Part shown: piece by piece, positions 1-64,000 of the stretch | How positions within the stretch are numbered: position 1 is the first letter of the stretch | How the letters are laid out: every line of letters starts with the position of its first letter | NCBI GenBank assembly: GCA_018823175.1 | Contig: JAHJIY010000004.1 | Location: 1,963-65,962 of the forward strand | Direction of reading: 5' to 3' | DNA: 64,000 nt | Source: Pseudomonadota bacterium | GTDB taxonomy: Bacteria > Desulfobacterota > Desulfobulbia > Desulfobulbales > JAHJIY01 | Notes under the pieces: generated by a model | Databases searched by the model: none | The model's input: only the letters and a program-made list of their open reading frames with translations | What the model was told of the DNA's origin: nothing | Program-made: the position numbers and the translations under genes

Positions 1-819
1 GCCGGTTAAAGGTCCCTGGGGATTCTTCATTGGACTGTTTTCATAATAGTCCTTGCCATACCAGTCTCCAGTCCACTCCCAGACGTTGCCCACCATATCA
101 TATAAGCCAAAAGCATTGGGTTTAAACTGCCCCACCGGGGCAGTCACAATGTAACCATCATCACAATTATGAATAGTCCAATCAGACCAAAATGTATTTG
201 CCGTTATATCAGCGATATTGCCATACATACAGGCATCATCCGGACTATCCCCCCAGAACCTGGAGGTTTTACTGCCGGCCCGGGCCGCATATTCCCACTC
301 CGCTTCGGTTGGCAACCGAAAGGTCTTGCCGCTTTCCCTATTTAACCACTCGATATAGGCCATGGCATCATCCCAAGAGACATCGGTCACCGGTTGCTCC
401 TCGCCATTAAATGAATATCCTTCAATATTCCTGCTTACATGTTTGCCATTAAAGAGCTGATACTGGCGATTAGTCACCTCGTACTTCCCCATATAAAAGC
501 CATCGACACAGACCTGATGGACCGGCCCCTCATCAGGTTTCCTACTTTGTTCATCGTCAGGACTCCCCATCTCAAAACAGCCGCCATCAATCCAGACGAA
601 ATCCATTCCGGTTACAAGATCCACATAGTTTTCTGATGCAGGTCCGGATTGTAAGGGAAGATCCGGCTGATCATCCTTTCCGGTTACCGGCTCGACATAG
701 TTTTCGGCCGCAGGTACCGATTGCAAGGGAAGAACCGGTTGATCATCCTTGCGAGACACCAAAAATAGAGCGATCATTACTACTAAACCCAGCAATACCA
801 CCGACAAAAACCATTTCAT
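1..819 (-). CDS. Formylglycine-generating-enzyme (FGE)/sulfatase-modifying-factor domain protein; the C-terminus lies beyond the window edge
   Basis: Missing from the ORF track because there is no stop codon inside the window. I translated the minus strand from the ATG at 819 (an alternative in-frame ATG is at 828). The product starts MKWFLSVVLLGLVVMIALF, which looks like a signal peptide or membrane anchor. Two 24-aa KDDQPxLPLQSxPAxENYV repeats follow. After those come DGGCFEMGSP, GPVHQVCVDGFYMGKYEVTN, VSWDDAMAYIEWLN, RLPTEAEWEYAARAG and YDMVGNVWEWTGDWY, which are hallmark FGE-sulfatase domain motifs. Confidence 0.8.
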   Translation of the reverse strand, partial: MKWFLSVVLLGLVVMIALFLVSRKDDQPVLPLQSVPAAENYVEPVTGKDDQPDLPLQSGPASENYVDLVTGMDFVWIDGGCFEMGSPDDEQSRKPDEGPVHQVCVDGFYMGKYEVTNRQYQLFNGKHVSRNIEGYSFNGEEQPVTDVSWDDAMAYIEWLNRESGKTFRLPTEAEWEYAARAGSKTSRFWGDSPDDACMYGNIADITANTFWSDWTIHNCDDGYIVTAPVGQFKPNAFGLYDMVGNVWEWTGDWYGKDYYENSPMKNPQGPLTG

Positions 820-1036
820 TTTACCCATATCTTGCTACCCTTTGAAATTTAGGAGATTACAATGAAATATTACTTTTCATAATTTAATGTGAAAATTGGA
901 AAAATACCAGATTCTTTCTTCCCATGAGCGCCTGCTAATCCTGAGTAATGCCAAGCGAATTGCTGTTCAATCATTGATTATAATATTGTAATTACTCACC
1001 CCCATGGCCACCCTACTATCAATAACCACTAGAGTT

Positions 1037-1145
1037 GTAAATGCTTACAGGGTATCGGAGATGCGAGGCATCGTCGTGCGACGCGTACTTCCTGTACGTG
1101 AGCATGGCGATAACGAAGCAGATTCGGTTTCCTGTAAGCAGTTAC
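1037..1145. repeat. Imperfect palindromic intergenic element of about 109 bp
   Basis: The outer arms GTAAATGCTTACAGG (1037-1051) and CCTGTAAGCAGTTAC (1131-1145) are near reverse complements. The interior is also self-complementary around GTACttcctGTAC. Internal strings (GCTTCGTTATCGCCATGCTCACG on the reverse strand, CATCGTCGT) resemble the element at 34977-35121. Confidence 0.5.
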
Positions 1146-1168
1146 ATCAAATTATCATCATCTGTTGC

Positions 1169-3406
1169 TCAATTCTGATTACTCTTCGGGGCAATTCTTT
1201 TGGCTTTTGAAAAAAAAGCCTCCGCCTCCTTGCTTCTCCCCTGCTCTTGCATGATCATGCCAAGATTATAATATGCCTCACCATATTCAGGGTCTTTGGC
1301 GATTGTTTTTTGGTAATGGTCAATTGCTTGCTGGATTTCCCCTCGCATTTGTAAAACACTGGCGAGATTATATTCGGGAATGGCAGAGGCCGGATTGAGT
1401 TGAATCGCTTTTCTGAAATGCGGTTCAGCTTTCTCCTTTTCTCCTGAAATGACCAGAAGTACCCCCAAATTAACATGTTCACTGAAAAGGTTGGGGTTCA
1501 TCTTCAGCACATTTTCATATTCCCTTACCGCTTCACCAATATGTTCTGTTGCGGTATAGCTTTCAGCCAGGCTCTGACGCATTTCCAATGAGTCTGGAAC
1601 AATTCTCACCGCTTCCTTAAAATTGTTCAGAGCATCGTCATTTTTACCTAATTTTTTTAAAGCCTTACCCAACCCATAATGGGCTTCCGCAAGCCTATGG
1701 ACCTCTCTGTATCGCTGCATATCCTCTTCCGATCTTCCCCGGTTTTCAAAAAGACCGGCAATCTCCTGTGCGGAATGATTACCAGGATATGTCTCTACAA
1801 TCTTGTTAAAATACTCAATGGCCTGGGTTGGATTTTCTCTCCGTAAAGCATTCTGGCCAAGAATAATGAGCGTCTCTTTATTTTTAAAGATCTCATATGA
1901 CTTCAGGTAAAGATTATGGGCCTCTTCCAGCTTGCCGGCCCAGTTCATAACTGATCCCAGGTTGAATAAAGACCTGGCGATCATTTCCGGATCGAGTTGG
2001 GCTTCCTTCTTTTTTGTAACAGCAGCAATGGCTTCATCATTCCATGTAGGAACAGGTTTAACCGTCCCTTGGCGCACGAGCTCATCCAGCAGATTAAGGG
2101 CCAGCAGACGATAACCCTGGTAAGTCATATGGACATGATCTAGAAAATATTCTTCTCCAAAGATAGTATGCCCATAGTCCCGAGCATAGATCTTTTCAAG
2201 GCTGGACTGGAAATCGACCAGAGGTACACCCATTTTCTCGGTTACAGACCGCAAGTCCCTGATCATGGGGGTCAGGATGCGCAGCGGGCAGATATCTTCA
2301 TCCACCGCCCGCTGAAACGATTCTTTTGCCTCACCAAATTGTCCAAGTTTGAAAAATGCCCAACCTAAACTGAAATCAACGTGCGCAAAGCGACTGTCGA
2401 TGACCAGCGCTTTCTGAAATATATTCACAGCCTCCCCGTATTTTCCTGAGTTGAACAGGCTAGTCCCAGAGATATAAAGATTCTCCCAGCGCTTCCTCTT
2501 GTCTCCGGTCAATCCCTCATCAATTTGACTTTTAAAGGGAGAGATATCCTTCAGATTTTTTACTGGATTAACGAAGATTATTTCACTGCCAACCGAACGC
2601 GCCGCAGCGACCATGCGCTCAAGGTTAAATTTAAAATGGGCAATAACATCCTGTTCAAAAAGATCATCACGCTGATATGCTTCCGGACCAACTGACTGGT
2701 TGAGTATCTCCTGCACCTCGCCGGTCATCTGGTATTTTTTTTGGGCCTGAGAGGATGAGGATGGCACAGCCTTATCAATAACATATTTCATCGCGGAATA
2801 AATCCGGGTTGATCCTAAAATCTCGGTCAGGCCAACAATGACCCAGGGAATTTCCTGAACATGCTGATACGTTCGATTTTCCAGGAATTCATTATGGCCT
2901 GAATAAATAATAAAAAGATCCGGCTCATACTGGCCTAATTCCTTCATCAATTCTGCGACCCGATAGCTGGCATAACTGATGCCACCAGCATTGATCACCT
3001 CCCATTGGTGGGAAGGATCTGCCACCGGTAGAAATGCCCGCAGCCAACTGCTGAAAGACATCTTATCATCATAAGGACGGCCATATGTCGTTGAGCCACC
3101 GAGACAAAATATTCTAAAAGTATTGGGCCCCTTTTTTTTAGGGAAATTCTGGGCATTGAAAAATTTAAGTTTGTTTTTTGCTGTTGTCATCATTACCGAG
3201 CCATCCGACTGGGTCTCTTCGACAAAAAGCGGTTGAAAATAGGAAAAACCAACAAAGGGGTCATTGAGTGAGGTATATGGTTTAACACCAACCACACCGA
3301 GCACAACCTCAATAAAAACGAAAAAACAAATCGTTACCAAGGCAGCAAAAACGAACTTTTTCCATAAGAATATATGTTTTACAGATGATTCTTGCGGATC
3401 AAACAT
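1169..3406 (-). CDS. Membrane-anchored SGNH/GDSL-like hydrolase domain fused to C-terminal TPR repeats
   Basis: 745-aa ORF with an N-terminal TM helix (FVFAALVTICFFVFIEVVLGVVG). SGNH-like blocks are present: FCLGGSTTYG, NAGGISYASY, YSGHNEF and LDHVHMT. The C-terminal half is made of repeated TPR-type helices such as AxxxYxxAlxxxP and ends EAYYNLGMIMQEQGRSKEAEAFFSKA. Confidence 0.65.
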   Translation of the reverse strand: MFDPQESSVKHIFLWKKFVFAALVTICFFVFIEVVLGVVGVKPYTSLNDPFVGFSYFQPLFVEETQSDGSVMMTTAKNKLKFFNAQNFPKKKGPNTFRIFCLGGSTTYGRPYDDKMSFSSWLRAFLPVADPSHQWEVINAGGISYASYRVAELMKELGQYEPDLFIIYSGHNEFLENRTYQHVQEIPWVIVGLTEILGSTRIYSAMKYVIDKAVPSSSSQAQKKYQMTGEVQEILNQSVGPEAYQRDDLFEQDVIAHFKFNLERMVAAARSVGSEIIFVNPVKNLKDISPFKSQIDEGLTGDKRKRWENLYISGTSLFNSGKYGEAVNIFQKALVIDSRFAHVDFSLGWAFFKLGQFGEAKESFQRAVDEDICPLRILTPMIRDLRSVTEKMGVPLVDFQSSLEKIYARDYGHTIFGEEYFLDHVHMTYQGYRLLALNLLDELVRQGTVKPVPTWNDEAIAAVTKKKEAQLDPEMIARSLFNLGSVMNWAGKLEEAHNLYLKSYEIFKNKETLIILGQNALRRENPTQAIEYFNKIVETYPGNHSAQEIAGLFENRGRSEEDMQRYREVHRLAEAHYGLGKALKKLGKNDDALNNFKEAVRIVPDSLEMRQSLAESYTATEHIGEAVREYENVLKMNPNLFSEHVNLGVLLVISGEKEKAEPHFRKAIQLNPASAIPEYNLASVLQMRGEIQQAIDHYQKTIAKDPEYGEAYYNLGMIMQEQGRSKEAEAFFSKAKRIAPKSNQN

Positions 3407-3776
3407 AGAATTCCCCGTCTAAATATTTTGGTTAATCCGGACTTACCAATTTCATAACCTAATCAGTTGCAAATATGACATCAATATATAAACCAAAAAG
3501 AAGGTACAAGTTTTTGCATAATTTCCAGCCTGAATCTTGATGGCTTCGAAGTTAACCAGCTTGACTGGAAACGAAAAGTCCAAATCGACCAAATTGGCAG
3601 ACGATTTTTCAATAAGTTAAATAGCACTATCCGTCCTACTGTCAGCATACGAAACTGCTGACGATTGACACGTGGCTTTTTACGTCCAACCTCTACCTCA
3701 GGCTTAAATACTACAGGGGATTAGACCAAATCCATTACTCTTCAATTGGTCTGTAGTTGGGAAATCTGGATATAGC

Positions 3777-3806
3777 AAAAAAAAAGGGGCGCCCGGAGGG
3801 CGCCCC
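3777..3806 (-). terminator. Rho-independent terminator of the giant cytochrome gene
   Basis: The minus strand reads GGGGCGCCC-tccg-GGGCGCCCC followed by a run of 9 T. It lies 29 nt downstream of the stop codon at 3835. Confidence 0.85.
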
Positions 3807-3834
3807 TTAAAGCCGTCAGATGACGGGTTGAGGT

Positions 3835-6800
3835 TTAATTGTTGTTACATTCGGACTGGATTGCAACCGCTGAACCGGCAAGTCTCGAATTGGCACCAAC
3901 TGTAATTGTAATGTTATCAGTGGTGTTACCGGTTGCAGCGTTAGTCCTCTGCCATACTTCGGTATACGTAAGAGCATTCGTCATGGTATACGAAGGTGAA
4001 GTAGTAGCATCGAGTGTACAATCGGTTGTACTATTACTTGATGCTCCGATTACTGCAAAGTCATTCGCCGCATAAGAGATTGGCAAGTTCACAGTAGTAG
4101 TTGTAGCACGAGTGTTATTGTAAGCAGCAACACCAGTCCCTCCACTCGGGGATGGATTCGTCTGATTGACATAGTCATATGCTATAGCAGCCATAGCTAT
4201 TTCGGTAGGTGTAGAGCTGGTCGTATAATCCAAAACCGAATTGGTGGCCGCATCGAGGCACGCTTCATCACAGAAACCTATCCAGGACTGAGCCCTCTGA
4301 GCGGTGACGTCATCTCCAGCATTAGCTACCATGGAAAGAGATTGTCCACCATAGGTAACCGCTTTGGTTGTAGCACCGGCAGTACCGTAGTGCATGCCTA
4401 ATTGAACAACCAGGAGCCTACGACCTGCATCGCCAGCGCCAGGCGTCGTATGAGACCCGGTCGGGACAGCGAATGTACCAAGATCATTAACCTGCGTAAA
4501 ACCTGCCAATACGGTAGCAGTACCACAGGAAGGCGCAGCAGTAACGGTCGCAACAATTGAATCATTAAACGATCCAGAAGCATCCGAGACCGTGTAGCTA
4601 ATGGTACAAGACTGAGCTCCAGCCGGAGCGGTCCAGCTTATGTTGGTAGGCTGACCGATTGCCTGATAAGCGGTTGGGATACTGGTATTAACCGTCCCAC
4701 CACAGTTATCAGAGAATGCTGTTACCCTAATCTGGTCAGCTTCGTTATCAGTAACCGTACTGGTTACCTCAATATTAGTTTTGGTCGTGCTCTCCACAAT
4801 ATTGAAGTCAGCAGGTGGTGTTCCGATAACCGGAGCATTATTAGCCGTAGCAGTAATAAAGACCGTGGCGGTAGCAGTGCTGGCGTCACTAGCGGTAATG
4901 GTATAGGTGAATTGGGTATTACCAGTCGTACCATTACCGGTAAAGTTAACACTGACATTATCAAGCCCGATACCCACCGAACCGAAAGTAGGTTGAGTTA
5001 CCCCAGTAATGGTGATGCCGGTACCGCCGTCATTAGCAAACAGGGTCGCCAGGTTGGTGACCACTAAATTGCCTGAGCCTACCGTTAAGCGGACCGGAGT
5101 CCCATCATCCCCTGCAGAGGCCGGGGTCGGCACGTTAGCATCAGTGATCGGATAAGCCATGACATCGACACTATCACTTTGAGAACTGACCACGTTTACT
5201 GTCCTTCCATCGGTCGGATAAGTGTAATTAAGCACTTCGGCCGTACAGGAACCGGTATCGATAAATCCTACATTACCCGCGCCATTCTCCAGAGTCAGAT
5301 CAGTACAGACCCCGTTGGTGACTGTCGCGGTCACGGTCAGAGTCGTCCCAAGCCAGTTCGCACTGGAAACCGCAACGATATCAATAGTTGCATTCTTCTG
5401 CACCCTGGCGTTCGGGGTTTGCTGGGCAAAGGCCGGGATCGTATCAAGCACCGCCGTAGTCGGAGTCGGGTAATTCGTATTGGAGTTATAGGCGGCGCCG
5501 GTCCAAGGAAGCGGAACGCTAAGCTGACCATCCGTAGTCGGAGTGGCTACCGCCGTCGGCATGGTTACACCCTTATAGGTCCGCCCGTTGGCCCGGGAAT
5601 TGTTGTTATAATACCCGGCATTTTTAGAACCTAAAGAACCATTGGTCCGATTACCACAACGGGTTGAGCCCCAGGTGGTAGAGTTCCAGGCAGTGCCGAC
5701 CGCATCATTACCACTCGGATTTGTCCCGGTAGGCCGGAAGATATCACCATAGTAATTGATGTTACTGATGTCGTTAAAGTTAGTCCGGCCCGGCAGGTAT
5801 TGACCGGCATTATAGTTGGCCAAACTTCCGCAGTAACTCTGGGTCGGCTTGATATTGGTCGGGAAACCGTGCGCCGGGTTTACGACAGGAGCCAATACTC
5901 CGCCAGCGGTATTGGTACCATCATGACAACCAATACAGATACCCCAGTTGTTGATCTGGTTGGCGGTATTGGGAATGGTATGAACCGTGGTCTTGGGATA
6001 CGCTGCCGACCAGGCGCCGGTGGCGCCGGTGGCGCCGGTCTTCTTGGCATCCGACCCCTGGTTGAAGGCGGTAATGGTCATATTGTTACCCGCCCAACCG
6101 TCCGTCCGGCCGTTTTGGCTGGAGGCAACTTGCCCGGTACCCTTGGCAGCCTTAGGCATCACATGACACTCCTCGCAGGCCAGATGGGTCGGCGGCGCGG
6201 TATAGCCGCCACCAGGCCGGTTGGTGGAGTAGGGAGAGACGTTCCAATTCGCAATCCGCGTATCGGTATGACAATGCTCACAGGCACCACTCAAGGTATT
6301 GGCATTCCCATGATGGATGTTGCCAAGAGGAGTAGCGTTATGACAACCCGTACAGACACCAGGGGTCATGGCGCCAACACCCTTAGTGGTAGGAGCCGTC
6401 TTCAATCCACCAGCTAATGTGGTGGGATCAAAAGTATGGCAGGTAACACAGGCGTTGTGCACCAGTCCGTCAGTAGTGCTCACCGGCATCGCCGTAGCGG
6501 TACCTGCGACATTGGCGGCAATATGGCAGCCACTAGTAATACAGCTGGTTCCGGTCGCCACAACCCGAGTCAGATGGTTAGCCGGCAACTTGGCCAGGCT
6601 TGAAAGACTCGAAGCATTTGCCGCATGGCAGGTTACACAGTTGTTACTGGTTGCGGTTGCCGTATCATGATGGATACCACCGATGACAATGTTACCAACA
6701 TTATGACAGGTCAGACAATTAAAGGTCGTAAGGTCAGAATGAGGTGCGCCGGCAACTTTATCAGTAGCTTCCCTGGCATCACCATCACCATTAGCCCCCA

Positions 6801-9800
6801 GTTTTGCGGTATCACGTCCAGTCTGACCGTTAATATGGCAGGTATCACAAACATTTCCGTGAACATCTTTAACCACATCAGGGTTTGCAACATTATCATG
6901 ACAGGTTCCACAAGCAGCTATACTTGCAGCGTCCCAAGCAAAGTGGGCAATATCATGTCCACCATGGGGTAGGGTCCGTACGCCATGACAATCGGCACAA
7001 TCCGGTGCAGCATTAGATCCGGTACGCTTACCATTAGTGATGGCGAGATCGATATCGGCCTTCACTAACTTACTGCCACCATAGTTATGACAACTGTCAC
7101 AGACCATGCCACCGCTATAAGACGTGGTAGCCCTTGTCATATGGCCGGAGTAAATATTGGTAAAGCCCATGGCATCATGGCAGGTGTTACAAGTTCCGGT
7201 AATCGAAACATCCTCAGTTCGAACTGGAGCATTAACCTGGCCATTCTCATAAACACCGGCCGAGTGATCAATCGCATGATCACTGTCATCAGAGTTGTAC
7301 GTAGTATGACAGGTGGCACAGTTACTGCTGTTGGCACCGGTTATCGGCATCACAGGTGCCCGAACACTTGTTCCTACCAGAGCACCGGAAGTGGTATTAT
7401 GGCAGGAATCACAAGCGTCATGCAGGAGATTGCTGGCACCTACCGTTATCCCGGTAAGGTATCCAGCCGTATTAACATGACATGCGGTGGTACAATCTGA
7501 GGCCGCATTGGCAACCGTCAGGCTGTGATTGGTGCCGGAGGTGGTATGGATCGACTGCCAACCTGCGCTATGACAAACGTCACACTCGCCGCCAACTACG
7601 GTCATGCCCGGAGCCAGGGCTGCGGTAACCAGACCGCCATCAACATCATGACAGTTCTCACAATCACCGGAGAATTGACCGGTAATATTGTTATGAACAT
7701 CAAGTGCGGCAGTAAACGGTGAAACATTAGCCCGGGCTGCGTTAGCAGTACCATCGGCATCATGACATCTCTCGCAGGTGACACTGGTCGTAGTCTTAAC
7801 CAGGCCGACATGAATGGCCGGGGCCGAAGTGGTATGCATACTCTCCCAAGCATCGGTATGACAATCGGCACAGTTATTGGTCCCGGTTGACATCACGTTT
7901 ACACCTTTGGTTCCAGGTGCGGTTACCAGGGTTCCACGATAATCAGTGCTGACCGCCAGTGTATGACAAGTGCCGCAAGCATCATGAACCCCGTTATCAC
8001 CAAGTGCAACCGGAGCGCCGGTTCCGGCGGTATCAGCGGTCGCGGTATGACAACCGACACAGGTACTTGGAATGGCGGTATTATCAATGGTCGCGCTGTG
8101 GCTTGTCGCGGTATGACAGCGAACAGCACAGTTGGCAACAAGCTCTGGACTGTTGGTCTTGTTATCATGATGGATCCCGCCGATTGTCCCGGCATTAACT
8201 GCGGTCCCTGAGGTAGCCGGGCTATGACAGGTTAAGCAATTAAAGGTGGTCAGGTCGGAATGGGGAGCGCCGGCAACACCATCGGTTGCTCTGGTGGCGT
8301 CACCATCGATACCGTTTAATCCCGCACCGGCCTCTGCTGTATCACGACCGGTTGAGCCATCAACATGACACATATCACAAACACCATGGATATCATCTGC
8401 CACATTAGGAGTACCCGCATTATTATGACATGAACCACAAGCGGTTATGGATGCGGCATCCCAAGGGAAATCAGTCGCAGGATGACTTCCATGCGGCAGA
8501 CCACGTGGACCATGACAATCAGCACATGAGGCCAAGTTTGCAGGTATATCTGTTTTCGCACTAGCGATGGTATTAGCAACTGCGGCAACGGCACTGTTAT
8601 GGCAAGTACCGCAGGTAATTGCCGTTCCAGCTAAAGTACCATCGGTTACGCCAGTAATATCGGCAACTTTAATCGTCAGACCGACATGAGCGCTGGCCAG
8701 ATTGGTATTAAAGTTGGTGCCGCCGGAACCTTTGCCGGCATGACAGGTATTACACTGACCAATTACACTACCAGTTGCACTACTTTCCTGAGTAATCGCA
8801 TCTTCGTAGTCAGTATTGTTATGCTCGGAAGCATGACCATTGACCCGATCGGTATGACACTGGGCACAATTCTGAGCCGTACCTTTGACATGGGTAGCAG
8901 CGTAACTCCTCAATGTACCGTCATCAGGGGTTCCAGTCGTATCGGTATGACATGAATTACAACTGTTATGAACCGCCGTCTGGACATTGCCGATATGACA
9001 TACTTCACATGAGCCGGTAGTGGCAGTAACCATAGTTGCATGGGTATCAGTGGTTACGGTATGACTGGCATCATTAAAATCATTGGCCAGTGTGGAATGG
9101 CATTTCAAACAGTCACTAGCAACCCCGAAGACATGGTTGGTAGCGCTGCCTTTGAGCGTACCGTTTGTCACATCATTGGTATGGCAGATGTTACATTTGC
9201 TACCATGGATACCGGTAATAATATTGGTCGTACCATGACAGGTAGTACATTTTGCTGAATTAGTTGAAACTACCTTGGTGTGAGTCTGGACCTGATGGGC
9301 CGCCTTGAAATCACTGTAGGCGCCATGACATGTGTTACAGTCACTTGGGATGTTAATCACATGAAGGGTAGCGTTACCTACGGAGATAGCGGCAGCCCGA
9401 CTGGTAGCTCCCGTACCATCTACAAATCGACCATCGGTTCCACCAGTAACAACCGTATCAAGATGACAGTTCTCACAACCATTAACATTATGGGTATTAG
9501 CCACGATATTGGCGGCTGAACTACCGTCATGACAGTTGGTTGTACAGTTACCGGCAGCGTTAGCGGTAATTACATCCGCTGCCGCTTGAGTCTGGTGGTT
9601 GGTGTTGTTATGACCGGCGCCAGCAAAGTCGGTATTATGACTAGCATGACAATCGACACAGGTTCCACCGTGACCACTGTTAATTCCTTCGTAGTTCACT
9701 TGCTCGCTAATGGTACCACCGAGCGGAGCATCACCGCCAACACTGTAGTTCCAAAGAGCGTCGCCACCGGTCGGAGCTTTATGACATTTGCCACAAACGC

Positions 9801-12501
9801 CGTGGATGGTATCAATATAAGTATCGTTATCCGCAGTACCTGCCTGATCATGACAGGAGGTACACTCGGCAGATCCCTTAACTACGCCGGCTCCGGCCCC
9901 GCCATCATATGTGGTATGATCAATGATGCCATGAGGGGTATTTGGAACCTTCGGAAGATGACAGGTACGACAATTTACGGTGCCTGTACTGCTGATCGCG
10001 GCACTGACCGTAGCGGTCTCCATCACATTATAAGTACCACTACCCTTCACATAATCATGGCAGACAGCGCAGGAACCATGCTCGGAAAGAACCCCGGCAA
10101 AGGTATTGAGATCATATGTACTATGACAACCGACTCCGCCATTCCAACAACCCTTGACCGCGGTTTGCGAAGTATCACCAACCGAATCATAAAGAACATC
10201 ATGGGTAGTTGCCCGATCATTGGTGGCCATCGGCGAAACATGAATTACATTAAATACGGCATGGCAGTTAACACACTCGCCTCTTCCGGAAGGAATAACC
10301 GCACCGGTAGCCGGATTATGACAGGTTTCACATTTCAGAGCACTATGAACCTCGGTGCCTGCCGTATAGGGAGCAGTGGTCGCTTCATGACAACCAGTAC
10401 AGTTAATGGTATTCGGAGTTAAACCAATGTTTCCGGTTACGCTGGTCGCATGACCCGGATGGGTATGTCCAGCAAAGTAAGCGCCATGACATTCTTCACA
10501 GTTGCCGCCTTTGCCTAAACCGCTACCGTAATCACCGGAAGCGTCACCAACATCACCAGGGGCGCTGCCGGCAATACCGTTAATCCGTTCACCGGTAGTG
10601 GTGCTATGACAGTTGGTACAATCTGCATCATGGGTACCGGCATTTCCGGAACCAACATAAGAAGCATCAATCACATCACCAGCATGACAATTGGCGCAAA
10701 GGGAGGTGGTGACAACTGAGGCAACATGGTCATGGGTATGAGCAGCAAAATAGGACACATGACATTGAATACAGGTGCCGCCAGCACCACCATTAACAGT
10801 GGCATCACCGACATTGGTGATTGTACCGCCGTAACTGGCAGCGTTGGCCGCGCCGTTAACCCGGGAACCATCTACCGTGCTGTGACAGTTCCAGCAGTTA
10901 TTGTTATGAACGGTAACGCCACTGGTATGACAGTTCACACATAGCGCCGTATCATTAATCCCAGTATGAGGATGAATATGGTTATCAAAGTAGGTGGTAT
11001 GACATTCCTGACAGGTGGCAACCGCATTCTGGCCAGGCATGGCGCCTGGCTTAAGCTCGACCGGCGGCGGGGTAACCGTAATATGACAAAGATCGCAATT
11101 ATCATTGTGGACATTAACGGCACTGACGATGGTATCGGCATTTGCCACAGTGTCATGACAAGCGGAAACACACAGAGGGAAAGTAGTCAGGGCGAGATCA
11201 TGAACGCCGGTCAGAACCGGATGGCCGGAATCTTTGCCGGCATGACAATGGAGACAGCTTATCGCCCAATCGGCTGAATGATTGGAACCAGTATTAGTCC
11301 ATGAATAACCCTGCAAAGGACCAGCACCATCAGGATCAACCGCTATCCGAACAAGAACGGTTGGGTTAAGGTCAGGAGTACTGGAGGTATGGCAGATAGT
11401 ACAATCAGCATGTGCGGTCTGAGGATCAGTGACGTAGGACGAATGACATTTGGCACAAGTTAATGCACCAGCAGTTATTATTGCTGGCACCCCGGCATGA
11501 GCCGGAGCACCGCCACCACCAGCAAAAATATTATGACAATCAGTACAAGCCTCGCCAACATGATGGCCAGGAACCGGGTCAGTACCATTAGCAACCCAAT
11601 AATTAGTAGCGACATGACATGACTGACAAAGTCCTTCTGGAGAAGCAGCATTATCTGGGGCATTATCAACAAAACCACCGGTGGTTGCCGGAATTGAGGC
11701 CGGCTCATAAAATTTCACATTCCGGTTGCCGTTGCCATGGGACATGGCACTGGTCATAAACGAACGGATCAACTGACCGTAGAACAGACCGAAGTTTTTA
11801 CCAGAATATAAAGTAGCGTTAACAACACCTTTAACGGTGATCGTCGTCGGGGTTGCGGAGAGAACCTCAAAAACCTCATTGGGGTTGGCCCGGTTGGCAA
11901 CAAACATCAGTCCACGGGAACCGTCTGTTGCCCGAAGTGCCATGGCGGGTGTATCTACGGAATAAGCGCCAGCGGCGCCTTTGGCGTACCAGGTTGTCTC
12001 ATCGGCATATTTGCCGGCAAAGCCGGTATGGGTGATGGTCGTGGTGCCGAGGGGATTGGCTGAGGATTGGCTACCGACATTGAAGTCTATACTGGTGATC
12101 AGATCACCGTTCGCAACCCAAAGACCGGAGTCCGTATTCCAGTCCAACTGCTCCTGGTAATGGGCATTGTGACAATCGGAACATAAGGTAGTCCAGTTTT
12201 CCGTACCGTTGATCTGGAGATCGGAATGCATCGCCTTGATCGGGCCCGGGACCGCAAGAACGGCAAGGACCGGAGAGTCGCCGTGGCAGTTCAGACACAA
12301 CAAGTTTTCAGGTGCAGTGTCAGCAGTAGACGGCGGCATAACTCCTCGAGACATATTGGCAATAAATTTATGACAATGCCAGCATGCGATGCCGCTTGCT
12401 TCGTTGTGAGGCGCATCCATCGAATACGCCTGACTGGTGCCGGTGTTTATTGCCAGTGTGGCCAGCAATAAACCTAAGAATAACGCCAGTTTCTTCATCA
12501 T
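3835..12501 (-). CDS. Giant secreted multiheme cytochrome c (about 2,888 aa, about 63 heme-binding motifs) with a heme-free Ig/cadherin-like C-terminal region
   Basis: The minus-strand ORF is uninterrupted for 8.7 kb. I moved the start to the ATG-ATG at 12501/12498, which follows an AAGGGGGA Shine-Dalgarno sequence. The Sec signal is MMKKLALFLGLLLATLAINTGTSQA. Between nt 12384 and 5923 I counted by hand about 58 CXXCH motifs, 4 CX3CH motifs (CVSACH, CTTNCH, CAVRCH, CTTACH) and 1 CX4CH motif (CITSGCH). The last 690 aa or so have no heme motif and are rich in T, S, N and G, with beta-sandwich-like segments (for example TYTITASDASTATATVFITATANNAPV). Confidence 0.93.
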   Translation of the reverse strand: MMKKLALFLGLLLATLAINTGTSQAYSMDAPHNEASGIACWHCHKFIANMSRGVMPPSTADTAPENLLCLNCHGDSPVLAVLAVPGPIKAMHSDLQINGTENWTTLCSDCHNAHYQEQLDWNTDSGLWVANGDLITSIDFNVGSQSSANPLGTTTITHTGFAGKYADETTWYAKGAAGAYSVDTPAMALRATDGSRGLMFVANRANPNEVFEVLSATPTTITVKGVVNATLYSGKNFGLFYGQLIRSFMTSAMSHGNGNRNVKFYEPASIPATTGGFVDNAPDNAASPEGLCQSCHVATNYWVANGTDPVPGHHVGEACTDCHNIFAGGGGAPAHAGVPAIITAGALTCAKCHSSYVTDPQTAHADCTICHTSSTPDLNPTVLVRIAVDPDGAGPLQGYSWTNTGSNHSADWAISCLHCHAGKDSGHPVLTGVHDLALTTFPLCVSACHDTVANADTIVSAVNVHNDNCDLCHITVTPPPVELKPGAMPGQNAVATCQECHTTYFDNHIHPHTGINDTALCVNCHTSGVTVHNNNCWNCHSTVDGSRVNGAANAASYGGTITNVGDATVNGGAGGTCIQCHVSYFAAHTHDHVASVVTTSLCANCHAGDVIDASYVGSGNAGTHDADCTNCHSTTTGERINGIAGSAPGDVGDASGDYGSGLGKGGNCEECHGAYFAGHTHPGHATSVTGNIGLTPNTINCTGCHEATTAPYTAGTEVHSALKCETCHNPATGAVIPSGRGECVNCHAVFNVIHVSPMATNDRATTHDVLYDSVGDTSQTAVKGCWNGGVGCHSTYDLNTFAGVLSEHGSCAVCHDYVKGSGTYNVMETATVSAAISSTGTVNCRTCHLPKVPNTPHGIIDHTTYDGGAGAGVVKGSAECTSCHDQAGTADNDTYIDTIHGVCGKCHKAPTGGDALWNYSVGGDAPLGGTISEQVNYEGINSGHGGTCVDCHASHNTDFAGAGHNNTNHQTQAAADVITANAAGNCTTNCHDGSSAANIVANTHNVNGCENCHLDTVVTGGTDGRFVDGTGATSRAAAISVGNATLHVINIPSDCNTCHGAYSDFKAAHQVQTHTKVVSTNSAKCTTCHGTTNIITGIHGSKCNICHTNDVTNGTLKGSATNHVFGVASDCLKCHSTLANDFNDASHTVTTDTHATMVTATTGSCEVCHIGNVQTAVHNSCNSCHTDTTGTPDDGTLRSYAATHVKGTAQNCAQCHTDRVNGHASEHNNTDYEDAITQESSATGSVIGQCNTCHAGKGSGGTNFNTNLASAHVGLTIKVADITGVTDGTLAGTAITCGTCHNSAVAAVANTIASAKTDIPANLASCADCHGPRGLPHGSHPATDFPWDAASITACGSCHNNAGTPNVADDIHGVCDMCHVDGSTGRDTAEAGAGLNGIDGDATRATDGVAGAPHSDLTTFNCLTCHSPATSGTAVNAGTIGGIHHDNKTNSPELVANCAVRCHTATSHSATIDNTAIPSTCVGCHTATADTAGTGAPVALGDNGVHDACGTCHTLAVSTDYRGTLVTAPGTKGVNVMSTGTNNCADCHTDAWESMHTTSAPAIHVGLVKTTTSVTCERCHDADGTANAARANVSPFTAALDVHNNITGQFSGDCENCHDVDGGLVTAALAPGMTVVGGECDVCHSAGWQSIHTTSGTNHSLTVANAASDCTTACHVNTAGYLTGITVGASNLLHDACDSCHNTTSGALVGTSVRAPVMPITGANSSNCATCHTTYNSDDSDHAIDHSAGVYENGQVNAPVRTEDVSITGTCNTCHDAMGFTNIYSGHMTRATTSYSGGMVCDSCHNYGGSKLVKADIDLAITNGKRTGSNAAPDCADCHGVRTLPHGGHDIAHFAWDAASIAACGTCHDNVANPDVVKDVHGNVCDTCHINGQTGRDTAKLGANGDGDAREATDKVAGAPHSDLTTFNCLTCHNVGNIVIGGIHHDTATATSNNCVTCHAANASSLSSLAKLPANHLTRVVATGTSCITSGCHIAANVAGTATAMPVSTTDGLVHNACVTCHTFDPTTLAGGLKTAPTTKGVGAMTPGVCTGCHNATPLGNIHHGNANTLSGACEHCHTDTRIANWNVSPYSTNRPGGGYTAPPTHLACEECHVMPKAAKGTGQVASSQNGRTDGWAGNNMTITAFNQGSDAKKTGATGATGAWSAAYPKTTVHTIPNTANQINNWGICIGCHDGTNTAGGVLAPVVNPAHGFPTNIKPTQSYCGSLANYNAGQYLPGRTNFNDISNINYYGDIFRPTGTNPSGNDAVGTAWNSTTWGSTRCGNRTNGSLGSKNAGYYNNNSRANGRTYKGVTMPTAVATPTTDGQLSVPLPWTGAAYNSNTNYPTPTTAVLDTIPAFAQQTPNARVQKNATIDIVAVSSANWLGTTLTVTATVTNGVCTDLTLENGAGNVGFIDTGSCTAEVLNYTYPTDGRTVNVVSSQSDSVDVMAYPITDANVPTPASAGDDGTPVRLTVGSGNLVVTNLATLFANDGGTGITITGVTQPTFGSVGIGLDNVSVNFTGNGTTGNTQFTYTITASDASTATATVFITATANNAPVIGTPPADFNIVESTTKTNIEVTSTVTDNEADQIRVTAFSDNCGGTVNTSIPTAYQAIGQPTNISWTAPAGAQSCTISYTVSDASGSFNDSIVATVTAAPSCGTATVLAGFTQVNDLGTFAVPTGSHTTPGAGDAGRRLLVVQLGMHYGTAGATTKAVTYGGQSLSMVANAGDDVTAQRAQSWIGFCDEACLDAATNSVLDYTTSSTPTEIAMAAIAYDYVNQTNPSPSGGTGVAAYNNTRATTTTVNLPISYAANDFAVIGASSNSTTDCTLDATTSPSYTMTNALTYTEVWQRTNAATGNTTDNITITVGANSRLAGSAVAIQSECNNN
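6338..7000 (-). repeat. Internal 8-heme module, copy B, of the giant cytochrome
   Basis: The segment CADCHGVRTLPHGGHDIAHFAWDAASIAACGTCH...APHSDLTTFNCLTCH...CTGCH has the same order and spacing of heme motifs as copy A, offset by about 1.53 kb. Confidence 0.85.
7855..8528 (-). repeat. Internal 8-heme module, copy A, of the giant cytochrome
   Basis: The segment CADCHGPRGLPHGSHPATDFPWDAASITACGSCH...APHSDLTTFNCLTCH...CADCH is paralogous to copy B at 6338-7000. Long identical peptide strings are shared, including AGAPHSDLTTFNCLTCH and WDAASI.ACG.CH. Confidence 0.85.
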
Positions 12502-13277
12502 GTATCCCCCTTGGTCAATTAATTTAACGTCCTGACTCGACGCCCGTAATAAAAAAAACCCCAATATTCAAGTTGCTGCCTGAAGACGGCCTGGCTCGCT
12601 ATCCCCAAACAACTATAAAAAAAATTAAAAAAGAGGACACCATTAGAACGGTGCCCCAATCAGCGAAACCTGTTGATTTCGCATAAAAATATCCGCTTGT
12701 CGGGGCGGAAATCATTTAAAAGGTATCATTAATATATATAATTTTAAGCAGATATAAAAAAGTCAATTTATACATACTTGTATTCATATTAACACGAGCA
12801 CACTCCTTGCGTCAACTATTTTCTTGACAATTGTCCTTGTTAAATCGATGTGGGAAAAGGGTCAGAAGTCTTTTGTTTATTCTGAAAAAGCAATATTCAC
12901 GCCACAAAAAATAGTGGTTAGCTGACCATAAAAAATTTCAAACCCATTTACGCGAAATATTTTTAAAACAGATAACCAAGAAATCACTTCCATTCAGCCA
13001 CAAAACATGAAAGTCAACCCATTCAAGATGATAGGCATTGATCGCTGACAATTTATTTTATTTTAACTGTTCCAACCATTCGAATAATATTATCTTGACA
13101 TTTTTCGGCACCATAACGTAGCGCAGCTGACAAAAAACGTCAGACCGAAACGAGGTAATACCCTCTCCGTCTTACCCGGTTGCATACTCTTTCATTATCA
13201 TTTATATTAGCACGTTCTATTTTACTAAATAATGACGAACCGACAGAGATTAAGCAACCTGATACCCCAAGGACATT

Positions 13278-13829
13278 ATGGAGCTCAAATCCAGCTCGCA
13301 AATCCAGATAGTTCTCCCCGATAAATGTCAAAGCGAAATAATCGACCACTGTCGACGAAAACTCGCCGGGCAATATCTGAAAGGTGAGGCCCAAGACCTC
13401 AAGGCCTTCGGCCTGATTGCCGGGACCAGGTCAGAAAATACGATCACGGTCAAGCGCTGCATGCCGCTATTGAAAAACGCCCGCTCGATAGATCCTTACA
13501 AGGGTCATATGGACCGGGTCATGACCAAGCACGCCATTCCATCAGAAACACCTCTACATAAAAGAGGATGGGTCGCCGATCCGGAGGAACTGACCGAAAA
13601 AGTAAGTGAATGCCACGCCGCAAAAATAACCCTACTGGGCACTTATCACATGCACCGGGTCGGATGGCAACACGATAAGATTCGTGACACCCCGACCAAA
13701 CTTGACACAATTTTAGGCCATGACAGCCGGATGATCATGTTCATTGTTTCAATGGTCGAACCGGACAAACCGATAATCCGGGCCTTCTTTGAGGGAATTT
13801 GCGAGCAGGAGATTGTAATTATTCCATGA
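13278..13829 (+). CDS. Hypothetical protein, possibly JAB/MPN (JAMM)-like metalloprotease fold
   Basis: 183-aa ORF. LKAFGLIAG followed by GTYHMHRVGWQHDKIRDTPTKLD resembles the JAMM pattern HxH-x(7-10)-[ST]xxD. The resemblance is weak and rests on the motif alone. Confidence 0.4.
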   Translation: MELKSSSQIQIVLPDKCQSEIIDHCRRKLAGQYLKGEAQDLKAFGLIAGTRSENTITVKRCMPLLKNARSIDPYKGHMDRVMTKHAIPSETPLHKRGWVADPEELTEKVSECHAAKITLLGTYHMHRVGWQHDKIRDTPTKLDTILGHDSRMIMFIVSMVEPDKPIIRAFFEGICEQEIVIIP

Positions 13830-13961
13830 TAATGGACGACCAGAACAAATCTGCCGCCCAGGCAAAACATCAACTATAGTTCCCAGATCAACCTTTTACC
13901 GACAGACTCCACCCCGAGGAATCGAGATGGGGTCAGGTTATATAGATAACGGGCCATTAAC

Positions 13962-15164
13962 TTGCTTTACCAAACCATCATCTGCCTTGCCTTCCTGATC
14001 ATGTTTCCTGCGGCCCAATGTTTCGGGGCAAAGATCGAGGGGATAGTCATGTCTCCCAAAGGGCCGGTTACCGGGGCCGAAGTCAGGGCCTACCCCGACT
14101 TTTCCTCTCTGGTCGCCGAGCGCGACGGTATTTTGTCATCGGCCGGGGCCAAAGAAGGTCAATTCACCATGGAACTGCCCAAGGGCAGATATTTCTTTGT
14201 GGCGCGGGGCTCCGAGGCCGGACATGAAATGTTTGCCTACCACGGGATTAATCCGGTAGCTGTTACCCACGACTACTACTGGCTGCCTTTTTTCCTGGTC
14301 GAGGCCAGGGAGGCGCGATGTTCGGTCGGCCCGCAAGGGATCAAGGGCCGGGTGACCTACAAGGGGGAACCACTGACTAACGGAGTTGTCTCGGTTTACC
14401 AATCAGCTGAAACAAGTTTTCGGGGGATGGGACTACTGACCAACACCCTCAACGACGACGGACTGTTCTGGTTTGACCTTGAACCAGGCCCCTATGTGGT
14501 GGTAGCCAGAAAAAGACAGAGCGACCAGGGAATCGGCCCGGTCAAGCGCGGCGATATTTTCTGCTATCCATCCGCCAACCCGATCAATGTGCTGCCGGAG
14601 AGTTACTGTGAGGTCGAAATAAGCTGTTACCCACGGGACAATATGGAGTCCTTTATCGACGAAGGCACGGAAAACCCACGCGGCAGAAAAGAAGAAACCA
14701 GAAGACCAGCCTCGCTCTGGGATGTTCCGGCCCAGGAAGCGGAAGGTACAATGAAACCGCCGGAGAGACTTGCCGTGGTTAGCGGCCGGGTGAGCAACCG
14801 ACAGGATAAACCGCTGGCCGGATTATTCGTTACCGCCTACCCCGCCCTGGGGATTGATCGGTTTCAGATGCATGTTGTCCGGCTAAAGACCGACTACATG
14901 GCCCGAACCGACGAAAACGGCCTATACCGCCTGGAACTTGACCGACCCGAAAAATATTATCTGGTGGCCCGGGAAAAAGTCGGTGAGGCGCCGAACCGGC
15001 AGGAATATTACGGACTATACGAAGGTAACTTCAACCACAGCATCGAAGTGCGGCCGGGAGAGAACTATTCCAGGATCAATATTACGGCTGAGCGCATCAT
15101 GCCTTTTGCCAACGCTATTTCAAGCACCAAAACAAATCAATCACCGGTAGGAAAATTACCATGA
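13962..15164 (+). CDS. Secreted protein with three carboxypeptidase-regulatory-like (CarboxypepD_reg) beta-sandwich repeats
   Basis: 400-aa ORF starting at a TTG (start uncertain) with a hydrophobic N-terminus LYQTIICLAFLIMFPAAQC. Three repeat starts fit CarboxypepD_reg domains: IEGIVMSPKGPVTGAEVRAY, IKGRVTYKGEPLTNGVVSVY and VSGRVSNRQDKPLAGLFVTAY. Confidence 0.55.
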   Translation: MLYQTIICLAFLIMFPAAQCFGAKIEGIVMSPKGPVTGAEVRAYPDFSSLVAERDGILSSAGAKEGQFTMELPKGRYFFVARGSEAGHEMFAYHGINPVAVTHDYYWLPFFLVEAREARCSVGPQGIKGRVTYKGEPLTNGVVSVYQSAETSFRGMGLLTNTLNDDGLFWFDLEPGPYVVVARKRQSDQGIGPVKRGDIFCYPSANPINVLPESYCEVEISCYPRDNMESFIDEGTENPRGRKEETRRPASLWDVPAQEAEGTMKPPERLAVVSGRVSNRQDKPLAGLFVTAYPALGIDRFQMHVVRLKTDYMARTDENGLYRLELDRPEKYYLVAREKVGEAPNRQEYYGLYEGNFNHSIEVRPGENYSRINITAERIMPFANAISSTKTNQSPVGKLP

Positions 15165-16075
15165 GAAATGTCATGTTCTCCGCATTTCTCCTTTGTTTTG
15201 CGCTCATGAGCGCCGGGCAAACTCACGCTCAGCCACTGGTTCTAGGTGATCAGATCATTCGGACCGACACGGTCTGGTCGGGGGAGATCATAGTTGACGG
15301 AGTGGTGGTGGTCGGTCGGGAGGCGACCCTCACGATCAAACCCGGCACCAGGATCCGGTTTAGGAAGAAAGACCTGAACAACGACCAGATCGGCGACTCG
15401 GAGATCCGGGTCCTGGGCAGACTGATCGCCCGGGGCACACCGGAGGAAATCATAACTTTTGCCTCAGCCGAACCGGTCCCGACGAGCAAGGACTGGTCCT
15501 ACGTGATGATCTTCACTTCCGGGCAGGAGAATTTTATCCAATATTGCTCATTCCAGCATGCCTTCACTGGCCTGCAGGTTCATTTTTCGGTGGCCCGCAT
15601 TGCCGACTCGACTTTTACCGATAACTTCGAGGGATTACGTTTCGGCCGTGGTGAATTGACCATTGAGCACAACCGCTTTTCGCATAATGACGTAGGAATC
15701 CGTTTTACCAGAATGGAAGGGCCGGCGACGATCAGGCAAAATGAGATCACCGACAACCGATTGGGGATATTCCTGGTCCCTTCCGGCCAGAATATCATGG
15801 ATTTCTTCGAACCAGACCGGAGCGGCCGGGCCTGGAATACAGGACACTTAATGATCACCGCCAATAATATTTTTAACAACTCATGGTATGATCTCGATTT
15901 AGGTGAAAAACAATTCTGGAACCTGGAGGCCGCCGGAAACTGGTGGGGAACTACCGACCACAACCAGATCAGCGCCAAGATGTTCGCCCATCAACGTGAC
16001 CCGGCCCTGGGCAAGGTTTTATATCAGCCGACCGCCACCGCAAAAATTACCGAAGCCGGCCCTAGAATGAGGTAG
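15161..16075 (+). CDS. Secreted right-handed parallel beta-helix repeat protein (NosD/PbH1-like)
   Basis: The ATG overlaps the upstream stop (ATGA), so the two genes form an operon. The signal peptide is MRNVMFSAFLLCFALMSAGQTHA. PbH1-type repeats are present: IADSTFTDNFEGLRF, IEHNRFSHNDVGIRF, IRQNEITDNRLGIFL and ITANNIFNNSWYDL. Confidence 0.7.
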   Translation: MRNVMFSAFLLCFALMSAGQTHAQPLVLGDQIIRTDTVWSGEIIVDGVVVVGREATLTIKPGTRIRFRKKDLNNDQIGDSEIRVLGRLIARGTPEEIITFASAEPVPTSKDWSYVMIFTSGQENFIQYCSFQHAFTGLQVHFSVARIADSTFTDNFEGLRFGRGELTIEHNRFSHNDVGIRFTRMEGPATIRQNEITDNRLGIFLVPSGQNIMDFFEPDRSGRAWNTGHLMITANNIFNNSWYDLDLGEKQFWNLEAAGNWWGTTDHNQISAKMFAHQRDPALGKVLYQPTATAKITEAGPRMR

Positions 16076-16348
16076 AGAAGGTTGGAGGTTGGAGGTTGAA
16101 GGTTTAAGGTTTAAGGTTGAAGGCTGGAGGTTGGAGGCTGGAGGTTGAAGGTTGGAGGCTGGAGGCTGGAGGCTGAAGGCTGGAGGCTGGAGGCTGGAGG
16201 CTGGAGGTTGAAGGCTGGAGGCTGGAGGTTGGAGGTTGAAGGCTGGAGGTTGGAGGTTGAAGGTTGAAGGCTGGAGGCTGGAGGTTGGAGGTTGGAGGCT
16301 GGAGGCTGGAGGCTGGAGGCTGGAGGTTGAAGGCTGGAGGCTGGAGGT
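16076..16348 (+). repeat. Heptanucleotide tandem array of 39 units of T[GT][GA]AGG[TC] in perfect 7-nt register
   Basis: The array starts on the nucleotide after the TAG stop at 16073-16075. I checked unit boundaries at 16083, 16139, 16202, 16265 and 16321 and all are in phase. 27 of the 39 units are TGGAGG[TC], which contains the GGAGG Shine-Dalgarno core. Confidence 0.95.
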
Positions 16349-16432
16349 TGTTAAGAGTGGAAAACTTGTTACTATTTACTTGTCACTCGTCACTCATCAC
16401 TTGTCATTCGTCACTTGTCACTTGTCACTTCC
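16349..16432 (+). repeat. Second heptad family (..GTTACTA TTTACTT GTCACTC GTCACTC..), 12 units, continuing array 1 in the same 7-nt phase
   Basis: The units read TGTTAAG AGTGGAA AACTTGT TACTATT TACTTGT CACTCGT CACTCAT CACTTGT CATTCGT CACTTGT CACTTGT CACTTCC. Nucleotides 16076-16432 span 357 nt, which is exactly 51 x 7. The 11-mer GTTACTATTTA lies at 16368-16378. Confidence 0.9.
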
Positions 16433-16458
16433 CAAAATAGGCAGATAAGGAATATTGC

Positions 16459-17643
16459 ATGAAAATCACCGAAAAAAACGGTGAACCGGCCCTGATCGTT
16501 GAATACCATGACGAACGGGAAGACTTTAACGGCTGGCTGGTTATCGATGCCCTTGATTATCGGCTCTGTGCCGGCGGCATGCGGGTCCAACCGGGGCTGA
16601 GCCGGGAACATCTGATTGAAATGGCCCGCAACATGACCCGTAAAATGCGGATGGCAAATCTGCGGGTAAACGGGGCCAAATCCGGAATCGACTATGATCC
16701 GGCCAATCCCGGGAAACAGGCCGCCATTACCCGGTTCATGCAGGCGATCAAAAGCCAGATCCAGGAACGTTATTCGATGGGACCGGACCTGAACGTCGAA
16801 ATGTCGGAGCTGGAAAAGGCCGGGCGGGAGATCGGCCTGCCGTCGGTCAAGATGGCGATCGCCGCCGCCCAGAATTGGGAGATGGAATACTACCTGCAAC
16901 GGGCCTCAATTCTCTCGGCAAAAATAGACAATTGGTCTCTGGGCAGATTACGGGCTGGTTACGGGGTGGCCGCCGCAGTCCTTTCGGTGCTGGACTACTC
17001 GGGAATACCACCAGCAAATGCCACCCTGGCCATCCAGGGTTTCGGCACCCTGGCCAAGGCTGCGGCATACGGCCTAATCAGGGCCGGAGCAAAAATAATC
17101 GCCATTGCCGACCGTGAAAAATGCCTGGTCGCCAAGGACGGTCACAGCCTGAATATGGAGCTACTGCTGCAGGTCAAGGGAGGATTACTTCCCGCCTCCG
17201 GCCATGGCGACCATGTTGAGATTTTCGCCAAAGAAAAAATTACCGAGATTAATTGCGACATTCTGGTGCCGGCTGCGGTGGAAAATACGATCACCGGGGC
17301 AATCGCCAGCAACCTGCCGGTCAAAATCGTGGTGCCCGGAGCCAACCTGGCGGTCTCGGCTGAGGCAGTGGAAATTCTATATGAACGCGGCATTATAGTC
17401 CTGCCTGATTTTCTGGCCGGCAGCGGCGGCTCGTTATCGATGGAAGGACTTTTCGGCCCGGCTGAACATCCGGAGCCGCTCGCGGTCTTAAACCACGTGA
17501 AAACCAGGATGGACGAACTGGTCCTTGAGGTCCTTAACCGCAGTATTGCCGCCCGGATCAATCCAACGGAAGCGGCCCTGCTGATCTGCGGAGAACGACA
17601 AAAAACTCCGGGAACAAGACCATACGGCAATCCCGAAGGTTAA
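16459..17643 (+). CDS. Glu/Leu/Phe/Val-type amino-acid dehydrogenase (LeuDH/PheDH-like)
   Basis: 394-aa ORF. LVIDALDYRLCAGGMRV matches the GPAxGGxR-type motif. VNGAKSGIDYDP is the catalytic-Lys block. IQGFGTLAKAAAYGLIRAGAKIIAIADRE is a Rossmann dinucleotide fold. An AAGG ribosome-binding site lies 8 nt upstream of the ATG. Confidence 0.8.
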   Translation: MKITEKNGEPALIVEYHDEREDFNGWLVIDALDYRLCAGGMRVQPGLSREHLIEMARNMTRKMRMANLRVNGAKSGIDYDPANPGKQAAITRFMQAIKSQIQERYSMGPDLNVEMSELEKAGREIGLPSVKMAIAAAQNWEMEYYLQRASILSAKIDNWSLGRLRAGYGVAAAVLSVLDYSGIPPANATLAIQGFGTLAKAAAYGLIRAGAKIIAIADREKCLVAKDGHSLNMELLLQVKGGLLPASGHGDHVEIFAKEKITEINCDILVPAAVENTITGAIASNLPVKIVVPGANLAVSAEAVEILYERGIIVLPDFLAGSGGSLSMEGLFGPAEHPEPLAVLNHVKTRMDELVLEVLNRSIAARINPTEAALLICGERQKTPGTRPYGNPEG

Positions 17644-17685
17644 GAAAAAATCGCTAATTGGCCCATTGTTTCGGATATTATTTTT

Positions 17686-17853
17686 ATTAGGTTGAAGGTT
17701 GAAGGTATAAGGCTTAAGTTATAAGACTGAAGATAAAGGTAGATTTTTTTTAATTTCCTTCAGCCTTCTACCTTCAACCTTCAACCTTCAACCTTCAACC
17801 TTCAACCTTCAACCTTCTACCTTCAACCTTCAACCTTCTACCTTCAACCTCCA
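17686..17853. repeat. Inverted heptad repeat: a degenerate (TGAAGGT)n left arm and an (ACCTTCA)14 right arm
   Basis: The left arm runs 17686-17740 (ATTAGGT TGAAGGT TGAAGGT ATAAGGC TTAAGTT ...). The right arm runs 17756-17853, with 14 phased units ending in ACCTCCA. Nucleotides 17690-17713 (GGTTGAAGGTTGAAGGTATAAGGC) are complementary to 17763-17786 at 23 of 24 positions. Confidence 0.9.
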
Positions 17854-17867
17854 TCAAGAGATCAACC

Positions 17868-19247
17868 ATGCCGGCCCATCCCATAGACTTCCTGATCCAG
17901 GCCAACACCTTCTCCACTCCGGAACTGCTCGCTGTTTTTGACGAAAAAACCAGGTTCCGGCGCTGGCTGCAATTCGAAGCCGCCCTGGCCGCAACTCAGG
18001 GGGAACTCGGCATTATTCCTCGGGAAGCAGCCCTGGAAATAGAAAAAAAGTCAAGCCTGGAACAGCTGGATCTGGCCGCAGTCGCCGAATCATACAAAAA
18101 AAGCCGCAACTCGGTACTGCCGGTAATCAAGGAACTCAGAGCGGCTTGCCAGGGAACGGCGGGAGAATATGTTCATTACGGCGCAACCACCCAGGACGTA
18201 CTGGATACCGGGCAAGCCCTTGAGCTAAAAGACGCAACGCAAATCATCTACCGGGATTTACGCCAACTGGAGCAAAATCTGCTGATCATGGCCGAGCAAC
18301 ACAAATCAACTCCAATGATCGGCCGGACCCACGGCCAGCAGGCACTACCCATCACCTTCGGGTTTAAGGCGGCGATCTGGATTTCTGAAATCCGTCGACA
18401 CATCGAAAGACTTAAAACAATATTTCCCCGGATCATCATCGGCCAACTAAGCGGCGCGGTCGGCACCATGGCTGCCCTCGGCCCGCAGGCCCAGGAAACG
18501 GCACGCAAAACCATGACCCGACTGGGGCTTAATTATTCAGCCATTGCCTGGCATACGGCCCGGGACAATATGGCCGAGACCGCCGGCTTGTTCGCGATGA
18601 TCGCCACCTCGCTTGAAAAATTCGCCAATGAGATATTCGAACTTGGCAAAACCGAGATCGGCGAATTGCGTGAACCGGCTCCGCAATCCGCGATGAGCAG
18701 CAGCACCATGCCCCATAAACGCAACCCGGTCATCTGCCAACGGATATCGGTCCTGGCCAGACATGTGAGGGCCTTAAACGGCGTGGTGCTTGAGGCCATG
18801 GTCCATGAACACGAACGTGACGCACGGGCCTTGTGGGCCGAATCTCTGGCCCTGCCCCAAATCTCTGTTTACACCGGCACCGCTGTCCATTATATTAATC
18901 AAGTTGTGACCGGGCTGGAAATCAACCCGGAACGAATGTTGCAGAATCTTTATCTGCATAAAGAAATGGCCGTCTCCGAATGGCTGATGTTTAAGCTGGC
19001 CCAGCATATCGGTCGGACCAAGGCCCAGAGCTTGGTCCACAAACTGAGTAACCAGACCTACGTTTCCGGCCAAAGCTTAAAAGAACTATTACTTGAAGAT
19101 CAGGAAACCGCCTCGCTGCTTAGCGCCAAGGACATGGACTTTCTTGATCATCCGGAAAAATATACAGGTCAAGCCATTAATCTTACCGACCAGATGATTG
19201 CCGCCACCCGGCAAAAAAGAAATAATGACCCGGAGCTTCTCAAATAG
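17868..19247 (+). CDS. Fumarate-lyase superfamily protein, adenylosuccinate lyase / 3-carboxymuconate cycloisomerase (PcaB)-like, paralog 1
   Basis: 459-aa ORF with the signature SSSTMPHKRNP (GSSxMPxKxN), plus GATTQDVLDT and GRTHGQQALPITFG. Confidence 0.8.
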   Translation: MPAHPIDFLIQANTFSTPELLAVFDEKTRFRRWLQFEAALAATQGELGIIPREAALEIEKKSSLEQLDLAAVAESYKKSRNSVLPVIKELRAACQGTAGEYVHYGATTQDVLDTGQALELKDATQIIYRDLRQLEQNLLIMAEQHKSTPMIGRTHGQQALPITFGFKAAIWISEIRRHIERLKTIFPRIIIGQLSGAVGTMAALGPQAQETARKTMTRLGLNYSAIAWHTARDNMAETAGLFAMIATSLEKFANEIFELGKTEIGELREPAPQSAMSSSTMPHKRNPVICQRISVLARHVRALNGVVLEAMVHEHERDARALWAESLALPQISVYTGTAVHYINQVVTGLEINPERMLQNLYLHKEMAVSEWLMFKLAQHIGRTKAQSLVHKLSNQTYVSGQSLKELLLEDQETASLLSAKDMDFLDHPEKYTGQAINLTDQMIAATRQKRNNDPELLK

Positions 19248-20690
19248 ATGACCCAGTGCCAGTCCCTACATAGCCATATCGTTGACTCACCTTTCTACGG
19301 CCAAGGGTATAGTACAAGAGAGGCCCGCCAGGTATTCTGCGCTTTTCGCAGGCTGCAACGATGGCTGGAAGTGGAGACAGCCCTGGCCGCAAGCCAGGCG
19401 GAGCTAGGGATCATCCCGGCCCATATCCATGTTCAGCTCAAAAAAACCGCCGATTTGGGCCTGATGGACCTTGAGGCAATCAAGGCCGATATCGCCAACA
19501 CCGGACACTCCTTAATCCCTCTGCTAAATGCATGGCAGGGTGTTTCGGATCAGGAAGCGGCAAAATACATCCACTTTGGAGCCACTACCCAGGACATTCA
19601 GGACACCGCCCAATCCCTTGAGTTACGAGAGATCATCTCCATCCTGGAGCGGGACCTACGAATCGTAATTCAAGAACTGAGCCGACTATCGCAAGAACAT
19701 AGTGAACTGGTCATTATCGGCCGGACCCACGGCCAACATGCCCTGCCGACCACTCTTGGCCTGAAATTCGCAATCTGGCTCGACGAAATGCTGCGTAACG
19801 CCCAAAGACTTGCCGAATGTAAAAAACGATTGCTGGTCAGCCAACTGTTCGGCGGAGTAGGAACGATGGATGCCTTTGGCGAAAAAGGTCCTCAATTGCT
19901 TGACTTATTTTCAGCCCAGCTTGGCCTTGCTCCCGCCGCAACCGCCTGGCACACATCCCGGGATCGATTGGCTGAGTTCCTGTCCACCCTGGCAATTATC
20001 ACCGGCACCCTGGCCAAAATAGCCAACGAGATATGCCAACTGGCCCGCGACGAAATCGGCGAACTGGAAGAACCTTTTCACATGGGCAAGATCGGCAGCA
20101 CCACCATGCCCCATAAACGTAATCCTGAATTATGCGAACAGGTAGTGGTCCTGGCCAAACTGGTTAAATCATCGGCCAGCCTGGGTTTTGATGGACTAAT
20201 CAATGAACACGAGCGTGATTATCGGGCCGTAAGGCTGGAGTGGGTGACTCTCGCCGATGCCTCCCTCTACACCTGCGGCGCTTTCGAACTGATGAAGAAT
20301 ATCCTGCAAAAACTTGTGGTGCGCCATGATAACGTGGGCCGAAATCTTGAAAAGTCTGCTTGCCTGATCTCGACAGAAGTTTTAATGTTCATGCTGGGTG
20401 AAAAAATAGGCAAACAGAAAGCGCACCAGCTTTTATACGAATTATCGATGAACTCCCGCAATAATGGACAAGCGTTAATTGATCTGTTGCTGGATAATCA
20501 AATAATCAAAGAAAATTTTGACTCGGCAGCCATTAAAGAAGCGGTTAATCCGGCCCATCATACCGGCTCTGCCTCCCTGTTGACCAAAAGAGTAATCGAC
20601 CGGGCAGAACAATGGTTATCAGAAAACGAAGTAAAAAACGATAAGTTAAGATGTCCGCTTAATGATAATTTATGCGGCTGTCGGGGTTAG
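19248..20690 (+). CDS. Fumarate-lyase superfamily protein, adenylosuccinate lyase / PcaB-like, paralog 2
   Basis: The ATG directly follows the TAG of paralog 1. Motifs are GSTTMPHKRNP, GATTQDIQDT and GRTHGQHALPTTLG. By eye it is roughly 40% identical to the upstream gene. Confidence 0.8.
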   Translation: MTQCQSLHSHIVDSPFYGQGYSTREARQVFCAFRRLQRWLEVETALAASQAELGIIPAHIHVQLKKTADLGLMDLEAIKADIANTGHSLIPLLNAWQGVSDQEAAKYIHFGATTQDIQDTAQSLELREIISILERDLRIVIQELSRLSQEHSELVIIGRTHGQHALPTTLGLKFAIWLDEMLRNAQRLAECKKRLLVSQLFGGVGTMDAFGEKGPQLLDLFSAQLGLAPAATAWHTSRDRLAEFLSTLAIITGTLAKIANEICQLARDEIGELEEPFHMGKIGSTTMPHKRNPELCEQVVVLAKLVKSSASLGFDGLINEHERDYRAVRLEWVTLADASLYTCGAFELMKNILQKLVVRHDNVGRNLEKSACLISTEVLMFMLGEKIGKQKAHQLLYELSMNSRNNGQALIDLLLDNQIIKENFDSAAIKEAVNPAHHTGSASLLTKRVIDRAEQWLSENEVKNDKLRCPLNDNLCGCRG

Positions 20691-20803
20691 ACCGACTCCG
20701 GCTGCATCGGACTAAGTTAAAAATTAACCTGCTCTCGTCCTCTCACTTCTGTTTTTAAACAGATGAATCGATCCGAGGGTCCTAATCAGGAGTATTTTCG
20801 GAC

Positions 20804-21745
20804 ATGGAATCAAGTTTAATGCTCTACGGCGGGGCTATCGTGCTCGGCGCCCTGCACGCTTTTGAGCCGGGACACGGCAAATCAATTATTGCCGCCTATA
20901 TGATCGGAACCAGAGGTCGAGCGATCGACGGGATTATCCTGGGACTAATCGTCACCTTTACCCACACCTTCAGCGTTATTATCCTCGGGATCCTGGCCAG
21001 CATCCTCTCCCAGTCATTTACCGATGACCAGCTTCACACCTGGATGGGACTGTTTTCTTCCATCCTGATTCTCATAGTCGGACTATGGATGCTGAAAGAC
21101 CGCTTAAAAGGGGCCGGCGGGCATAGCCATTTTCACTTTTTCTGCAAAGAACACAGCCATGACCACCATGCCGACCCACATGCGCACGCTCATGGCGCGC
21201 ACGATCATCACCAGCACGATGACCAGCATAGTCACAGCCATGACCACCATGCCGACCCACATGCGCACGCTCATGGCGCGCACGATCATCACCAGCACGA
21301 TGACCAGCATAGTCACAGCCATGATCATCATGACCACATGCATCACGATCACGACCATCATGATCACGACCATGCCTGCGACCACGATCACCACCAGCAC
21401 GAACCAGCCACCTCTGAAGGCGTTCAGCCGGAAAACAATATGTGGCGGCTGCTGATACTCGGAGTATCAGGTGGTCTGGTCCCCTGCCCACCGGCCATCG
21501 TCGCGCTGCTGGCAGCCATTGCCGCCGGTCGGATCGCTGAAGGTCTCACCGTAACGCTTTTCTTCAGTCTTGGCCTGGGACTGGTGATGATGACCATCGG
21601 CGTTGTTCTCTCGCAGGCCGGCAGATTGACCCAAAAAATCAGTGACAACCTTGATCTGGCCAGGAAATTCGGGATATTAAGCGCCGTTATCATCACGATA
21701 TTAGGCTTATACATGTTATTTCACTCATTAAAGAGTATTTTATAA
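20804..21745 (+). CDS. rcnA: Nickel/cobalt efflux protein of the NicO/RcnA family with a very long His-rich loop
   Basis: HAFEPGHGKS is the NicO signature. The ORF has about 6 hydrophobic helices. The central loop of about 95 aa is made almost entirely of H and D residues (HSHDHHADPHAHAHGAHDHHQHDDQ...). Confidence 0.8.
   Translation: MESSLMLYGGAIVLGALHAFEPGHGKSIIAAYMIGTRGRAIDGIILGLIVTFTHTFSVIILGILASILSQSFTDDQLHTWMGLFSSILILIVGLWMLKDRLKGAGGHSHFHFFCKEHSHDHHADPHAHAHGAHDHHQHDDQHSHSHDHHADPHAHAHGAHDHHQHDDQHSHSHDHHDHMHHDHDHHDHDHACDHDHHQHEPATSEGVQPENNMWRLLILGVSGGLVPCPPAIVALLAAIAAGRIAEGLTVTLFFSLGLGLVMMTIGVVLSQAGRLTQKISDNLDLARKFGILSAVIITILGLYMLFHSLKSIL
21152..21313 (+). repeat. Perfect 81-bp (27-codon) tandem duplication inside the rcnA His-rich loop
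   Basis: CACAGCCATGACCACCATGCCGACCCACATGCGCACGCTCATGGCGCGCACGATCATCACCAGCACGATGACCAGCATAGT occurs at 21152-21232 and again, identically, at 21233-21313. An 11-nt start of a third copy follows. Confidence 0.95.
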
Positions 21746-21856
21746 AAGAGAAGGTTAACTGGGCGACAACACTCCAATTATTGTGTAATTCTGAACAGTT
21801 ACCATACGGCAGTAATAAACAGTATTAAAATTTAATTGTTATCAAGAGGTAGTTTC

Positions 21857-22459
21857 ATGTTCGGCAAAAATTTATGTTTATGGCTAATCACCGCTCTGTT
21901 GATTATTTCAGTGGGCAGCGCCCAGGCTTGCGTCGGCAGAATTTTGTATGTAGGAGCGCTCGACACCCCTGATGGCCGGGTGATGGCAGAATTGCTCGTT
22001 CTGCTGATCAACGAACGGACCGGAACCAATGTTAAAATAAGATTTATGGATAATAATGACCAGCTCTACGCCGCTCTCAAAGCCCTTGACGAAAAAGACC
22101 GGATCGACATCATCGTTGAGGATACCGCCAATGCCATGGCCATTCTCAAACTGGAGAGGAAAAGCGATCTTGATGCCGAACTGACCGAGGCCAAGGAAAA
22201 TTATGAAAAGAAACTGGATATTATCTGGCTCAACCCATTTGGTTTTAAAAACAGGGGAGGCAAGGCTAATTCCACGATTAGCGCCCCGCTGGTCCGGCGA
22301 GATGTATTGACCAATTTCCCGTTGCTGCCCAGAGTGCTAAACAAATTAAGCGGGGCCATCTCGGATGAGACTTACACCGATCTGATCTCAAAAGCAAAAT
22401 CAGGCGACAAGGCAAAAAATATTGCCAAGGATTTTCTTAAAGAGAAAAAATTTATTTAA
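21857..22459 (+). CDS. Secreted OpuAC-like (glycine-betaine-type) substrate-binding domain protein
   Basis: I moved the start from the TTG at 21836 to the ATG at 21857, which has an AGAGG ribosome-binding site 7 nt upstream. The signal peptide is MFGKNLCLWLITALLIISVGSAQA. RILYVGALDTPDGRVMAELLVLLINERTG and IIWLNPFGFKN resemble the OpuAC family. The protein is short for that family. Confidence 0.5.
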   Translation: MFGKNLCLWLITALLIISVGSAQACVGRILYVGALDTPDGRVMAELLVLLINERTGTNVKIRFMDNNDQLYAALKALDEKDRIDIIVEDTANAMAILKLERKSDLDAELTEAKENYEKKLDIIWLNPFGFKNRGGKANSTISAPLVRRDVLTNFPLLPRVLNKLSGAISDETYTDLISKAKSGDKAKNIAKDFLKEKKFI

Positions 22460-22626
22460 ATTCTTAATACTCCCGTCGGATCAGACTGACACTGGATTTT
22501 TAAAAATTTCCCAGACAAATTTCATTATCAAAACCCACCAGGTGTGAATAGCACGATGCGTTTAAGATTTAATTTACTGCCGCCGACAACCGCCAGGATA
22601 ACTCAGGCAAATAAGGCCCGGGCCTG

Positions 22627-23184
22627 ATGATTTACGGCAACAATCAAAAAATTATCAGCACCCTGACCCTGCTACTCGCTTTAATCTTGCCTGGTATTGT
22701 CGAGGGCCACATCAGCGACAAATCCATGCCTCCTTCAGTCATGGAAATGGAATGCCGGATCTACCTGGAATTTAATCCCGGCGACACCAAGACCAGGAAC
22801 AAACTTGGGATGGCCCTGCTACAGCAGGAAAAACTTATAAAAGCGGAAAAGGAATTCAGGACCGTTCTGGACACTAAACCAGATGACTTTGATTCGTTAG
22901 ATGGAATTGGCCTGATCAGAAGCCGGCAAAAAGAATACTCGCAAGCGATAAAACTTTTTAAATCCGCCATTGAGATCCGAACTGACGACCCAATGGTCTA
23001 TTTCCACTTGGGCCAGGCCCTGGAGAATAACGGCCAGTTGGCAGAGGCCCTTGAGACCTACCAAAAAGCGGCTAAAATAAACGCGCAACAGCCAGCCTCC
23101 GAGACTAAAGAGACAAACAGCTCGGAAATCACCGACGCGATCACAAACGTCAGTTCAAAGCTGGCAACTACCACCAAGAAATAA
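22627..23184 (+). CDS. Secreted TPR-repeat protein
   Basis: 185-aa ORF with a hydrophobic N-terminus and three TPR-like units (KLGMALLQQEKLIKAEKEFRTVL, DGIGLIRSRQKEYSQAIKLFKSAI, YFHLGQALENNGQLAEALETYQKA). Confidence 0.7.
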   Translation: MIYGNNQKIISTLTLLLALILPGIVEGHISDKSMPPSVMEMECRIYLEFNPGDTKTRNKLGMALLQQEKLIKAEKEFRTVLDTKPDDFDSLDGIGLIRSRQKEYSQAIKLFKSAIEIRTDDPMVYFHLGQALENNGQLAEALETYQKAAKINAQQPASETKETNSSEITDAITNVSSKLATTTKK

Positions 23185-23199
23185 TCCAAAGGTTTGAAA

Positions 23200-24093
23200 A
23201 TGATCAAAAAACTGGCAATTTTTTTCGCGTTTCTTTCCCTGTTGTCCTGCTCCAATCAAACAAATAAGCAGGTAAAACCAACCTATCGCATCGGATACAT
23301 GATCTGCAACAGCGAAAAAGAAACCCTAAAGCGTTTCATACCTTTTACCGAGTATCTCAGCCAGAAAATGGACATTAATTTTGAGCTGGTTGCCCTTGAC
23401 ACCATTAACTTCACCAAAGAAATTGACAAACTGGACTTTGTTCACACCAACTCACTGCTATATGTAATCCTGAACCGGTTTCACGGGGTTGAGGTGCTGG
23501 CAGCCGAAAAAAAAGGCTCATTAGGATACAAGTCACAGGGTATTATCCTGGCCCTGAAAAAAAGCGGCCTGCAAAAGGTTGCCGACCTGAAGGGAAAAAC
23601 CATGATTTTTGGGCCGATGCTGGCCCCTACCGGCTTTATGAGCCAGGTTGACCTGCTGCAGCAAAATGGAATTGATCCGGAGCAGGACCTGGCCTTCTAT
23701 ACCATCCCCCGCGGTTCATTCAAACACGAAAAGGTCATTTACGGCGTGATGTTTGAGAAGTTTGCCGCCGGTGCCATTCCATTGGACGACCTGGAGATCA
23801 TGGCAGCCGACAACCGAATTGACCGGGAAGATTTTGTCATCCTGGGCAAAAGTGAGCCGATTCCCTATTGCAACTTTGCCGTAACTCAAAAAATAGATGA
23901 AGAACTGGCCGCCAGATTCAAAAAAGTTGTCCTGTCGATAACCGAAGACGACACGGTTGAAATTGACGGCGAACGGGTCAAGGTTCTGGAACGGGCCCTG
24001 GTCGACGGTTACGTGGACATTACCAACCAAGAGTTTGATATTGTCCGGGAAATGGCCAAAAGAACCAACATGCCGCCATACCAGAAGTATTAA
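23200..24093 (+). CDS. PhnD-like (phosphate/phosphonate ABC-type) periplasmic substrate-binding lipoprotein
   Basis: The ATG at 23200 has an AAAGG ribosome-binding site. The lipobox is LSLLSC. YRIGYMICNSEKETLKRFIPFTEYLSQKM, LKGKTMIFGPMLAPTGFMSQVDLL and AAGAIPLDDLE match PhnD-family blocks. No transporter permease or ATPase gene is adjacent. Confidence 0.7.
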   Translation: MIKKLAIFFAFLSLLSCSNQTNKQVKPTYRIGYMICNSEKETLKRFIPFTEYLSQKMDINFELVALDTINFTKEIDKLDFVHTNSLLYVILNRFHGVEVLAAEKKGSLGYKSQGIILALKKSGLQKVADLKGKTMIFGPMLAPTGFMSQVDLLQQNGIDPEQDLAFYTIPRGSFKHEKVIYGVMFEKFAAGAIPLDDLEIMAADNRIDREDFVILGKSEPIPYCNFAVTQKIDEELAARFKKVVLSITEDDTVEIDGERVKVLERALVDGYVDITNQEFDIVREMAKRTNMPPYQKY

Positions 24094-24148
24094 GTGATGA
24101 TCTGTCCACTATTGATATTCATGACGATACGTGATCAACATATTAAGA

Positions 24149-24183
24149 AGTGAAAAGTAACGAGTAAATAGTAACGAGTTTAC
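24149..24183. repeat. Dispersed heptad element (AGTGAAA AGTAACG AGTAAAT AGTAACG AGTTTAC), reverse orientation
   Basis: The 24-nt string AGTAACGAGTAAATAGTAACGAGT at 24156-24179 is identical to 53356-53379. TAAATAGTAAC lies at 24165-24175. Downstream, a degenerate CATTCGT CGTTGTT CCGCTCA stretch looks like a decayed GTCACT arm. Confidence 0.8.
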
Positions 24184-24314
24184 TTCCTTGGTTCCTCATC
24201 TTTTCCATTCGTCGTTGTTCCGCTCACGAGGATGTCTGCCGAAAAGGAATTAAAAAACCAGTAGTTTGGAAAGACGGCTAAAAACTGAGGGCTGATTGCT
24301 TTGTCTCTAAGACA

Positions 24315-24926
24315 CTAATCCGCAGCAGACGGTTCAACCACCATACTGCGCCGGATGAAATCGTATTTCACCGGTCCAATCCCGCTCACCTCAAGTAACT
24401 CTTCAAGCCGCAAGAACCCTCCCTTGGCCTCCCGAAGCTCGATGATCTTGTTAGCTAGCCCAGGACCAATTCCCCTTACCGTCATCAACAGATCTCTGTC
24501 GGCCTGATTAACCGGGAGTGGTCTGAAAAAAAACGGGGTCATGACCGGATTAATGGCAGAAAAACGGGGACGCTGATGATTTTCCAGGGAGACGGTCGAA
24601 AACGGGCCGAAATCAAACACCTCCCCTTCTTCAAGCTCCGGCGGCACCAAGCCTGCCATTTCATACAGATCAACCGCAGAGAAAGATTTAGGCAGCAAAT
24701 AGAGGTTGGATTGATCAAGGCCACCTTCAAGCCAGACAAGATTTGAATCGGCAAGCGACTGGTTATTTATCGGAGAAGTAATTAGCGGGGGGAAAATATC
24801 AAGATCAGCAAAATGTCTCATCAGGATCAAAAAGACAATAAGCAACAAGACCAGGGGACGCTGATCCCGGGTGACCCCGGGAGGAATAAAGGCGGCGGCA
24901 TACTTCGGGCCATCGGTCGAAAGCAT
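24315..24926 (-). CDS. ComEA-like helix-hairpin-helix DNA-binding protein
   Basis: 203-aa ORF with a TM segment (PLVLLLIVFLILM). The C-terminal tandem HhH reads LLMTVRGIGPGLANKIIELREAKGGFLRLEELLEVSGIGPVKYDFI. Confidence 0.6.
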   Translation of the reverse strand: MLSTDGPKYAAAFIPPGVTRDQRPLVLLLIVFLILMRHFADLDIFPPLITSPINNQSLADSNLVWLEGGLDQSNLYLLPKSFSAVDLYEMAGLVPPELEEGEVFDFGPFSTVSLENHQRPRFSAINPVMTPFFFRPLPVNQADRDLLMTVRGIGPGLANKIIELREAKGGFLRLEELLEVSGIGPVKYDFIRRSMVVEPSAAD

Positions 24927-24938
24927 CGGGGAATAACC

Positions 24939-26543
24939 TTAACTGGCAACTAACTTCTTACGTTCATCCCGCATCAATTTATACGTTATACTATCGACTA
25001 ACGCCTGCCAACTCGCCTCGATGATATCATGGGAAACTCCGACTGTGCCCCACTGCGAATCATGATCGGAGGATTCAATCAACACCCTGACCCTGGCTCC
25101 GGTGCCATGATCACTGGCCAGAACCCGGACCTTGTAGTCGGCCAACTCCATCTCGGCCAGGGCCGGATAAAAATGGGTCAAGGCTTTGCGCAAGGCATTA
25201 TCAAGGGCATTTACCGGTCCCTCGCCCAAAGCGGCGGTATGGACCATTTCACCCCCCACTTCAATACGAATAGTGGCCTCATCCTGGCAGACATTCTCAC
25301 CGGAAAGTTTCTGACTGATTACCCGGAAACCATGCAATTCAAAATAACGTCGTTGACCACCCATGGCCCGCCGCATCAGAAGCTCAAAAGAAGCCTCGGC
25401 ACCCTCATACTGAAACCCCTGTTTTTCCAGGTCCTTAAGCTCCTTAAGGATGGAAGTCACCAAAGGGTCCTTGCTGTCAAGATCAAGACCAAATTTTTTG
25501 GCCTTATGCAGGACATTGCTCCGGCCGGACTGATCAGAAATCAGGATCCGCCTGACATTACCCACCCTTTCCGGCGAAATATGCTCATAGGTCAGCGGAT
25601 TGCGTTTGACTGCAGCGACATGGATTCCACCCTTGTGGGCAAAAGCAGCCGAGCCGACATAGGGTTGATATTTATTATGAGGCAGATTTGCCAGCTCGGT
25701 AACAAACCGCGAGACCTCGCTTAACTGCCCCATATTTGCCACGGCGTAGAAATCACGTTTCATCTTCAGGGCCAGGGCAGGCATGATCGAGGTAAGGTTT
25801 GCATTACCGCAACGTTCGCCAAAACCATTCATCGTGCCCTGGACCTGGCTCGCCCCCATGGAGACCGCAACCAGAGAGTTGGCTACCGCAGTTTCCGTGT
25901 CGTTATGGGCATGGATTCCCAGGTCCACAACCTTGCCCTTGGCCTGCAAATGTGACTGCACAACCTTGATGATCTCGGGAATTTCGTGGGGCAGAGTACC
26001 GCCGTTGGTATCGCAGAGCACCAGACATTCGGCCCCGCCGGCAACCGCCTTTTCCAGGGTAAGCAGCGCATAGTCCCGATCGGCTTTAAACCCGTCAAAA
26101 AAATGTTCGGCATCATAGAAAAGATGCTCAACATGGGGACGCAGGTAGCGCAGGGAATCTTCGATAATGAGCAGATTATCCGCCAAAGAAATACGCAAGG
26201 CATCACGGACATGGACGTCCCAGGTCTTGCCAAAAATTGTAATCCCCGCTGTTTTAGCGCCAATCAAGGCCTGAAGATTGGGATCCTGATCGGCCGGATT
26301 ATTGAAATTCCGGGTACTGCCAAAGGCCATAACCTTGCTGTGCTTCAACTCGTATTTCTGGATTTCCGCAAAATACTCCGAGGCAGTTGGATTGGAACCC
26401 GGCCAGCCACCTTCGATGAAATCTATGCCCAAACCATCAAGCTTAAGGGTGATTCTAATCTTATCGTCAACCGATAAATTAAAATTTTCAGCCTGGGTGC
26501 CATCTCTTAACGTGGTGTCATAAATAACGATCTTTTCTGCCAT
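24939..26543 (-). CDS. cimA: (R)-citramalate synthase (2-isopropylmalate synthase family, long CimA type)
   Basis: 534-aa ORF. The N-terminus IYDTTLRDGTQAENFNLSVDDKIRITLKLDGLGIDFIEGGWPGSNP is typical of the Geobacter-type CimA. HAHNDTETAVANSL is present, along with a C-terminal LeuA-dimer-like regulatory domain. Confidence 0.8.
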   Translation of the reverse strand: MAEKIVIYDTTLRDGTQAENFNLSVDDKIRITLKLDGLGIDFIEGGWPGSNPTASEYFAEIQKYELKHSKVMAFGSTRNFNNPADQDPNLQALIGAKTAGITIFGKTWDVHVRDALRISLADNLLIIEDSLRYLRPHVEHLFYDAEHFFDGFKADRDYALLTLEKAVAGGAECLVLCDTNGGTLPHEIPEIIKVVQSHLQAKGKVVDLGIHAHNDTETAVANSLVAVSMGASQVQGTMNGFGERCGNANLTSIMPALALKMKRDFYAVANMGQLSEVSRFVTELANLPHNKYQPYVGSAAFAHKGGIHVAAVKRNPLTYEHISPERVGNVRRILISDQSGRSNVLHKAKKFGLDLDSKDPLVTSILKELKDLEKQGFQYEGAEASFELLMRRAMGGQRRYFELHGFRVISQKLSGENVCQDEATIRIEVGGEMVHTAALGEGPVNALDNALRKALTHFYPALAEMELADYKVRVLASDHGTGARVRVLIESSDHDSQWGTVGVSHDIIEASWQALVDSITYKLMRDERKKLVAS

Positions 26544-26600
26544 AATTTATTCCTGTGCCGACCTATTTAATCAGCCATATAGATTTCCGGCAAATACCAG

Positions 26601-27839
26601 CTAAACTTCAATGGTCGGCTGATTTAACTTATCAAGCTCAAAGGCATCGTGCAGAGCCCGCACCGCCAGCTCTGTATACTTTTCCTCAATAACACAGGAG
26701 ACCTTAATTTCCGAGGTGCTGATCATCAGGATATTGATATTCTCTTTAGACAGCACATGGAACATGGTGGTCGCAATACCGGAATGATTCCTCATCCCAA
26801 CCCCGACAATGGAAACCTTGGCAATATTTTCGGAACCGGAAACACTCTCGGCCCCAATTTCTGCGGTAACTTCTTTGACAATCGCCATTGCCCGGGCATA
26901 GTCAGTCCGGGGGACAGTGAAAGTCATATCCGTCATTTCGCCGGCCCTGGTATTCTGGATAATCATATCAATTATGATATTGGCATTGGAAATCGGGGTG
27001 AAAATACGCGATGCGGTACCAGGGGTATCAGGCACCTTGGATATGGTAATGCGGGCCTCATTTTTACTGTATGTTACGCCGGAAACTAACATGGACTCCA
27101 TCTCATCATCCTCCTCAACTACCCATGTCCCCTCGGTCTCCGTAAAGGTCGAGCGCACATGGACAGGAACTTTATATCGTTTGGCAAAACCAACTGACCT
27201 TATATCCAGCACCTTGGCACCGAGACTCGCCAGTTCCAGCATCTCATCATAGCTGATCCGGTCAATCTTCCGGGCCAAAGAACATACGTTTGGGTCGGTC
27301 GTGTAAACTCCTTCCACATCGGTAAATATTTCACAAAAATCAGCCTGCAGGGCTGCCGCCAGAGCAACGGCAGTGGTGTCTGAACCACCACGTCCCAGGG
27401 TCGTGATTTCATCATCGGCCGTCACACCTTGAAAACCGGCAACCACCACAATTTTACCGGAGTCAAGATGACGATTGAGCAGATCGGTATCAATGGACTT
27501 GATCCGGGCCTTGGTGTGAGAGGAATCGGTAATAATCTTGACCTGATCTCCCAGTAACGAGATAGATTCATACCCCGCTGCCTTGACCGCCATCGCGAAA
27601 AGAGCGATTGTCACCTGTTCACCACTTGAAAGCAACACATCCATCTCTCGAGGATCGGGGATGGGCTGCATTTGGTGGGCAAGGTCAACAAAACGGTTGG
27701 TTTCACCTGACATTGCAGACAAAACAACCACAACCTGATGCCCTTCCTTGCGACTTCTTATCACCCGCTGGGCCACGGCCTTTATCTTATCAGGGTTGGC
27801 AACCGAAGTGCCTCCAAATTTCTGCACAATTAAAGACAT
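26601..27839 (-). CDS. lysC: Aspartate kinase
   Basis: I moved the start from the TTG at 27875 to the ATG at 27839 (MSLIVQKFGGTSV) with an AAGGAG upstream. Motifs include VVVVLSAMSGETN and TLGRGGSDTTAVALAAAL, and there are two C-terminal ACT domains. Confidence 0.9.
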   Translation of the reverse strand: MSLIVQKFGGTSVANPDKIKAVAQRVIRSRKEGHQVVVVLSAMSGETNRFVDLAHQMQPIPDPREMDVLLSSGEQVTIALFAMAVKAAGYESISLLGDQVKIITDSSHTKARIKSIDTDLLNRHLDSGKIVVVAGFQGVTADDEITTLGRGGSDTTAVALAAALQADFCEIFTDVEGVYTTDPNVCSLARKIDRISYDEMLELASLGAKVLDIRSVGFAKRYKVPVHVRSTFTETEGTWVVEEDDEMESMLVSGVTYSKNEARITISKVPDTPGTASRIFTPISNANIIIDMIIQNTRAGEMTDMTFTVPRTDYARAMAIVKEVTAEIGAESVSGSENIAKVSIVGVGMRNHSGIATTMFHVLSKENINILMISTSEIKVSCVIEEKYTELAVRALHDAFELDKLNQPTIEV

Positions 27840-28327
27840 TTTAACCTGCAACTCCTTTTTATTTAACGTTTCCAAACTTATTCATAAATTTAAATCAACC
27901 GATATGGCCTACCTTCATAATTCTCTGAACAATATTCTTTTGTGGAATAAGAGAATTTGAAGCGCAAGGCTATATTTTTTAACAAGAAATCCCGATCTCA
28001 ACTACATATATTTATTCAATACAAACATATTTTTTTATACCACATCTACTTTTCAAAAAATACTTTACCAAAGATTAAAACGTCAACTCCGACAACACAA
28101 AATACCAATTTAACCAATAATTTCAAGGATTAACAATAATAGCACGAGATAAAAAAACGATTAACATCCCCCCTTCCTTACCCTTTCATACACTCATCCT
28201 GAAAAAGACCCGGGCGAAGAAACTTGCATTAACCTTAAGATTTTGTTAGTAAAAATCACAATTAATTTTGATAAATGTTTAACATATTATCAATTATGTA
28301 CAATTGCGGAGCCACAAAACAATTTGC

Positions 28328-29680
28328 ATGAAAGCACTTAAACAATTTTTAAAATCATTTCATTTTCTCACTATCGGTTTATTTATCTGCCTTTCATTCT
28401 TTATTTTATCAACAGATATATTCACCGAGACCTCAGATAATACGATCGGCACTGCCCTGGCTTCAATTGAGGGCAATCACCACAAATATTTCTCTTTGCC
28501 GACCGAAACTACCGCCATTTCAGACATCCTTGATCTCAACCACAAGGAAATCCGCGGCACATTACGCGAGGACGACAGCCTGAGCAAATCATTCAACCGT
28601 AATAAGGTACCAGATGAAATCAGAAAACTGATCATTGATCAGCTCAAAGGACAAGTCGACTTCAACTCACTGCTGCCCGGTGACAATTATTCAATTATCA
28701 TTGACCAGGAAGGGAAACTGGTTGAATGTGTTTACGAAACCGGCCCCTTTGACATTTATTCAATTCGTCGGATTGACGGTTACAATTATGACACGACAAA
28801 AATCAATATCCCCCTGGAGTCCCGCACCGTGCAGATCGACGGCACCGTGACCTCCACACTGTTCGCAGCTTTTCAAAATAATCATGAGGACCAGAAACTT
28901 ATTTACGCCTTTGCCGATATATTTGCCTCAAGAATAGATTTTAATACCGAAACCAGAACCGGGGATCGTTTCAGTCTGGCCGTGGAAAAATTTTATAAAT
29001 TCGATGAATTTGTCGGTTATGGAAAGATATTGGTGGCCCGTTACGAGCAACCAGGAAATCAAATACTGGAAGGATTCCTGCATTCATCCGGTAAAAGACG
29101 AGCCGCATATTTTGACCGTGCAGGAAAGGAAATGGGAACTTCCTTCATCAAATCACCTCTGCCCATGGGCAGAGTAACCTCAAGTTTCACCTCGCATCGC
29201 AAACACCCGATCCTTGGCATTATCAGAAAACATCTTGGCGTTGATTTGGCAGCTCCTAAAGGTACTCCGATCATGGCAGTCGCCGATGGCAAGATAAATT
29301 TCATCGGGAGCAACGGCGGCTTCGGAAAACAGATTGTCCTGGCCCATGGCGGTGACTACAAAACCCATTACGGTCATCTCTCAAGTTTCAAAAAAGGATT
29401 ACACAAAGACGGCAAGGTAAAACAAAAGGAAATAATCGGCTATGTCGGCTCTACCGGGCTAGCGACCGGCCCCCATCTTGATTATCGCATCGAACACCAT
29501 GGGGTGTTTAAAAATCCATTCAACATTGAATTCGAGCCGAAATCAATCCTGGTTGGCCAGGAACTTGAAGAACTGAATACTACGGTTAACAAACTGGCCG
29601 GTTTGCTTGATTCTCCGCAAAAAGAAAAAATCCTGCATGTCAGAAGGTCCGTCAGTTATTCCCACCTAAATCTGCTATAA
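28328..29680 (+). CDS. M23-family (LytM-type) metallopeptidase, membrane-anchored
   Basis: The ATG at 28328 is preferred over the TTG at 28304. There is a TM anchor (FLTIGLFICLSFFILS). M23 motifs are HLGVDLAAPKGTPIMAVADG, HGGDYKTHYGHL and GSTGLATGPHLDYRI. Confidence 0.85.
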   Translation: MKALKQFLKSFHFLTIGLFICLSFFILSTDIFTETSDNTIGTALASIEGNHHKYFSLPTETTAISDILDLNHKEIRGTLREDDSLSKSFNRNKVPDEIRKLIIDQLKGQVDFNSLLPGDNYSIIIDQEGKLVECVYETGPFDIYSIRRIDGYNYDTTKINIPLESRTVQIDGTVTSTLFAAFQNNHEDQKLIYAFADIFASRIDFNTETRTGDRFSLAVEKFYKFDEFVGYGKILVARYEQPGNQILEGFLHSSGKRRAAYFDRAGKEMGTSFIKSPLPMGRVTSSFTSHRKHPILGIIRKHLGVDLAAPKGTPIMAVADGKINFIGSNGGFGKQIVLAHGGDYKTHYGHLSSFKKGLHKDGKVKQKEIIGYVGSTGLATGPHLDYRIEHHGVFKNPFNIEFEPKSILVGQELEELNTTVNKLAGLLDSPQKEKILHVRRSVSYSHLNLL

Positions 29681-29691
29681 TCACAAATCTG

Positions 29692-30165
29692 ATGCCTCAG
29701 GCCCCATTCAATATCGTCCTGGTAGAACCTGAGATCCCGCCCAATACCGGAAGTATTGCCCGCTTATGCGGGGCAACTGACTCCGTGCTTCACCTTGTGA
29801 AACCATTGGGCTTCAGCACGGATGATCGCTACTTGAAACGAGCGGGCCTTGACTACTGGAAATTCGTCAAGATTATTTACTGGGAAAGTTTCGATGAATT
29901 TCTGACAAGACATCAGGATAAAAGAAACAAGCTGTTTTTCCTGAGCAAAAAGATTGACCGTTCATACACGGCATGTAACTTCACACCCGGCGACTTTCTG
30001 ATCTTCGGCAAAGAAACCAAGGGTCTGCCAAAACACATTCTGGATGATTATCAAGACCAATGTTACAATATCCCAATGTGCAACCCGAATATCAGGAGCC
30101 TGAACCTGGCCATGGCCTGCGGCATTGTGCTCTATGAAGCTCTTCGCCAGCAACAGGTAAAGTAA
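29692..30165 (+). CDS. trmL: tRNA (cytidine/uridine-2'-O)-methyltransferase TrmL (SpoU/TrmH family)
   Basis: 157-aa ORF. FNIVLVEPEIPPNTGSIARLCGATDSVLHLVKPLGF, DDRYLKRAGLDYW, FGKETKGLP and SLNLAMACGIVLYEALRQ match TrmL. Confidence 0.85.
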   Translation: MPQAPFNIVLVEPEIPPNTGSIARLCGATDSVLHLVKPLGFSTDDRYLKRAGLDYWKFVKIIYWESFDEFLTRHQDKRNKLFFLSKKIDRSYTACNFTPGDFLIFGKETKGLPKHILDDYQDQCYNIPMCNPNIRSLNLAMACGIVLYEALRQQQVK

Positions 30166-30218
30166 ATTCTGCCCCATCGCAAGTCCTCCACATTAATAAA
30201 CTGAAGACTCGACAGAAG

Positions 30219-30252
30219 TAAAAAAAAGCCTCCCACCAGATGGCGGGAGGCT
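30219..30252 (-). terminator. Rho-independent terminator, mainly for the minus-strand OmpA-family gene and a weak bidirectional candidate
   Basis: The minus strand reads GCCTCCCGCC-atct-GGTGGGAGGC followed by TTTTTTTT. On the plus strand the same stem is followed only by an interrupted T-tract. Confidence 0.8.
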
Positions 30253-30282
30253 TAACACTTTTTAAATCAGCGACAACTACAA

Positions 30283-32355
30283 CTATTTAGCAGCAGTATT
30301 GTTCAACTTAACCTCAACCCGACGGTTCTGGGTCCTGCCTTCTTCAGTATCGTTAGAAACTATCGGCTGGGACTCACCAAAACCTCGGCTGGTCAGGCGA
30401 TCATTGGCAACACCATTTTTAACCAGGTAATCAGCCACTGATTTGGCCCGTTTTTCAGAAAGTATCTGATTATAGCTTTCAGAACCTTTACTGTCAGTAT
30501 GGCCGTAAATTTCCAGATTAAGATGAGGATTCTCAACGAGCATTTTCACCCATCGATCAAGCTCCATGAAGGATTCCTCTCGTAACTCCCACTTGTCATA
30601 GGCAAAGAAAATATTATTGATCCTGATCGCAATATCCAGGACTTTTTCCGGTTCGGAAAAAACCATGGTCTCGGCGACTATCGGTGATATTTCCGGCTGC
30701 TTAATTGGATAAAGAACGATATCATTAATATATTCCCTGAACTCATACTCGTCCCGCAGGTCAAAATGTTCGGACTGACCGATATACCCTTCTTTCTCGG
30801 CATAATAGCCGTATTTACCGCCGGAGGGCAGGACAACAAAATACTCACCGGTCAGAGGATCGCTCTCCCCTTCGCCAACCTCTTTCCCTAATTCGAGATC
30901 ATTCCAGCGGACAGTTGCCACCAAAAAATCACCGTTTTCATCGGTAATCGTCCCGGAAATTGTTATTACAGTAGAAGGCTTGATCGACGGTTCAATTTTT
31001 TCAGGCAGACCGATGGAAAAAATATCACTGCCACCAAAGCCGCCGATCGGATTTGCATTGGCAAAATAGGCAAGATCTCCGGGGGTGGAAACCTGATAGC
31101 CCCAGTCATTATGAGGGCCATTAATCTCCTTACCCATATTGACCGGTTCGCTCCAGGCGGTCCAGGAAGAATCATTAAGTCTGGTTGATTTAAAAACATC
31201 GAGACCACCTAAGCCGGGATGACCATCAGAACTAAAGTAAAGGGTTTTCCCGTCAGGATGGAGGAACGGCGAATATTCACTATATGGAGTATTGATCGTT
31301 TCGCCCAAATTAACAACCTGGTCCGCCGCCCCATTTTCACCTTTCACATAGACATAGATATCGACATTACCACCATAAGAACCGTGAAAATATTCATCCT
31401 TTTTATGGAATACCCCTACCCCACCTGGACGTTCGGAAACAAAGAGAATGGCCTTACCGTCAGCCGCATATTTAGCGTTACTTTCAAAATGTTTGGAATT
31501 AAGCGGAGCAGGATAATGTTTGACCGCAGACCAACCTTCGGCCGACTTTTCAGTATAATAAATATCACCCCGGCCCAGAGAATCAGCATAATTTCCATAG
31601 ACGGCAATCTTGTTGCCATCGGCCGAAACGGCAAGCGGCACTTCGTGACGACCGGTAGTAATCGGACCAACAAATTTAGAACCTACCCCCCAGCCTTCTG
31701 CCATACGGTTTGAAACAAATATTTCCTCCCCGCCTTCACACTCTCCACAATTCCTGGCAAAATACATTTTCTTGCCATCGGGAGAAATTACCGGATTGTA
31801 TTCGCTGTTATTCGTATTGATTCCCGGCCCCATATTCTTGACTGCCAAGTTTTCTTCCGGTGATTCAAGGATGGAGATGATTCGATCAAACCGGGGAGCC
31901 ATCACCGGAAATTTATCTTTATATGTCCTGAATACTTCTGCGGCTTTTTCCCACTGATGAGCTGCGATAGCTGGTCGGGCCACCCGCTGGACAGCGACAA
32001 AAGCCTGTTCGGCCGGGGCATATTTCTCAACAAATAATTTATAACCCTCGACACTGTCGACCGCCTTAAACTCAGCATCGATCGGAGCCAGAACAGGCTC
32101 TGGTTCAACAGACCTGACGGCAACGTTCCTGGTGTCATCGACCTTGACCAGGGTATCGCCTTTTTTTACGTAGCGCACAATATCCTGATCGCCCTTCTCA
32201 GTGTATTTGACCTCACCGGCACTGGAGGCTTTATACCTGACAGCACCAGAATCCGGATCAACAACATGGCCCCTGCCGCCACAACCGACCAGAAAGGCAA
32301 GAGGAACAAGTGCCAACAAAAGGAGTCCAATATGATGATTTTTTTTGCTGCTCAT
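30283..32355 (-). CDS. OmpA-family lipoprotein with TolB-like PD40 beta-propeller repeats
   Basis: The start is moved to the ATG at 32355 (MSSKKNHHIGLLLLALVPLAFLVGCGG, which contains a lipobox) with a GAGGG ribosome-binding site. PD40 repeats are SEYNPVISPDGKKMYFA and SEYSPFLHPDGKTLYFSSD. The C-terminal OmpA domain reads NIFFAYDKWEL...IYGHTDSKGSESYNQILSEKRAKSVADYL...NRRVEV. Confidence 0.85.
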   Translation of the reverse strand: MSSKKNHHIGLLLLALVPLAFLVGCGGRGHVVDPDSGAVRYKASSAGEVKYTEKGDQDIVRYVKKGDTLVKVDDTRNVAVRSVEPEPVLAPIDAEFKAVDSVEGYKLFVEKYAPAEQAFVAVQRVARPAIAAHQWEKAAEVFRTYKDKFPVMAPRFDRIISILESPEENLAVKNMGPGINTNNSEYNPVISPDGKKMYFARNCGECEGGEEIFVSNRMAEGWGVGSKFVGPITTGRHEVPLAVSADGNKIAVYGNYADSLGRGDIYYTEKSAEGWSAVKHYPAPLNSKHFESNAKYAADGKAILFVSERPGGVGVFHKKDEYFHGSYGGNVDIYVYVKGENGAADQVVNLGETINTPYSEYSPFLHPDGKTLYFSSDGHPGLGGLDVFKSTRLNDSSWTAWSEPVNMGKEINGPHNDWGYQVSTPGDLAYFANANPIGGFGGSDIFSIGLPEKIEPSIKPSTVITISGTITDENGDFLVATVRWNDLELGKEVGEGESDPLTGEYFVVLPSGGKYGYYAEKEGYIGQSEHFDLRDEYEFREYINDIVLYPIKQPEISPIVAETMVFSEPEKVLDIAIRINNIFFAYDKWELREESFMELDRWVKMLVENPHLNLEIYGHTDSKGSESYNQILSEKRAKSVADYLVKNGVANDRLTSRGFGESQPIVSNDTEEGRTQNRRVEVKLNNTAAK

Positions 32356-32665
32356 TTCACCCTCTCTCAAGATTGACAAGCGATGATGCACATAGATTTT
32401 GATTATACAATTACCAATACTTAGTGCATTACACTACCAGTGAATATAAAACAAGTAAAGCATTAATCTGACTATAGAAAAGTCCTTTATTCACCAGATA
32501 ATAATTGAAATTACCAAATACCGGAAAGGCGGCATTTTTTTCAGGAATCAGCGACGGGCGCTAAGAAAAAGTCAAATTGCGCCCGATCTGACCCCGTCGG
32601 CAACCCGGGGAATTTATCAAGCCAGTTTTGACAGGCTGCCTCATTCTATTCCACACTGCCGGAGG

Positions 32666-33814
32666 TCAGACCGGAGTACGAACCAGTCCTAGCGCCAGAC
32701 GGGCGACCCGAGCGGAAACACCAGGTTCCCCAAGCAACGAACAGACCTCGGCCAACTGTTGCCTCATTTCGGCAACCCCTTCCCGGTCGGCCAAGAGCCG
32801 ATCAAGTTCATGATAGATCTTTTCGGGGGTGGCCTCGTCCTGCATAAACTCGGAAACAACTTTCTTGCCGGCAACCAGATTCACCAGGGAGGCATACTTA
32901 ACTTTAATCAGCCATCGACCCAACCGGTAAGTCATGGGAGAGACACGGTAGGCGACAAGCATCGGCACCCCCAGAATAGCCAGCTCAAGGGTAACCGTGC
33001 CGGAAGCCGCCATCACGGCATCACAAGCCGCCATCAGATTATAGCGGTTCCCGGAGACCACCCTGATATCGAGACCACAATCAGCCAGTCCGCTTTTCTC
33101 CAGATCAGCCTTTTTAATAGTAGAGGCTTGGGGCAGAAGAAAAACAAGGTTGTGGTGTTTAGCAACCAGTCGTTCAGCGGCGGCCAGGAAAATCGGCAAC
33201 ATCGCACTTACCTCTTTTTTGCGACTGCCGGGGAGAATTCCAATGACCCTTTTGTCGGGAGGGATAATATGTTCAGCCAGAAAAGCGGCCCGGTCCTTGG
33301 TCACCTCAACCGAATCAAGCAAGGGATGACCGACAAAATCGACCGACACCCCCCGTTGTCGGTAAAAATCACGCTCAAAAGGCAGGATTACCGCCATACC
33401 GTCAACCAGACGGCCAATCTTTTTGACCCGGCCACTGCGCCAGGCCCAGACCTGGGGACTTATATAATAAAAAATCGGGATCTTTAACCGCCTGGCCTTC
33501 TTGGCCAAAAGCAGATTAAAGTCAGGATAATCAATCAAAATAAGCAGATCGGGAGGTTTATCCTCCAGTCTTTTTTCAAGAGTTTTCAGGGCTGCCCTGA
33601 TATCAGACAGATGGGCAAACACTTCAAAAAGACCAACCACGGCAAGCTTGGAGGCATCATACAGGGTCTCAATACCCTGAGCCAGCAGATCTTTCCCTCC
33701 CATGCCACAGACCGACAGGCCCGGTTCAATTTCCTTCATGGCCCTGATCAGATTGGCGCCGTGCATATCCCCGGAAGCCTCGCCGGTGACAATCATGATA
33801 CTGGTTTCAGACAT
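32666..33814 (-). CDS. lpxB: Lipid-A-disaccharide synthase
   Basis: 382-aa ORF. IMIVTGEASGDMHGANLIRAMKE, LILIDYPDFNLLLAKKARRLKIPIFYYISPQVWAWR and GTVTLELAILGVPMLVAYR match LpxB. Confidence 0.9.
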   Translation of the reverse strand: MSETSIMIVTGEASGDMHGANLIRAMKEIEPGLSVCGMGGKDLLAQGIETLYDASKLAVVGLFEVFAHLSDIRAALKTLEKRLEDKPPDLLILIDYPDFNLLLAKKARRLKIPIFYYISPQVWAWRSGRVKKIGRLVDGMAVILPFERDFYRQRGVSVDFVGHPLLDSVEVTKDRAAFLAEHIIPPDKRVIGILPGSRKKEVSAMLPIFLAAAERLVAKHHNLVFLLPQASTIKKADLEKSGLADCGLDIRVVSGNRYNLMAACDAVMAASGTVTLELAILGVPMLVAYRVSPMTYRLGRWLIKVKYASLVNLVAGKKVVSEFMQDEATPEKIYHELDRLLADREGVAEMRQQLAEVCSLLGEPGVSARVARLALGLVRTPV

Positions 33815-33835
33815 TGGGATTAATCCTTCGGCAGG

Positions 33836-34804
33836 TCATACCTTTAAAAGATCACAGTGAGTTGCCGCATGTTCCTTAATCTGGGCGATAATCTCAATAG
33901 CCACAGCCAGTGCCCTGCGTCCCTCTCGTCCCGAAACCCGCGGTCTTGTCCGACTCCGGACATTCTCAACGAAATCCCGCAATTCAGCCTCCAGAGCATC
34001 TTTTTCCATATAACAGGCCTGGATTACATCCTGTTTAGGCTGACCATCTTCGCCCAACTCATCAAGTTGACGGATCACAGTCAACTCTTTTTTGCCATAA
34101 TCGACCGACACAAATGAACGGGGTTGAAATATCCTGACCCGCCGCAAATTATCGCGGGAAATCCGGCTCACCGTCACATTGGCGGTACAGCCATTTTCGA
34201 AGATAAGACGAGCATTGGCGATATCAGTGGCCGAGGTCACCACCGGCGCCCCCACGGCGTGAATGGTTTTGATCGGAGAATCGACAATACTTAAAATTAT
34301 ATCGATATCATGAATCATCAGATCTAGCACAACATCAACATCGACACCCCGACTCTTGAAAACATGAATACGATGCGATTCGATAAACATCGGCCTGGTA
34401 ATATGCTCTTCCATGGCAAGAACCGCCGGATTGAACTGCTCCAGAAGTCCGGTCTGCAGAATCAACTTACGATCATCGGCCATAGCGATTAATTTATCCG
34501 CCTGTTCAAGAGAACTGGTCATCGGTTTTTCGATCAGGACATCCACCCCTTTTCCCAGACAGGCGGCTGCTACCTCAAAATGATTACTGGTGGGCACCAC
34601 CACACTCACGGCATCTACCACCTCAATTAATTCGTTGAAATCAGTGTAAGCCCTTGTGCCATGCCTGGCTGCGATCTCGGAGGCCACAACAGAACTTACG
34701 TCCGCCACGCCGGCCAATATAACGCCATCCATCGCCGCATATTTCGCGGCATGAAATTTTCCAAGATAACCTACACCGATAACCCCAACCTTGATTTCTT
34801 TCAT
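33836..34804 (-). CDS. Gfo/Idh/MocA-family NAD(P)-dependent oxidoreductase adjacent to lpxB
   Basis: The start is moved to the ATG at 34804 (MKEIKVGVIGVGYLGKFHAAKY, a Rossmann fold). The 46-codon upstream extension in the ORF track is hydrophobic nonsense. EKPMTSSLEQADKL is the family motif. Confidence 0.85.
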   Translation of the reverse strand: MKEIKVGVIGVGYLGKFHAAKYAAMDGVILAGVADVSSVVASEIAARHGTRAYTDFNELIEVVDAVSVVVPTSNHFEVAAACLGKGVDVLIEKPMTSSLEQADKLIAMADDRKLILQTGLLEQFNPAVLAMEEHITRPMFIESHRIHVFKSRGVDVDVVLDLMIHDIDIILSIVDSPIKTIHAVGAPVVTSATDIANARLIFENGCTANVTVSRISRDNLRRVRIFQPRSFVSVDYGKKELTVIRQLDELGEDGQPKQDVIQACYMEKDALEAELRDFVENVRSRTRPRVSGREGRRALAVAIEIIAQIKEHAATHCDLLKV

Positions 34805-34976
34805 GAAAATCCCGTCAAAATTATGTCGATCTCGCAAACAAGGAAGTATGTAACTTTTCGCGAAACCATCAATTTTAAAATAACAAACTTTGTACAAGAA
34901 CAAGTGGCTAGAGAAACTACGAAAAATTTGCAAAACAGACAAGATAATTTATCTATTATAATAGATTACCCCTAAC

Positions 34977-35121
34977 TAGTGCCTGTCCATAAATGGTCTT
35001 TTTCTCCGATAACGTCGTCGCTTCGTTCTTTGAAAGTGCTCACGGACACCAGTCCGCTGCGCTTTTCAAAATCCTAGCTCCTCGTTCTCGAGTAAAAATC
35101 CTCATTTCAGGACAGACACTA
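34977..35121. repeat. Long imperfect palindrome of 145 bp (REP/MITE-like element or structured RNA)
   Basis: The termini TAGTGCCTGTCC (34977-34988) and GGACAGACACTA (35110-35121) are inverted. Complementarity continues inward (AAATG, TTTTTCTCCGATAACG / CGTTCTCGAGTAAAAA, TTTGAAAGTGC / GCGCTTTTCAAA). It shares GCTTCGTT...GCTCACG strings with the element at 1037-1145. Confidence 0.6.
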
Positions 35122-35472
35122 ACTATCCCCCCCTAAAATGGAAGAACAAAGAATCATGAAACTGGCTAATATTTAGTAACGAAGTTATCGGAGAATAGGC
35201 CAATTACTAACAGTCACTGGTTAATCTGATGATAAATCAAGATATGAACCCAATAAACCATTAAATATTGACGATAAACAGGTCAATCATCCACAATTAA
35301 TTTCATGAAATATCAAGTTAATCTCAAGATATTCCAGCTGAGATATCACCAACCCATCACGACCAAACCAATGCCTGCCTGTATTTCAACCAGATTTCAC
35401 CCATAGATCAACATATAAAAAATAATTTCATATTTTATGTGCGACAAAATGTCACATATGTTATAGCTTTTC

Positions 35473-35536
35473 ATACGACATTGTGGTACCTTCTTATGCG
35501 ACAATGTGGTACTTCCTGATACGACACTGTGGTACC
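35473..35536 (+). promoter_or_regulatory. Three direct repeats of ATRCGACAnTGTGGTACY spaced exactly 23 bp apart (putative transcription-factor operator array)
   Basis: The repeats are ATACGACATTGTGGTACC (35473-35490), ATGCGACAATGTGGTACT (35496-35513) and ATACGACACTGTGGTACC (35519-35536), with CGACA starting at 35476, 35499 and 35522. A related site, TGCGACAAAATGTCACA, lies at 35440-35456. Confidence 0.6.
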
Positions 35537-35716
35537 AGGATCAGATTAATCAAATTTAAATGTTTAAAGTCAAGGGCAGTTTAATTTCAACGGGGAGGTG
35601 ACATGGATAAAAACAAGGCAGCGGGCAGTATCTATGGCAAATTTCGGCAAGATAGGAAGCGGTGTTGATCTTCACCTCTCCAGATGAATAATCGAACAAC
35701 TTTTCAAGGAGCAAAG

Positions 35717-38074
35717 ATGAGTAAGAGAAAAAAAACCACCTACAAGATTTTAGCGTTACTCTTATCAGTATTAATGATGAGTTTCACCATGATCAACCTG
35801 CAAGGCTGCGGCAGCGATGATGACGATCCGGTCCCCGTGGTTGATAACGGAGGCGGCGATACCGGCGGCGGAGACACCGGCGGCGATGGCGGCGGCGGAG
35901 CAACCGGGGTAACCACAGCGACAAATGTATTCCTTGATGGCATCCTGCCTGACACCAGATACACTTTTCTTCACGGTTCCACCAGCCCGGATAGTTCAAA
36001 ATTCTTTGTCTATGTTAATGACAATGATACTTCCGGTAAAATTGACATGTACATGTTAGACACCAATAGTGTTACGGCTGCAACCCCTGCCCTTGTTACC
36101 ACCGGCACAGCAACTGCTAGTGTAACCGGCGATGGTTCCGGCCCACAGGGCGCGACCATTTCATTCCGTTCTACCTGGGAAAACTCCGGCAGAAACATTT
36201 TGATGGCTGCTGCTGACCGTTTCTTCCTGATTGACGGCACTACCCTTCAACCATTAAACGGCGCTAACGGCGATGCCACTATCGGTGGAACTATCGAAGG
36301 TCAAAATCATGATGCAATGCCTACTGATGATGACCTTTACGCTATTTTGACCTTGCGGACTAAACCAAATGGCAGCAGCGGCAATACAGATGGCGCTATC
36401 CAGCTCTATGACTGTGTCAATAAAACTCCAATTGGTGAGCCTGTATCAGTATGTAACTCATGTCATGGTGATGACCGAGAATCAGTACTTTGTGGTCTTG
36501 ATGGTACCATTACCAACAATAATGATGGAACAGCTCCCGGTTATGGCGGAGCAGGAACCCCAGATACATATAGTGGAACGATCTACGTTGCAGGTCACGG
36601 CGCTCATTTTGCAAAAGTTACCTTTACCCTCGACCCCAACGATACCACGACCCCGTTTAAAAATTTAAGTACTGGCAGAATCAATGTAGCTTCAGCCGGC
36701 AACACCGGCTACCTGCTTCATGATGCTCGCCTGGATGGTACCGATCTCTACTGGTCTACTTACAAACTCGACAGAGATGGTCTCATTCATTACGGTAAAG
36801 TCGATCTGGCCAATGGTAATGCAGTTACCGATATCACCTATGCCCCGGATGTTCGCGCTGCTGGCACCGGATTGGCTCCTGGAACTGGTCCTTATTATTG
36901 TGCCTCTGGTCAGACCAGCGCTTACCATATGCCGATAACGATGACCAATGAAGCATATATCACAGTAATCCCTAAATCCACGGTTACTACTTCCGGCTCA
37001 AATGTCGCGGCGGCCAAATACTCCGGCACCGTTTATGTTGCTGGTCATGGCGCCCATATGGCCAAGGTAACAGTAAATATCGATACCGCCTCAGCTACAC
37101 CAGTTACCGTAAGCACCAGCAAAATCAATGTTGCCTCACCTGGTAACACTGACTATAAACTCCATGACGTCCGTAAGGACGGCGACATTCTTTACTGGTC
37201 AACCTATGGTATTGGCGCCGATGGGAATCTCCATTACGGCACAATCGATCTGGCCAATAATAATGCGGTAACTGACAACACTATTGCTCCAGCAGTCAGA
37301 GGAGGAGTCACCAGTATTGCCGCCGGAACAATGCCATATTACTGCGCTTCCGGTCTATCGGCAACAGCTCACATGCCGATCTCCATGAGCAACGAAGGCT
37401 ATGTCACAGTTATTCCAAAAGACGGTAGCGCGACGAGCCAGGTTTATATGGAAAGCTCCTTGGGCGCCGGCGGTACTGGCGGAGCTAACATCCCGGCTTC
37501 TTACTTTTACTTCCACGGTTCCACCAGTCCGGACCAGAGCAAATTCTTCATGAGCGTTAATGACGCAGGAACTCCGGGTAATTCAAATTTAATGATGTTC
37601 AACACCGATAGCATTGAAGCCGGCACCCCGGAACTGAACACTTCAGTTTCCAACAATCAGGCAACTGTAACCGGTGACGGGACAGGAGCGTATGGTGCAA
37701 CTATCACCTTCCGTTCCAACTGGGCTCCGGGCGCCAAGAAAATCATGCTGTCCGGTGCTGACCGATTCTACGTAATCAATGCTGATACTCTGGCAGTAGA
37801 AAACGGAACAGCCGGTGACAACACTGTTGGTGGTCAAAACCATGACGCCTTATCCACCAGTGATAGCAGATTCGCTCTCTTAACTCTCCGAACCAAACCC
37901 TATGAGGCTGCAGATGCTTCCAACACCAACCAGGACGGTGCAGTACAGCTCTATGATGTGATCAACGGCACTCCGATCGGCGAGCCGGTTTCGATCTGTA
38001 ACCAATGTCATAATGACAACACGATTGAAGCAGTTCTTTGTGGCATCGATGGAGCCTTGACACGTACCGAATAA
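35717..38074 (+). CDS. Novel lipoprotein with A-B-B'-A' internal duplication, two CXXCH heme-c motifs and conserved His/Cys/Met motifs
   Basis: The start is moved to the ATG at 35717, with an AGGAG ribosome-binding site 5 nt upstream. The signal and lipobox are MSKRKKTTYKILALLLSVLMMSFTMINLQGC, followed by a D/G-rich linker. The A domains (about nt 35910-36520 and 37500-38060) each end in PIGEPVS[VI]CN[SQ]CH...VLCG[LI]DG, with CXXCH at 36452-36466 and 37997-38011. The B domains (36568-36985 and 37019-37420) share YSGT[IV]YVAGHGAH, LHD, LYWSTY, HYG, PYYCASG and HMP[IS]. Confidence 0.8.
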   Translation: MSKRKKTTYKILALLLSVLMMSFTMINLQGCGSDDDDPVPVVDNGGGDTGGGDTGGDGGGGATGVTTATNVFLDGILPDTRYTFLHGSTSPDSSKFFVYVNDNDTSGKIDMYMLDTNSVTAATPALVTTGTATASVTGDGSGPQGATISFRSTWENSGRNILMAAADRFFLIDGTTLQPLNGANGDATIGGTIEGQNHDAMPTDDDLYAILTLRTKPNGSSGNTDGAIQLYDCVNKTPIGEPVSVCNSCHGDDRESVLCGLDGTITNNNDGTAPGYGGAGTPDTYSGTIYVAGHGAHFAKVTFTLDPNDTTTPFKNLSTGRINVASAGNTGYLLHDARLDGTDLYWSTYKLDRDGLIHYGKVDLANGNAVTDITYAPDVRAAGTGLAPGTGPYYCASGQTSAYHMPITMTNEAYITVIPKSTVTTSGSNVAAAKYSGTVYVAGHGAHMAKVTVNIDTASATPVTVSTSKINVASPGNTDYKLHDVRKDGDILYWSTYGIGADGNLHYGTIDLANNNAVTDNTIAPAVRGGVTSIAAGTMPYYCASGLSATAHMPISMSNEGYVTVIPKDGSATSQVYMESSLGAGGTGGANIPASYFYFHGSTSPDQSKFFMSVNDAGTPGNSNLMMFNTDSIEAGTPELNTSVSNNQATVTGDGTGAYGATITFRSNWAPGAKKIMLSGADRFYVINADTLAVENGTAGDNTVGGQNHDALSTSDSRFALLTLRTKPYEAADASNTNQDGAVQLYDVINGTPIGEPVSICNQCHNDNTIEAVLCGIDGALTRTE

Positions 38075-38099
38075 TCAACTATAAAATATGTAATCCTTA

Positions 38100-38135
38100 A
38101 AAGAGGGACGGCATTTTGCCGCCCCTCTTTTTTTT
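38100..38135 (+). terminator. Rho-independent terminator after the heme lipoprotein gene
   Basis: AGAGGGACGGC-atttt-GCCGCCCCTCT (10 of 11 positions paired) followed by T8, 26 nt after the stop codon. Confidence 0.85.
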
Positions 38136-38224
38136 AGCAAAAACTAATATCAAACTAAATTATCTTAAAACCTATTCACTACAAAATCTAGCAAGATCGT
38201 TACTTCCTCAGGTACCTAAAAAAA

Positions 38225-39430
38225 ATGCCCCTTTTAAAAATTGCCCTTAAAAATATCGGTCGCAAACGGTTCCGCAGTTTATCCATAATCCTGGCCGGCA
38301 CCCTGGCCTGTGGCCTGGTATTTACCGGAGCGATAACCCTGAAGTCAGTGCAGGATGGCCTAAAACAAGGGATGGCAAGGTTAGGAGCTGATATCATGGT
38401 GGTTCCAACCGGCTACGAGGCCAAAGGCAGCAAGATCCTTCTAGGCGGTGAACCCTCGGGCTTTTACATGGATGAACAGATTGAAGGAAAGATTGCAGAA
38501 GTAGACGGCGTTAGCCTAACGTCTCCGCAGCTCTTTATCACTTCTCTGAAAATAATTTGTTGTACCATGCCGACAGTCCAACTGGTTGGGATTGATCCAG
38601 CAACAGATTTCGCTGTAACCCCTTGGTTGAATTTCACAGTTAAAGATAAAGAAGCAAAATTTGATCCAATCACGGTGGGCTCAAATACCCTCTATGCGAC
38701 CGAAGGTATGTATATCTCTTTTTTCGGGAAAAGATTTCGGGTAGCAAGCGCCGCAGCCAAAACCGGTCTTAGATTTATTGATTATTCAGCCTTTATGACC
38801 ATGGATGTGGCGAGAAGTATGATTAATATTTCTCATACCAGTTCAGGAGAATCACTCCAAATCAAGGATGACGAGATATCAGCGGTCATGGTCAAGATTA
38901 ATTCGGATAAAGATGTTTATACCGTAGCCGCCAATATCGAGAAATCAGTACCTGGAGTTAAGACCATTATCAGCCGCAACCTAGTAACCACCATGAGAAA
39001 CGATGTTAAAGCATGCCTGTGGGGAATTGTCGTTGCAGGTATCTTGAGCTGGACCATGACCATTTTTCTGATGGGGTTGGTTTTTGCGATGGTGGTTAAT
39101 GAAAGACGCCGAGAACTTGGTCTACTCCGAGCCATGGGTGCCACCAAAAAAACTATGACCGAACTTATACTTTATGAGGCGGCGGTGCTTTCTGGAATTG
39201 GCAGTATTATCGGAGTTATTGGCGGATGGCTGGCACTAGACCGTTTAAAAATTCTAATTACCCTGGTTTATGGAACAGAGATCCAGTTTTTATGGCCTTC
39301 CCCATCCTTTACCTTTATGACTGCCCTCTGTTGTGGAATGGCCATCATATTCTCCTGCACGGCAACCGCCATCGGCCCCGCTATACGCGGCAGCAAGACT
39401 GAACCTTATGAAGCTATCCGCAAAGGATGA
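38225..39430 (+). CDS. FtsX-like (MacB/LolC-E type) ABC transporter permease, paralog 1
   Basis: 401-aa ORF. The N-terminus LLKIALKNIGRKRFRSLSIILAGTLACGLVF is followed by a periplasmic domain of about 230 aa and three C-terminal TM helices, with NERRRELGLLRAMGATKK (the FtsX signature). A vicinal Cys-Cys lies at 38558-38563. Confidence 0.85.
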   Translation: MPLLKIALKNIGRKRFRSLSIILAGTLACGLVFTGAITLKSVQDGLKQGMARLGADIMVVPTGYEAKGSKILLGGEPSGFYMDEQIEGKIAEVDGVSLTSPQLFITSLKIICCTMPTVQLVGIDPATDFAVTPWLNFTVKDKEAKFDPITVGSNTLYATEGMYISFFGKRFRVASAAAKTGLRFIDYSAFMTMDVARSMINISHTSSGESLQIKDDEISAVMVKINSDKDVYTVAANIEKSVPGVKTIISRNLVTTMRNDVKACLWGIVVAGILSWTMTIFLMGLVFAMVVNERRRELGLLRAMGATKKTMTELILYEAAVLSGIGSIIGVIGGWLALDRLKILITLVYGTEIQFLWPSPSFTFMTALCCGMAIIFSCTATAIGPAIRGSKTEPYEAIRKG

Positions 39431-39454
39431 GGGATTTTGTATGAGGAATAATCA

Positions 39455-40690
39455 ATGCAAGTAACTATCTCTGATCTGGCCAAGAAAAATATCCGTCGTA
39501 ATTTGTTCAGGAGCATCGCAATTGTTATGGGGGTCGCAGCAGCCACAGGGACCATTTTCTCCGTCTCCACTATAATGCAGTCGGTTAAATCAAGTTTGAC
39601 CCGAAGTGCGGCCCGTCTCGGATCCGACATTATCGTTGTCCCGGAGAAATACGGAAAAGAAGCCAAGGAAGCGATAGAAGAAGGAAAACCGATAGCCTTT
39701 TACATGGCCGGATCAACGCTTGAAAAGATCAAAGAAATCAGGATGTATCATCCTAAATTAAAAAAAAATATAAAGGTGGTGGATCTCGCTTCATCGCAAC
39801 TTTTCAAGCTTTCTTCCAAAACCGGCTGTTGTGATGTGGTCGGCAAATTATTAGTAGGTTTTGACCCAAACAATGATTTCAGTATTCTACCATGGTTGAA
39901 AAGTGGCAAAAAAGAAGAAATCAAAAGCAGTGAAATTTTAATCGGAGACAATATCCCGCATCAGGAAAACTTTAAGATTCAGTTGTTCGGCCAAATTTTC
40001 ACCGTTGCCGGCAAGCTTGAGCCCTCAGGCCATGAGTTTTTTGATAACTCAATATTTATGCTCCACTCCGATTTGCAGAATCTGATTTCAAAAACAGCAA
40101 CCCTTTTACCAGATGACCTCAGCTGGGACCAAGAAATAATATCCGCCATTCTGGTCAGGACCAACCCTCTAATCAACACCAGAAGAATAGCCAATCAGAT
40201 TGATCATGACGTTAAAGGCGTAAAGACCATCGTCGCCAAACAGGTACAAACCTCGGTCGGCAAACAGCTTTTCATGCTACTCAAGGCGGTTTTTCTGGCC
40301 GGTGCAGTATTATGGGTAATTGCGTTTCTCCTGATCGCGGTCATTTTCTCGATGATCGTCAATGAAAGAACTCGTGAAATGGGCCTGCTAAAAGCCATGG
40401 GCGCTCGAAGAGGGACCATTTTCCGCCTGACCGTAACCGAGGCATCCCTGCTCTCTTTTGCGGGCGGCAGTCTCGGGATAATATTTGGCGGCACACTTCT
40501 TTTTGTCCTTAAAAGCAATGTTGAGGCCGCCTTTGCTATTCCTTTTCAGTGGCCGAGCTTTCTTAACTTTCTATTGCTGACCTCAACTTGTTTGACCTTG
40601 GGAATTATAACCGGGGTAAGTGCTGCCTTACTGCCTGCGATCCGCTGCAGTGCTCTGGAACCGAGCGTGGCGTTAACCAAGGGGGATTAA
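39455..40690 (+). CDS. FtsX-like (MacB/LolC-E type) ABC transporter permease, paralog 2
   Basis: 411-aa ORF with LAKKNIRRNLFRSIAIVMGVAAATG and NERTREMGLLKAMGARRG. A vicinal Cys-Cys lies at 39827-39832, in the same relative position as in paralog 1 (CC x8-9 LVG[IF]DP). A GAGGA ribosome-binding site is present. Confidence 0.85.
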   Translation: MQVTISDLAKKNIRRNLFRSIAIVMGVAAATGTIFSVSTIMQSVKSSLTRSAARLGSDIIVVPEKYGKEAKEAIEEGKPIAFYMAGSTLEKIKEIRMYHPKLKKNIKVVDLASSQLFKLSSKTGCCDVVGKLLVGFDPNNDFSILPWLKSGKKEEIKSSEILIGDNIPHQENFKIQLFGQIFTVAGKLEPSGHEFFDNSIFMLHSDLQNLISKTATLLPDDLSWDQEIISAILVRTNPLINTRRIANQIDHDVKGVKTIVAKQVQTSVGKQLFMLLKAVFLAGAVLWVIAFLLIAVIFSMIVNERTREMGLLKAMGARRGTIFRLTVTEASLLSFAGGSLGIIFGGTLLFVLKSNVEAAFAIPFQWPSFLNFLLLTSTCLTLGIITGVSAALLPAIRCSALEPSVALTKGD

Positions 40691-40697
40691 ACAAAGA

Positions 40698-41987
40698 ATG
40701 AGGGGAAAGACTGATCAAAAACCTGGCCTCCGTTTCCTACCCTTTGACCGTCTCCGCTATCTGATCATAATATTAGTGGTTTTACAGCATGCCGCTAATA
40801 GTTACGGCAACCTGGTGCCATGGTGGTATGTTCGCGACCCTTATCCTTCTTTAAATCCGTTTTTTGATTTGTTCCGACAATTGCCGGATATCATTATGAT
40901 GCCGGTTCTCTTTTTTTTAGCCGGCTTTTTCGCCTTACCATCTTTGAGAGAAAAAGGATTGGGAGCATTCCTTTGGGATAAATGTACCCGACTGCTTTGG
41001 CCCGGGTTTATCTGTGTCACCCTGATAGCACCTATAATCAACTATATCTACCATGTTTCGCGATCAGACATTTACTCGCAAAATGGCTATTTCTTCTACT
41101 GGTTCTCTTTTATAAGGGATTCAGGACGGTTCCATATTGGCTTTATTGAATCAATGGACCAGTTCAGTCATAATTTTCTCTGGTTTGTTTCCCTGCTTTT
41201 TTTCTTTTTCCTGTTTTTTGCAGTAGGCCATACGATCAAAGGAAAGCTAGCATCAAGAAAATTGTCTACTTTCAACCAGCGCTTACAGATGAATAACGAA
41301 GCAATTAACCATGACCCAAAATCTTTCGGCTTGCAAAGGTGTTATTCGTGGATAATTATCCTAAGTGTCGGTTTCATCAGCTCTTTGAGTTATTATATAA
41401 TAAATTCATTTATGCCTTATGAACGCTGGATAATTATCTGCAATGTCATCCAGTTTCAATCCCCAAGACTGATCGTCTATATTTCTTATTTCAGCCTGGG
41501 AATTTATGCCTATACACAACAATGGTTTTTAAAAAAATCTCCCCCTGGCAAACTTCTTTTCTGGGGCAGTTTAACTGTTGTTCTCATCTCCATATACTTT
41601 TCTCTCCAACAGCAATTTATCAATGGCATCAACCAACCTGGAGTTAGCTTATTGTACAGTTTCACCCGTTACTTTTTATGCCTAAGTTTCTTGTTTTTCT
41701 TACTTTTACTAACCTATCGCTATTTTGCACAACCGTCGAAAAAACATAATTTTCTCGCAGAACATTCATATTATGTTTACCTGACCCACCTTCTATTAGT
41801 TGTCTCGTCTCAGTTATTTTTCAGTCAATTTCACGGACTCTTAACGATAATCAAGTTCTGTTGTGTTTTTAGTTTTTCAATCATCTGCAGTTATCTTATT
41901 AGTTGTTTTCTTCTTAAACCATTTCCCCGAGTTTCCTTGATTATCATATTTGTTTCCTGTCTAGTCTTGGGCGCTGCAACCTCTTAG
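40698..41987 (+). CDS. Acyltransferase family 3 (OafA/OpgC-like) integral membrane protein
   Basis: 429-aa ORF starting 7 nt after the preceding stop. FLPFDRLRYLIIILVVLQHAANSY is the typical N-terminal motif. There are about 10 hydrophobic helices. Confidence 0.75.
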   Translation: MRGKTDQKPGLRFLPFDRLRYLIIILVVLQHAANSYGNLVPWWYVRDPYPSLNPFFDLFRQLPDIIMMPVLFFLAGFFALPSLREKGLGAFLWDKCTRLLWPGFICVTLIAPIINYIYHVSRSDIYSQNGYFFYWFSFIRDSGRFHIGFIESMDQFSHNFLWFVSLLFFFFLFFAVGHTIKGKLASRKLSTFNQRLQMNNEAINHDPKSFGLQRCYSWIIILSVGFISSLSYYIINSFMPYERWIIICNVIQFQSPRLIVYISYFSLGIYAYTQQWFLKKSPPGKLLFWGSLTVVLISIYFSLQQQFINGINQPGVSLLYSFTRYFLCLSFLFFLLLLTYRYFAQPSKKHNFLAEHSYYVYLTHLLLVVSSQLFFSQFHGLLTIIKFCCVFSFSIICSYLISCFLLKPFPRVSLIIIFVSCLVLGAATS

Positions 41988-42096
41988 AATCAAAAAAACA
42001 AACTCTATATTGGTATAAGGATGGATTAAATGTTCAATGGGGACCGAAAGCCCTTCGAGCCTATTCATGGTGTAAGAGTAAGAGGTCTCCAAAAGA

Positions 42097-42585
42097 TCAT
42101 TTCTTCTGAATTTTCTTACGCTTTCCCCTGACACAACGACAATAATATTTGTTCTTCCATTGCATAGCCACTAATCTATCATCCGAACTTTTCACCGAAG
42201 AATCATCGCCAAAATTCACATAGAACGACATCTGGTCATAATAAGGTAATTCAGTACCCGTCCAATATCTTGCGGACTTTGTCTTTGGGAATAAATCTTG
42301 AGTAATGGCAGGGTATTTATCCCCCTCGTTTAGAATGGTTCGAAGTTCGTAATGATTTGGCAGACGCCAATCATCATACCCTGCATACGAAAGGTTAAGA
42401 CAATAATCTTTGGCCGCTTTCCAATCACGAGTAATGTTATCGTCAACGCGTTGCCAAACCAACCCCGTCAAATTACTGGTCAGGATCAAATCGTTCTTCA
42501 CAACATAATCACCAGCGACTGCCGGGAGAGATAATAAAAGAGAAAGGACTACAGCCGAAACCCCCAAAAACAATTTTCTTTTCAT
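42097..42585 (-). CDS. Secreted DUF1566 (Lcl C-terminal domain) protein
   Basis: The start is moved to the ATG at 42585 (MKRKLFLGVSAVVLSLLLSLPAVAGD). TGLVWQRVDD...WKAAKDYCLNLSYAGYDDWRLPNHYELRTIL is the DUF1566 core. Confidence 0.7.
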   Translation of the reverse strand: MKRKLFLGVSAVVLSLLLSLPAVAGDYVVKNDLILTSNLTGLVWQRVDDNITRDWKAAKDYCLNLSYAGYDDWRLPNHYELRTILNEGDKYPAITQDLFPKTKSARYWTGTELPYYDQMSFYVNFGDDSSVKSSDDRLVAMQWKNKYYCRCVRGKRKKIQKK

Positions 42586-42779
42586 AGTTAAATCCTGAAA
42601 AAGGTAATAAAAAAGTTTAAGCATTCAGACATTATCAAAGCATTAAAAAAACATTAATTTTTAACCTAATTTTAGGGATTAGCTAACCCACAGCACTATA
42701 CCAGCAGAACATAATATTTTGCTCTTTTCAATCGTAAAAAATTGTCAAAAAACCCATACAGGGAAGGGAGATCATCGTA

Positions 42780-43322
42780 ATGAAAAGAAATGCGGTTCTG
42801 GTTATTTTATTGCTGACAATCTTATTTACCAACGGTTGCGGCACCGAACTCATCCAAAGAGCCGAATCAAATTATCTTGCCCGGGACTATCAGCCAGCGG
42901 CCCAGCTGTTTGACCTTTATCTGACCGATCATCCTGACGCATTTGTGGCCAGAAGGAGGTTAGGCCACGCATTATTAAAAACCGGCCACCCCCGGGAAGC
43001 CGCTTTTCAATTTGAAAAAGTCATCGCCAGCCACCCCGGCGATTCATTATCCTACCTCTATCTCGGACTGACCTACCTGCACCTGGCTGATTATCCAAAA
43101 ACCATGGCGGCCTGGCAGCAATACGAAGCCATCGGCAAGCCACTGATCATCAGCGAAGTCAACCGTCAAACACCTCTGATCACTGAGGCCATCCAAAAGA
43201 ACTTACCTGACGATGGCTTAAATGATCTGGCCAAAAAAATCGAATCGGCCATTGAACAGGCAATAAGCGCCGATCAACTGCGAAACGATTACAACAGATC
43301 CCGTCTTGGAGAGTGCGGCTGA
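42780..43322 (+). CDS. TPR-repeat protein, probable lipoprotein
   Basis: 180-aa ORF with a GGGAAGGGAG ribosome-binding site. The N-terminus is MKRNAVLVILLLTILFTNGC. TPR-like units are YLARDYQPAAQLFDLYL, RRRLGHALLKTGHPREAAFQFEKVI and YLYLGLTYLHLADYPKTMAAWQQY. Confidence 0.65.
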   Translation: MKRNAVLVILLLTILFTNGCGTELIQRAESNYLARDYQPAAQLFDLYLTDHPDAFVARRRLGHALLKTGHPREAAFQFEKVIASHPGDSLSYLYLGLTYLHLADYPKTMAAWQQYEAIGKPLIISEVNRQTPLITEAIQKNLPDDGLNDLAKKIESAIEQAISADQLRNDYNRSRLGECG

Positions 43323-43381
43323 TGACCATTTTGAAGCCGGTCCGGCTTCAAAAAAAAAAGGTAAAATAACTTTCATTTTCT

Positions 43382-43425
43382 ACCACACTGTGGTATTTAC
43401 AATTTTTATCGCACTTTGGTAATTT
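43382..43425 (+). promoter_or_regulatory. Two copies of the ACAnTGTGGTA-type motif overlapping a candidate sigma70 promoter upstream of the porin gene
   Basis: ACCACACTGTGGTAT (43382-43396) matches the 35.5-kb repeat at 11 of 13 core positions. TCGCACTTTGGTAAT (43409-43423) is a weaker copy. TTTACA (43396-43401), an 18-nt spacer and TAATTT (43420-43425) form a possible -35/-10 pair. Confidence 0.4.
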
Positions 43426-43539
43426 TGCTCGGAAATCGAGCATGTTTAGCCTTAAGACCCTTTACAAGTAATTAAAGCATTGCGTGAACAAACGGGAGGA
43501 AACAAATTTATGAATCCAAAAACAAACGGGGAAATTGGT

Positions 43540-44766
43540 ATGAAGATTCGAAAAATCGGTAAATATTGCGCTCCTTTTCTGGCACTTGCCATGCTGGCCT
43601 CTCCATTAGCAAATGAAGCCCAGGCCGGGCCAAGTATTGAGTTTGGAGATGACGGTCAAGGTATCCTGAAGATTGATTACAAGGCCCAGTTCCAGGTTGT
43701 TTCCCGTGACACCGGTTCCGGCGAAACCGGCGACGATGCCACCAATACCATGGGCTTCCGGCGCAATCGTCTGGCGTTTATCGGGGCCTGGGGCGATATG
43801 TACGGCATATATGTCCAGACCGATTACTTTGAAAATACCGCAATCTCAACCTTAGGTCAAAATACCACCTCATACGATCCATCCGATGATTACTTTTCCC
43901 TGATCGACGCTCAGATTCGGATAAAGTTCAACGACATGGCCCATCTGCGGGTCGGCAAGTTTAAAGCTAACCTCACCCGGGAAAACCTGGAAGACTGTTA
44001 TCAACCACTGACCCTTGATCGTTCGAAATTCCTGGCCGAGCCCTTTGTCATTTCCAGAGATATCGGCATGAGCCTATGGGGCAATCTGGTTGACAATAAA
44101 GTACAATACAAGATTGACTTACTGGAAGGCAAGCCAGCCAAACAAGTTTCGGGTAACACTGGTGATACCCTGGGCTCCAATTTCCGCTACTCCGGCCGGG
44201 TCCATGTTTCCCTGCTGGAACCTGAATCAGGTTATGGCTATCGCGGCACTTACCTCGGCACCAAAAAGGTGTTGACCATCGGCGCCGCCATGCAGCATGA
44301 AGACGATCTGGTTTACAAAAATGACAATAAGGACGGCGCCGAAAGCTATAACGCCTACACCGTTGATCTCTTTACCGAAATTCCGGTTCCCGCCGTGGGA
44401 ACCTTTACCCTGTCGGCCGCTTACGCCGATTTTGACTTTGGTGACCGGGGCCTCAACAGTGACAATACCCTCGGCAATGATGCTGCCTCCAACAAAGGCG
44501 GCGAAAGAGATGGCTATTACGTCAAAGCCGGCTATATGCTGCCCACCCTGCCGCTGCAGATCTTCGGCCGGATGGAGACCTGGACCTTTGCCGAACTTAA
44601 CGGCATTATGGACCATGAACTCAACTGGATGGGAGTTGGCGCCAACTACTACGTCAGAAACCAGGACGTAAAAGTAACTCTGGAATATTCCACCGTGCAG
44701 TTTGACGACCGGGATACCGCTGATGATATTTCAACCATCGTGGCCCAGCTTCAGTTTATGTACTAA
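43540..44766 (+). CDS. Outer-membrane beta-barrel porin
   Basis: The ATG at 43540 gives MKIRKIGKYCAPFLALAMLASPLANEAQA; the ATG at 43510 is an alternative start. Amphipathic beta-strand patterns alternate throughout. The C-terminus ...VAQLQFMY ends in an aromatic residue, which is the OMP beta-signal. Confidence 0.7.
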   Translation: MKIRKIGKYCAPFLALAMLASPLANEAQAGPSIEFGDDGQGILKIDYKAQFQVVSRDTGSGETGDDATNTMGFRRNRLAFIGAWGDMYGIYVQTDYFENTAISTLGQNTTSYDPSDDYFSLIDAQIRIKFNDMAHLRVGKFKANLTRENLEDCYQPLTLDRSKFLAEPFVISRDIGMSLWGNLVDNKVQYKIDLLEGKPAKQVSGNTGDTLGSNFRYSGRVHVSLLEPESGYGYRGTYLGTKKVLTIGAAMQHEDDLVYKNDNKDGAESYNAYTVDLFTEIPVPAVGTFTLSAAYADFDFGDRGLNSDNTLGNDAASNKGGERDGYYVKAGYMLPTLPLQIFGRMETWTFAELNGIMDHELNWMGVGANYYVRNQDVKVTLEYSTVQFDDRDTADDISTIVAQLQFMY

Positions 44767-44792
44767 AAAATCAAGCTAGACAGTCCCCAAAA

Positions 44793-44831
44793 GGCGCGGT
44801 ATACAAAGATTGTATGCCACGCCTTTTTTTT
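44793..44831 (+). terminator. Rho-independent terminator after the porin gene
   Basis: GGCGCGGTATACAA-aga-TTGTATGCCACGCC followed by T8. Confidence 0.8.
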
Positions 44832-44925
44832 GTAAATTATTCAGACTACCTTTATCCATAACCAATCCGGAATCCATAACCAATCCGGCTCCGGCGAACC
44901 CGGCTGACCATAAGGGGAAGGCCCG

Positions 44926-46728
44926 ATGCCAGGCCGACTTATTTCAAGAAAAAGGTCCCACAAAGGTAAAATGAGCAGGTCGATTCTTCAAAAACCACGC
45001 CAGAAATCAAACCATAGTCTAATCCACAGCGAAGATGCTATCTCGCCGGCCTCATTCTTGAAAAACCATTATTTTGCATATCTTCTGGCCGCGCTTTTCT
45101 CTCTGCTCCTCCCGATAATTCTCTATCACTACCGGACGCTGGACAACAATGCCCTCTGCCGCTGGCCCTGGGTCTTTGCCGACGGCCCCCCCTTAAAATC
45201 ATGGGCCTTGCTGCTGATAATTACCTTGGTCGCCTTTTTCCTGGCCAGTCGTTCCTGGCCTAAAAACAAACCGGTTTTTCTCTTTCTTTCCGCCTTAATT
45301 ATCGGCGTCTCCTTGTGGGGCGAACCGGAGATTATCATGGATGCCTCGCGATATTTCACCCAGGCCAAATATCTTGAGGTTAACGGAATAAGCGCCTTCT
45401 GGCATGGCTGGGGAAATGAATTATCCGCCTGGACCGACCTCCCCCTGGTCCCTTTTATTTATGGACTTGTCCTCACCGTCTTTGGTGAAACGAGAATATT
45501 TATTCAGGCCCTTACCACCTTGTTTTTTGTCGGTTCCGTATGGTTCACCTATCTGCTGGCCCGAGATCTGTGGGATGAGGAAACAGGCTTGCTGGCCGGG
45601 CTGCTTCTTCTTTGCTATCCTTATCTACTGCTCAATATCCCGCTGATGATGGTTGATCTGCCCACCATGTTTTTTATGGTCCTGACTGTTTACACCTTCT
45701 GCCTGGCCCTGCAGACCGACACTCCCTTGCCGATTCTGGCAGCCGCTCTGGCGATATTCTGCACCTTCTGGGCCAAATATTCGACCTGGATTCTGCTCAG
45801 TATCCTACCGGTGATCTTTCTGGTCTACTACAAATCAGATCCTCAAAAAACCAGACGTCGGGCCTTTTATACGATAACGATTACCCTTGTCCTGATTCTC
45901 CCGCTGGTCATTAGTCTTTGGGAGGTGATCAATGACCAGATCAGACTGCTTCTTGACTACCAGCGCCCCGGTCTACAAAAATGGTCCGAAGGATTTATCT
46001 CCACTTTTTTCTTTCAGATCCATCCCCTGGTTACTCTCTCAGCCTTATTTGGGACCTGGATTGCCCTGCGCAAAAAGGACCGAAAATTCATTATTCCTCT
46101 CTATCTCATAATGGTGCTGGTCCTTGTCCTGCAGGTCAAGAGGATCCGCTACCTGATGCCGATTTTTCCGATGCTGGCGATCACTGCTGCATACGGTCTA
46201 CGCCAACTCGCCGATCAACGGTTGCAAAGATTCCTGATGCTTTCCACTCTGGGCGCCGCCCTGATTTTGACCTTCGGCTCATATCTTCCCTTTACCGGGC
46301 AACTCAGCGCCGCCAATCTCAAAAATGGCGGCCGCTTTCTTGATACCATAAGTCCGACCAGCATCGCGATTTATACCGTCCCGCAAAAGGCAAAAGATGT
46401 TAATCTCAAGATTAATGTCCCGATTCTGGATTTGTTTACGCAAAAAAAGCTATACTTACTGAGCGACCCGGCCGAGCAGAGTCCTGAAGTTAACCAGACC
46501 TCATCCTTCCGGTTCAGCTGGGAACAGGATCTGCCTGATTTCTATGATCCTCTGCCCGCCAGACCGGCAAACGGACCGGACCCGCTGGTCATTATCTCAT
46601 CAGGCCCCTTGACTAAACTGCCGCCCTTGATCCGGGAAAAGATGGCCGGACACCGTCAGGTTAAATCATTTAACCGGAGTAGCGGACTCTTCACCTATAA
46701 AACATTCGTGACCATTTATTATGACTGA
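44926..46728 (+). CDS. ArnT/PMT-like (GT39/GT83-type) polyprenyl-phosphate-sugar-dependent glycosyltransferase, polytopic membrane protein
   Basis: 600-aa ORF with an AAGGGGAAGG ribosome-binding site and more than 10 TM helices. DASRYFTQAKYL...PLVPFIYGLVLTVFGETRIFIQALTTLFFVGSVWFTYLLARDLW matches the N-terminal catalytic loop and helices of the ArnT family. The C-terminal soluble domain is about 130 aa. Confidence 0.6.
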   Translation: MPGRLISRKRSHKGKMSRSILQKPRQKSNHSLIHSEDAISPASFLKNHYFAYLLAALFSLLLPIILYHYRTLDNNALCRWPWVFADGPPLKSWALLLIITLVAFFLASRSWPKNKPVFLFLSALIIGVSLWGEPEIIMDASRYFTQAKYLEVNGISAFWHGWGNELSAWTDLPLVPFIYGLVLTVFGETRIFIQALTTLFFVGSVWFTYLLARDLWDEETGLLAGLLLLCYPYLLLNIPLMMVDLPTMFFMVLTVYTFCLALQTDTPLPILAAALAIFCTFWAKYSTWILLSILPVIFLVYYKSDPQKTRRRAFYTITITLVLILPLVISLWEVINDQIRLLLDYQRPGLQKWSEGFISTFFFQIHPLVTLSALFGTWIALRKKDRKFIIPLYLIMVLVLVLQVKRIRYLMPIFPMLAITAAYGLRQLADQRLQRFLMLSTLGAALILTFGSYLPFTGQLSAANLKNGGRFLDTISPTSIAIYTVPQKAKDVNLKINVPILDLFTQKKLYLLSDPAEQSPEVNQTSSFRFSWEQDLPDFYDPLPARPANGPDPLVIISSGPLTKLPPLIREKMAGHRQVKSFNRSSGLFTYKTFVTIYYD

Positions 46729-48181
46729 TAAAATGAAATGCGCTATCGTCGTTCCCGCCTGGCTGCCGGAAGATATATTTTCCCAAAAAACCGCCGGTTC
46801 CCAGATTAATTACTGGCAGCCGCTCGGCACCTTGTATGTCGCCGCCTCCCTGCTTGAGGCCGGGCATCAGGTCGATTTCTTAAACGGCGCCTTCCTTTCC
46901 CACGACCAGATCATGGCCCAACTTGCCGAGTTGAAGCCGGAAGTGGTCGGTCTCTACTCAACTACCTTCGGTTGGGACCGGGCGATGAAAACGGCGGCGG
47001 CGATCAAGGCTTTTGATCCTAAAATTTTTGTGGTGGTCGGCGGCCCATATGCGGTGGCCGTTCAAGAAAAATGTCTGGAGGATTGCCCTGATCTTGATGC
47101 AGTAGTCACCGGTGAAGGAGAAATCACCATGCGTGAACTCCTGGCCCATCTGGCTGATCAGCGGCCGCTCCTCGGTCTGGAAGGACTGGTCTTCAGGGAC
47201 AACGGCAAGATCGTCAAAAACGAGCCCCGCCCCCTGATTACCGACCTTGACCGCATCCCTTTTCCGGCCCGGGAACTGCTCGGTGATAGCTGGCGTTATA
47301 TCCCACCGCCCGCCACTTACCGACGAAAACCGGTGGCGGTGATCATGACCTCGCGAGGATGCAACCGCAAATGTCTCTATTGTTTCCAGATCGATAAATA
47401 CCGTAAAAGCGGGATCAGATACCGCAGTATCGAAAATGTAATGGCGGAGATTGAGCTGGTCTTGGCTCAAGGATATCGCGAAATAAAATTTATTGACGAC
47501 ACCCTGGCCGCCGACTATGAGCGGGCTATGGCAATCGCCAACGAAATCAAGCGCCGCAAGCTCGATTTCACCTGGTTTGTCTCGGCCTGCGTCAATCAGG
47601 TTGACAAAAAACTGCTCACGGCCTTTAAGGAGGCCGGTTGTTGGGCCATCCTGTTCGGGGCCGAAAGCGGCGTCCAGAAAAATCTCAATTCCATCCGCAA
47701 AGGAATTACGGTCGGGCAGATAGAAAAAGCGGTCAAGGCCGCCAAAGAAGTTGGTTTGTTCGTCTATACCCCTTTTCTCTTCGGGATCCCCGACCAGACC
47801 TTTGAAGATGGCCTCAAGACCATTGAATTTGCCTGCCGCCTTGATCCGGACATCGCAAATTTTCATGCGATCACCCCATTTCCCGGCACCGAACTTTATG
47901 ACAATCTTGAAAAATACGGCACCATGTCAAAGGAACTCAGCGACTTTACTTACCAGGGAGCGGCCTTTGTCCCATTCACCATGACCAGGGAGGAGATTCA
48001 AACCCTGCGCCAGCTGGCCTTCAGAAAATTCTATGGCCGGCCCAGCTATATGTTTAAAAGATTTTTAAAGTTGCGAAACGCCAATGATATCCGGGCCGCG
48101 GTCCTTGGGCTAAAAAGCCTGTTATGGCTCTGGCTGAAACGTGGCATCTTCCATCGTTATGACGGGAGTGGCGAGGGCTGA
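46721..48181 (+). CDS. B12-binding-domain radical SAM protein (class B)
   Basis: The ORF overlaps the upstream stop by 8 nt. The N-terminal cobalamin-binding Rossmann-like region reads VVGLYSTTFGWDRAMKTAAAIK...FVVVGGPYA. The radical SAM cluster motif is SRGCNRKCLYCF (CxxxCxxC). Confidence 0.85.
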   Translation: MTDKMKCAIVVPAWLPEDIFSQKTAGSQINYWQPLGTLYVAASLLEAGHQVDFLNGAFLSHDQIMAQLAELKPEVVGLYSTTFGWDRAMKTAAAIKAFDPKIFVVVGGPYAVAVQEKCLEDCPDLDAVVTGEGEITMRELLAHLADQRPLLGLEGLVFRDNGKIVKNEPRPLITDLDRIPFPARELLGDSWRYIPPPATYRRKPVAVIMTSRGCNRKCLYCFQIDKYRKSGIRYRSIENVMAEIELVLAQGYREIKFIDDTLAADYERAMAIANEIKRRKLDFTWFVSACVNQVDKKLLTAFKEAGCWAILFGAESGVQKNLNSIRKGITVGQIEKAVKAAKEVGLFVYTPFLFGIPDQTFEDGLKTIEFACRLDPDIANFHAITPFPGTELYDNLEKYGTMSKELSDFTYQGAAFVPFTMTREEIQTLRQLAFRKFYGRPSYMFKRFLKLRNANDIRAAVLGLKSLLWLWLKRGIFHRYDGSGEG

Positions 48182-49182
48182 TGACGGCAGGAATTTCAGT
48201 CATCATTCCGGTCCATAACGGCGGTGACGATTTCAGGCAATGTCTTGAAGCTCTGGCAACCAGCCAACCGCCCCCGGAGGAGATTATCGTGGTGGCCGAT
48301 GGCGAAAGCGACGGAAGCTGGCGTCTGGCTTATGATTTCCAGGTCAGGGTTATTAACCTGCCCACCCCGTCCGGCCCGGCTCACGCCCGCAATCTCGGGG
48401 CCCAAACCGCAACCGGTGAAATTCTGCTATTTATCGATGCCGATGTTCTGGTCCGCCCGGATACCGTGGCTATGGTCCGGGACTATTTCCATAATCATCC
48501 GGCAGTCAGCGCAATTATGGGTTCATACGATGACACCCCGACTGCGACCAATTTTCTTTCTCAATACCGGAACCTTTTTCATCACTATACCCACCAGACC
48601 GGCGCTATTGAGGCCTCGACTTTCTGGACCGGATGCGGCGCAATCCGGGCTGATGTATTTAGAAAAATGGGCGGCTTTGACCAGAACAGATGCCGACCTC
48701 TGAGCAGGGCCTGCCCGGGAACCATTGAGGATGTCGAACTGGGCTACCGCTTAAAAGAGAGCGGCCATTCAATTCATCTTTTAAAAGAGCTGCAGGTCAA
48801 ACATCTGAAACGCTGGGACTTAAGATCAATAATCCGCACGGATTTTTTCTACCGGGCCCTGCCCTGGACGGAATTACTCTTGACCAGGGGCCGGATGATC
48901 AATGACCTCAATCTTAAGAAACAAACTCGTCTCAGTATTGTTTTGATCTTCAGCTTAATCACCTGTATTCTTGCCCTGCTTGTCGGGACGCCAACCGGAA
49001 CAGTCGCCATTATCCTGAGCTTGCTCTTGCTCCTGATTAACTGGAGATGCTATAGTTTCTTTTATCAAAAAAGAGGACTTCGGTTTGCCGCCCTGGTCAT
49101 TCCCTGGCACTGGCTTTATTTCTTTTACAGCGGCATTGCCTATATCTACGGGTCCATCCTGTTCAGACTGAAGAAAAGGTAA
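48181..49182 (+). CDS. GT2-family glycosyltransferase with C-terminal TM helices (ArnC/DPM-synthase-like architecture)
   Basis: There is a TGATG overlap with the upstream gene. ISVIIPVHNGGDDFRQCLEAL, IIVVADGESDGS and LFIDADV (the DxD motif) are present. Two C-terminal hydrophobic helices follow. Confidence 0.8.
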   Translation: MTAGISVIIPVHNGGDDFRQCLEALATSQPPPEEIIVVADGESDGSWRLAYDFQVRVINLPTPSGPAHARNLGAQTATGEILLFIDADVLVRPDTVAMVRDYFHNHPAVSAIMGSYDDTPTATNFLSQYRNLFHHYTHQTGAIEASTFWTGCGAIRADVFRKMGGFDQNRCRPLSRACPGTIEDVELGYRLKESGHSIHLLKELQVKHLKRWDLRSIIRTDFFYRALPWTELLLTRGRMINDLNLKKQTRLSIVLIFSLITCILALLVGTPTGTVAIILSLLLLLINWRCYSFFYQKRGLRFAALVIPWHWLYFFYSGIAYIYGSILFRLKKR

Positions 49183-49188
49183 ATCAAT

Positions 49189-50961
49189 TTGCAGACCAAA
49201 TCCCCGGTGATCATTATCGGCGGCGGTCCGGCCGGACTGGCCGCAGCCCATCAATGCTTGAGTCTTAAAATGCAGCCCATTGTTTTCGAGATGAATAATC
49301 TGGTCGGCGGCATCTCACGGACCGAGGTCTACAAAGATTATCTTTTTGATATCGGTGGCCATCGTTTCTTTACCCGGATGGAAAACATTGACCGACTCTG
49401 GCAAGAGATGATGGGCGACGATTTCCTGACCGTCTCCCGCCGATCACGGATCTTTTATCAGGGCCGCCTTTACGACTACCCCCTGAAAGCGACAAATGCC
49501 CTTCTCAATCTCGGCATTATTGAGAGCCTGCTGATCATAGCCAGCTATCTGAAGGCGCAAGTCTGCCCCCTGACCCCGGAGGCAAACTTTGAACAATGGG
49601 TGGCCAACCGTTTCGGCTGGCGACTGTACCGGACTTTCTTCAAGACCTATACCGAAAAAGTCTGGGGCATGCCGTGCGATCAGATCCAGGCCGCCTGGGC
49701 CGCGCAACGGATCAAGGGGCTGTCGTTAAAGTCAGCGGTAATCAATGCAATGTTCGGCGGCGGCACCGCCAAAAGCCTGATCGACAGTTTCAAATATCCG
49801 CGGAAAGGGCCGGGCATGATGTGGGAGAGGTTCAAGGACCATATCGAACACAATAACGGCAGTGTCCTGTTGAACAGCAAAACGGAAAGTTTGCGCCATG
49901 AAAACGGCCGAATAATTGCCATGACTTACCGGGACACCGCCGATGAATTGCACACAATGCCGGTGGAACAGATGATTTCCAGCATTCCGGTCAGCAGACT
50001 GATCAAGCTGCTCGATCCCGCCCCACCCGCAGAGGTATTGGCCGCAGCCGACACCTTATCGTACCGTTCATTTCTGATCGTCGGACTGATCATCAACAAG
50101 AAGGGATTATTCCCTGATCAGTGGCTCTACATCCACAGCCCCGAGGTCAAGGTGGGCCGGATTCAGAATTTCGGGAACTGGAGTGCGGCCATGGTACCGG
50201 ACCCCGATAAAAGCAGCATCGGCATGGAATATTTCTGTACGATCGGCGATACGCTCTGGCAGACCGCCGATGCCGATCTGATTAAGATGGCCTCGGCCGA
50301 ACTGACTAAACTTGGCCTGCTTGACCAGGCCGAAATTATCGACGGCACCGTGATCAGACAGCCGCTAGCCTACCCGGTATATGACGCCGGCTATAACAAA
50401 AATCTGTTAATAATCAGGGAGTTTCTCGCCACGATCGGCAATCTGCAAACCATCGGCCGCAACGGGATGCATCGTTACAACAACATGGACCATTCGATGC
50501 AAACCGGCATCATGGCCGCCAAGAATGTTAACGGCGCCCAATATAACCTTTGGACAATCAATGAGGAAGATTCCTATCTGGAAGCGGAAACTCCGACCCT
50601 GGCCAAATCAACCCTGGTCACCAAACTACTGAGCAGATCATTTGCCCGAATGGACGAAGTCGCCTTTGCCACGGCGACCGGCACCCTGGCCGGTCTGGTT
50701 TTATTCCTGGCCACCATCTGGCTGCTCATCCGGGGGGGAGATAATGTCGGCCAGCACCTGAAACTAATCGGCCAATACTTTATCGGTTACAGCGTGACCA
50801 TGGAAGGAGCCTTTATCGCCCTGGCCTATGCCTTTTTTTCCGGATTTCTTTTTGGCTGGTCGCTGGCTTATCTGCGAAATCTCTTTCTGACTCTCTACCT
50901 CTATCAGATCAAGAAGAAAAATGAGATGATGAGCCTGAAAGACCTGATGGACCAATTGTAG
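49189..50961 (+). CDS. FAD/NAD(P)-binding oxidoreductase (amine-oxidase / UDP-galactopyranose-mutase-like fold) with a C-terminal 2-TM domain
   Basis: The ORF starts at a TTG. VIIIGGGPAGLAAAH is the dinucleotide-binding GxGxxG motif. Also present are VGGISRT, FDIGGHRFF and GRNGMHRYNNMDHSM. The C-terminal 90 aa or so are hydrophobic (LAGLVLFLATIWLLIRGGDNVGQHLKLIGQYFIGY...). Confidence 0.75.
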   Translation: MQTKSPVIIIGGGPAGLAAAHQCLSLKMQPIVFEMNNLVGGISRTEVYKDYLFDIGGHRFFTRMENIDRLWQEMMGDDFLTVSRRSRIFYQGRLYDYPLKATNALLNLGIIESLLIIASYLKAQVCPLTPEANFEQWVANRFGWRLYRTFFKTYTEKVWGMPCDQIQAAWAAQRIKGLSLKSAVINAMFGGGTAKSLIDSFKYPRKGPGMMWERFKDHIEHNNGSVLLNSKTESLRHENGRIIAMTYRDTADELHTMPVEQMISSIPVSRLIKLLDPAPPAEVLAAADTLSYRSFLIVGLIINKKGLFPDQWLYIHSPEVKVGRIQNFGNWSAAMVPDPDKSSIGMEYFCTIGDTLWQTADADLIKMASAELTKLGLLDQAEIIDGTVIRQPLAYPVYDAGYNKNLLIIREFLATIGNLQTIGRNGMHRYNNMDHSMQTGIMAAKNVNGAQYNLWTINEEDSYLEAETPTLAKSTLVTKLLSRSFARMDEVAFATATGTLAGLVLFLATIWLLIRGGDNVGQHLKLIGQYFIGYSVTMEGAFIALAYAFFSGFLFGWSLAYLRNLFLTLYLYQIKKKNEMMSLKDLMDQL

Positions 50962-50965
50962 ATAT

Positions 50966-51266
50966 TTTAGGTTGAAGGTTGAAGGTTGAAGGTTGAAGGT
51001 TGAAGGTGGAAGGTTGAAGGTGGAAGGTGGAAGGTGGAAGGTGGAAGGTTGAAGGTTGGAGGTTGAAGGTTGAAGGTGGAAGGTGGAAGGCGGAAGGTTG
51101 AAGGTTGGAGGCTGGAGGCTGAAGATTGGAGGCTGAAGGTTGGAGGCTGAAGGTGGAAGGTTGGAGGCTGAAAGTGGAAGGTTGGAGGCTGAAGGTTGGA
51201 GGCTGAAGGTTGGAGGCTGAAGGTTGGAGGCTGAAGGTTGGAGGCTGAAGGTTGAAGGTGGAAGTG
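50966..51266 (+). repeat. Heptanucleotide tandem array of 43 units ([TG]G[AG]AGG[TCG] type) in perfect 7-nt register
   Basis: The array starts 5 nt after the TAG stop at 50959-50961. I checked phase at 50973, 51001, 51127, 51246 and 51253. Units include TGAAGGT, GGAAGGT, TGGAGGC and TGGAGGT, so it belongs to the same family as 16076-16348. Confidence 0.95.
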
Positions 51267-51295
51267 ATAATAGATACTGCCAAAACTAAACTCCG

Positions 51296-51628
51296 GTGAA
51301 TGAGATGGACGAAATTGAAAAGCATGAAATTATAACCCCAAATGAGGAGAAGCTGTTTAGCGGTTTGCTCCTCTTAAACGCCAAGGCGCTCGGCATCGTC
51401 CTTGGCCTGCTTTGCGGCTTGGGGCTGTTTGTCGCCACCAACTGGCTGGTGATCAAGGGGGGGCCAAAAGTCGGCCAGAACCTGCAGCTGCTCAGCCAAT
51501 ATTTTATTGGCTACCGGGTCAGTTTTATCGGCAGTATCATTGGCTTTTTTTACGGTTTTGCGGTGGGCACGATCAGCGGATCCTTTCTCGGCTGGCTCTA
51601 CAACAAAATATCGTTGCTGAGAGAATGA
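51296..51628 (+). CDS. Small 2-TM membrane protein, paralog of the C-terminal domain of the upstream FAD oxidoreductase
   Basis: 110-aa ORF starting at GTG 51296 or ATG 51305. LFVATNWLVIKGGPKVGQNLQLLSQYFIGYRVSF aligns with LFLATIWLLIRGGDNVGQHLKLIGQYFIGYSVTM, encoded at about 50650-50920. Confidence 0.6.
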   Translation: MNEMDEIEKHEIITPNEEKLFSGLLLLNAKALGIVLGLLCGLGLFVATNWLVIKGGPKVGQNLQLLSQYFIGYRVSFIGSIIGFFYGFAVGTISGSFLGWLYNKISLLRE

Positions 51629-51779
51629 TGTTCATCATTAATTTCGGCCCATATCATACATCCAGAACAACTACTGATTCCGGCAGACCCCTGCCCTTGA
51701 CACCCGGCATAAAACTTGTTATTTCAGACCCTTAACTATCCATCCAACTTCATAAATCTTAAATGAAGGGAGACCGAAA

Positions 51780-53336
51780 ATGACCTCTTCCCGAAGTAGC
51801 TGGAAATCAAATATCGGCTTTCTGCTGGCCTCGATCGGCTCGGCGATCGGCCTGGGTAACGTCTGGCGATTCAGTTATATGGCGCACCAACATGGCGGCG
51901 GCGCCTTTCTGGTGCCTTACATTGTCGCCCTGATTGTGGCGGGTGTGCCGATCATGATTCTGGAATACGGCCTGGGTCATCACGAAAAGGCCTCATCCCC
52001 TTTAAGTTTCACTCGGGTAAACAAATCGTTTGAATGGCTCGGCTGGTGGATGCCGGTGGTGGCGATGTTCGGGATCATGCTCTACTATTCGGTGATCATC
52101 GGCTGGTGTGTAAACTACCTTTTCTACTCCTTTTCCCTGGCCTGGGGTGATGATCCCCAGGGATTTTTCTTTAACCAATTTCTGCAACTTTCAGATTCGG
52201 CCGCCTCTCTTGGCGGGATCCGGATCCCGATCCTGTTCACCACTCTGCTGGTCTGGGTGGCCTGCTGGTTAATCTGCTTTCGTGACATCAGACACGGGAT
52301 CGAACGGGCCAGCGTGATATTCATGCCGGTTCTTTTTCTGCTGACCATTATCATTGTCGGCTGGTCGCTCTCGCTCGACGGAGCTCCAGACGCCATCTTC
52401 AATCACTATCTGCATGCCGACTGGCAGAAGATTAATTTTCTGGCCCATGATCCGGCAACCAGGATTGCGGCCGGCAAGGTTTGGGCCGCCGCCTTTGGCC
52501 AGATCTTCTTTACCCTCTCCTTGGGTTTCGGCATCATGATCACCTATGCCAGTTACCTGCCCAAAAAAACCGATATCGCCAAGAACGCCTTTATCACCTG
52601 TCTCGTCAATTGTCTTTATTCCGTAGTCGCAGGTCTGGCCGTTTTCGGCATCGTCGGCTTCATGGCCCAGAGTCAGGGAGTACCCTTTGCCGAGGCGATC
52701 AAGGGCGGCCCCCAACTGGCCTTTGTCGTATACCCCAAAGCAATCTCACTGCTGCCGAAGATGAATACCCTGTTCGGCATCATATTTTTCCTGATGCTGG
52801 TCATCGCCGGACTGACCTCCGGGGTCTCATTAATTGAAGCATTTACCTGCTCGCTGACCGATAAATTTGATTGGCCCAGAAAAAAAGTGGCAACCGTTCT
52901 CTGTATCATCGGCTTTCTCGGAAGCATTATTTTCACAACCCGCAGCGGCCTGTTCCTGCTTGATATCGCCGACCACTTCATCACCAATTACGGCCTGGTC
53001 TGCGGCGGACTACTGGAATGTATCGTGGTGGGCTGGATTTTAAAAGCGACCGTCCTGCGCCGACACATCAACCGCCATGGCATCGGCGTACCGAAGTTAT
53101 GGAATTTCTTTATTCGTTACACCACCCCGGCCATCCTGATCGTTCTGCTTTTCATCTCTCTGTCTGGTGATCTCAGTGCAAACTACGGTGGATATCCCAC
53201 GGATCAACTTTTCATTTACGGGGTGGGCTGGATGCTGATCTGTTTCATCGTCGCCCTGGTCCTGGCTTTTCAGAGCTGGAAATCTGACAAACTAAAACGC
53301 CGCCATAAACCGGGAGAAGACGAGTTGCTTGTTTAA
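51780..53336 (+). CDS. Sodium-dependent transporter of the neurotransmitter:sodium symporter (NSS/SNF) family
   Basis: 518-aa ORF. GFLLASIGSAIGLGNVWRFSYMAHQHGGGAFLVPYIVAL is the NSS signature, and there are about 12 TM helices. Confidence 0.9.
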   Translation: MTSSRSSWKSNIGFLLASIGSAIGLGNVWRFSYMAHQHGGGAFLVPYIVALIVAGVPIMILEYGLGHHEKASSPLSFTRVNKSFEWLGWWMPVVAMFGIMLYYSVIIGWCVNYLFYSFSLAWGDDPQGFFFNQFLQLSDSAASLGGIRIPILFTTLLVWVACWLICFRDIRHGIERASVIFMPVLFLLTIIIVGWSLSLDGAPDAIFNHYLHADWQKINFLAHDPATRIAAGKVWAAAFGQIFFTLSLGFGIMITYASYLPKKTDIAKNAFITCLVNCLYSVVAGLAVFGIVGFMAQSQGVPFAEAIKGGPQLAFVVYPKAISLLPKMNTLFGIIFFLMLVIAGLTSGVSLIEAFTCSLTDKFDWPRKKVATVLCIIGFLGSIIFTTRSGLFLLDIADHFITNYGLVCGGLLECIVVGWILKATVLRRHINRHGIGVPKLWNFFIRYTTPAILIVLLFISLSGDLSANYGGYPTDQLFIYGVGWMLICFIVALVLAFQSWKSDKLKRRHKPGEDELLV

Positions 53337-53348
53337 CAACTATGTTAA

Positions 53349-53446
53349 AGTGACTAGTAACGAGTAAATAGTAACGAGTAAATATCAACGTGTTCCCCAC
53401 TCGTCACTCGTCACTCGTCACTTGTCACTTGTCACTTGTCACTTTG
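53349..53446. repeat. Palindromic heptad element: an AGTGACT AGTAACG AGTAAAT AGTAACG AGTAAAT arm facing a (CACTCGT)3(CACTTGT)3 arm, 14 units in phase
   Basis: The left arm starts at 53349 and the right arm at 53398, an offset of 49 nt (7 x 7). The arms are approximate reverse complements (AGTGAC / GTCACT). TAAATAGTAAC lies at 53365-53375. Confidence 0.9.
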
Positions 53447-53515
53447 CATCTCCATTGTTCCCGTCCCCTGAGATGGGTTTTACTCCACTGCCGGCCGTCG
53501 AGACCATTTTATGCC

Positions 53516-56500
53516 ATGAGCAAAATAATAAAATTTTCCATAATATTTTTATTGGCGCTCTGCGGACTGGTATTAATCGGCCCCAAGATTCTGCAGATTG
53601 AAAAAATAAAATCAGAAATGATTAACAAGGTCACGGACCAGACCGGCTTACGGATAGAGGCCGCACGTCTAAGCTGGTCCTGGTTTCCGCTGCCCCATTT
53701 TTCAATGTTTTCCGCCTCAATCTCCAATGAAGCAATAGATCTGCAACTGCCTGAAACCCGTATTTATCCCCATTGGCGATATCTATTTGACCAAACGGTT
53801 GAATTAGGCCAAATAAATTTCATCTCGCCCCACGCCAACATTAAATCCCTGATTTTCACCGGCAAAGCAATATCCCTGCCGGAGGCGAAAATAAACATTA
53901 CAGGAGGCACTCTTTCCATCGCCCCGGGACTGCTGCCCGAACGAATAGAGCAGGATGCCATTACCCTGTCGGCCATCAATGCAGAGATCATGACCAACCC
54001 GAAATGGGCCAACCTGAAACTTTCCTACCAGACCCCATTTATTAAAAAATCAGAAATACAAGGTCATTTCGATGTCGACAGCAATACCTGCCAACTGAAC
54101 TTTACGATCAACCAACTACTCCTCCAAAAAGCCATAAAAGCAAGATCGGATGAAAAAATTTCCCTCGCCGCCACCGAACTGGACCTGAAAGGGCATATCG
54201 ACATACAAGGCCGAGACTCAATCAAGGCAACTGTTAACGGCGACTTCCCCTGTTTTATTATCGAACCACGGGACAGGAAGGTCCTGCTACAATGCGGCAC
54301 GGTTAATTTCAGCTTCGAAAAATCCGGTCAGGACCTTACCCTTGAGATTAAAAATCTGGCGGTAAAAACACCCGGCGCAAACATCAGCGGCAGGATCGCC
54401 CGTAAATTCGATCAGACACCTCAAAACTCCACCGCCGCCCCAGAGATCGAAAACAACCCGACCTGGATCATCGAACTTGCCGGCAAGGATCTGGATCTTT
54501 CCCAAATCAGGACTGACCTTCTGACCCTCTGGGGAGAAGAGAAGATAGTACAAACAGTCTCCGACATTGTGCTGGGCGGCAAAGCGTCACGGGCGAACTT
54601 TTTCTTCCAGGGACCGGCCTCCGACTTTAACCATCTTAACAAGATGATAATCAAGGTTGACGTTAAAGAGGCGGAGATCGATATTCCCCATACCAACCTG
54701 CACCTGACCGAAGCAAGCGGCCCGATCAAAATACTTGACGGCAATCTCTCCGGGGTAGGGTTAAACGCAAAAATTGGCGAAAGTCTGGGCAAAAGCTGTT
54801 CTTTATTTCTCGATCTGACCGGAAAAAACGACGCATTCATGCTTGACCTTGATCTGGATGTCAATCTCTTGACCTTGCAGAATATCCTCCATAACCTGGT
54901 GAAATTCAAACCATTTCAAGATGAACTAACCGGAATTAAAAACCTTGAAGGACGGGCTAAAGGTCATCTCTACCTGGGAGATAAACTGCATGACCTGGCA
55001 TGGGACGTCAAGGTGGAAGAGATGAAGGGCCAGGCCACCGACAAGCATATTTCCTGGCCAATTGAAATAACCGGCGGCGAACTTGATGTTTCCCCGACCA
55101 GCGTGATCTGGCGCCGGATTAAAGGCAACACCGGCCCCCATCAGATCAATGATTTTAGCGGCGGGATCGAGTGGGGCAAAGACCCTGTTCTGAAAATAGA
55201 TCAGCTTGAAGCCACTTTCGACTCGGCCGCGCTTCTTTCGGAACTGAACTCAAACAGTGCTCTGCCCAAGGATTTTTCAAAGGTGCTGATTACTACGGCC
55301 GGTCCCTTGAAAATAAACAACGCCACCTTCAGCGGACCACCCAGGAAACCGGAAGAATGGACCTACAATTTCAATCTGTCAACCCAGGACCTGAAATGGA
55401 CAAGTCGCCTTTTCCCATATCCGGTCTTTACCCGGAAAGCTTCAGCCACGGTGACTGACCAGGAAATCTCTCTGGTTGACAGCAATTCAACCACCGTCAA
55501 ACAATCAATCGAAATAAATGGTAATCTCAACCACAAACACCTCAACGACTGGAGCGGCTGGCTTAATTTTAACGGCCTTGTAAATGAAGACCTGGCCCGT
55601 TGGATCAAGGGCAAAGAATGGATCCCCGCAGAATACTTCCCGCGGATTCCCTGTACCTTAGAAGACCTGAAGGTCTCCTGGGGAAACGGGGCTTCGACCG
55701 TTGCCGGCAACATTCTGGCCGGCCCGGGCAATGAAAAAGCCACCCGGGTCGAGCTTGACCTGAATACTTCATCAAATCATATCGTGCTGCGAAAACTAAA
55801 TATTGTCTCGACCAAGGAAAGAGGCAGTCTGTCCCTGGACTACTGGAATATTTTTCCGCAAAGTCTGTTCCTGAGCTGGCAGGGATTCCTGACCAGCGAC
55901 ACCATGAATGAACTGCTGGCAAACAATCTGATGCAAAACGGCAAGCTGGAAGGCGACTTCAAACTTAATCTGACCGACCATCCGGCTTCGACCAGACTGA
56001 CCGGATGGGTAAAGGCCGAAAATGTCAGATGGCCTTGGAAGGGTCACCAGCTCCAGATCAAAAATCTTAATCTGGATGGCAAACCGAACAAGGTTCTGGG
56101 TATAAATACTTTGGAGCTGGCCAGAGATGCCGAGTCTTACGAAATCACAGGAGACGTGACAACCTCTAACGACGGAATCAAACTTGACCTGAATATCAAC
56201 TCGGAGAATTCATCATGGCAGTCGATTAAACGGCTGCTCAGCGATCTGAAAGGTCAGGATCCCGGTATTACCGTCGAAGAAGAAACGATCCGTAATGCCG
56301 ATCAAGACAAATCACCATGGGTCACCACCGGGCGGATCGCCTTCACGGGCAAAAACTTCAGTTCCGCCCCAACGACTGACCAGCCGGACCTCTCTGCCGA
56401 GTTGGAACCCGGCCCTGACTTTCTCTGGTCAACAATTGATGGTCAGCTCAATTTATACCCGCAAGAAAAGTATGCGATAACCATCAACAATTCAAAGCTC

Positions 56501-57229
56501 TGCGGCATAGATGTGGCCGGCACCTATAGTTCGGACAGCAGCATCGGAGAAAACTCTTTCAACCTCTTCACCCGCAGTGAGGCCCCACCCTTTTTCCAGG
56601 ACATCCTGCCCTGCCTCGGAGTCAAGCAGAGTGTGATCGAAGGTGCCTTGCACCTGGATGCCGAGATTAAAGGTATAGACAATCAATGGCAGGAAGGACG
56701 GGTAGACATCTATTCCTTTGAGGGACATATCCAGAAAATGTCCTTACTATCCAAAGTTTTCACCGTAATTAATCTGGCGGATTTATTCTCTTCATCCTTT
56801 TTGCCGGACATGAAAGAAGAAGGGTTCAAGTATTCCAAACTGGATATAAAATCACACATCAAAAATAACAACCTTGTAATCGATCAAGCCATAATCAACG
56901 GAAAGGGCCTGAACCTGTTCGGGCGGGGGAAAATAAACCTGGTGGAAGCGACCACCGACATCACCATGCTGGTCGCCCCACTCAAGACCATTGACTCCAT
57001 TATCAGCTCGGTCCCGATTATCGGACGGGTAATCGGCGGTAAGGATGCCACCTTAATTGCCATTCCGGTAGGAATCAAAGGCGCCCTCAAAGATCCGGAA
57101 ATCACCGTCCTGCCGGCTAAAGCCATCGGCGAATCAATCATCCATCTGGTAACGGGCACCTTGAAATTGCCCTTTACCATTCTGAGCCCGATCCTGCCCG
57201 ATGGGAAAGACAAGACCGAGGGTCTTTGA
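53516..57229 (+). CDS. Large AsmA-family / YhdP-like envelope protein (N-terminal TM anchor, long beta-rich periplasmic region)
   Basis: The start is moved to the ATG at 53516 (MSKIIKFSIIFLLALCGLVLIGP). The 42 codons upstream in the ORF track are a translation of the heptad repeat. The size (1,237 aa) and the C-terminal region GKGLNLFGRGKINLVEATTDITMLVAPLKTIDSIISSVPIIGRVIGG...AIPVGIKGALKDPEITVLP fit AsmA/YhdP-type proteins. Confidence 0.55.
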   Translation: MSKIIKFSIIFLLALCGLVLIGPKILQIEKIKSEMINKVTDQTGLRIEAARLSWSWFPLPHFSMFSASISNEAIDLQLPETRIYPHWRYLFDQTVELGQINFISPHANIKSLIFTGKAISLPEAKINITGGTLSIAPGLLPERIEQDAITLSAINAEIMTNPKWANLKLSYQTPFIKKSEIQGHFDVDSNTCQLNFTINQLLLQKAIKARSDEKISLAATELDLKGHIDIQGRDSIKATVNGDFPCFIIEPRDRKVLLQCGTVNFSFEKSGQDLTLEIKNLAVKTPGANISGRIARKFDQTPQNSTAAPEIENNPTWIIELAGKDLDLSQIRTDLLTLWGEEKIVQTVSDIVLGGKASRANFFFQGPASDFNHLNKMIIKVDVKEAEIDIPHTNLHLTEASGPIKILDGNLSGVGLNAKIGESLGKSCSLFLDLTGKNDAFMLDLDLDVNLLTLQNILHNLVKFKPFQDELTGIKNLEGRAKGHLYLGDKLHDLAWDVKVEEMKGQATDKHISWPIEITGGELDVSPTSVIWRRIKGNTGPHQINDFSGGIEWGKDPVLKIDQLEATFDSAALLSELNSNSALPKDFSKVLITTAGPLKINNATFSGPPRKPEEWTYNFNLSTQDLKWTSRLFPYPVFTRKASATVTDQEISLVDSNSTTVKQSIEINGNLNHKHLNDWSGWLNFNGLVNEDLARWIKGKEWIPAEYFPRIPCTLEDLKVSWGNGASTVAGNILAGPGNEKATRVELDLNTSSNHIVLRKLNIVSTKERGSLSLDYWNIFPQSLFLSWQGFLTSDTMNELLANNLMQNGKLEGDFKLNLTDHPASTRLTGWVKAENVRWPWKGHQLQIKNLNLDGKPNKVLGINTLELARDAESYEITGDVTTSNDGIKLDLNINSENSSWQSIKRLLSDLKGQDPGITVEEETIRNADQDKSPWVTTGRIAFTGKNFSSAPTTDQPDLSAELEPGPDFLWSTIDGQLNLYPQEKYAITINNSKLCGIDVAGTYSSDSSIGENSFNLFTRSEAPPFFQDILPCLGVKQSVIEGALHLDAEIKGIDNQWQEGRVDIYSFEGHIQKMSLLSKVFTVINLADLFSSSFLPDMKEEGFKYSKLDIKSHIKNNNLVIDQAIINGKGLNLFGRGKINLVEATTDITMLVAPLKTIDSIISSVPIIGRVIGGKDATLIAIPVGIKGALKDPEITVLPAKAIGESIIHLVTGTLKLPFTILSPILPDGKDKTEGL

Positions 57230-57280
57230 TCAACAGTTGCATTTATTCTTTAAAATTTAATCTAAATCCAAGGGACCGAG

Positions 57281-58342
57281 ATGGAATTATCAGAAATCAT
57301 TAATAAACTTCAAATAATCAACGAACACATTATTTTAAAAAGATTGATGATCATTTTCTTATACGCCTTATTGGCCAAAGCGGTTGACCTGTTTATCGAC
57401 CGGGTCCTGCGCCGACTGGCGAGCAAGACAAAAATCAGCTTCGACGATCACCTGATCTCATTTATCCATACCCCGATCTGCTGGACCGTTTTTCTGCTGG
57501 GCATCCTGCATGCCCTTTTATTACAGGAAATGCAAATGCCCTGGCAACTGGTGCTTCCCGCCCTGACCAAAAGCGCCATCCTGCTGGTCTGGTTGATCGC
57601 CTTTCTGCGCGTCTTCCATCGGCAGGCCGACAAGAACCTGGCCGACATTCTTGCCCGGGGCAAAATCGGCAATGATCTGTTCTATCTGCTGAAAAACATT
57701 GTCCGGGTCATCCTGGTCGTAGCCTGTCTCCTGTGGGTCCTTTCAATCTGGGATGTCGACCTTACCCCTCTTTTCGCTTCCGCCGGGATCGTCGGTATTG
57801 CCGTGGCCCTGGCCGCCAAAGACACCTTGGCTAATTTCTTCGGAGGTATCAGTATCTTCGCCGACAACACATTCAAGGTCGGCGATTACATTATCCTCGA
57901 TGGTACCGAACGAGGCGAAGTTGTGGAAATCGGCATTCGTTCCACCCGGATCAAAACCAGAGACGATGTTCTGATCACTATCCCCAACTCCATTCTGGCC
58001 AACTCAAAAATCATCAATGAAAGCGCCCCGCTGCCACGATTTAGAATAAGAATTCCGGTAAGCGTTGCATACGGCAGCGACCTGTCGCGGGTAGAAGATG
58101 TTTTGTTGAAGGTGGCGGCGGATAATCCAAATATCATCACCGATCCGGAGCCTCGGGTCAGGCTCCGTTCATTCGGGGATTCCTCGGTTAACTTTGAATT
58201 ACTCCTCTGGGTGGAAGACCCAAGAGTCAAAGGATTTGAGACCCATAATCTTCTCCGGCAGGTCTACGAAAAATTCAACAAGGAAGGAATTGTCATCCCC
58301 TTCCCGCAAAGAGATATCCACCTTAAAGGCACGGCAGAATAA
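57281..58342 (+). CDS. Small-conductance mechanosensitive channel (MscS family)
   Basis: 353-aa ORF with 4 N-terminal TM helices. GIVGIAVALAAKDTLANFFGGISIFADNTFKVGDYIILDGTERGEVVEIGIRSTRIKTRDDVLITIPNS is the MscS core. Confidence 0.85.
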   Translation: MELSEIINKLQIINEHIILKRLMIIFLYALLAKAVDLFIDRVLRRLASKTKISFDDHLISFIHTPICWTVFLLGILHALLLQEMQMPWQLVLPALTKSAILLVWLIAFLRVFHRQADKNLADILARGKIGNDLFYLLKNIVRVILVVACLLWVLSIWDVDLTPLFASAGIVGIAVALAAKDTLANFFGGISIFADNTFKVGDYIILDGTERGEVVEIGIRSTRIKTRDDVLITIPNSILANSKIINESAPLPRFRIRIPVSVAYGSDLSRVEDVLLKVAADNPNIITDPEPRVRLRSFGDSSVNFELLLWVEDPRVKGFETHNLLRQVYEKFNKEGIVIPFPQRDIHLKGTAE

Positions 58343-58357
58343 GCAAGGCGTTTTCTG

Positions 58358-59410
58358 ATGCTCAAACTTAAAAATCAAATAATCGCATTGTGCGCCATGT
58401 GTCTTTCTCTGACCGCTTGCGCCGCAAAACCATCCGACCATCCCGATAAACCACACCATACAAAAAATGGCTTCAAAAACGTCCACCATTATGAACCCAC
58501 CACTTTTTGGGACTTTCTAAAATGGCGCTTGGGAAATACCCGCCAGAAAGAACAAGCCACCGAATTATATAATTTTCAAATGGCCGAAAATGACCCGGCC
58601 TTTCTGCGCCAAAACCGCACCCGAAACACGGCGACCTGGATTGGCCACGCCACGTTACTATTGCAGCTAAACGGCAAAAATATCCTGACCGACCCGATCT
58701 TTGCAGACCGGGCATCCCCGGTCCAATGGGCCGGACCCAGGCGCGTCATGCCTCCCGGCCTGACGCTGGCAGATCTGCCGGCCATCGACTTTGTTTTAAT
58801 TTCACACGATCACTACGATGCCCTGGACCAGAACTCTGTCTTGTCATTAAGGGCCAGACCAGACGGAGATAAAACAAAATTCTTTGTGCCGCTGGGCTTG
58901 AAGAAATGGTTCACCAATCATGAGATATCAAATGTAGTTGAGCTTGACTGGTGGGAGCAGGCGGATGAGCCGGAAATAACGATAACCGCCGTCCCGGTCC
59001 AACACTGGAGCAAGAGAAGTCTCTTTACAAAAAATAAAACTCTGTGGGCCGGATGGGCGATGAACTCATCAGGGTTCAACTTTTTCTTTGCCGGCGACTC
59101 AGGATACACCCCCCACTTTAAAGAAATCGGCGAACGACTCGGCCCCTTTGATCTTGCCGCAATCCCGATCGGGGCCTATAGCCCGCAATGGTTTATGGGG
59201 AAACATCACATCACACCGGAAGAGGCCATGCAGGTCCACGAAGATATTAAATCCCGCCAATCAATTGCCATTCACTGGGGGACATTCACCCTCACCGATG
59301 AAAGGCTGGATGAACCGCCAAAAAGATTATCCCGGATTCGGGAGGACAAAAACCTCCCACCGGAGGAATTCATTGTTCTAAAGCATGGGCAGACCATCTT
59401 TCTTCCATAA
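58358..59410 (+). CDS. MBL-fold metallo-hydrolase lipoprotein (NAPE-PLD / Lactamase_B_2-like)
   Basis: The lipobox is LSLTAC. WIGHATLLLQLNGKNILTDP, VLISHDHYDAL, FFAGDSGY and IHWGTF are characteristic of this family. Confidence 0.75.
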   Translation: MLKLKNQIIALCAMCLSLTACAAKPSDHPDKPHHTKNGFKNVHHYEPTTFWDFLKWRLGNTRQKEQATELYNFQMAENDPAFLRQNRTRNTATWIGHATLLLQLNGKNILTDPIFADRASPVQWAGPRRVMPPGLTLADLPAIDFVLISHDHYDALDQNSVLSLRARPDGDKTKFFVPLGLKKWFTNHEISNVVELDWWEQADEPEITITAVPVQHWSKRSLFTKNKTLWAGWAMNSSGFNFFFAGDSGYTPHFKEIGERLGPFDLAAIPIGAYSPQWFMGKHHITPEEAMQVHEDIKSRQSIAIHWGTFTLTDERLDEPPKRLSRIREDKNLPPEEFIVLKHGQTIFLP

Positions 59411-59634
59411 AGAATAACAGGCCGGAACAAAAAAAATCTTGCGTCTGCCCCTGTAAAAACAGGATATTCCCCAAACATAACAATTGCTGACTTGATAATC
59501 CTTTGCTCCCCCGTTATTATCTGCCTACTTTTTATTTTGAGGTTCTCCTGAGCAAACAGAAACAATACATCAGCCCATTCTATTGCGGAGAGCACATCAC
59601 CCTTAATATTAAAAATTCGTAAAGGTTAAAATTA

Positions 59635-60525
59635 ATGTTGGTCAAAGACATCTTAAACTCTCAAAAAACATCTCTGAGCTTTGAATTCTTTCCACCCAAA
59701 ACTGAAGAAAACTGGGAACAACTTTTTCTGCACATCAAAGACCTGATCCCCTTAAAACCATCATACGTAAGCGTTACTTATGGAGCGGGAGGTTCAACCA
59801 GAGACCGGACCCACAATCTGATAACCAGGATAAATGAGGAAACGGACCTGACCGTGGTCTCGCATCTCACCTGCGTCGGCTCCTCCCGGAATGACATTAA
59901 GGAAATACTGGAAAATTATACCAGGATAAACGTCAAGAACATCCTGGCCCTGCGCGGCGACCTGCCAAAAGGACAAAAAGACTTCTGCCATCCCGAAGAC
60001 GGCTTCCCCTACGCAACAGATCTTGTTGCCTTTATTAAAAAACATTTTCCGCAAATGTGCGTCGGAGTTGCAGGATTCCCCGAAGGTCATCCGGAAACGC
60101 CAAACCGCTTAAAAGAAATTGAATATCTCAAGGAAAAAGTAGATGCCGGTGCTGATTTTATCGTCACCCAGCTGTTCTTCGACAACCGCGACTTCTATGA
60201 TTTCCGCGAACGCTGCATTCTTGCCGGGATCACAATCCCGATCATCGCCGGTATCATGCCGATAACCACCAGAAACGGAATGGTGCGAATGGCGGAACTG
60301 GCGGGCGGCGCGAGGTTACCAGCTGCGTTATTAAAAGCCGTAAACCGGGCGGCAACTGACAAGCATGTTGAAAAAGTTGGGATCCATTGGGCCACGGAAC
60401 AGGTCAGAGATTTAATCGACCATGATGTCCGCGGCATTCATTTTTATACCCTCAATACCTCAAACGCGACTTTGAAAATATACGAATCGTTAGGGATCAG
60501 AGACTCCAGTGAATTGTCCCCATAA
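59635..60525 (+). CDS. metF: 5,10-methylenetetrahydrofolate reductase
   Basis: 296-aa ORF with LSFEFFPPKT, VSVTYGAGGSTRDRT, LALRGD, GFPEGHPE and DFIVTQLFFD. Confidence 0.9.
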   Translation: MLVKDILNSQKTSLSFEFFPPKTEENWEQLFLHIKDLIPLKPSYVSVTYGAGGSTRDRTHNLITRINEETDLTVVSHLTCVGSSRNDIKEILENYTRINVKNILALRGDLPKGQKDFCHPEDGFPYATDLVAFIKKHFPQMCVGVAGFPEGHPETPNRLKEIEYLKEKVDAGADFIVTQLFFDNRDFYDFRERCILAGITIPIIAGIMPITTRNGMVRMAELAGGARLPAALLKAVNRAATDKHVEKVGIHWATEQVRDLIDHDVRGIHFYTLNTSNATLKIYESLGIRDSSELSP

Positions 60526-60552
60526 TCTGCAGTATATCCCTGAACCCATGAG

Positions 60553-61044
60553 ATGGAATCGCAGTATAATAATTTCCCGTTACTGATTCAGACCAAGTCT
60601 ATTAAAGATAGACTAATCATCGATCAAACCATGACTGACCGCAATATGAACTCAGATAACGACTTCAAAAACAGAAGAAAATATGAAAGGGTATTTTTTT
60701 CTCCGGATGATAATGTGTTAGCAGTTTTTACGATCACTAATCAGGAAGCTCCACCCAGATCAACCTATTTAACCGACCTGAGTCTTGGTGGTCTTTATTT
60801 TACCATCAAGAGAACCGAGGCCCCTTGCCTGGCCGTCAACGACAAACTGATTCTAAATGAAATTAAGACCGCTGTTTCTTTTCAGATTAAGGCAGAAATC
60901 GAAATAGTGATAAGACGCATTCAGGACTATGATTTTGTAGAACATATCGGCTATGGCTGCGAATTTGTCAATATCACCGAAGAGATACGCGAAACAATAG
61001 GACAGCTTGTTGATTGGGCCCTCAAATCATACGCAGAAAACTGA
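60553..61044 (+). CDS. PilZ-domain protein
   Basis: NRRKYERV (RxxxR) plus DLSLGGLYF (DxSxxG). The true start may be the internal ATG at about 60631 (MTDRNM). Confidence 0.65.
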   Translation: MESQYNNFPLLIQTKSIKDRLIIDQTMTDRNMNSDNDFKNRRKYERVFFSPDDNVLAVFTITNQEAPPRSTYLTDLSLGGLYFTIKRTEAPCLAVNDKLILNEIKTAVSFQIKAEIEIVIRRIQDYDFVEHIGYGCEFVNITEEIRETIGQLVDWALKSYAEN

Positions 61045-61049
61045 CTACC

Positions 61050-62153
61050 ATGAACAACTCAACCCAAAACAAAATGACCATTACCTGCCCATCCTGTAAC
61101 GCCTCATATGAAATTCCGGAGCAAAACGTTCCTGAAACTAAATTTGCCGCTAAATGCAAAAAATGCGGCAAAAAATTTGTTATAGATCATCATCTGCAGG
61201 AACAAAAAATTCCTGAGCAAAAAACCCTCTCACCTAAATCAGAGATTGAACCTGAAAAAAATCAGATCGAGAACCAAGAGGAACAAATATCCAAGATTCT
61301 TGAAGCTTATCCTGGACTGGCAGAATTTTCTCAGGAAAAATTCGCTTTATCTGAAGTTCTCTCCCCATCTCCCGATGGGAATTACCTGAATTCCAAAAAT
61401 AACTTCAAGGTTAAAATATTAAAAGCGGTCCACAATATTCTGGGATCAATTTTGACTAATAACGAAAAGGTTATGAGAGTCGGTCGGGGAACAGCCTATT
61501 ACCCATCTGAAATACCTTATGCCAATGGCATCATGACCCTGTTTTATAATTATTACGCGATTGTCTGCACCAACAAAAAAATCCTGCTGTTTAACGTAAA
61601 TTTTCAACTAAATCGACCAACCAGACATATATTTCAAATACATTACGAAAGCATAAAAAAAATAAAACGAGGGATCTTTTTCAACAGCCTAATTTTTTGC
61701 CTGAAGGATGGATCTTATCGAAACTTCACGACGGTTAAACGTTTTTTGTCAAAAGAGTTGCAATATTTCATAAATGCAAAAAAGGATTCCCAGACCGTTA
61801 ACCCCGAATATTCGATGAAAACTTTGGAGAATCTCTGTCCATCCTGCTTCACCCCACTGACCAGTAATCATATTAACTGCCCTCAATGCAACATCATGTT
61901 CAAGGAACCACGCCAGGCCCTGCTTAAATCTCTGGTCATGCCGGGCTGGGGGTCACTTTATCTGGGCCATACCGGACTGGGGATCATCGAATCAACGGGA
62001 GCGGCTTTGTTGTGGGCCCTCTTGATCTTTTTGTTCGTAAACAACATGAAAGAAGGTTTAATCGCGGGGATAATCATTCTACTTTTTTACAACAGTATAG
62101 ATTCGCTCCTTTCTTATTCTTTAGCCCGCAAAGGATATATCCCCACCGAGTAA
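61050..62153 (+). CDS. Membrane protein with an N-terminal MJ0042-type zinc ribbon, a central PH-like region, a second zinc ribbon and a C-terminal 2-TM segment
   Basis: The start is moved to the ATG at 61050, which removes the overlap with the upstream gene. The ribbons are ITCPSCNASYEIPEQ...AKCKKCGKKFVI and CPSCFTPLTSNHINCPQCN. The C-terminus reads PGWGSLYLGHTGLGIIESTGAALLWALLIFLFV. Confidence 0.55.
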   Translation: MNNSTQNKMTITCPSCNASYEIPEQNVPETKFAAKCKKCGKKFVIDHHLQEQKIPEQKTLSPKSEIEPEKNQIENQEEQISKILEAYPGLAEFSQEKFALSEVLSPSPDGNYLNSKNNFKVKILKAVHNILGSILTNNEKVMRVGRGTAYYPSEIPYANGIMTLFYNYYAIVCTNKKILLFNVNFQLNRPTRHIFQIHYESIKKIKRGIFFNSLIFCLKDGSYRNFTTVKRFLSKELQYFINAKKDSQTVNPEYSMKTLENLCPSCFTPLTSNHINCPQCNIMFKEPRQALLKSLVMPGWGSLYLGHTGLGIIESTGAALLWALLIFLFVNNMKEGLIAGIIILLFYNSIDSLLSYSLARKGYIPTE

Positions 62154-62330
62154 AAAAGCACCATTGGCTGAAAAATCGACCAGTCAGGAAGTTTAATTGT
62201 ATCTAGTCTCTGTATTTAAATCGTAACCCAGGGACTCCCTTTTACTTGCAAATATAATTTTTCTATTATAGAATATTTTTTAAAATTTTCGATTAGTTAG
62301 ATACTCACAAATAATACACTCGTACTTTAA

Positions 62331-62699
62331 ATGAAGCCGAAAGTGGAACGAAGAAAATATAAAAGATACCAGGTAAAAAACGGGGCATATACCGTAAACT
62401 CGACCAAACCAGGCCTTATCATTGATATAGGCATGGGCGGACTTGCCTTTCGTTATATAGATAGAAAAGACTGGCCTGAAGAGTCATTTGAACTTGACAT
62501 TGTCTTTGACGATAAAGGTTTTCGTCTGGCGGCTATCCCTTACACCGTTGTTTCCGACAGCATCACCGACAACGACTTTTCATCTGAAAATATGGTAGTA
62601 AAAAGACGTAGTGTTCAATTCGGCAACCTTTCATCTGATCAAGTATCAAAATTGCAAAAATTCATCGACCATAACACCACTGCCGAAATAGTTTTATAA
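62331..62699 (+). CDS. PilZ-domain protein
   Basis: ERRKYKRY (RxxxR) plus DIGMGGLAF (DxSxxG-like) in a 122-aa ORF. Confidence 0.65.
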   Translation: MKPKVERRKYKRYQVKNGAYTVNSTKPGLIIDIGMGGLAFRYIDRKDWPEESFELDIVFDDKGFRLAAIPYTVVSDSITDNDFSSENMVVKRRSVQFGNLSSDQVSKLQKFIDHNTTAEIVL

Positions 62700-62844
62700 T
62701 CATTCCCCCCGCCTCTATTTGTCACCCCCTCTTTCCTGCTCGACATTTTCATTGAAACCAAAGTCATCATTGGAGTATTCTATTTTTTTGTTTTAATGTT
62801 TTACCTAACATTAACCGCCGGGAAGAAAACAACGCAGCAAGAAA

Positions 62845-62898
62845 GTTACGAGTAACAAACATAAAACTCGTTACTATTTATTAGTTATTTGTCACATT
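62845..62898. repeat. Dispersed heptad-family element containing GTTACTATTTA
   Basis: GTTACGAGTAAC is a 5+5 inverted repeat at 62845-62856. CTCGTTACTATTTATTAGTTATTTGTCACATT (62867-62898) follows, with the 11-mer GTTACTATTTA at 62870-62880. Confidence 0.75.
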
Positions 62899-63020
62899 CA
62901 AATAAAACTGACTTCATTCATTACACAACTTTTTTTTGGAATTTAATTACGGGCTAAATCCTGACAGTTAAAAAGCCGTAAAATAAATATCTCACAAAAC
63001 ACAAAATCACGGAGTGGATA

Positions 63021-64000
63021 ATGGGAACAGACAATATCGTATTTCTTGAAGTCATCGAATGGTTTGACGAAACCGGCCATGAACTTGTCCATCGTATCCC
63101 GGCCAAAGGTTCCGGCGAAATAAAATTCGGCGCCCAGTTGACGATCAGGGAAAGCCAGGCTGGTATCCTGTTTTACGAGGGCAAGGCCTGCGACGCTTTT
63201 GGCCCAGGCCGCCACACTTTAAAAACCGGCAATATTCCAATTCTGACCAAAATACTTTCCCTGCCGTGGGCCGCGACCAGCCCTCTGCGGGCCGAGGTCT
63301 ATTTCGCCAATCTCAAGATATTCACCAACCTGAAATGGGGCACCAGAGATCCGGTGGCCTTCAAGGACTCGGAACTAGGACTTATCCGCCTTCGGGCCCA
63401 CGGGGTTTTCAATATTCAGATAGTGCAACCGGTGTTGTTCATCAACACCATGGTGGGCACGATGGGTCGAATCAGCACCGAAGAGATCGAGGAATACCTG
63501 AAAAGAGTCATCGTCTCGCGCTTTAACGATTATCTGGGAGAAAAGCTCGACAGCATACTGAATCTGCCCGGTCACTATGATGAATTATCGGCAGATCTGC
63601 AGAAACGTCTGCACGAAGACTTCAGCCATTTCGGCCTGAACCTTACCCAACTCTATATCACCTCCATTACACCGCCACCCGAGGTCCAAAAAACCATCGA
63701 TGACAAAAGCCGACTGGGGGTCATTCAGGACTTGGACCGTTTAGTCAAACTTAAAGCCGCCTCGGCCATGGAAAAAGCATCCGAGTCATCCGGGGAAGCA
63801 GGTTCCGGACTGGGAATGGGAATGGGCCTGATGATGCCGGCCATGTTTTCCGGTATGTTCAATAATGCCAACTCCCAACCGCAGAATCAAACACCGACTC
63901 ACCCGGAAACCCAATGCCCTGACTGCCACCTTTCCATCCCAGGCGATGCTAAATTCTGTCCGTTTTGTGGACATCAGCAGGTGGTATTCAGTCAATGCAA
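63021..64000 (+). CDS. SPFH/Band-7 domain protein (YdjI-like) with a C-terminal zinc ribbon; the 3' end lies beyond the window
   Basis: Missing from the ORF track because there is no stop codon in the window. The ATG at 63021 has a GGAG 6 nt upstream. My translation reads MGTDNIVFLEVIEWFDETGHELVHRIPAKGSGEIKFGAQLTIRESQAGILFYEGKACDAFGPGRH...LRAHGVFNIQIV...ITSITPPPEVQKTIDDKS...CPDCHLSIPGDAKFCPFCGH. Confidence 0.7.
   Translation, partial: MGTDNIVFLEVIEWFDETGHELVHRIPAKGSGEIKFGAQLTIRESQAGILFYEGKACDAFGPGRHTLKTGNIPILTKILSLPWAATSPLRAEVYFANLKIFTNLKWGTRDPVAFKDSELGLIRLRAHGVFNIQIVQPVLFINTMVGTMGRISTEEIEEYLKRVIVSRFNDYLGEKLDSILNLPGHYDELSADLQKRLHEDFSHFGLNLTQLYITSITPPPEVQKTIDDKSRLGVIQDLDRLVKLKAASAMEKASESSGEAGSGLGMGMGLMMPAMFSGMFNNANSQPQNQTPTHPETQCPDCHLSIPGDAKFCPFCGHQQVVFSQC

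Follow-up and report, generated by a model that had tools for sequence, protein, structure and literature searches.

Identification of a giant multiheme cytochrome

The stretch of DNA analysed here (64 kb, hereafter the window) encodes a multiheme cytochrome c of 2,888 amino acids with a Sec-type leader and 63 heme-attachment motifs, which sequence comparison places in a large, uncharacterised family of similar giants. On balance we lean towards its being an electron conduit and/or reservoir outside the cytoplasm, the cell surface or extracellular space being the favoured location. The host is a Gram-negative, sulfur-cycling bacterium of the Desulfobulbales, known from a metagenome-assembled genome (MAG); the window encodes LpxB, OmpA, a porin and AsmA/YhdP, and its aspartate kinase shares ~82-83% identity with the enzymes of Desulfobulbaceae MAGs and Thiovibrio.

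The gene and its flanking signals agree with the original prediction of a single uninterrupted ORF with its own terminator and an AT-rich upstream region. The coding sequence occupies positions 3835..12501 of the reverse strand, on which all features described below also lie, within a frame that is free of stops over 3835..12564. Translation likely starts at the ATG at 12501, 5-6 nt past a GGGGGA Shine-Dalgarno sequence (12505..12510) whose motif CAAGGGGGA is conserved in L004 and L005, two syntenic orthologues. An intrinsic terminator (3774..3808) combines an 11-bp stem containing 9 G-C pairs with a 3-nt loop and a T-run. The upstream intergenic region (12502-13277) spans 776 bp at 36.5% GC, compared to 51.2% in the cytochrome gene, and its best promoter-like site (12786..12815; TTGACG, 18-nt spacer, TG-extended TAATAT) is a consensus match only. 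A terminator-like hairpin with a U-run is found in the 5' leader (12634..12657), ~130 nt upstream of the ATG; it is a possible attenuator, and its U-run is not kept in L004 and L005. Searches of Rfam returned no match in the 64-kb window at the gathering threshold and none up to E 1 in the leader region 12450-13300. The gene is probably monocistronic.

A modular gene from short-read MAGs might be an assembly artefact or a pseudogene, i.e. a chimera or a collapsed repeat that stays in frame by chance, and one relative (L002/L015) indeed appears to be split by a frameshift. We consider such an origin very improbable. The Logan assembly of SRR2540949, a deep-groundwater biofilm metagenome, comes from an independent assembler and matches at 100% identity along 12,381 bp, and the same protein is encoded on NCBI MAG contigs, the longest of 126,942 bp (MBU0484620.1/MBU1714043.1, annotated as 'hypothetical protein'). 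Direct repeats of at least 40 nt are absent from the DNA of the gene, and its internal copies are only 30-57% identical as protein; repeat collapse is unlikely because of this lack of long repeats and the identity of the second assembly, and it was discarded on these grounds. Moreover, ribosome-binding site, signal peptide, head module and terminator are all present, and colinearity with the orthologues extends over at least 1,500 residues. The locus adds a clean and complete example, backed by an independent assembly, from a Desulfobulbales lineage of deep groundwater.

Heme motifs and domain organization

A regular-expression count on the translation returned 58 CXXCH, 4 CX3CH and 1 CX4CH motifs, exactly the numbers previously obtained by hand. 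The first motif starts at residue 40 (nt 12384) and the last one ends at residue 2193 (nt 5923), with a mean spacing of 34.7 residues. About one motif is expected by chance, and 2,000 shuffles of the same residues produced six at most. Five motifs are atypical (CX3CH, CX4CH) and CXXCK is absent from the protein. The spare histidines noted earlier are indeed abundant, as 83 of the 85 non-motif histidines fall in the heme region, for 63 hemes. The mature apo-protein has a mass of ~292 kDa, or ~331 kDa with 63 hemes, and a pI of 5.5; Lys, Glu and Arg each account for less than 2% of the residues while Thr, Asn, Ser and Gly together make up 39%.

The anticipated Sec signal peptide covers residues 1-25 (12427..12501). 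The N-terminus, MMKKLALFLGLLLATLAINTGTSQA/YS, displays the n-, h- and c-regions of a Sec/SPI-type signal, as read by eye and from hydropathy, with a predicted cleavage site SQA/YS whose position is kept across the family alignment A1. This leader is the sole hydrophobic segment of the whole protein and is devoid of any cysteine, including a lipobox cysteine. It is followed by a conserved five-heme 'head' (residues 26-335; 11497..12426), defined by invariant C/H/Q/G/W columns in alignments A1 and A5, in which hemes at C40, C69 and C107 precede a beta-rich insert and those at C292 and C319 follow it. The heme-free insert (residues ~120-285; 11647..12144) lies in a 185-residue gap between motifs and is mostly beta-strand in the AlphaFold2 model, with a local pLDDT of ~70-79 in an overall poor model (16 sequences, pLDDT 48). 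Foldseek comparison of this head model with the PDB gave nothing below E 0.1, and its matches to small beta-barrel domains were given no evidential value.

The remaining 58 motifs form a heme array (residues 336-2193; 5923..11496) with a median spacing of 30 residues, built from c7-type units and others resembling MtrC domain II/IV. In the HMM search three Pfam families scored above their cut-offs: Cytochrome_C7 (PF14522; 185 bits, cut-off 24.8, 13 stretches), MtrC/MtrF domain II/IV (PF22113; 104 bits, cut-off 30, four stretches) and Cytochrom_c3_2 (PF14537; 85 bits, cut-off 25, two stretches). This upholds the assignment as a Sec-exported multiheme cytochrome c. NCBIfam gave only sub-threshold matches for the protein (DmsE, GSU2203, HmcA) and none in its tail. 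Fragment self-BLAST revealed an internal super-module duplication, with copies at residues ~1177-1618 (7648..8973) and ~1693-2113 (6163..7425) that share 55-57% identity in their core and 30-40% elsewhere. The C-terminal tail (residues 2194-2888; 3838..5922) is heme-free, rich in Thr, Asn, Ser and Gly, and contains neither a transmembrane segment nor a recognised sorting signal. Its middle part (residues ~2355-2660) is 34-41% identical to other family members and includes an Ig-like Big_9 domain (residues 2473-2550; 4852..5085) scoring just under the Pfam cut-off (23.2 versus 23.6 bits). The AlphaFold2 model of the tail, built from a five-sequence alignment, was unusable (pLDDT 34).

A family of giant cytochromes sharing the head module

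Word-index homology search proved nearly blind to this protein (5 matches) and an exhaustive search was required, which yielded ~290 related cluster representatives. Almost all originate from Desulfobulbia MAGs, and individual genomes contain many paralogues; a cultured carrier, 'Desulfobacterota bacterium M19', has three or more genes with the head. Among the best 150 of these ~290 relatives, at least 54 have 30 heme motifs or more, and the highest count among relatives in public data is 92. The head module, present in 128 of the retrieved proteins, follows the pattern PH..C..CH, C..CH, H, W..C..CH..H.Q.Q, beta insert, C.QxCH, C..CH (alignments A1 and A5). The window's protein carries this five-heme module of ~300 residues directly after the signal peptide, and departs from the consensus at two near-consensus positions, with DCHNAH in place of DCHDPH.

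The general layout of the family is an N-terminal five-heme head followed by a c7/MtrC-like heme array and variable Ig-like tails, and the heme wires with an N-terminal head range from 8 to 92 hemes. The tails of the syntenic orthologues contain two Calx-beta domains with He_PIG/Big_9, those of P0004 and P0005 Big_9 and cadherin-like domains, and P0002 has beta-propellers, fn3 and TSP3. L004 and L005 are ~30% identical to the window's protein and bear 48-49 hemes compared to 63, so that heme number is not tightly conserved; at ~30% identity, the internal duplication is not demonstrable as the source of the 14-heme excess. The head also occurs as the C-terminal domain of proteins with RCC1, fn3, TSP3, InlB-repeat or subtilase domains; in the RCC1-propeller, fn3, TSP3 and subtilase proteins it lies at the extreme C-terminus, always with exactly five hemes. 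The partner domains of these non-cytochrome proteins (RCC1, fn3, subtilase) are of types usual in secreted proteins. A more speculative reading, to which we give rather little credence, is that the head, specific to Desulfobulbia and their relatives, acts as a portable unit for docking and electron entry, which plugs varied exported proteins into one common redox partner at the cell envelope. If so, the giant cytochromes would be interchangeable 'extension leads' of varied length on a shared socket. In practice, the locus leads to a family that numbers at least ~290 clusters and can be recognised by its head module, a profile of which offers a simple handle for finding giant cytochromes in metagenomes and for picking tractable shorter members for structural work.

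Genomic context

The neighbours of the cytochrome gene encode a TPR/GDSL protein, a 183-residue protein without known function, and CarboxypepD_reg and NosD-like proteins. As stated in the original prediction, no porin or periplasmic partner adjoins the gene: neither a porin nor a small periplasmic cytochrome is encoded within ~10 kb, and the lone porin-like gene of the window (Porin_O_P) is 31 kb away. Nor is a type II secretion gene, an outer-membrane porin or a lipoprotein anchor linked to it. Across 68 related loci no porin or secretion gene recurs as a neighbour; generic sensor kinases, FG-GAP/NHL/BACON proteins and DsbA-like thioredoxins do recur, and none of these adjoins the window's cytochrome gene.

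Proposed role outside the cytoplasm

We infer heme occupancy, location, geometry and physiological role from the features described above, and propose the following scheme. The protein would be exported unfolded through Sec and would then acquire, through the periplasmic system for cytochrome c maturation, up to 63 covalent hemes, most of them with bis-His ligation. The conserved head would probably be the docking or electron-entry end; the array of ~1,860 residues, with its c7-type and MtrC-domain-like units, would have been enlarged by duplicating a ~430-residue block; and the heme-free Ig-like tail of ~700 residues would probably serve for attachment. At the surface, such a heme chain could carry electrons over tens of nanometres, with minerals, partner cells or the biofilm matrix as recipients. 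It is reasonable to suppose that a single polypeptide holds a long heme chain; the protein could also be compact or branched.

The conduit and/or reservoir reading relies on the intact ORF, on 63 motifs where about one is expected by chance, and on the Sec-type leader, together with the three cytochrome Pfam families above cut-off and the 83 free histidines. It is also in keeping with the scarcity of Lys, Glu and Arg, the Thr/Asn/Ser/Gly-rich composition, the Gram-negative host, the 290 family representatives and the surface-type domains in the tails of relatives. There are precedents in the literature: an 86-heme single-chain cytochrome of Desulfuromonas acetexigens is expressed under electrode- or iron-oxide-respiring conditions (PMC12133095), and multiheme cytochromes of Desulfurivibrio alkaliphilus are up-regulated when sulfide oxidation is coupled to iron oxide reduction (PMC12545173). 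Against this reading we count that neither an outer-membrane porin nor a type II secretion gene nor a lipoprotein anchor is linked to the gene to account for passage across the outer membrane, as well as the low identity and smaller heme number of the syntenic orthologues. Also against it, the closest solved relative by profile, a weak match (3OV0; E 0.006, over one di-heme unit), is GSU1996, a periplasmic protein. Desulfobulbales include sulfur disproportionators, cable bacteria and organisms whose sulfide oxidation is coupled to the reduction of iron oxide.

The protein might, instead, stay in the periplasm after Sec export, as an electron store (capacitor) or a relay filling this compartment, which would buffer electrons or pass them between quinol oxidoreductases of the inner membrane and outer partners, a role that has been put forward for Geobacter poly-c7 cytochromes. 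We regard this as a genuine possibility, although not the expected outcome. An SPI signal without lipobox, the lack of a nearby secretion or porin partner and the predominance of c7-type repeats speak for it; GSU1996 and its domains are the best solved matches for head hemes 4-5, albeit weak (3OV0, 3OUE, 1RWJ; E 0.003-0.015), and both storage and long-range transfer have been named as reasons for many-heme chains (PMC11492766, PMC7399161). However, an Ig-like tail of ~700 residues, like the Calx-beta, cadherin-like and propeller domains of relatives, is typical of surface proteins, the head is common to proteins with RCC1, fn3, TSP3 and subtilase domains, usual in secreted proteins, and 63 hemes at ~0.8-1 nm each, as estimated from known structures, would exceed the width of the periplasm if arranged linearly. 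The relatives' tail domains and the head on secreted-type proteins are indirect hints that favour a cell-surface location.

The long Ig-like tail of the window's protein, the existence of other proteins in which the head is fused to adhesin-like or protease domains and the recovery of the identical 12.4-kb contig from biofilm metagenome reads would also suit a redox-active adhesin or matrix protein with a mainly structural role in mineral or biofilm attachment, whose hemes would make the matrix conductive without a dedicated respiratory conduit. The five atypical motifs, for their part, might include a catalytic site. We judge both variants improbable. No catalytic family was detected, the matches to NrfA and octaheme nitrite reductase span just short di-heme packing motifs, and CXXCK, as noted, does not occur.

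Comparison with known systems

When PDB sequences were searched with phmmer, the whole protein had no match at E ≤ 0.01 and residues 1168-2210 had no meaningful match. GSU1996 of Geobacter sulfurreducens resembles the window's protein in its repeated c7-type units, with ~27-35 residues per heme, but the profile match is weak (E 0.006), and GSU1996 comprises 12 hemes in 318 residues and possesses neither the head insert nor the Ig-like tail. The PHC family of cable bacteria and Geobacter combines a five-heme domain with a beta/Ig-like domain, sometimes fused to others (PMC11976967). Its members lPHC, sPHC, ExtKL, GSU2801 and T. tepidum c552 (5ZE8) have five hemes, like the window's head with its beta insert, and some come, like our host, from Desulfobulbales (cable bacteria). 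The match of the head to 5ZE8 was marginal and unstable in three profile searches (E 0.016, no match, E 1.5), too weak to claim membership of this family.

The Shewanella cytochromes MtrC, OmcA, MtrF and UndA share with the window's protein the Pfam MtrC/MtrF domain II/IV and a candidate role in electron transfer at the surface, UndA also giving a weak profile match. In contrast to the window's protein, they are lipoproteins with 10-11 hemes whose genes adjoin MtrAB porin and periplasmic partners; within ~10 kb the window locus shows no porin-cytochrome conduit cluster of the Pcc/Mtr/Ext type. The outcome proposed here, an uninterrupted run of hemes over tens of nanometres or more outside the cell, would match that of the nanowires OmcS, OmcE, OmcZ and the archaeal AvECN, but these are polymers of small 4-8-heme subunits, whereas here a single covalent chain would set a fixed length; no similarity to them is detectable by sequence.

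The original prediction ranked the heme count among the largest known, and this is not supported. Besides the relatives with up to 92 motifs, 69, 86 and 87 motifs have been reported for single polypeptides, the 86-heme one being expressed, and mined sequences exceed 100 (PMC11492766, PMC12133095, bioRxiv 10.1101/2025.05.29.656830); single-chain cytochromes of this heme count are already known and the window's gene is not exceptional. The giants of Desulfuromonadia, outliers in their own genomes, have been discussed as wires or capacitors (PMC12133095, PMC11492766). Like the window's protein, these giants (such as the 86-heme protein of D. acetexigens and the 53-87-motif sequences from a survey of Desulfuromonadia) are single secreted polypeptides with tens of close-set CXXCH motifs, a likeness of description, while the present host belongs to Desulfobulbia and its family is set apart by a five-heme head of its own.

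A secreted cytochrome gene with 63 heme motifs

A single open frame runs within the window from 12564 to 3835 on the minus strand. The first in-frame ATG preceded by a ribosome-binding site (GGGGGA, 12505-12510, minus strand) lies at 12501 and gives a protein of 2,888 aa; the same start is used in the NCBI annotation, where the product is labelled 'hypothetical protein' (MBU0484620.1 / MBU1714043.1). The CAAGGGGGA motif upstream of the start is kept in both syntenic orthologues, L004 and L005, which are related loci in other genomes. A regular-expression count yielded 58 CXXCH, 4 CX3CH and 1 CX4CH motifs, exactly the numbers of the original prediction. They extend from aa 40 (nt 12384), where the first begins, to aa 2193 (nt 5923), where the final one finishes, with a median spacing of 30 residues (mean 34.7). 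Shuffling the residues in 2,000 trials produced about 1 motif per shuffle and 6 at most. Motifs account for 63 of the 148 histidines and 83 of the remainder lie within the heme region, so that the spare histidines noted earlier are indeed numerous enough to supply each heme with bis-His ligation. The N-terminus, MMKKLALFLGLLLATLAINTGTSQA/YS, has a predicted Sec/SPI signal layout, as originally read; this leader lacks cysteine and is the sole hydrophobic stretch of the whole protein. The mature protein has a computed mass of about 292 kDa in the heme-free form and about 331 kDa once the hemes are included, and a pI of 5.5. Overall composition is extreme (Thr 13.6%, Ala 12.1%, Gly 10.7%, Asn 7.9%; Lys, Glu, Arg and Gln each below 2%), and 11 of the 13 non-motif cysteines lie in the heme-free tail, where they may form disulfides.

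Three Pfam families scored far over their cut-offs along aa 30-2200: Cytochrome_C7 (185 bits, 13 stretches), MtrC/MtrF domain II/IV (104 bits, 4 stretches) and Cytochrom_c3_2 (85 bits), in line with the multiheme cytochrome c assignment. A sequence search against solved structures detected no similarity for the cytochrome. In NrfA, octaheme nitrite reductase and NrfB, profiles of its N-terminal region matched no more than short motifs of di-heme packing; they also matched UndA and, at hemes 4-5, weakly the poly-c7 dodecaheme GSU1996 and its domains (E 0.003-0.015). The C-terminal 695 residues are heme-free and rich in Thr, Asn, Ser and Gly, with no transmembrane segment and no recognised sorting signal. 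One copy of a Big_9 Ig-like domain is borderline there (23.2 bits against a Pfam cut-off of 23.6), and the segment at aa ~2355-2660 recurs in other giant cytochromes at 34-41% identity.

Collapse of near-identical repeats during assembly is unlikely, since the gene contains no direct DNA repeats of 40 nt or more and its internal protein repeats, to judge by their divergence, are old: in fragment self-BLAST, aa ~1177-1618 and 1693-2113 share 55-57% identity in their core, against 26-40% elsewhere. An independent assembly of SRR2540949, a deep terrestrial groundwater biofilm metagenome (PMC5364579), gave a 13-kb contig 100% identical to window 3118-15498, and NCBI MAG contigs as long as 126,942 bp encode the identical protein.

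Transcription unit and neighbouring genes

The upstream neighbour is divergent and the downstream one lies 428 bp past a strong hairpin with T-run that follows the stop codon (3774-3808), which makes monocistronic expression, as first proposed, the simplest reading. The terminator and the AT-rich upstream region of that proposal were both recovered, the latter as 776 bp of 36.5% GC. This region holds a promoter-like site (12786-12815, minus strand) and, in the 5' leader about 130 nt before the start codon, a terminator-like hairpin with a long U-run (12634-12657, minus strand). The 5' leader folds better than shuffled sequences (z = -3.1) and had no match in Rfam. Its hairpin region aligns with G+C-rich hairpins of L004 and L005, where the U-run is not kept. 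The hairpin may be an attenuator.

The divergent neighbour (183-187 aa, no Pfam match, no signal peptide) holds this upstream position in all three syntenic genomes (window 13278-13829, plus strand; L004:8344-8895 and L005:8770-9333, minus strand). Secreted CarboxypepD_reg-domain and NosD-like beta-helix proteins adjoin the cytochrome gene (13962-16075, plus strand) and also a related giant gene in another locus, L002 (L002:12560-19198), a co-occurrence that may reflect a functional link or only shared ancestry. L002 also repeats an OpuAC-like protein (34% identical to that at window 21836-22459) and a phosphonate-binding protein. Next, at 16459-21745 (plus strand), come an ELFV-dehydrogenase-like gene, two tandem adenylosuccinate-lyase-like paralogues and a NicO/DsbD_2-like membrane protein, a putative Ni/Co transporter; parts of this run are kept beside the cytochrome gene in L004 and L005. 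Further away, 35684-38074 (plus strand) encodes a lipoprotein-like protein of 796 aa, in which an LQGC lipobox is followed by an Asp/Gly-rich stretch; it carries two heme motifs and has no Pfam match. LpxB, an OmpA-domain protein, a porin and an AsmA/YhdP-like protein encoded in the window mark the host as Gram-negative; its aspartate kinase shares ~82-83% identity with the enzymes of Desulfobulbaceae MAGs, Thiovibrio frasassiensis and Desulfurivibrionaceae, and we place the host in Desulfobulbales.

A family of giant cytochromes with a portable five-heme head

A word-index search returned 4 relatives only. An exhaustive HMMER search with aa 1-1200 against 1.84 billion cluster representatives returned 290 at E<=1e-3, 74 of them at E<=1e-30; among the best 150 of the 290, at least 54 carry 30 or more heme motifs and 11 more than 63, with a maximum of 92 within 2,620 aa. 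By these matches the cytochrome is a family member and not a singleton. L004 and L005 share with the window the divergent 183-aa gene, a GDH-like gene and lyase genes; their cytochromes (48-49 hemes) are colinear with ours over at least 1,500 aa, yet only ~30% identical, and end in two Calx-beta domains followed or accompanied by He_PIG/Big_9 Ig domains. Two overlapping ORFs at L002/L015 (CAYRGZ010000018.1), one head-bearing (572-3337; 921 aa, 24 motifs) and one signal-less (P0004, 3043-11523; 2,826 aa, 64 motifs), look like one gene of ~3,650 aa and ~88 hemes broken by a frameshift or assembly error. Tandem giants also exist: in another Desulfobulbia MAG, a 48-motif cytochrome at least 1,293 aa long (L003:13465-17345, plus strand) directly follows the 57-motif relative P0003 and runs off the contig.

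Family alignments (A1, A5) revealed a conserved module of ~300 aa, the head, right after the signal peptide in nearly all members. It opens with PHNE..C..CH and two more hemes, continues with an invariant H..W..C..CH..H.Q.Q block and a ~165-aa beta-rich heme-free insert, and closes with two last hemes at G.CQ.CH and C..CH. Scanning one genome per GTDB species with a sequence pattern gave 68 loci, almost all in Desulfobulbia, Desulfobulbales, Desulfurivibrionaceae or Thermodesulfobacteriota MAGs. A genome often has many copies (one MAG at least 11, a second at least 9); the scan missed the window's gene because this has DCHNAH in place of the required DCHD[PV]H. The head is N-terminal in 102 of 128 retrieved head-bearing proteins (3-92 heme motifs, median 23), internal in 4 and present twice in 2. 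In the other 20, each time with exactly five hemes, it sits at the extreme C-terminus of otherwise non-cytochrome proteins built of RCC1 propellers, fibronectin type III, thrombospondin type 3, InlB B-repeat or subtilase domains (for instance L024:5900-10789, L050:7976-10816, L053:4919-7483 and L054:6911-10801). These proteins (P0085-P0145) usually finish in ...QGFKP and occur in the same Desulfobulbia genomes as the giant cytochromes; no conserved neighbour gene was found for them. Judged by this distribution, the head is a portable module.

A proposed electron conduit, or a possible periplasmic store

In the periplasm, once Sec has exported the protein, every CXXCH motif takes up one heme c, and electrons pass along chains of bis-His hemes that are in van der Waals contact or nearly so. 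MtrA places 10 hemes over ~8 nm, OmcS 6 per 4.7 nm and GSU1996 12 over ~12 nm; with such a rise of ~0.8-1 nm per heme, 63 hemes could span 50-60 nm if linear. The cytochrome would serve as an electron conduit at the cell surface or outside the cell, the location that we favour because family tails consist of domains typical of surface proteins, because the head also occurs in proteins that otherwise carry domains common among secreted proteins, and because the protein contains very little Lys, Glu and Arg. However, the cytochrome lacks a lipoprotein anchor, and neither a porin nor a secretion partner lies near the gene, as the original prediction had noted for porins, or recurs across the family. 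Since, in addition, GSU1996, the nearest solved relative, is periplasmic, a capacitor or relay within the periplasm is a serious rival. The candidate conduit originally proposed stays a plausible reading of the sequence.

Comparison with known multiheme cytochromes

All that the original prediction observed in the sequence was confirmed. It also ranked the heme count among the largest known, a claim that did not hold, given relatives with up to 92 motifs and published counts. Giant cytochromes of this kind are already described: a survey of Desulfuromonadia reported a long tail of up to 87 motifs and cites 53 and 69 (PMC11492766), Desulfuromonas acetexigens expresses an 86-motif cytochrome in electrode and iron-oxide respiration (PMC12133095), and genome mining found more than 100 motifs per polypeptide, the largest solved structure having 16 hemes (bioRxiv 10.1101/2025.05.29.656830). 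Studies of groundwater have treated proteins with 30-53 hemes as wires or capacitors (PMC7399161). What our analysis adds is to bring out a family, centred on Desulfobulbia, that has a portable five-heme head. In structure, the pentaheme cytochrome (PHC) family of cable bacteria has been likened to T. tepidum c552 (5ZE8) and to Geobacter ExtKL/GSU2801 (PMC11976967). Head profiles against 5ZE8 gave a marginal and unstable signal (E 0.016, no match and E 1.5 in three runs), and the head model was too poor for comparison. PHC proteins have an Ig-like domain and fusions to other domains (PMC11976967), and the cable bacteria in which they occur are relatives of the window's host.

Follow-up and report, generated by a model that had tools for sequence, protein, structure and literature searches.

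The array of 39 seven-base units that begins directly after the stop codon of a NosD-like gene in this Desulfobulbales-lineage genome, which belongs to an uncultured relative of sulfate reducers, is, on balance, probably a heptanucleotide long simple-sequence repeat (LSSR) that rides passively in an operon transcript, where it would chiefly uncouple two cistrons that formerly overlapped. The initial description treated it as a single object, but the window (the whole 64-kb stretch of DNA that was analyzed) holds at least five loci with heptad arrays, this one included. These loci belong to two motif families, A (TGRAGGY) and B (TYGTCAC), and some of them form inverted pairs. Both in the window and in other array-rich genomes, the constant feature is the 7-nt period, and not any particular motif, orientation or gene context. 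Taken alone, the array at positions 16076-16348 is one more example of a known, unexplained repeat class. Its interest lies in its bearing on why bacteria amplify 7-nt units and whether the resulting arrays act, a question that has stood at least since the 2007 LSSR survey, which PMC4679880 and PMC4692102 cite.

The array and its setting in the window

The 273 nt at window positions 16076-16348 comprise 39 heptads in register, with 0% indels, and both flanking genes are on the + strand (Table 1). The preliminary description had given the same length and unit number, 27 units of the form TGGAGG[TC], a strict 7-nt register on the strand common to both flanking genes and a start right after a stop codon, and its coordinates and counts proved to be exact. 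Individual units are TGGAGGC (14), TGGAGGT (13), TGAAGGC (6), TGAAGGT (3), TTAAGGT (2) and AGAAGGT (1), which can be grouped as 27 TGGAGGY, 9 TGAAGGY, 2 TTAAGGT and 1 AGAAGGT. The AGG in heptad columns 4-6 is identical in 39/39 units, and variation is nearly confined to column 3 (G in 27 units, A in 12) and column 7 (C in 20, T in 19). The variants are transitions that are propagated among the units, and the sense strand as a whole contains 142 G and 20 C.

Tandem repeat analysis with TRF yields 39.1 copies at period 7, and periods 21 and 28 score higher because the units follow a higher-order pattern of about four. This pattern is visible in the unit string, xAAattbABAaBBBbBBBAbBAAbAAabBAABBBBAbBA, in which a TGAAGG unit returns at about every fourth position. 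The array also contains an exact duplication of 55 nt, the two copies being shifted by 17 units (119 nt). Given the propagated transition variants, the higher-order repeats of 21/28 nt here and of 14 nt in the second long array, and the 55-nt duplication, the arrays have the internal structure of a satellite that evolves through local duplication of several units at a time. A chance origin is excluded, since sliding autocorrelation at lags 4-12 across the whole window detects arrays at lag 7 only. A coding reading was also rejected: all three frames give the heptapeptide WRLEAGG, which is broken by the TGA of the TGAAGG units, and the ORFs reach at most 70 aa. Long antisense "ORFs" across the arrays exist only through the stop-free C-rich strand.

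It must also be asked whether mis-assembly of short reads produced the array or its length. The array, at 273 nt, exceeds a typical short read, and an independent Logan assembly of run SRR2540949 breaks within it. However, a 13-kb contig of that assembly stops at window position 16122, 47 nt into the array, and a second contig begins at 16321 and holds the last 28 nt, each with 0 mismatches. Both edges of the array are thereby confirmed. Absence from independent assemblies had been named at the outset as a sign of an artifact; the edges pass this check, whereas the inner 198 nt are seen only in the MAG assembly, GCA_018812655.1, to whose contig JAHJDI010000045.1 the window was traced. No exact repeat inside the array exceeds 55 nt, so that k-mers longer than this are all unique within it and give a single assembly path. 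Furthermore, comparable arrays are present in finished isolate genomes (e.g., NZ_AP023087.1 and NZ_CP115149.1). An artifact is thus a far-fetched explanation.

Table 1. Heptad arrays, inverted-repeat arms and adjoining features in the window
Feature	Position	Strand	Remarks
TAG stop of NosD/beta-helix-like gene (15161-16075)	16073-16075	+	next base is the array start
Family-A array, 39 units of T[GT][GA]AGG[CT]	16076-16348	+	G-rich strand is sense for both flanking genes
Family-B array, 9 TYGTCAC units, of which the first two (TTGTTAC and TATTTAC) are degenerate	16366-16430	+	17 nt downstream of the 39-unit array; stops 28 nt short of the ELFV-dehydrogenase ATG
Glu/Leu/Phe/Val-dehydrogenase (ELFV) gene, downstream neighbor	16459-17643	+	
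Degenerate family-A arm (AGGTTGA...), left arm of inverted pair	17689-17743	+	ELFV-ADSL junction
Family-A array, 14 units (CCTTCAA on + strand), right arm of inverted pair	17757-17853	-	stops 14 nt short of the ADSL-like gene's ATG at 17868
Short reverse-complement family-B array (AGTAACG/AGTAAAT), 3.4 units	24156-24179	-	between convergent genes
Second long family-A array, ~43 units	50966-51266	+	TGAAGGT, GGAAGGT and a 14-nt TGGAGGC-TGAAGGT higher-order repeat; starts 4 nt past the TAG stop of an amine-oxidase-like gene
Degenerate reverse-complement family-B arm (AGTAACG/AGTAAAT), left arm of second inverted pair	53355-53390	-	
Family-B array (CACTCGT/CACTTGT), ~6.7 units, right arm of inverted pair	53398-53444	+	between SNF-transporter gene and AsmA-like gene

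A scan of the window listed approximately 20 intergenic spacers with a length of 60 nt or more, three of which are prominent at lag 7. A fourth spacer (53337-53500) and the short array at 24156 were identified by TRF and direct reading. All of the window arrays lie between co-oriented genes except the one at 24156; they are confined to non-coding junctions, and none of those in the window occupies a divergent promoter region. The period, rather than the Shine-Dalgarno (SD) core of the G-rich units, is the common factor, because the same genome also expands TYGTCAC and carries TGRAGGY in the C-rich orientation (17757-17853). A mobile-element reading was set aside after the flanks of the arrays at 16076 and 50966 were compared by eye, with neither similarity between them nor terminal inverted repeats being seen. 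Also, both inverted pairs are predicted to be more stable as minus-strand RNA (-77.4 vs -54.6 and -52.7 vs -41.7 kcal/mol; two cases only), because mismatches become G-U pairs on that strand.

Comparison with related bacteria indicates what the junctions looked like elsewhere in the lineage. The closest relatives of the ELFV-dehydrogenase protein found by search are only 62% identical and are labeled Desulfobulbaceae or Desulfobulbales. In one such genome (GCA_018814305.1, a Desulfobulbales member designated L126), the order of 13 genes is identical to that in the window. It consists of a 187-aa ORF, CarboxypepD_reg-like, NosD-like, ELFV dehydrogenase, two ADSL-like lyases, NicO, OpuAC-like, TPR and PhnD-like genes, with HHH_3, LeuA and aspartate-kinase genes on the other strand. 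The NosD stop and the ELFV start overlap by 4 nt (ATGA) in L126, and 28 nt separate the ELFV and ADSL genes. The corresponding junctions in the window measure 383 and 224 nt and are largely made of heptads. Since the junctions are this tight in the relative and heptad-filled in the window, the arrays are recent, lineage-specific expansions in otherwise tight operon junctions. Lag-7 arrays were absent from the six syntenic loci of relatives that were inspected.

The NosD-like gene upstream of the array is intact and not truncated, because its protein aligns with the L126 orthologue to within 2-4 residues of the C-terminus. Neither a sigma-70-like promoter nor an intrinsic-terminator-like site was found on the + strand of the spacer, which agrees, if only weakly, with transcription of the array within the operon RNA. 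Overall, the same operon with overlapping genes in one bacterium and with hundreds of heptad bases in another constitutes a natural "before and after" pair, which would allow the effect of such an insertion on operon expression to be measured.

Distribution and placement across genomes

A scan for (TGRAGGY)x4 in one genome per GTDB species returned at least 120 matches. Those listed include Acidobacteriota, Gemmatimonadota, Planctomycetota, Chloroflexota, Cyanobacteria (Moorena), Pseudomonas/Stutzerimonas, Bacteroidota and Desulfobulbaceae, among others, as well as finished isolate genomes. Arrays among the matches listed have mostly 4-19 units, and by this standard the two long arrays of the window (39 and ~43 units) are unusually long. 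In approximately 0.95 Mb surrounding listed matches in other genomes, 172 arrays were detected at lag 7 compared to at most 14 at any other lag from 4 to 12, and about 57 of these 172 carry other motifs. Viral contigs hold 30 loci with (TGRAGGY)x4, 33 with (TRGGGAY)x4 and 7 with (TGGRAGY)x4. The idea that TGRAGGY is uniquely favored is therefore ruled out by the first two counts, even though the third motif is rarer. An unrelated Bacteroidales MAG likewise carries families A and B together, and their order there matches that in the window.

Gene calling next to such arrays requires care, and the arrays were masked for the placement test because their C-rich strand, being stop-free in every frame, creates false ORFs. 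ORFs of at least 120 aa were called greedily by length, a crude procedure in which stop positions are unambiguous. Arrays with the true stop of a sense-strand ORF within 30 nt of the 5' end of their G-rich strand were counted against those in the mirror configuration. The genome set contains 26 of the former and 5 of the latter, and an independent metagenome set contains 23 and 3, giving 49 vs 8 for the two sets combined (p = 2.7e-8). In the combined sets, the bias is present for arrays dominated by GGAGG (17 vs 3) and for those dominated by GAAGG (32 vs 5). The corresponding count in viral contigs is only 4 vs 2, probably because phage genes are short relative to the 120-aa threshold. A check of strand and stop proximity had been proposed in the preliminary description for this genome; run across genomes instead, it gave a positive answer.

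The polarity can also be seen in the distances between arrays and genes. At the 5' end of the G-rich strand, the median gap is 21.5 nt when the array faces the stop of a sense gene and 40 nt when it faces the start of an antisense gene, and the gap at the 3' end is ~110 nt independent of what the array faces. Of 149 arrays, 99 have the shorter gap on the 5' side, and all three family-A arrays of the window follow the same rule, with the 5' end of the G-rich strand near a gene boundary. A candidate explanation in which the array itself supplies the stop codon, through TGA, TAA or TAG variants at unit positions 1-3, was rejected: adjacent stops are unphased with the heptads, and TAA, TAG and TGA are represented 18, 17 and 16 times.

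The same placement preference, downstream of genes and on the coding strand, has been reported for the G-rich heptamers of Xanthomonas and Nostoc, which are under-represented between divergent genes (PMC4692102). Thus, the rule for TGRAGGY arrays is an extension of a published observation and is not new. As it now stands, with the G-rich strand in the sense orientation and the array starting within ~20 nt of a stop, the rule reaches many more phyla than those represented by Xanthomonas and Nostoc. It also provides a testable handle on mechanism, with R-loop or translation-termination polarity on one side and selection on the other. A neutral process does not obviously predict the replicated bias, and selection on an RNA-level or DNA-level property possibly lies behind it.

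Probable passive carriage and functional alternatives

The sequence of events that best accounts for these observations begins with replication slippage, which is a hypothesis from the literature, together with unequal multi-unit duplication in the Desulfobulbales lineage. Expansion would have started in the few bases that separate the stop codon of the NosD-like gene from its downstream neighbor in a conserved operon. The product would then have been carried as a G-rich, C-poor spacer in what we infer to be a polycistronic transcript, and its main consequence would be the separation of two cistrons that overlap in relatives. The orientation of the array and its position against the stop codon may reflect a polarity in how arrays arise or are tolerated, and not a role of the single copy. 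Most likely, the array has no dedicated sequence-specific function. Certain observations nonetheless run counter to passive carriage. The strong, replicated placement bias (49 vs 8) is the main argument for something more, the AGG core is invariant across the 39 units, and families A and B also occur together in the Bacteroidales MAG, which may point to recognition of specific motifs or to motif preferences that are shared.

Several functional alternatives draw on the resemblance of the units to known RNA signals. The 27 GGAGG and 9 GAAGG sites might bind the anti-SD of 30S subunits or post-termination 70S ribosomes, so that the array would sequester these particles like a sponge, offer them a standby platform, or form a track on which ribosomes that have terminated at the NosD stop are held and downstream re-initiation is tuned. 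The SD likeness that had been noticed earlier is strong: relative to an assumed canonical anti-SD (ACCUCCUUA; there is no rRNA in the window), TGGAGGY units pair at -9.3 to -9.9 kcal/mol and TGAAGGY units at about -3.4, and the regions upstream of the starts of 27 window genes have a median of -5.5 kcal/mol. Judged by the same assumed anti-SD, TGGAGGY pairing surpasses ~90% of the real start-upstream regions in the window, and native SDs there are mostly AAGG/AGGA-like and thus resemble the TGAAGGT units. The location of the array right at a stop would also suit such a role, as would the fact that TGRAGGY arrays across phyla abut sense-strand stops and avoid the antisense orientation there. 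Despite this, we regard ribosome binding as an unlikely function. The next start codon is 110 nt past the end of the array, with a family-B array between, and 47 of 244 arrays across genomes lie between convergent genes, where nothing is translated downstream. Similarly, the same polarity is found at antisense gene starts and has been reported for G-rich heptamers that are not SD-like (PMC4692102), the genome also expands TYGTCAC and carries TGRAGGY arrays that are C-rich in the sense orientation, and the orthologous operon of relatives works without an array. Formation of structure is another doubtful proposal. Two-tetrad quadruplexes (GGAGG tetrad/hexad-type) in RNA, or quadruplexes in non-template DNA together with an R-loop, could protect the mRNA upstream from 3' exonucleases, or could hinder replication or the passage of ribosomes or RNA polymerase. 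R-loops formed where the transcript becomes ribosome-free past the stop could even drive expansion and explain the polarity. G-rich-sense placement after stop codons, which is replicated here, is an R-loop-prone orientation. As was suggested from its spacing, GG-A-GG-YU is predicted by ViennaRNA to permit two-tetrad quadruplexes, and the model values for the sense RNA of the 273-nt array are -68.1 kcal/mol without them and -146.6 kcal/mol with them. The antisense RNA is C-rich and, by the same program, essentially unstructured (-2.1 kcal/mol), in keeping with the excess of G over C in the array. Related G-rich heptamers form G4 structures in vitro, although much better G4 formers than the present units showed no effect on gene regulation (PMC4692102). 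With runs of only GG, two-tetrad quadruplexes would be marginal, family-B arrays have no G4 potential at all, and arrays dominated by TGAAGGY, whose 5-nt loops give poor G4 potential, show the same or a stronger bias (32 vs 5). SD likeness and two-tetrad G-quadruplex potential are therefore best treated as real properties of the sequence, so far as the energy models go, for which a functional role is only hypothetical.

Recognition by a protein would be a third way to give the units a purpose, with a heptad- or GGA-reading RNA- or DNA-binding protein (CsrA-like, cold-shock, S1-domain or some unknown factor) being titrated by, or recruited to, the operon RNA. There are 27 GGA-containing units, and the ViennaRNA fold without quadruplexes is predicted to consist of GGCU:GGCU pairs that leave the three intervening bases, including GGA, in internal loops. 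The invariant AGG core is compatible with recognition, the shared order of families A and B in the Bacteroidales MAG would be expected if particular motifs were recognized, and protein binding has a precedent as a hypothesis for TAACTGA repeats (PMC4679880). We nevertheless hold this to be quite improbable. Rfam covariance models at the gathering threshold matched nothing in the whole window, CsrB/Rsm-type RNAs included, and no promoter or terminator belonging to the array itself was found. Also, the many heptad motifs of array-rich genomes would demand many proteins. No CsrA, cold-shock (CSD) or Hfq signature is encoded within the 64-kb window, which is uninformative for the whole genome. Long SSRs are intrinsically prone to slippage, and heptad repeats located in 5' regions underlie phase variation of Haemophilus (PMC12721329 and PMC8262952), which invites the thought, raised in the preliminary description, that the array is a contingency locus whose unit-number changes switch the expression of a neighboring gene. 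This is very improbable, at least in the classical form, which involves an SSR in an ORF or between promoter elements. The array instead follows a stop codon and precedes another cistron, in a spacer in which no sigma-70-like promoter was found, and steps of 7 nt within a 383-nt operon spacer would have no obvious on/off consequence. Furthermore, the flanking genes are metabolic and do not encode surface antigens, and there is a single full-length assembly of the array, the other one breaking inside it.

A broader version of the functional argument would treat SD-like TGRAGGY arrays as a convergently recurring "post-stop" class, whose polarity reflects mechanism and not tolerance. The likelihood of this is low. 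If it were true, a G-rich, C-poor RNA that binds the anti-SD, or an R-loop or quadruplex that forms once ribosomes leave, would act after the stop codon. Terminating ribosomes might be held, the upstream mRNA might be protected, or cistrons might be insulated from Rho.

Relationship to known repeat classes

Passive carriage as an LSSR remains the preferred reading, and the array has the attributes of that class (units of 5-11 nt), with 7-nt units arranged head to tail without indels and a length beyond chance. According to PMC4679880 and PMC4692102, which relay the survey by Mrazek et al. (2007), 7 nt is the commonest unit length among the LSSRs of most genomes, and an origin by slippage, related to the footprint of the polymerase, was suggested. 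Prokaryotic heptanucleotide LSSRs and the present array have in common a long tandem 7-nt unit, with 7 as the favored period, an intergenic location, a phylogenetically sporadic occurrence and a proposed origin by slippage. The TGRAGGY motif and an uncultured Desulfobulbales host are not among the examples that these papers give, and the window arrays, at 39-43 units, are at the long end of the range.

The preliminary description stated that the motif was not known to have been described. It is indeed not named in PMC4692102, PMC4679880 or PMC2700814 (the literature was not searched by motif string), but the over-representation of heptameric SSRs and the placement of G-rich heptamers had already been published (PMC4692102, PMC4679880). 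None of the papers returned by a literature search for repeats of this type in Desulfobulbales or cable bacteria contained the words "cable bacteria". The nearest relatives in composition are GGGAATC of Xanthomonas and GGGGAYT of Nostoc (Rehm et al. 2015; PMC4692102), which are likewise G-rich and mostly intergenic and form some inverted pairs. They include long arrays inside operons, such as a 26-mer between pecE and pecF, and have no identifiable regulatory role (PMC4692102). In contrast to the window arrays, they have tracts of three to four G, form stable G4 structures and prefer four units (PMC4692102). The window arrays have an SD-like core and tens of units, and their GG runs fall short of the four or more tracts of at least three G that define G4 heptamers of the GGGNAYT type.

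A parallel with the cyanobacterial STRR repeats was drawn at the outset and is apt, since two heptad families (TGRAGGY and TYGTCAC) are present in one genome, just as several heptanucleotide families are tandemly amplified in the intergenic DNA of a single cyanobacterium. The two motifs presumably differ in sequence from STRR1-3. The host also differs, being a member of the Desulfobulbaceae/Desulfobulbales by the best matches of the flanking proteins and not a (heterocystous) cyanobacterium. Three tandem heptanucleotides constitute the STRR repeats of Calothrix PCC 7601, as cited in PMC4692102.

The TAACTGA repeats (MacGregor 2015; PMC4679880) are similar in forming heptamer arrays in the intergenic regions of operons and in the occurrence of one motif in unrelated phyla. 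They are carried by marine Beggiatoaceae, some Cyanobacteria and Bacteroidetes, and binding by the ribosome, S1, Csp or CsrA has been hypothesized (PMC4679880). Unlike the TGRAGGY arrays of the window, which have a different unit, abut stop codons and are SD-like, TAACTGA repeats lack SD likeness and mostly occur in 2-6 copies that immediately precede start codons (PMC4679880). The sponge RNAs CsrB, RsmY and RsmZ share with the array a large number of GGA motifs per RNA. However, each of these sRNAs has a discrete gene, complete with promoter and terminator, and displays GGA in hairpin loops, whereas the array has neither an Rfam match nor a promoter- or terminator-like site on the + strand. 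Overall, the array would best be placed among bacterial satellites, of a kind common to the cyanobacterial STRRs, the GGGNAYT repeats of Xanthomonas and Nostoc and the TAACTGA repeats of Beggiatoaceae.

Array polarity and a mosaic spacer

TGRAGGY arrays are polar across phyla. Among the matches listed (loci L003-L122 and L198-L317), the G-rich strand has its 5' end against a gene boundary, which can be either the stop of a sense gene or the start of an antisense gene, and the next gene lies approximately 110 nt from the 3' end of the same strand. In a Bacteroidales MAG, JTS-AC371 (locus L021), convergent uvrC-like and polyprenyl-synthetase-like genes are separated by a 363-nt spacer in which no fewer than five distinct short tandem arrays form a mosaic. 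Both heptad families of the window, TGRAGGY and TYGTCAC, are present in this spacer, and their relative order and orientation are as in the window; the phylum is unrelated. A spacer of this kind also occurs at locus L028.

Features and their locations in the window, unless another locus is named
Feature	Location	Strand	Description
72-nt tandem repeat	601-750		2.1 copies, 83% identical
Giant multihaem cytochrome ORF	3835-12564	-	~2,900 aa
Conserved gene cluster	13278-24093		ELFV-type dehydrogenase, two ADSL-like lyases, NicO-like transporter, OpuAC-like, TPR, PhnD-like, NosD-like and CarboxypepD_reg-like proteins
Predicted hairpin	17644-17867		Inverted heptad pair
81-nt tandem repeat	21152-21374		2.2 copies, 98% identical, then 15/21-nt repeats; inside NicO-like ORF 20804-21745
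Predicted hairpin	53337-53500		Inverted heptad pair
8-nt-period arrays	L128, 20144-20365		TTAGGATT/TTAGGGGT facing CCCTAATA/CTCCTAAA
Mosaic spacer	L021, 2843-3205		GCAGTTT; GTGACAA/GTGACGA; 8-mer CCTAGAAG/CCTAGAAT; TCGTGCAG; CAGCCTC

Inverted arrays

Long hairpins are predicted by a folding model for both inverted heptad pairs in the window. Their predicted stability is markedly higher in minus-strand RNA, the antisense strand for the genes on either side, owing to the G-to-A changes that the degenerate arm carries on the plus strand. The Desulfobulbales relative represented by L128 lacks heptads and carries arrays with an 8-nt period, which likewise form an inverted pair, in this instance enclosing approximately 130 nt.

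Gene neighborhood

The gene cluster around the main array is shared by Desulfobulbales contigs (the window, L126, L123 and L128), and it looks like a small-molecule or metal-related pathway. His codons (CAC/CAT) are abundant in the repeat units of the NicO-like ORF, so a His-rich stretch of the protein may be encoded there. Adjoining the cluster, both in the window and in L123, is an ORF that, judging from its sequence, is a giant multihaem cytochrome. A motif count reveals 58 CxxCH haem-binding motifs in the window representative, whose L123 counterpart occupies the equivalent position and is 1,676 aa long, and the Pfam matches of the window protein, albeit weak, are of the MtrC/MtrF type.

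Follow-up and report, generated by a model that had tools for sequence, protein, structure and literature searches.

The heptanucleotide array at positions 16369-16431 is best read as the expanded pyrimidine arm of a half-copy of a dispersed, ~104-nt intergenic element, which itself appears to be a MITE-like derivative of an IS110-family IS. According to this reading, to which a probability of roughly 0.6 is assigned as a whole, the arms of the element consist of heptads, their number changes through slippage, and the copies undergo neutral decay. The window referred to throughout is the whole stretch of 64,000 nucleotides that was analysed (C93:1963-65962) from a 4.1-Mb, 111-contig draft MAG (G000), in which genes were called with a crude ORF/codon-usage caller. 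The genome belongs to the Desulfobulbales, and no other member of its family was present among the genomes searched; its RpoB is ~70% identical to those of Desulfopila and Desulforhopalus. The locus comprises the following features:

15161-16075 (+): upstream gene, right-handed beta-helix / NosD-like (Pfam)
16076-16350 (+): A-family array, 39 x RAGGYTG (TRF and sequence)
16331-16431 (+): putative 3' half-copy of the element (covariance model (CM) match 16331-16399, 29.8 bits, model positions 33-100)
16351-16368 (+): 18-nt non-repeat spacer, GTTAAGAGTGGAAAACTTG (sequence, flank listing and CM alignment)
16369-16431 (+): B-family array, nine TYACTNN units (sequence and TRF; partial nhmmer match to element model 55-93, E = 3e-7)
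16459-17643 (+): downstream gene, ELFV dehydrogenase family (Pfam)

Read in the TYACT frame, nine heptads fill 16369-16431, in the order TTACTAT TTACTTG TCACTCG TCACTCA TCACTTG TCATTCG TCACTTG TCACTTG TCACTTC, and TRF places a period-7 array of 7.6 copies with 82% matches at 16378-16430. The second heptad family reported at 16349-16432 by the first-pass annotation is therefore real. Its further claim, that this family continues the preceding array in the same phase as 51 unbroken units, does not hold: the 18-nt spacer splits the two arrays, the figure of 357 = 51x7 depends on where the ends were set and on how the unit was rotated, which is arbitrary, and the GTCACTY units on which the register was based begin at offset 5 relative to 16076. 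Nor can a phase rule be derived from the register, since arrays of the A and B types lie <80 nt apart at one place only in the 4.1-Mb genome (16076-16431). The A array is context here and lies outside the B family. The 3' part of the spacer (GGAAAACTTG) matches the loop of the element described below (GGGGAAAAACTCG), and the nine heptads that follow would, judging from this alignment, represent its expanded 3' (pyrimidine) arm.

The two arrays occupy a spacer of 383 nt between the NosD/beta-helix gene and the Glu/Leu/Phe/Val-dehydrogenase-like gene. The A array begins one base past the TAG stop of the former, with its purine strand being the sense strand of both flanking genes, and the B array stops 27 nt ahead of ATG 16459 of the latter. 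Neither a sigma-70-like promoter nor a terminator-like site was found when the 383-nt spacer before 16459 was scanned. In an independent Logan assembly (run SRR2540949), the contig breaks within the A array and the B array is recovered base for base, which shows that the latter is no artefact of the present assembly. On both strands, this locus is less stable as a fold than shuffled sequence (z = +3.3), its A-type purine array being set opposite a pyrimidine array of the B type. With the ELFV dehydrogenase as a synteny probe, no relative was matched in a first scan of the genome contigs.

The first-pass annotation had further pointed to an 11-mer, GTTACTATTTA, at four loci of the window, and exact copies are indeed present at 16368(+), 24165(-), 53365(-) and 62870(+). 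The same is true for the 24-mer AGTAACGAGTAAATAGTAACGAGT, identical at 24156-24179 and 53356-53379 and found at four further sites of the genome. Within the window, the 11-mer is not a product of chance (none of 100 shuffles yielded any match). Genome-wide, 21 copies were observed versus 1.4 expected under an order-3 Markov model, and a model trained on intergenic DNA, arrays included, predicted only 0.6. An 11-mer no commoner than composition predicts, named beforehand as the outcome that would speak against a dispersed repeat, is thus the opposite of what was found. The statement that the 11-mer always lies between genes stands for the 16 of the 21 copies outside the crude gene calls; four more are located in ORFs apparently miscalled across heptad arrays, and for one copy, which is clearly coding, the statement fails. 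This copy sits in an IS110-type transposase ORF on contig C2. It was considered as a possible sign of a cognate IS110 and rejected as a coincidence, the ORF being unrelated.

When near-matches to the recurrent four-unit string TTACTATTTACTCGTTACTTGTCACTTT were listed with their flanks, conservation was found to reach ~70 nt upstream, and the consensus of the resulting element reads TAACATCCATCCCCGCGAGCGGGAACAACGAAGCATGAAAGTGACGAGTAACAAGGGGAAAAACTCG-TTACTAT-TTACTCG-TTACTTG-TCACTTT-CATATAA. On the TYACT strand, it starts with a left-end (LE) module of ~44 nt (TAACATCCATCCCCGCGAGCGGGAACAACGAAGCATGAAAGT), followed by a purine arm (AAAGTGA CGAGTAA C), a loop (AAGGGGAAAAACTCG), a pyrimidine arm (TTACTAT TTACTCG TTACTTG TCACTTT) and the right end (RE), CATATAA. 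Because the 11-mer spans the junction between loop and 3' arm, every recurrence of it marks a copy of the element. A genome search with nhmmer returned 77 matches, 35 of them near full length and all 35 outside called genes. The covariance model that had been proposed as a check was built (R1) and identified 26 copies in this genome, with scores of 44-109 bits, and four loci in the window. The earlier suspicion, that heptads here make up an intergenic repeat which is dispersed and may be mobile, is thereby given substance: the element of ~104 nt has 26 or more strong copies, all outside called genes, and its termini are homologous to the ends of an IS110-family IS. Apart from the half-copy, the window contains the following:

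24140-24243 (-): full-length decayed copy (CM 82.7 bits, E = 9e-19, model 1-104)
53347-53483 (-): full copy, arms expanded by heptads (LE alignment; nhmmer matches to model 40-95 and 3-57)
62803-62905 (+): full-length decayed copy (CM 83.2 bits, E = 6.5e-19, model 1-104)

Three of the four loci marked by the 11-mer are thus full copies and the fourth, at 16349-16432, is a 3' half-copy. The copy at 24140-24243(-) consists of LE, a two-unit purine arm, loop, a four-unit pyrimidine arm and RE, and it holds both the 11-mer (24165-24175) and the 24-mer; it folds no better than shuffled sequence (z = +0.2). That at 62803-62905(+), with the 11-mer at 62870-62880, lies between a PilZ gene and an SPFH/Band-7 gene (Pfam) and likewise folds no better than shuffles (z = -0.9). 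The third copy is matched by the covariance model at 53354-53455(-) with 34 bits. Its LE module (~53483-53440, minus strand) aligns to other copies and to the IS end of genome G004 dealt with below, its purine arm has seven units (CACTYGT x7 on the plus strand, 53398-53444), and its pyrimidine arm appears on the plus strand as AGTAA units at 53355-53390, with the 11-mer at 53365-53375. This copy forms a strong hairpin (z = -5.7 and -7.3 for the plus and minus strands, respectively). The start codon of the longest ORF of a neighbouring AsmA/YhdP-like gene, GTG 53390, falls inside the heptad element. The resulting N-terminal extension (53390-53513) is spurious, because the ORF from ATG 53513 onwards already covers the Pfam AsmA match, which sets in at residue 2 of that ORF. 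Pyrimidine arrays, which contain no stop codons, also give rise to false N-terminal extensions elsewhere, e.g., 'SLFTIYSSPFTINSS...' at C55:74156.

The flanks of the element differ at all sites except for one pair of copies on C108 (27205-27294 and 32402-32505), which are 5 kb apart and have common flanks on both sides; this pair is a segmental duplication, not two independent insertions. Neither a conserved flank nor a target motif or duplication at the borders was visible in 19 copies, the decayed borders being uncertain to ±2 nt. As the mean column identity among copies is ~73%, they are old and diverged, and any mobility would therefore be historical. The small hairpin within LE (GTTCCCGCTCGCGGGGATG, reverse strand) resembles a type I-E CRISPR repeat. 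A fuzzy scan of the genome encountered it only as solitary copies inside the element, never arrayed, and a CRISPR repeat was therefore rejected.

The origin of the element was indicated by its relatives. In other Desulfobulbales, R1 yielded weaker matches in 17 of 151 genomes. The match in one of these, G004, corresponds to the first 45 nt of a ~1.75-kb unit, which is present in three 100%-identical copies with unrelated flanks, starts exactly with CACTAACCCCCATCCCCGTGGACGGGAACAACGAAGCATGAAACTTT, ends exactly with ...GAGAGTTTCATATAAA, and encodes a transposase of 421 aa (PF01548 and PF02371; DEDD_Tnp_IS110 and Transposase_20). The element consensus is like this IS at 36 of 44 positions of the left end and, at the right end, at TTTCATATAA. 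Since its termini match both ends of an IS110-family IS, the element is probably a non-autonomous, MITE-like derivative of such an IS, too short to carry a transposase. Homology of both termini to the ends of an autonomous IS, a length of ~104 nt and many dispersed copies are all features of a MITE; a cognate transposase or signs of recent mobility, which also belong to the definition, were not found, the copies being ~73% identical. A homologue of the G004 transposase was detected neither by tblastn nor by genome search in this 94%-complete draft, from whose assembly IS copies may be missing, and the three other IS110-type ORFs of the genome lack LE/RE ends. Short elements with the same two ends and unrelated interiors of 20-150 nt occur in other Desulfobulbales (L085, L086, L088 and L090) and on metagenome contigs. 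The 21-mer core of LE was retrieved from 10 such contigs, with interiors devoid of heptads, and a 25-mer composed of LE and the start of the heptads had no match in the metagenome scan. In G081 (L087, C120:5458-5582), a frame of IS ends (LE ... ATGAAAGT) is followed by the heptads AAGTTTT AAGTTAA AAGTGTT AAGTTTT, a series (AAGTTNN) suggesting that heptads arise repeatedly beside the inverted repeat ATGAAAGT.

Period 7 is exceptional in this genome. TRF reports 221 period-7 arrays (8.7 kb), more bases than for any other period, and strict arrays number 66 at period 7 versus 10 or fewer at any other period from 4 to 12. Two cores dominate: AGTGA/TCACT at 52 period-7 loci (44 for its variant AGTAA/TTACT) and AAGGT/ACCTT at 37, compared with a median of 1 for all 5-mers; at periods 5, 6, 8, 9 and 10, the cores AGTGA, AGTAA and AAGGT occur at one locus at most. 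The catalogue comprises 82 B arrays (550 units; predominantly TCACTAT, TCACTCG, TTACTCG and TTACTAT) and 45 A arrays (527 units; predominantly AAGGTTG, AAGGCTG and AAGGTAG). All B arrays except three lie outside the crude gene calls (79/82), and those three are in ORFs apparently miscalled across them. The loop motif GAAAAACTCG is present at the 5' side of 26 of the 82 B arrays and an RE-like end in 26 of the 82; that only ~1/3 of the B arrays keep an IS-end or loop signature argues against the MITE reading.

Within the element, the arms range from a minimum of 2+2 units (e.g., C8:34425 and C83:18084) through the commonest arrangement, 2+4, to the 7+5 of the copy at 53347-53483, in which LE is intact; some copies have 7+5 units or more with both ends intact. 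The lengths of the CM matches cluster at 104 nt, with outliers (89-90, 110-111, 117 and 132) in steps of ~7 or 14 nt. Array length variation, here meaning differences among paralogous copies, is considerable: arrays of up to 27 units occur on single contigs, and unit number varies from 3 to >27 across arrays. At C13:31300-31488, a contig ends, and at C26:6-152 another begins, in one TCACTAT-TTACTCG array (27 and 21 units, respectively). The two contigs are probably adjacent, in which case an array of at least 48 units would have broken the assembly. One might also suspect that arrays are transposon termini, given pairs with a spacing of ~1.4 kb on C55 and further pairs on C93 and C96; this idea was rejected, for these pairs flank housekeeping genes (valS, mqn and opp), not transposases.

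Comparable arrays occur in the wider order. The TCACT core was present in 12 of 41 genomes from several families of the order. Long TCACTCT, TCACTTG, TTACTGG or TCACTCC arrays, some at contig ends, were seen in G014, G010, G001 and G024, and the last carries the exact 26-mer TTACTATTTACTCGTTACTTGTCACT. Hairpins of the B type without the LE module are found in other families of the order (G024, G122 and G056), and the heptads may therefore predate the MITE or be independent of it. A TCACT core shared across genera, with the last two bases of the unit variable, is explained by pure slippage only via shared ancestry. The geometry of B is shared by the A family, in which no IS signature of any kind was seen; this hints at a cause that both have in common and that is not confined to this element.

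Several arrays and repeats in and near the window were recorded in passing. An A array of 42 units (50969-51264), among the longest of the genome, follows 7 nt past the TAG stop of an amine-oxidase-like gene (49189-50961). An inverted A pair at 17689-17850, composed of degenerating (AGGTTGA)n, an AT-rich loop and (CCTTCAA)13, is purine-first like the B pairs and stops 17 nt ahead of ATG 17868 of an adenylosuccinate-lyase-like gene. Beyond the window, at C93:92700-98160, each of five spacers of a minus-strand operon contains a B array, typically a few nucleotides from the upstream stop; by inspection, the products of this operon look like menaquinone (futalosine-pathway) enzymes. An ORF of 2909 aa at 3835-12564 (-) with many cytochrome c7/c3 and MtrC/MtrF-like domains encodes a giant multihaem cytochrome. 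A tandem repeat of 81 nt with 2.2 copies (98% identical) occupies 21152-21332; behind it come repeats of 21 and 15 nt in which CAT, CAC and GAC abound. These repeats are located within ORF 20804-21745 or antisense to it, and this ORF may encode a His-rich repeat protein.

The following history would account for the element. The ends of an IS110-family IS would have given rise to its modules, the left end to LE and the right end to RE, and the recombinase of that IS may once have moved the element in trans. As the arms already consisted of at least two tandem heptads, slippage or unequal exchange could then have added or removed 7-nt units. The present copies would be selfish or neutral DNA in decay, with intergenic spacers as the only places where it is tolerated. 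At 16076-16431, a half-copy would simply happen to adjoin an unrelated A array, both filling a spacer within an operon.

The placement of the arrays relative to genes is not fully explained by this history. Inverted array pairs are without exception (14/14 for B and 5/5 for A) ordered purine arm, loop, pyrimidine arm. Between co-directional genes, the median distance from the upstream stop codon to a purine-sense array is 2 nt for B and 8 nt for A, and several of these arrays themselves supply that stop; from the end of a pyrimidine-sense array to the next start, the median is 40 nt (B) or 33 nt (A). Of 58 solitary arrays, 49 have the 5' end of their purine strand towards the nearer gene; over-extended ORF starts may have inflated the start-side portion of this number. 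A reading frame that enters from either side is brought to an end by this geometry, given that stop codons (TGA, TAA or TAG) occur in every frame of the purine strand. Purifying selection that restricts the places where such DNA can persist could lie behind it, or else a function. The MITE reading leaves partly unexplained why the pairs are purine-first, why purine arrays adjoin stop codons and why the TCACT core is found across genera.

A functional interpretation, which we consider rather unlikely, was retained because of this geometry, the B hairpins without IS ends, and the A family without IS signature. The heptads would be cis-elements, either with AGTGA/TCACT and AAGGT/ACCTT cores read by a trans-acting single-strand binder (candidates being proteins of the cold-shock-domain, S1 or KH type, or the 16S 3' end), or with arm pairs forming hairpins in the mRNA between cistrons and thereby determining stability or translational coupling; the MITE would do no more than carry the heptads, or would have acquired them. 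Such a role is suggested by the unique over-representation of period 7 and of its cores, by the purine-first order of all 19 inverted pairs, by the spacing of the arrays from stops and starts, by the occurrence of TCACT in several families, by arrays filling spacers within housekeeping operons (mqn and opp), and by the post-transcriptional role argued for analogous heptamers, the TAACTGA repeats of Beggiatoaceae (MacGregor 2015; PMC4679880). It is weakened by a lack of covariation or structure conservation among the copies, by loci some of which are strong hairpins and others anti-structured, and by unit numbers without pattern by gene function. Moreover, the purine-first order of the B family is inherited from the subterminal inverted repeat of the IS (ATGAAAGT...ACTTTCAT), and the conservation of core positions is partly built into the detection rule; per-position unit entropy was dropped as evidence of constraint for the very reason that this rule itself fixes the core. 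A structured RNA with a conserved fold was rejected: Rfam gave no match in the window at the gathering score and none in related loci at E <= 0.1 except for one chance miRNA match, RNAalifold found 0 consensus pairs among element copies, and in hand-specified hairpins 72.2% of the cells pair compared with 72.6% once columns are shuffled, while compensatory changes are no more frequent than expected. Asymmetry of G·U versus A·C in the arms was also no significant cue to the transcribed strand (antisense more stable in 7 of 9 co-directional pairs). The far-reaching version of the functional idea, which has little probability in our estimate, is that the NNAGTGA and RAGGYNN families constitute the cis-acting part of a post-transcriptional system that Desulfobulbales would possess and that is new to the literature, in which purine arrays at stops and pyrimidine arrays ahead of starts would be read unit by unit by a single-strand binder or the anti-SD tail of 16S and would control ribosome release/re-initiation or mRNA processing in operon spacers, with the IS110-derived element as the vehicle of their spread.

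Two further readings concern the origin of the repeat. According to one, LE and RE are the halves of an older REP/MITE-like palindrome targeted by IS110 elements; the G004 IS would then occupy such a target, and the copies in G000 would be targets left intact. In favour of this reading, repeated palindromes are known insertion sites of IS110/IS1111 elements (PMC5896051; PMC12288879), and in the sampled genomes and metagenomes, full IS copies are far fewer than short LE...RE elements. Insertion into pre-existing targets would, however, leave diverged halves, whereas the 100% identity of the three G004 copies reaches the outer edge of both modules and then stops; being bounded exactly by the modules, it shows that these move with the transposase, which makes the target reading very improbable. 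The other reading, an ordinary isolated microsatellite with 11-mer matches due to chance or low complexity, can draw on the fact that some k-mer counts are inflated by AT-rich intergenic DNA. It is already refuted, with next to no probability left to it, by the 21 copies of the 11-mer, far above either expectation (1.4, or 0.6 with the intergenic-trained model), and by matches that extend to ~100 nt of alignable sequence.

As a MITE-like derivative of an IS110-family IS, the element joins known types of repeat as a variant and is not a new kind of system. One of its closest counterparts is MITEPpu9 of Pseudomonas putida KT2440, which is bounded by the 43-bp A box and the 16-bp B box of the IS110-family ISPpu9 and forms minicircles (PMC12288879). 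Both are short, non-autonomous elements with IS110-family left (~43-44 nt) and right (~13-16 nt) ends and non-transposase cargo between them, dispersed in intergenic DNA. The cargo of MITEPpu9 is an sRNA gene, whereas here it is an expanding and contracting heptad hairpin; furthermore, the copies described here are old and diverged and have no cognate transposase in the genome and no evident REP target. QMITE2 of Coxiella burnetii is likewise a palindromic MITE linked to an IS110/IS1111 element and found mostly in 3' UTRs and intergenic DNA, but it is the insertion target of IS1111 (PMC5896051), while the sequences shared here are IS termini. REP/BIME sequences with RAYT are also short, dispersed intergenic palindromes, often within operons. 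The present element differs from them in lacking a GTAG-type head and in measuring ~100 nt with two distinct end modules, and a link to RAYT/REP was rejected, as none of the four PF01797 matches above cut-off had the element or genuine B/A arrays within 2.5 kb.

On the side of the heptads, the arrays resemble the cyanobacterial STRR, the TAACTGA repeats of Beggiatoaceae, Cyanobacteria and Bacteroidetes (PMC4679880), and the GGGGAYT/GGGAATC repeats of Nostoc and Xanthomonas (PMC4692102) in their excess of period 7, almost exclusively intergenic location, stop codons in all three frames of one strand, variable copy number and patchy phylogeny. Unlike in those families, the motifs here are TYACTNN and RAGGYNN, often in inverted, purine-first pairs, and they match none of CCCCAGT, TTGGTCA, CAACAGT, TAACTGA and GGGGAYT. 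The TAACTGA repeats are located 1-3 nt before start codons, whereas the purine arrays described here abut stops, and the B family is, in contrast to other heptanucleotide repeats, physically embedded in an IS-derived element. An incomplete literature search found no published heptamer repeats in Desulfobulbales.

For genome analysis, the arrays matter in that they create false N-terminal extensions and spurious ORFs, as exemplified by GTG 53390, and their position at contig ends suggests that short-read assemblies can break there. For the organism, a Desulfobulbales MAG of a poorly studied lineage, a conspicuous repeat is given an explanation. This explanation links non-autonomous elements of the IS110 family with the intergenic heptanucleotide arrays of several large or filamentous bacteria, two subjects usually treated apart. 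If the subterminal inverted repeats of an IS can seed heptad arrays, this would provide a concrete origin for at least some of the 'STRR-like' repeats.

Follow-up and report, generated by a model that had tools for sequence, protein, structure and literature searches.

In NosDFY, ATP hydrolysis powers the delivery of a cofactor in the periplasm. NosL, a lipoprotein, serves as chaperone of the copper destined for CuZ, a centre in the NosZ propeller (PMC6530538, PMC8457098). Another point of reference is Geobacter ExtI, a porin implicated in selenite and tellurite reduction whose gene lies next to that of a rhodanese lipoprotein (PMC5877670, PMC6148476); in the extHIJKL system non-orthologous proteins are known to take the place of this lipoprotein (PMC6148476).

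The window, a stretch of 64 kb analysed as a whole, holds seven genes (Table 1) that resemble both systems in part. As with NosZ and NosDFY-NosL, the gene of a putative periplasmic beta-propeller redox enzyme stands beside those of a dedicated ABC system, the propeller has a conserved His ring and some relatives encode NosL. However, the permease is of the FtsX type rather than NosY/ABC-2, the cluster lacks NosD, the Desulfobulbales-type clusters lack NosL, and the propeller is six-bladed, with a CxxCH haem motif, two invariant Cys and no NosZ or CuA signature in Pfam. As in Geobacter sulfurreducens extHIJKL, an ExtI porin has as its partners a lipoprotein of redox or sulfur type and an accessory protein of small size, and relatives of the propeller are fused to rhodanese (P0017), the family of ExtH, or lie beside it (in L013 the matching rhodanese, 86% identical, is a separate adjacent lipoprotein). 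Unlike extHIJKL, the window has no ExtH rhodanese, ExtJ or ExtKL pentahaem selenoprotein, the partner being a haem beta-propeller with FtsX permeases, and regulation would be through a palindromic operator, whereas Geobacter has a divergent LysR gene (PMC6148476).

The permeases share with MacB, LolCDE, FtsEX and YtrEF an FtsX C-terminal domain and four TM helices, the first two of which (TM1 and TM2) are separated by a large periplasmic domain. Relatives have a cognate LolD/MacB-type ATPase, as type VII ABC transporters do, and the pair would be a heterodimer of paralogues like LolC/LolE. They differ in a periplasmic domain that has an invariant Cys-Cys and matches no solved member, in a score of 45 against the NCBIfam lolCE cutoff of 362, and in the lack of an MFP adaptor and an ATPase gene in the window.

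In common with MtrCAB and Pcc/OmbB-OmaB-OmcB, the cluster combines genes for an outer-membrane barrel and a haem lipoprotein, and its host has many multihaem cytochromes; the initial annotation had suggested a porin-cytochrome conduit. Such a conduit is not borne out, as the cluster lacks a periplasmic multihaem cytochrome, two haem motifs per 796 residues (one per propeller) are too sparse for a haem wire, and the barrel is a Porin_O_P/ExtI protein of about 400 residues. No evidence links the module to the giant 58-haem cytochrome 23 kb away, whose gene has no upstream operator in the motif scan. The immediate succession of a TPR gene and an outer-membrane barrel gene, together with a cargo-like gene for a lipoprotein, recalls Slam (TPR domain plus DUF560 barrel), but this barrel does not belong to DUF560. 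The TPR protein is moreover a small lipoprotein in its own right, whose gene in distant relatives accompanies the ABC/propeller operon rather than a barrel gene.

Gene set and conservation

Gene calls and protein inspection, with N-terminal signal peptides, lipoboxes and TM segments assessed by eye and by hydropathy, confirmed that the seven genes are real, follow the order first proposed and encode only extracytoplasmic products. The suggestion of an undescribed module with a common operator is also supported: no account of it was found in the literature searched, and it is apparently a conserved, jointly regulated cell-envelope gene set of sulfur-cycle bacteria, not described before.

Table 1. 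Coordinates of the features in the window
Feature	Position	Strand	Basis or remark
Upstream related palindrome GCGACAAAATGTCAC (site 0 of array)	35441..35457	.	conserved in relatives
Three tandem imperfect palindromes TACGACAnTGTGGTA	35474..35534	.	starts 35474, 35497, 35520; spacing 23 bp
Conserved untranslated leader, ~160 nt	35560..35716	+	DNA alignment with relatives
Double beta-propeller lipoprotein, 796 aa	35684..38074	+	lipobox LQGC, two CxxCH
FtsX-type (type VII ABC) permease 1	38225..39430	+	Pfam FtsX 63.5 bits
FtsX-type permease 2	39455..40690	+	MacB_PCD periplasmic domain, Cys-Cys pair
Acyl_transf_3 integral-membrane acyltransferase	40698..41987	+	Pfam 63.8 bits
Secreted Lcl_C (DUF1566) lectin-like protein	42097..42624	-	Pfam 88.8 bits
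Small TPR lipoprotein	42780..43322	+	domain search, orthologues in relatives
Perfect palindrome TACCACACTGTGGTA (43381-43395) and weak second site (43407-43421)	43381..43421	.	5' of porin gene
ExtI-family outer-membrane porin (Porin_O_P superfamily)	43480..44766	+	NF040900 and Pfam
PMT_2 (GT-C) glycosyltransferase, B12-radical SAM, GT2, amine-oxidase-like block	44926..50961	+	adjoins ExtI gene

Co-occurrence, which the initial annotation had named as a check, was found in Desulfobulbales-type contigs, where the set is retained despite rearranged order, the porin gene being either upstream and divergent or downstream. The complete set was seen only in this one lineage (Desulfobulbales-type MAGs), and some loci lack the acyltransferase gene, some the Lcl_C gene, some the TPR gene and some the porin gene. 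The coupling of propeller and FtsX genes spans Desulfobulbales-type (51-63% identity), Nitrospirota (30-34%) and more distant relatives (25-30%). The core of the module is the beta-propeller protein with an FtsX-type permease, which is narrower and older than the seven-gene view.

The acyltransferase gene sits at the same point of the cluster in L005/L006/L007, L009 and L012; L001, L004 and L014 lack it. The Lcl_C gene is found, on varying strands and at varying positions, in L001, L004, L005, L012 and L014. Both products are lineage-specific accessories. Orthologues of the TPR lipoprotein occur in L001, L004, L009, L012 and L014, and distant propeller-FtsX-ATPase operons (L022, L023, L024) contain TPR lipoproteins of similar size; the protein is probably part of the ABC/propeller complex.

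The haem beta-propeller lipoprotein

The probable start of the lipoprotein is 35717, giving 785 aa. A long Gly/Asp/Thr linker follows the lipid-anchor Cys, and the propeller units are ordered A-B-B'-A', which makes one propeller a circular permutation of the other. Each has one CxxCH (VCNSCH and ICNQCH). The protein has no sequence match in Pfam, NCBIfam or PDB, and its profile matches to thiocyanate dehydrogenase (E 0.1-0.5) are not significant. An AF2 model of a single propeller unit reached pLDDT 87.3 and pTM 0.90, with which Foldseek returned generic propellers only (TM <=0.48). A set of 1.84 billion proteins contains 98 representatives of the family, and because CxxCH is invariant across it, once per unit, binding of c-type haem by the lipoprotein is very probable, which supports the haem/metal lipoprotein first proposed.

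In the AF2 model each of the six blades has one of the invariant residues C786, H494, C554, H611, R677 and H720 where its first strand begins, or close to that point. Placed by strand order alone, they would ring the central channel, probably on the innermost strands, and this His/Cys/Arg ring suggests a catalytic, possibly metal-containing, centre beside the haem. By its fold and motifs the protein is a previously unclassified type of six-bladed beta-propeller with predicted cofactors; we infer its haem binding, metal content, substrate and localisation.

FtsX-type permeases and the ABC ATPase

Permease 1 has four TM segments and a periplasmic domain of ~220 aa with invariant Cys112-Cys113, and permease 2 is its paralogue (about 32-36% identical), the two probably forming a heterodimer. 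The Cys-Cys motif is invariant in the periplasmic domain and was seen in 64 of 87 FtsX matches. At 12 of 15 informative propeller loci the FtsX gene lies directly downstream or, in L001, within two genes.

An ATPase gene follows directly downstream in L015, L016, L018, L020, L051, L059 and L061 and lies nearby in L001. Nitrospirota operons run propeller-FtsX-ATPase-DUF4418 and more distant ones propeller(CxxCH)-FtsX-(NosL)-(DUF4418)-TPR lipoprotein-ATPase. As ATPase and DUF4418 follow directly in Nitrospirota, the window module is without its motor locally, and the absence of an ATPase noted initially extends across the 64-kb window, both by tblastn with a cognate ATPase as query and by a search of all six frames for LSGGQ and Walker A. 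Since FtsX permeases need an ABC ATPase, the module is not self-contained, contrary to the first proposal, and the cognate enzyme must be encoded elsewhere in the genome. No ATPase gene was found near the FtsX pair in L004 (first module), L005, L006, L009, L012 or L014 either, and the pair could therefore work differently from single-FtsX systems.

Neighbours of this FtsX subfamily include NosL (L023, L041), cupredoxins (L026) and multicopper oxidase (L030), at only 4 of about 80 loci and in none of the Desulfobulbales-type clusters, as well as a rhodanese with an MtrC-like cytochrome (L054).

Operator palindromes and leader region

The 15-bp palindrome TACCACAnTGTGGTA, with <=3 mismatches, occurs in the window only 5' of the lipoprotein gene, in three tandem copies (35474, 35497, 35520), and 5' of the porin gene (43381, perfect; 43407, weak). 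The array at 35474-35534 is probably where a regulator binds. The shared sites noted earlier at 35.5 and 43.4 kb held, and the motif is specific: ACAnTGTGGTA with <=1 mismatch gave 9 matches where 2.7 were expected, a count attained by 0 of 100 shuffles. On related Desulfobulbales-type contigs this palindrome lies 5' of the lipoprotein gene in 7/7 cases (~300 bp upstream in L001, L005/L006, L009, L010, L012 and L019) and 5' of the ExtI porin gene in 6/6 (75-200 bp upstream in L001, L006, L009, L012 and L019), with one other site at <=3 mismatches in these loci (3 mismatches, L012). Site 0 is kept as GTGCGACAAnnTGTCACATGTG in the DNA alignment of L006, L009, L010, L012 and L019.

The leader contains the conserved blocks CAACGGGAGGTGACAT and, further on, TTCGCCTCGCCAG (DNA alignment), and has a weakly supported consensus fold (-16 kcal/mol, 4 covarying pairs, 5 sequences); no Rfam family matches 35560-35716. 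The 21-codon leader ORF reported earlier (35604-35669) lies inside it and is not kept as an ORF, reading ATG GGA TAA in L006 and lacking the ATG in L009. The terminators assigned to individual genes are likewise consensus-type matches at shuffle level (11 observed, 11.3 expected).

Proposed function and alternatives

Our best reading, which we consider about equally likely to be right or wrong, is a redox enzyme, periplasmic or on the surface, serviced by a NosDFYL-like type VII ABC machine and fed by an anion porin. At the centre of a conserved envelope module under a common regulator would stand the tethered double-propeller lipoprotein, with a covalent c-type haem motif on each propeller. 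The gene coupling points to a dedicated ABC machine of the MacB/LolCE/FtsX class acting on the propeller, in which the FtsX paralogues, both having a Cys-Cys pair on the periplasmic side, would form a heterodimer and convert cytoplasmic ATP hydrolysis into periplasmic work on the enzyme rather than transport of the lipoprotein. That work may be the insertion or handover of copper and/or sulfur species as thiophilic cofactor or substrate, as by NosDFY-NosL for the N2O-reductase propeller.

The porin probably starts at the ATG at 43540. It is clearly of the ExtI family, with 504.8 bits for NCBIfam NF040900 (porin_ExtI), whose cutoff is 150, and the Porin_O_P match in Pfam spans its full length. 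For a protein of this family with ~400 residues, a role as solute channel is more plausible than the housing role envisaged initially, which would have to accommodate a 75-kDa double propeller. Induced by the same regulator, it would pass an anionic substrate or product through the outer membrane, sulfur or selenium species being the best guess.

In the surface-lipoprotein pathway first proposed, which we regard as rather unlikely, a LolCE-like FtsX pair would take the lipoprotein out of the inner membrane, the TPR protein and ExtI barrel would then expose it on the cell surface (as in Slam or ExtH/ExtI), and the acyltransferase would modify the lipoprotein or its glycan. The central and TPR proteins are indeed lipoproteins throughout Desulfobulbales-type loci, the long tether would suit surface display, LolE and LolF are among the best solved relatives of the permeases, TPR_Slam matches the TPR lipoproteins of L022-L024 weakly, and a 2019 Geobacter paper, by its title, involves ExtI in localisation of the lipoprotein ExtH. 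L002 neighbours include cohesin, Big and invasin surface proteins. Members of the propeller family are also fused to fn3, HYR, SdrD_B and MopE-motif domains, surface-type fusions that fit surface export better than the periplasmic role of our best reading. However, the permeases are probably not lipoprotein exporters: Nitrospirota keep the propeller-FtsX-ATPase order although their propellers lack a canonical lipobox, and the Cys-Cys/DUF4418 FtsX subfamily is widespread without any propeller, and is reported in the Gram-positive Bifidobacterium. Furthermore, the lolCE score is low, the periplasmic domain has no match among solved Lol and MacB domains, Lol-type extraction has no known role for a Cys-Cys pair, and the porin is not a DUF560/Slam protein.

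It is improbable that the module serves detoxification, with a MacB-like pump clearing the periplasm or the outer leaflet of a toxic thiophilic species (Cu(I), polysulfide/S0 or reduced selenium, for instance), which the propeller cytochrome would transform and which would leave by the porin. The permease TM domain is closest to solved MacB and YtrF-type exporters, NosL and copper proteins occur near related pumps, the inducible-looking operator array is compatible with a stress response, and in Geobacter the mutation of extI raises sensitivity to selenite and tellurite (PMC5877670). Yet the clusters examined contain no HlyD-type membrane-fusion adaptor or TolC-type duct, a tight and ancient link to one enzyme family is unusual in efflux pumps, and Porin_O_P channels are diffusion pores rather than pump ducts.

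That there is no functional unit, with neighbours kept by descent in close genomes and an incidental motif, would suit the single lineage of the complete set and the patchy accessory genes but is very hard to sustain, given that the set outlasts changes of order, the core pair persists to about 25-30% identity in other phyla, and the palindrome moves with the lipoprotein and porin genes, standing in L004 before a second propeller-FtsX unit.

Downstream of the porin gene, the glycosyltransferase and radical SAM block (44926-50961) contains no operator palindrome in the motif scan. It is possibly associated with the module, and the same PMT_2/B12-radical SAM/GT2/amine-oxidase-like block adjoins the ExtI gene in L001, L009, L012 and L019, as it does in the window.

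Conservation of the gene set

The region from 35.4 to 44.8 kb holds a conserved module with a shared operator, at the centre of which stands a lipoprotein of a CxxCH propeller family. ORF listing and domain scans returned the seven genes in the order that the initial annotation had read from the sequence, and N-termini and hydropathy agree in placing each of the seven products outside the cytoplasm or in a membrane. The coordinates of these genes and of other features of the window are collected below.

Features of the window discussed in the text
Feature	Coordinates	Strand	Basis or remark
Giant secreted multihaem cytochrome ORF, ~2,900 aa	3835-12564	-	58 CxxCH
CarboxypepD_reg/DUF4198-like gene and adjacent NosD-like gene	13962-16075	+	
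NosD-like right-handed beta-helix gene	15161-16075	+	
OmpA/PorE-like lipoprotein gene	30283-32391		
lpxB	32666-33814		
Palindrome copies before the lipoprotein gene	35474, 35497, 35520		spaced 23 bp
Conserved leader, ~160 nt	35560-35716		downstream of operator array
Lipoprotein, 796 aa, probable start 35717	35684-38074	+	lipobox LQGC, two CxxCH
FtsX-type permease 1	38225-39430	+	domain scan
FtsX-type permease 2	39455-40690	+	domain scan
Acyl_transf_3 membrane acyltransferase	40698-41987	+	domain scan
Secreted Lcl_C/DUF1566 protein	42097-42624	-	domain scan
Small TPR lipoprotein	42780-43322	+	domain scan
GC hairpin	43322-43360		
Palindrome copies before the porin gene	43381, 43407		43381 perfect; 43407 weak
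Porin	43480-44766	+	domain scan
Four-gene block	44926-50961	+	
AsmA/YhdP-family protein, 1,279 aa	53390-57229	+	

Homologue neighbourhoods (numbered from L001) were fetched and all window proteins were mapped onto them by tblastn. The Desulfobulbales-type loci are the window, L001 (=L008), L004, L005/L006/L007, L009, L010, L012, and L014 with L019, which are two halves of one locus. The expected co-occurrence was found in part, as the set recurs in these loci but the acyltransferase, Lcl_C, TPR and ExtI-family porin genes are not in all of them. The lipoprotein and both permeases (FtsX1 and FtsX2) are present throughout, with an Lcl_C gene and one unassigned gene between the lipoprotein gene and the FtsX pair in L001. 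The acyltransferase is next in line in the window, L005/L006/L007, L009 and L012. Lcl_C is found in the window, L001, L004, L005, L012 and L014, the TPR lipoprotein in the window, L001, L004, L009, L012 and L014, and ExtI in the window, L001, L006, L009, L012 and L019; the ExtI gene is usually divergent and upstream in relatives, whereas it lies downstream in the window. Order and strand vary among loci, so the genes have been retained together rather than frozen in synteny. Among 15 independent informative propeller loci, FtsX is present in 12 and absent from L002, L003 and L013.

The porin belongs to the ExtI family. It scores 504.8 bits against the NCBIfam ExtI equivalog NF040900 (cutoff 150), an alignment that covers model positions 5-403 of 403, and its entire length matches Pfam Porin_O_P. 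Unlike the Geobacter extHIJKL cluster, with its rhodanese lipoprotein ExtH, ExtJ and pentahaem ExtKL, the window cluster has no rhodanese or multihaem gene, rhodanese occurring only in relatives. A 2019 paper, by its title, reportedly links ExtI to ExtH localisation. In Geobacter, ExtI adjoins ExtH and is required for normal selenite and tellurite reduction, and non-orthologous proteins often take the place of its lipoprotein partner (PMC5877670, PMC6148476); a role in uptake or reduction of selenite or tellurite is known only from Geobacter mutants (PMC5877670).

Operator and leader

The CGACAnTGTGGTA site, which the initial annotation took as common to two promoters, is half and a little more of a 15-bp palindrome, TACCACAnTGTGGTA. 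With up to three mismatches allowed, the palindrome occurs in the window only as the five tabulated copies. Its place at two promoters is borne out by relatives, where it precedes the same two genes: it lies about 300 bp 5' of the lipoprotein gene in every related Desulfobulbales-type locus with upstream sequence (L001, L005/L006, L009, L010, L012 and L019) and 75-200 bp 5' of the ExtI gene in L001, L006, L009, L012 and L019. Elsewhere in those 6-22-kb loci it is almost absent, with one extra three-mismatch match in L012. This retention before both genes across loci gives good support to the predicted shared regulation of the two promoters.

There is no regulator gene within the cluster. In L004 the palindrome stands before a second propeller gene, of the single-unit kind, after which come a further FtsX gene and genes for a HisKA_3 kinase and a GerE-type response regulator; the last two are the only candidate regulators seen. 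The operator is a clean palindrome and the regulon has two promoters, so that both the regulator and the inducing condition can be sought experimentally.

Downstream of the operator array, before the lipoprotein gene, comes a conserved leader of about 160 nt (L006 5470-5630; equivalents in L009, L010 and L012); this position of the array suggests an activator site. By eye, no correctly spaced sigma-54 promoter motif was seen 3' of the array. The leader is conserved as DNA sequence, with weak support for a consensus fold, and could be a cis-regulatory RNA; Rfam gave zero matches in the window, leader included. The 21-codon leader ORF proposed earlier is not conserved among relatives (L006 reads ATG GGA TAA and L009 is without an ATG there), and the leader-peptide idea was rejected for this reason. 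The terminators assigned to individual genes fared no better, as terminator-like matches in the region are no commoner than in shuffles. The leader also contains a strong SD-like GGGAGGTGA, a complementary CCTC stretch downstream and a small GC hairpin.

The propeller protein family

The lipoprotein, whose lipobox is followed by a Gly/Asp/Thr-rich tether, gave zero Pfam or NCBIfam matches in domain scans. Its family is rare, with 98 representatives (clustered at 50% identity; E<=1e-3) among 1.84 billion cluster representatives. The propeller unit of about 360 residues consists of segments A and B, which are arranged as A-B, B-A, A-B-A-B or A-B-B'-A'. When the window protein was compared with its homologues P0004-P0009, most relatives were A-B-A-B and the Nitrospirota proteins were single units B-A, the A-B-B'-A' form being that of the window protein and the homologue P0002. 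The varied order of A and B thus reflects natural circular permutation of propeller units, which a closed propeller permits.

The AF2 model of a single unit is confident (pLDDT 87.3, pTM 0.90) and has six four-stranded blades; the full-length model has a pLDDT of 74.9. Foldseek searches with both models returned generic propellers only. Sequence searches of Pfam, NCBIfam and the PDB, run with the lipoprotein and with profiles of its family, brought up no informative match, only antibody heavy chains and WD40 noise. A relationship to thiocyanate dehydrogenase was rejected, the profile match reaching only E 0.1-0.5.

Each unit carries one CxxCH, the haem-attachment motif of c-type cytochromes. 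The motif does not vary in two alignments, of 25 and 27 unit sequences, and almost every full-length member of the family has it. The other invariants per unit are a Cys ten residues on from this motif, H458, H494-D-x-R, C554, M568, H611, R677, H720-D721 and R736. In the AF2 model, C786, H494, C554, H611, R677 and H720 lie at or near the first-strand start of the six blades. First-strand residues ring the central channel in the usual propeller geometry, and these six invariants would do so beside the haem motif.

Fusions and neighbours of the propellers point to sulfur chemistry and the cell surface. For example, the homologue P0017 has the architecture rhodanese-rhodanese-HYR-propeller and adjoins an MtrC-like cytochrome, while in L013 (Ca. 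Sulfobium) a rhodanese with 86% identity to that of P0017 is a separate lipoprotein directly after the propeller gene; other relatives carry fn3, SdrD_B or MopE motifs. A propeller and Lcl_C-like fusion in the homologue P0016 was rejected (Fib_succ_major 22.8 against a threshold of 33.9), and this domain had no BLASTP similarity to the window Lcl_C protein.

The lipoprotein gene of the closest relative (63% identity) is split between two called ORFs (L001 9714-12172). The break falls within a long tandem repeat of GGAGATACCGGT (GDTG), which codes for the tether; a frameshift, a slip in assembly or phase variation of the repeat is the likely cause.

FtsX permeases and the ABC core

The two permeases score 63.5 and 63.4 bits against Pfam FtsX, with MacB_PCD at 30.9 bits, and have four TM helices, the first two (TM1 and TM2) flanking a large extracytoplasmic domain, in agreement with hydropathy. 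Their PDB profile matches are YtrF, MacB, LolF/E and FtsX. In the 64-kb window, tblastn with a cognate ATPase found no ABC ATPase, and the six frames contain no LSGGQ or Walker A motif. A cognate ATPase adjoins homologous permeases in L001, L015, L016, L018, L020, L021, L051, L059 and L061. The core of relatives carries an ATPase that the window lacks, and therefore the description of the module as self-contained does not hold; its motor is predicted to be encoded elsewhere.

A deeper core is visible in Nitrospirota (L015, L016, L018 and L020), where a single-unit propeller, 30-34% identical, is followed directly by one FtsX, an ABC ATPase and DUF4418. These propellers have a signal peptide or anchor without a canonical lipobox, and the ATPase is 50-52% identical to that near the L001 cluster. 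A metagenome scan with the FtsX alignment gave further propeller-FtsX-ATPase operons (L051, L059 and L061), together with a much wider DUF4418-FtsX-ATPase family without the propeller. The distant operons L022-L024 run propeller(CxxCH)-FtsX-(NosL in L023)-(DUF4418)-TPR lipoprotein-ATPase, and their propellers match Pfam Cytochrom_D1 above threshold. These permeases have in common an invariant periplasmic Cys-Cys pair, C112-C113 in FtsX1, which is present in 64 of 87 FtsX matches overall, and the coupling of the propeller to this Cys-Cys FtsX ABC system looks obligate. In the wider family, NosL is a neighbour in L041, a pair of cupredoxins in L026, a multicopper oxidase in L030, and a rhodanese together with an MtrC-like cytochrome in L054.

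Across the metagenome loci L021-L100, a widespread ABC subfamily combines FtsX with a periplasmic S-x3-CC, a LolD-like ATPase and the Cys-containing membrane protein DUF4418 (for example, L023 5971-9338, L026 3533-9438, L030 1853-7745 and L041 5992-8625). NosL, cupredoxins or a multicopper oxidase recur among its neighbours. This subfamily appears uncharacterised.

Comparison with known systems

The system was judged to resemble two known kinds, modules pairing an ExtI porin with a lipoprotein and type VII ABC machines that act on a periplasmic client. The initial annotation had favoured export and housing of the lipoprotein at the outer membrane; taken as surface export in the manner of Lol or Slam, this reading is rather unlikely. 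The permeases score 45.4 and 25.4 bits against TIGR02212 (cutoff 362), far under the lolCE/LolE equivalog threshold. The reading is further weakened by the partner propellers of Nitrospirota, with no canonical lipobox, and by the wide distribution of the Cys-Cys FtsX subfamily. Slam itself is a DUF560 14-strand barrel fused to TPR, whereas the window has a Porin_O_P/ExtI barrel and a separate TPR gene. An efflux or detoxification module is less likely; as regards MacAB-TolC, Pfam scans found no HlyD-family adaptor or outer-membrane duct domain in the cluster and related loci inspected. Pure coincidence of neighbouring genes is also less likely.

The suggested porin-cytochrome conduit was not sustained. 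The Mtr/Pcc type requires an adjacent periplasmic multihaem cytochrome and a multihaem outer-membrane lipoprotein, and the cluster has neither, the lipoprotein having only two CxxCH and 35.4-44.8 kb no other cytochrome gene. Nor was a link to the giant cytochrome found: its gene is not preceded by the operator, and in related loci nothing comparable lies near the module. The module also differs from NosZ/NosDFYL: the lipoprotein, with no Pfam match, has no NosZ propeller and CuA signature, and the permeases are FtsX-type rather than NosY-type ABC-2. A NosD-like gene lies 20 kb away and is not linked to the module, and NosL, missing from the window, is encoded in two operons of distant relatives, L023 (49.7 bits) and L041 (47.6 bits).

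Proposed function and significance

The propeller is inferred to act as an enzyme that carries haem and perhaps a further metal. NosDFY offers an analogy, as it provides ATP-powered periplasmic servicing of NosZ; likewise, the ABC system here could carry out ATP-powered periplasmic work on the propeller, such as hand-off of a cofactor or thiophilic substrate. ExtI would pass anionic sulfur or selenium species in or out. The role of NosL as a copper chaperone is documented (PMC6530538, PMC8457098).

In its fullest form, this proposal is of a new class of extracytoplasmic metallo-haem enzyme with its own ATP-driven assembly machine and an ExtI sulfur/selenium module in Desulfobulbales, a tentative and rather unlikely reading. 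Its centre, perhaps a copper-sulfur cluster, would be lined by His/Cys and wired to c-type haem. The machine of Cys-Cys FtsX, ATPase, DUF4418 and TPR, with or without NosL, would be analogous, not homologous, to NosDFYL, and the Desulfobulbales enzyme with the ExtI porin would be a previously unknown respiratory or detoxification module. The accessory parts are all of known superfamilies and the porin is of a named family. Literature searches on the system, DUF4418 and the Desulfurivibrionaceae context found no description, and the literature searched likewise does not describe the protein family at the centre, the FtsX/DUF4418 subfamily with the Cys-Cys pair, or their pairing with ExtI under one operator.

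If the proposed function is right, it would define a rare protein family that has no relative in Pfam, in NCBIfam or among solved structures and that probably acts as a redox enzyme in the sulfur-cycling Desulfobulbales and Nitrospirota. It would also give a first functional context to a widespread, unstudied ABC subfamily with periplasmic Cys-Cys FtsX and DUF4418, and carry the theme of an ExtI porin with a variable lipoprotein beyond the Geobacter relatives where it was described. The system may also join NosDFY as a second case in which an ABC machine, rather than moving a solute, serves a propeller enzyme in the periplasm.

Other features of the region

Most relatives have a gene for an LPG_synthase_TM (UPF0104) membrane protein directly 5' of the ExtI gene and co-directional with it, the operator lying between the two (L006 4035-4988, L009 8116-9093, L012 8316-9296 and L019 8406-9392, all on the minus strand); the window lacks such a gene. 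Genes for Peptidase_M60 (enhancin-like) or for unassigned lipoproteins of about 470 aa often flank the Lcl_C gene (L005 7631-10764, L001 12960-14405, L014 3423-4820), which hints at a glycan-binding or glycan-processing side function for this accessory.

A four-gene block adjoins the ExtI gene in five genomes (the window, L001 2831-8841, L009 2-4850, L012 10-5900 and L019 585-6496) and encodes a PMT_2 GT-C glycosyltransferase, a B12-binding radical SAM protein (HpnJ/BchE-like), a GT2 and an amine-oxidase/phytoene-desaturase-like protein. The pairing of GT2 with GT-C follows ArnC/ArnT or Ppm/Pmt logic, and the lipoprotein tethers are Thr/Gly/Asp-rich, with poly-Thr in the homologue P0009 and in L019; tether O-glycosylation or lipid A modification is therefore conceivable.

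Directly after the TPR stop codon is a perfect GC hairpin, GAAGCCGG/TCCGGCTTC, with T4 on its 5' flank and A10 on its 3' flank, an orientation that would terminate minus-strand, not plus-strand, transcription. The CarboxypepD_reg/DUF4198-like and NosD-like pair lies downstream of the divergent giant cytochrome gene, with no detectable link to the module. The AsmA/YhdP-family protein is a putative intermembrane lipid-transport bridge, and its gene neighbourhood is rich in envelope functions, including lpxB and the OmpA/PorE-like lipoprotein gene.
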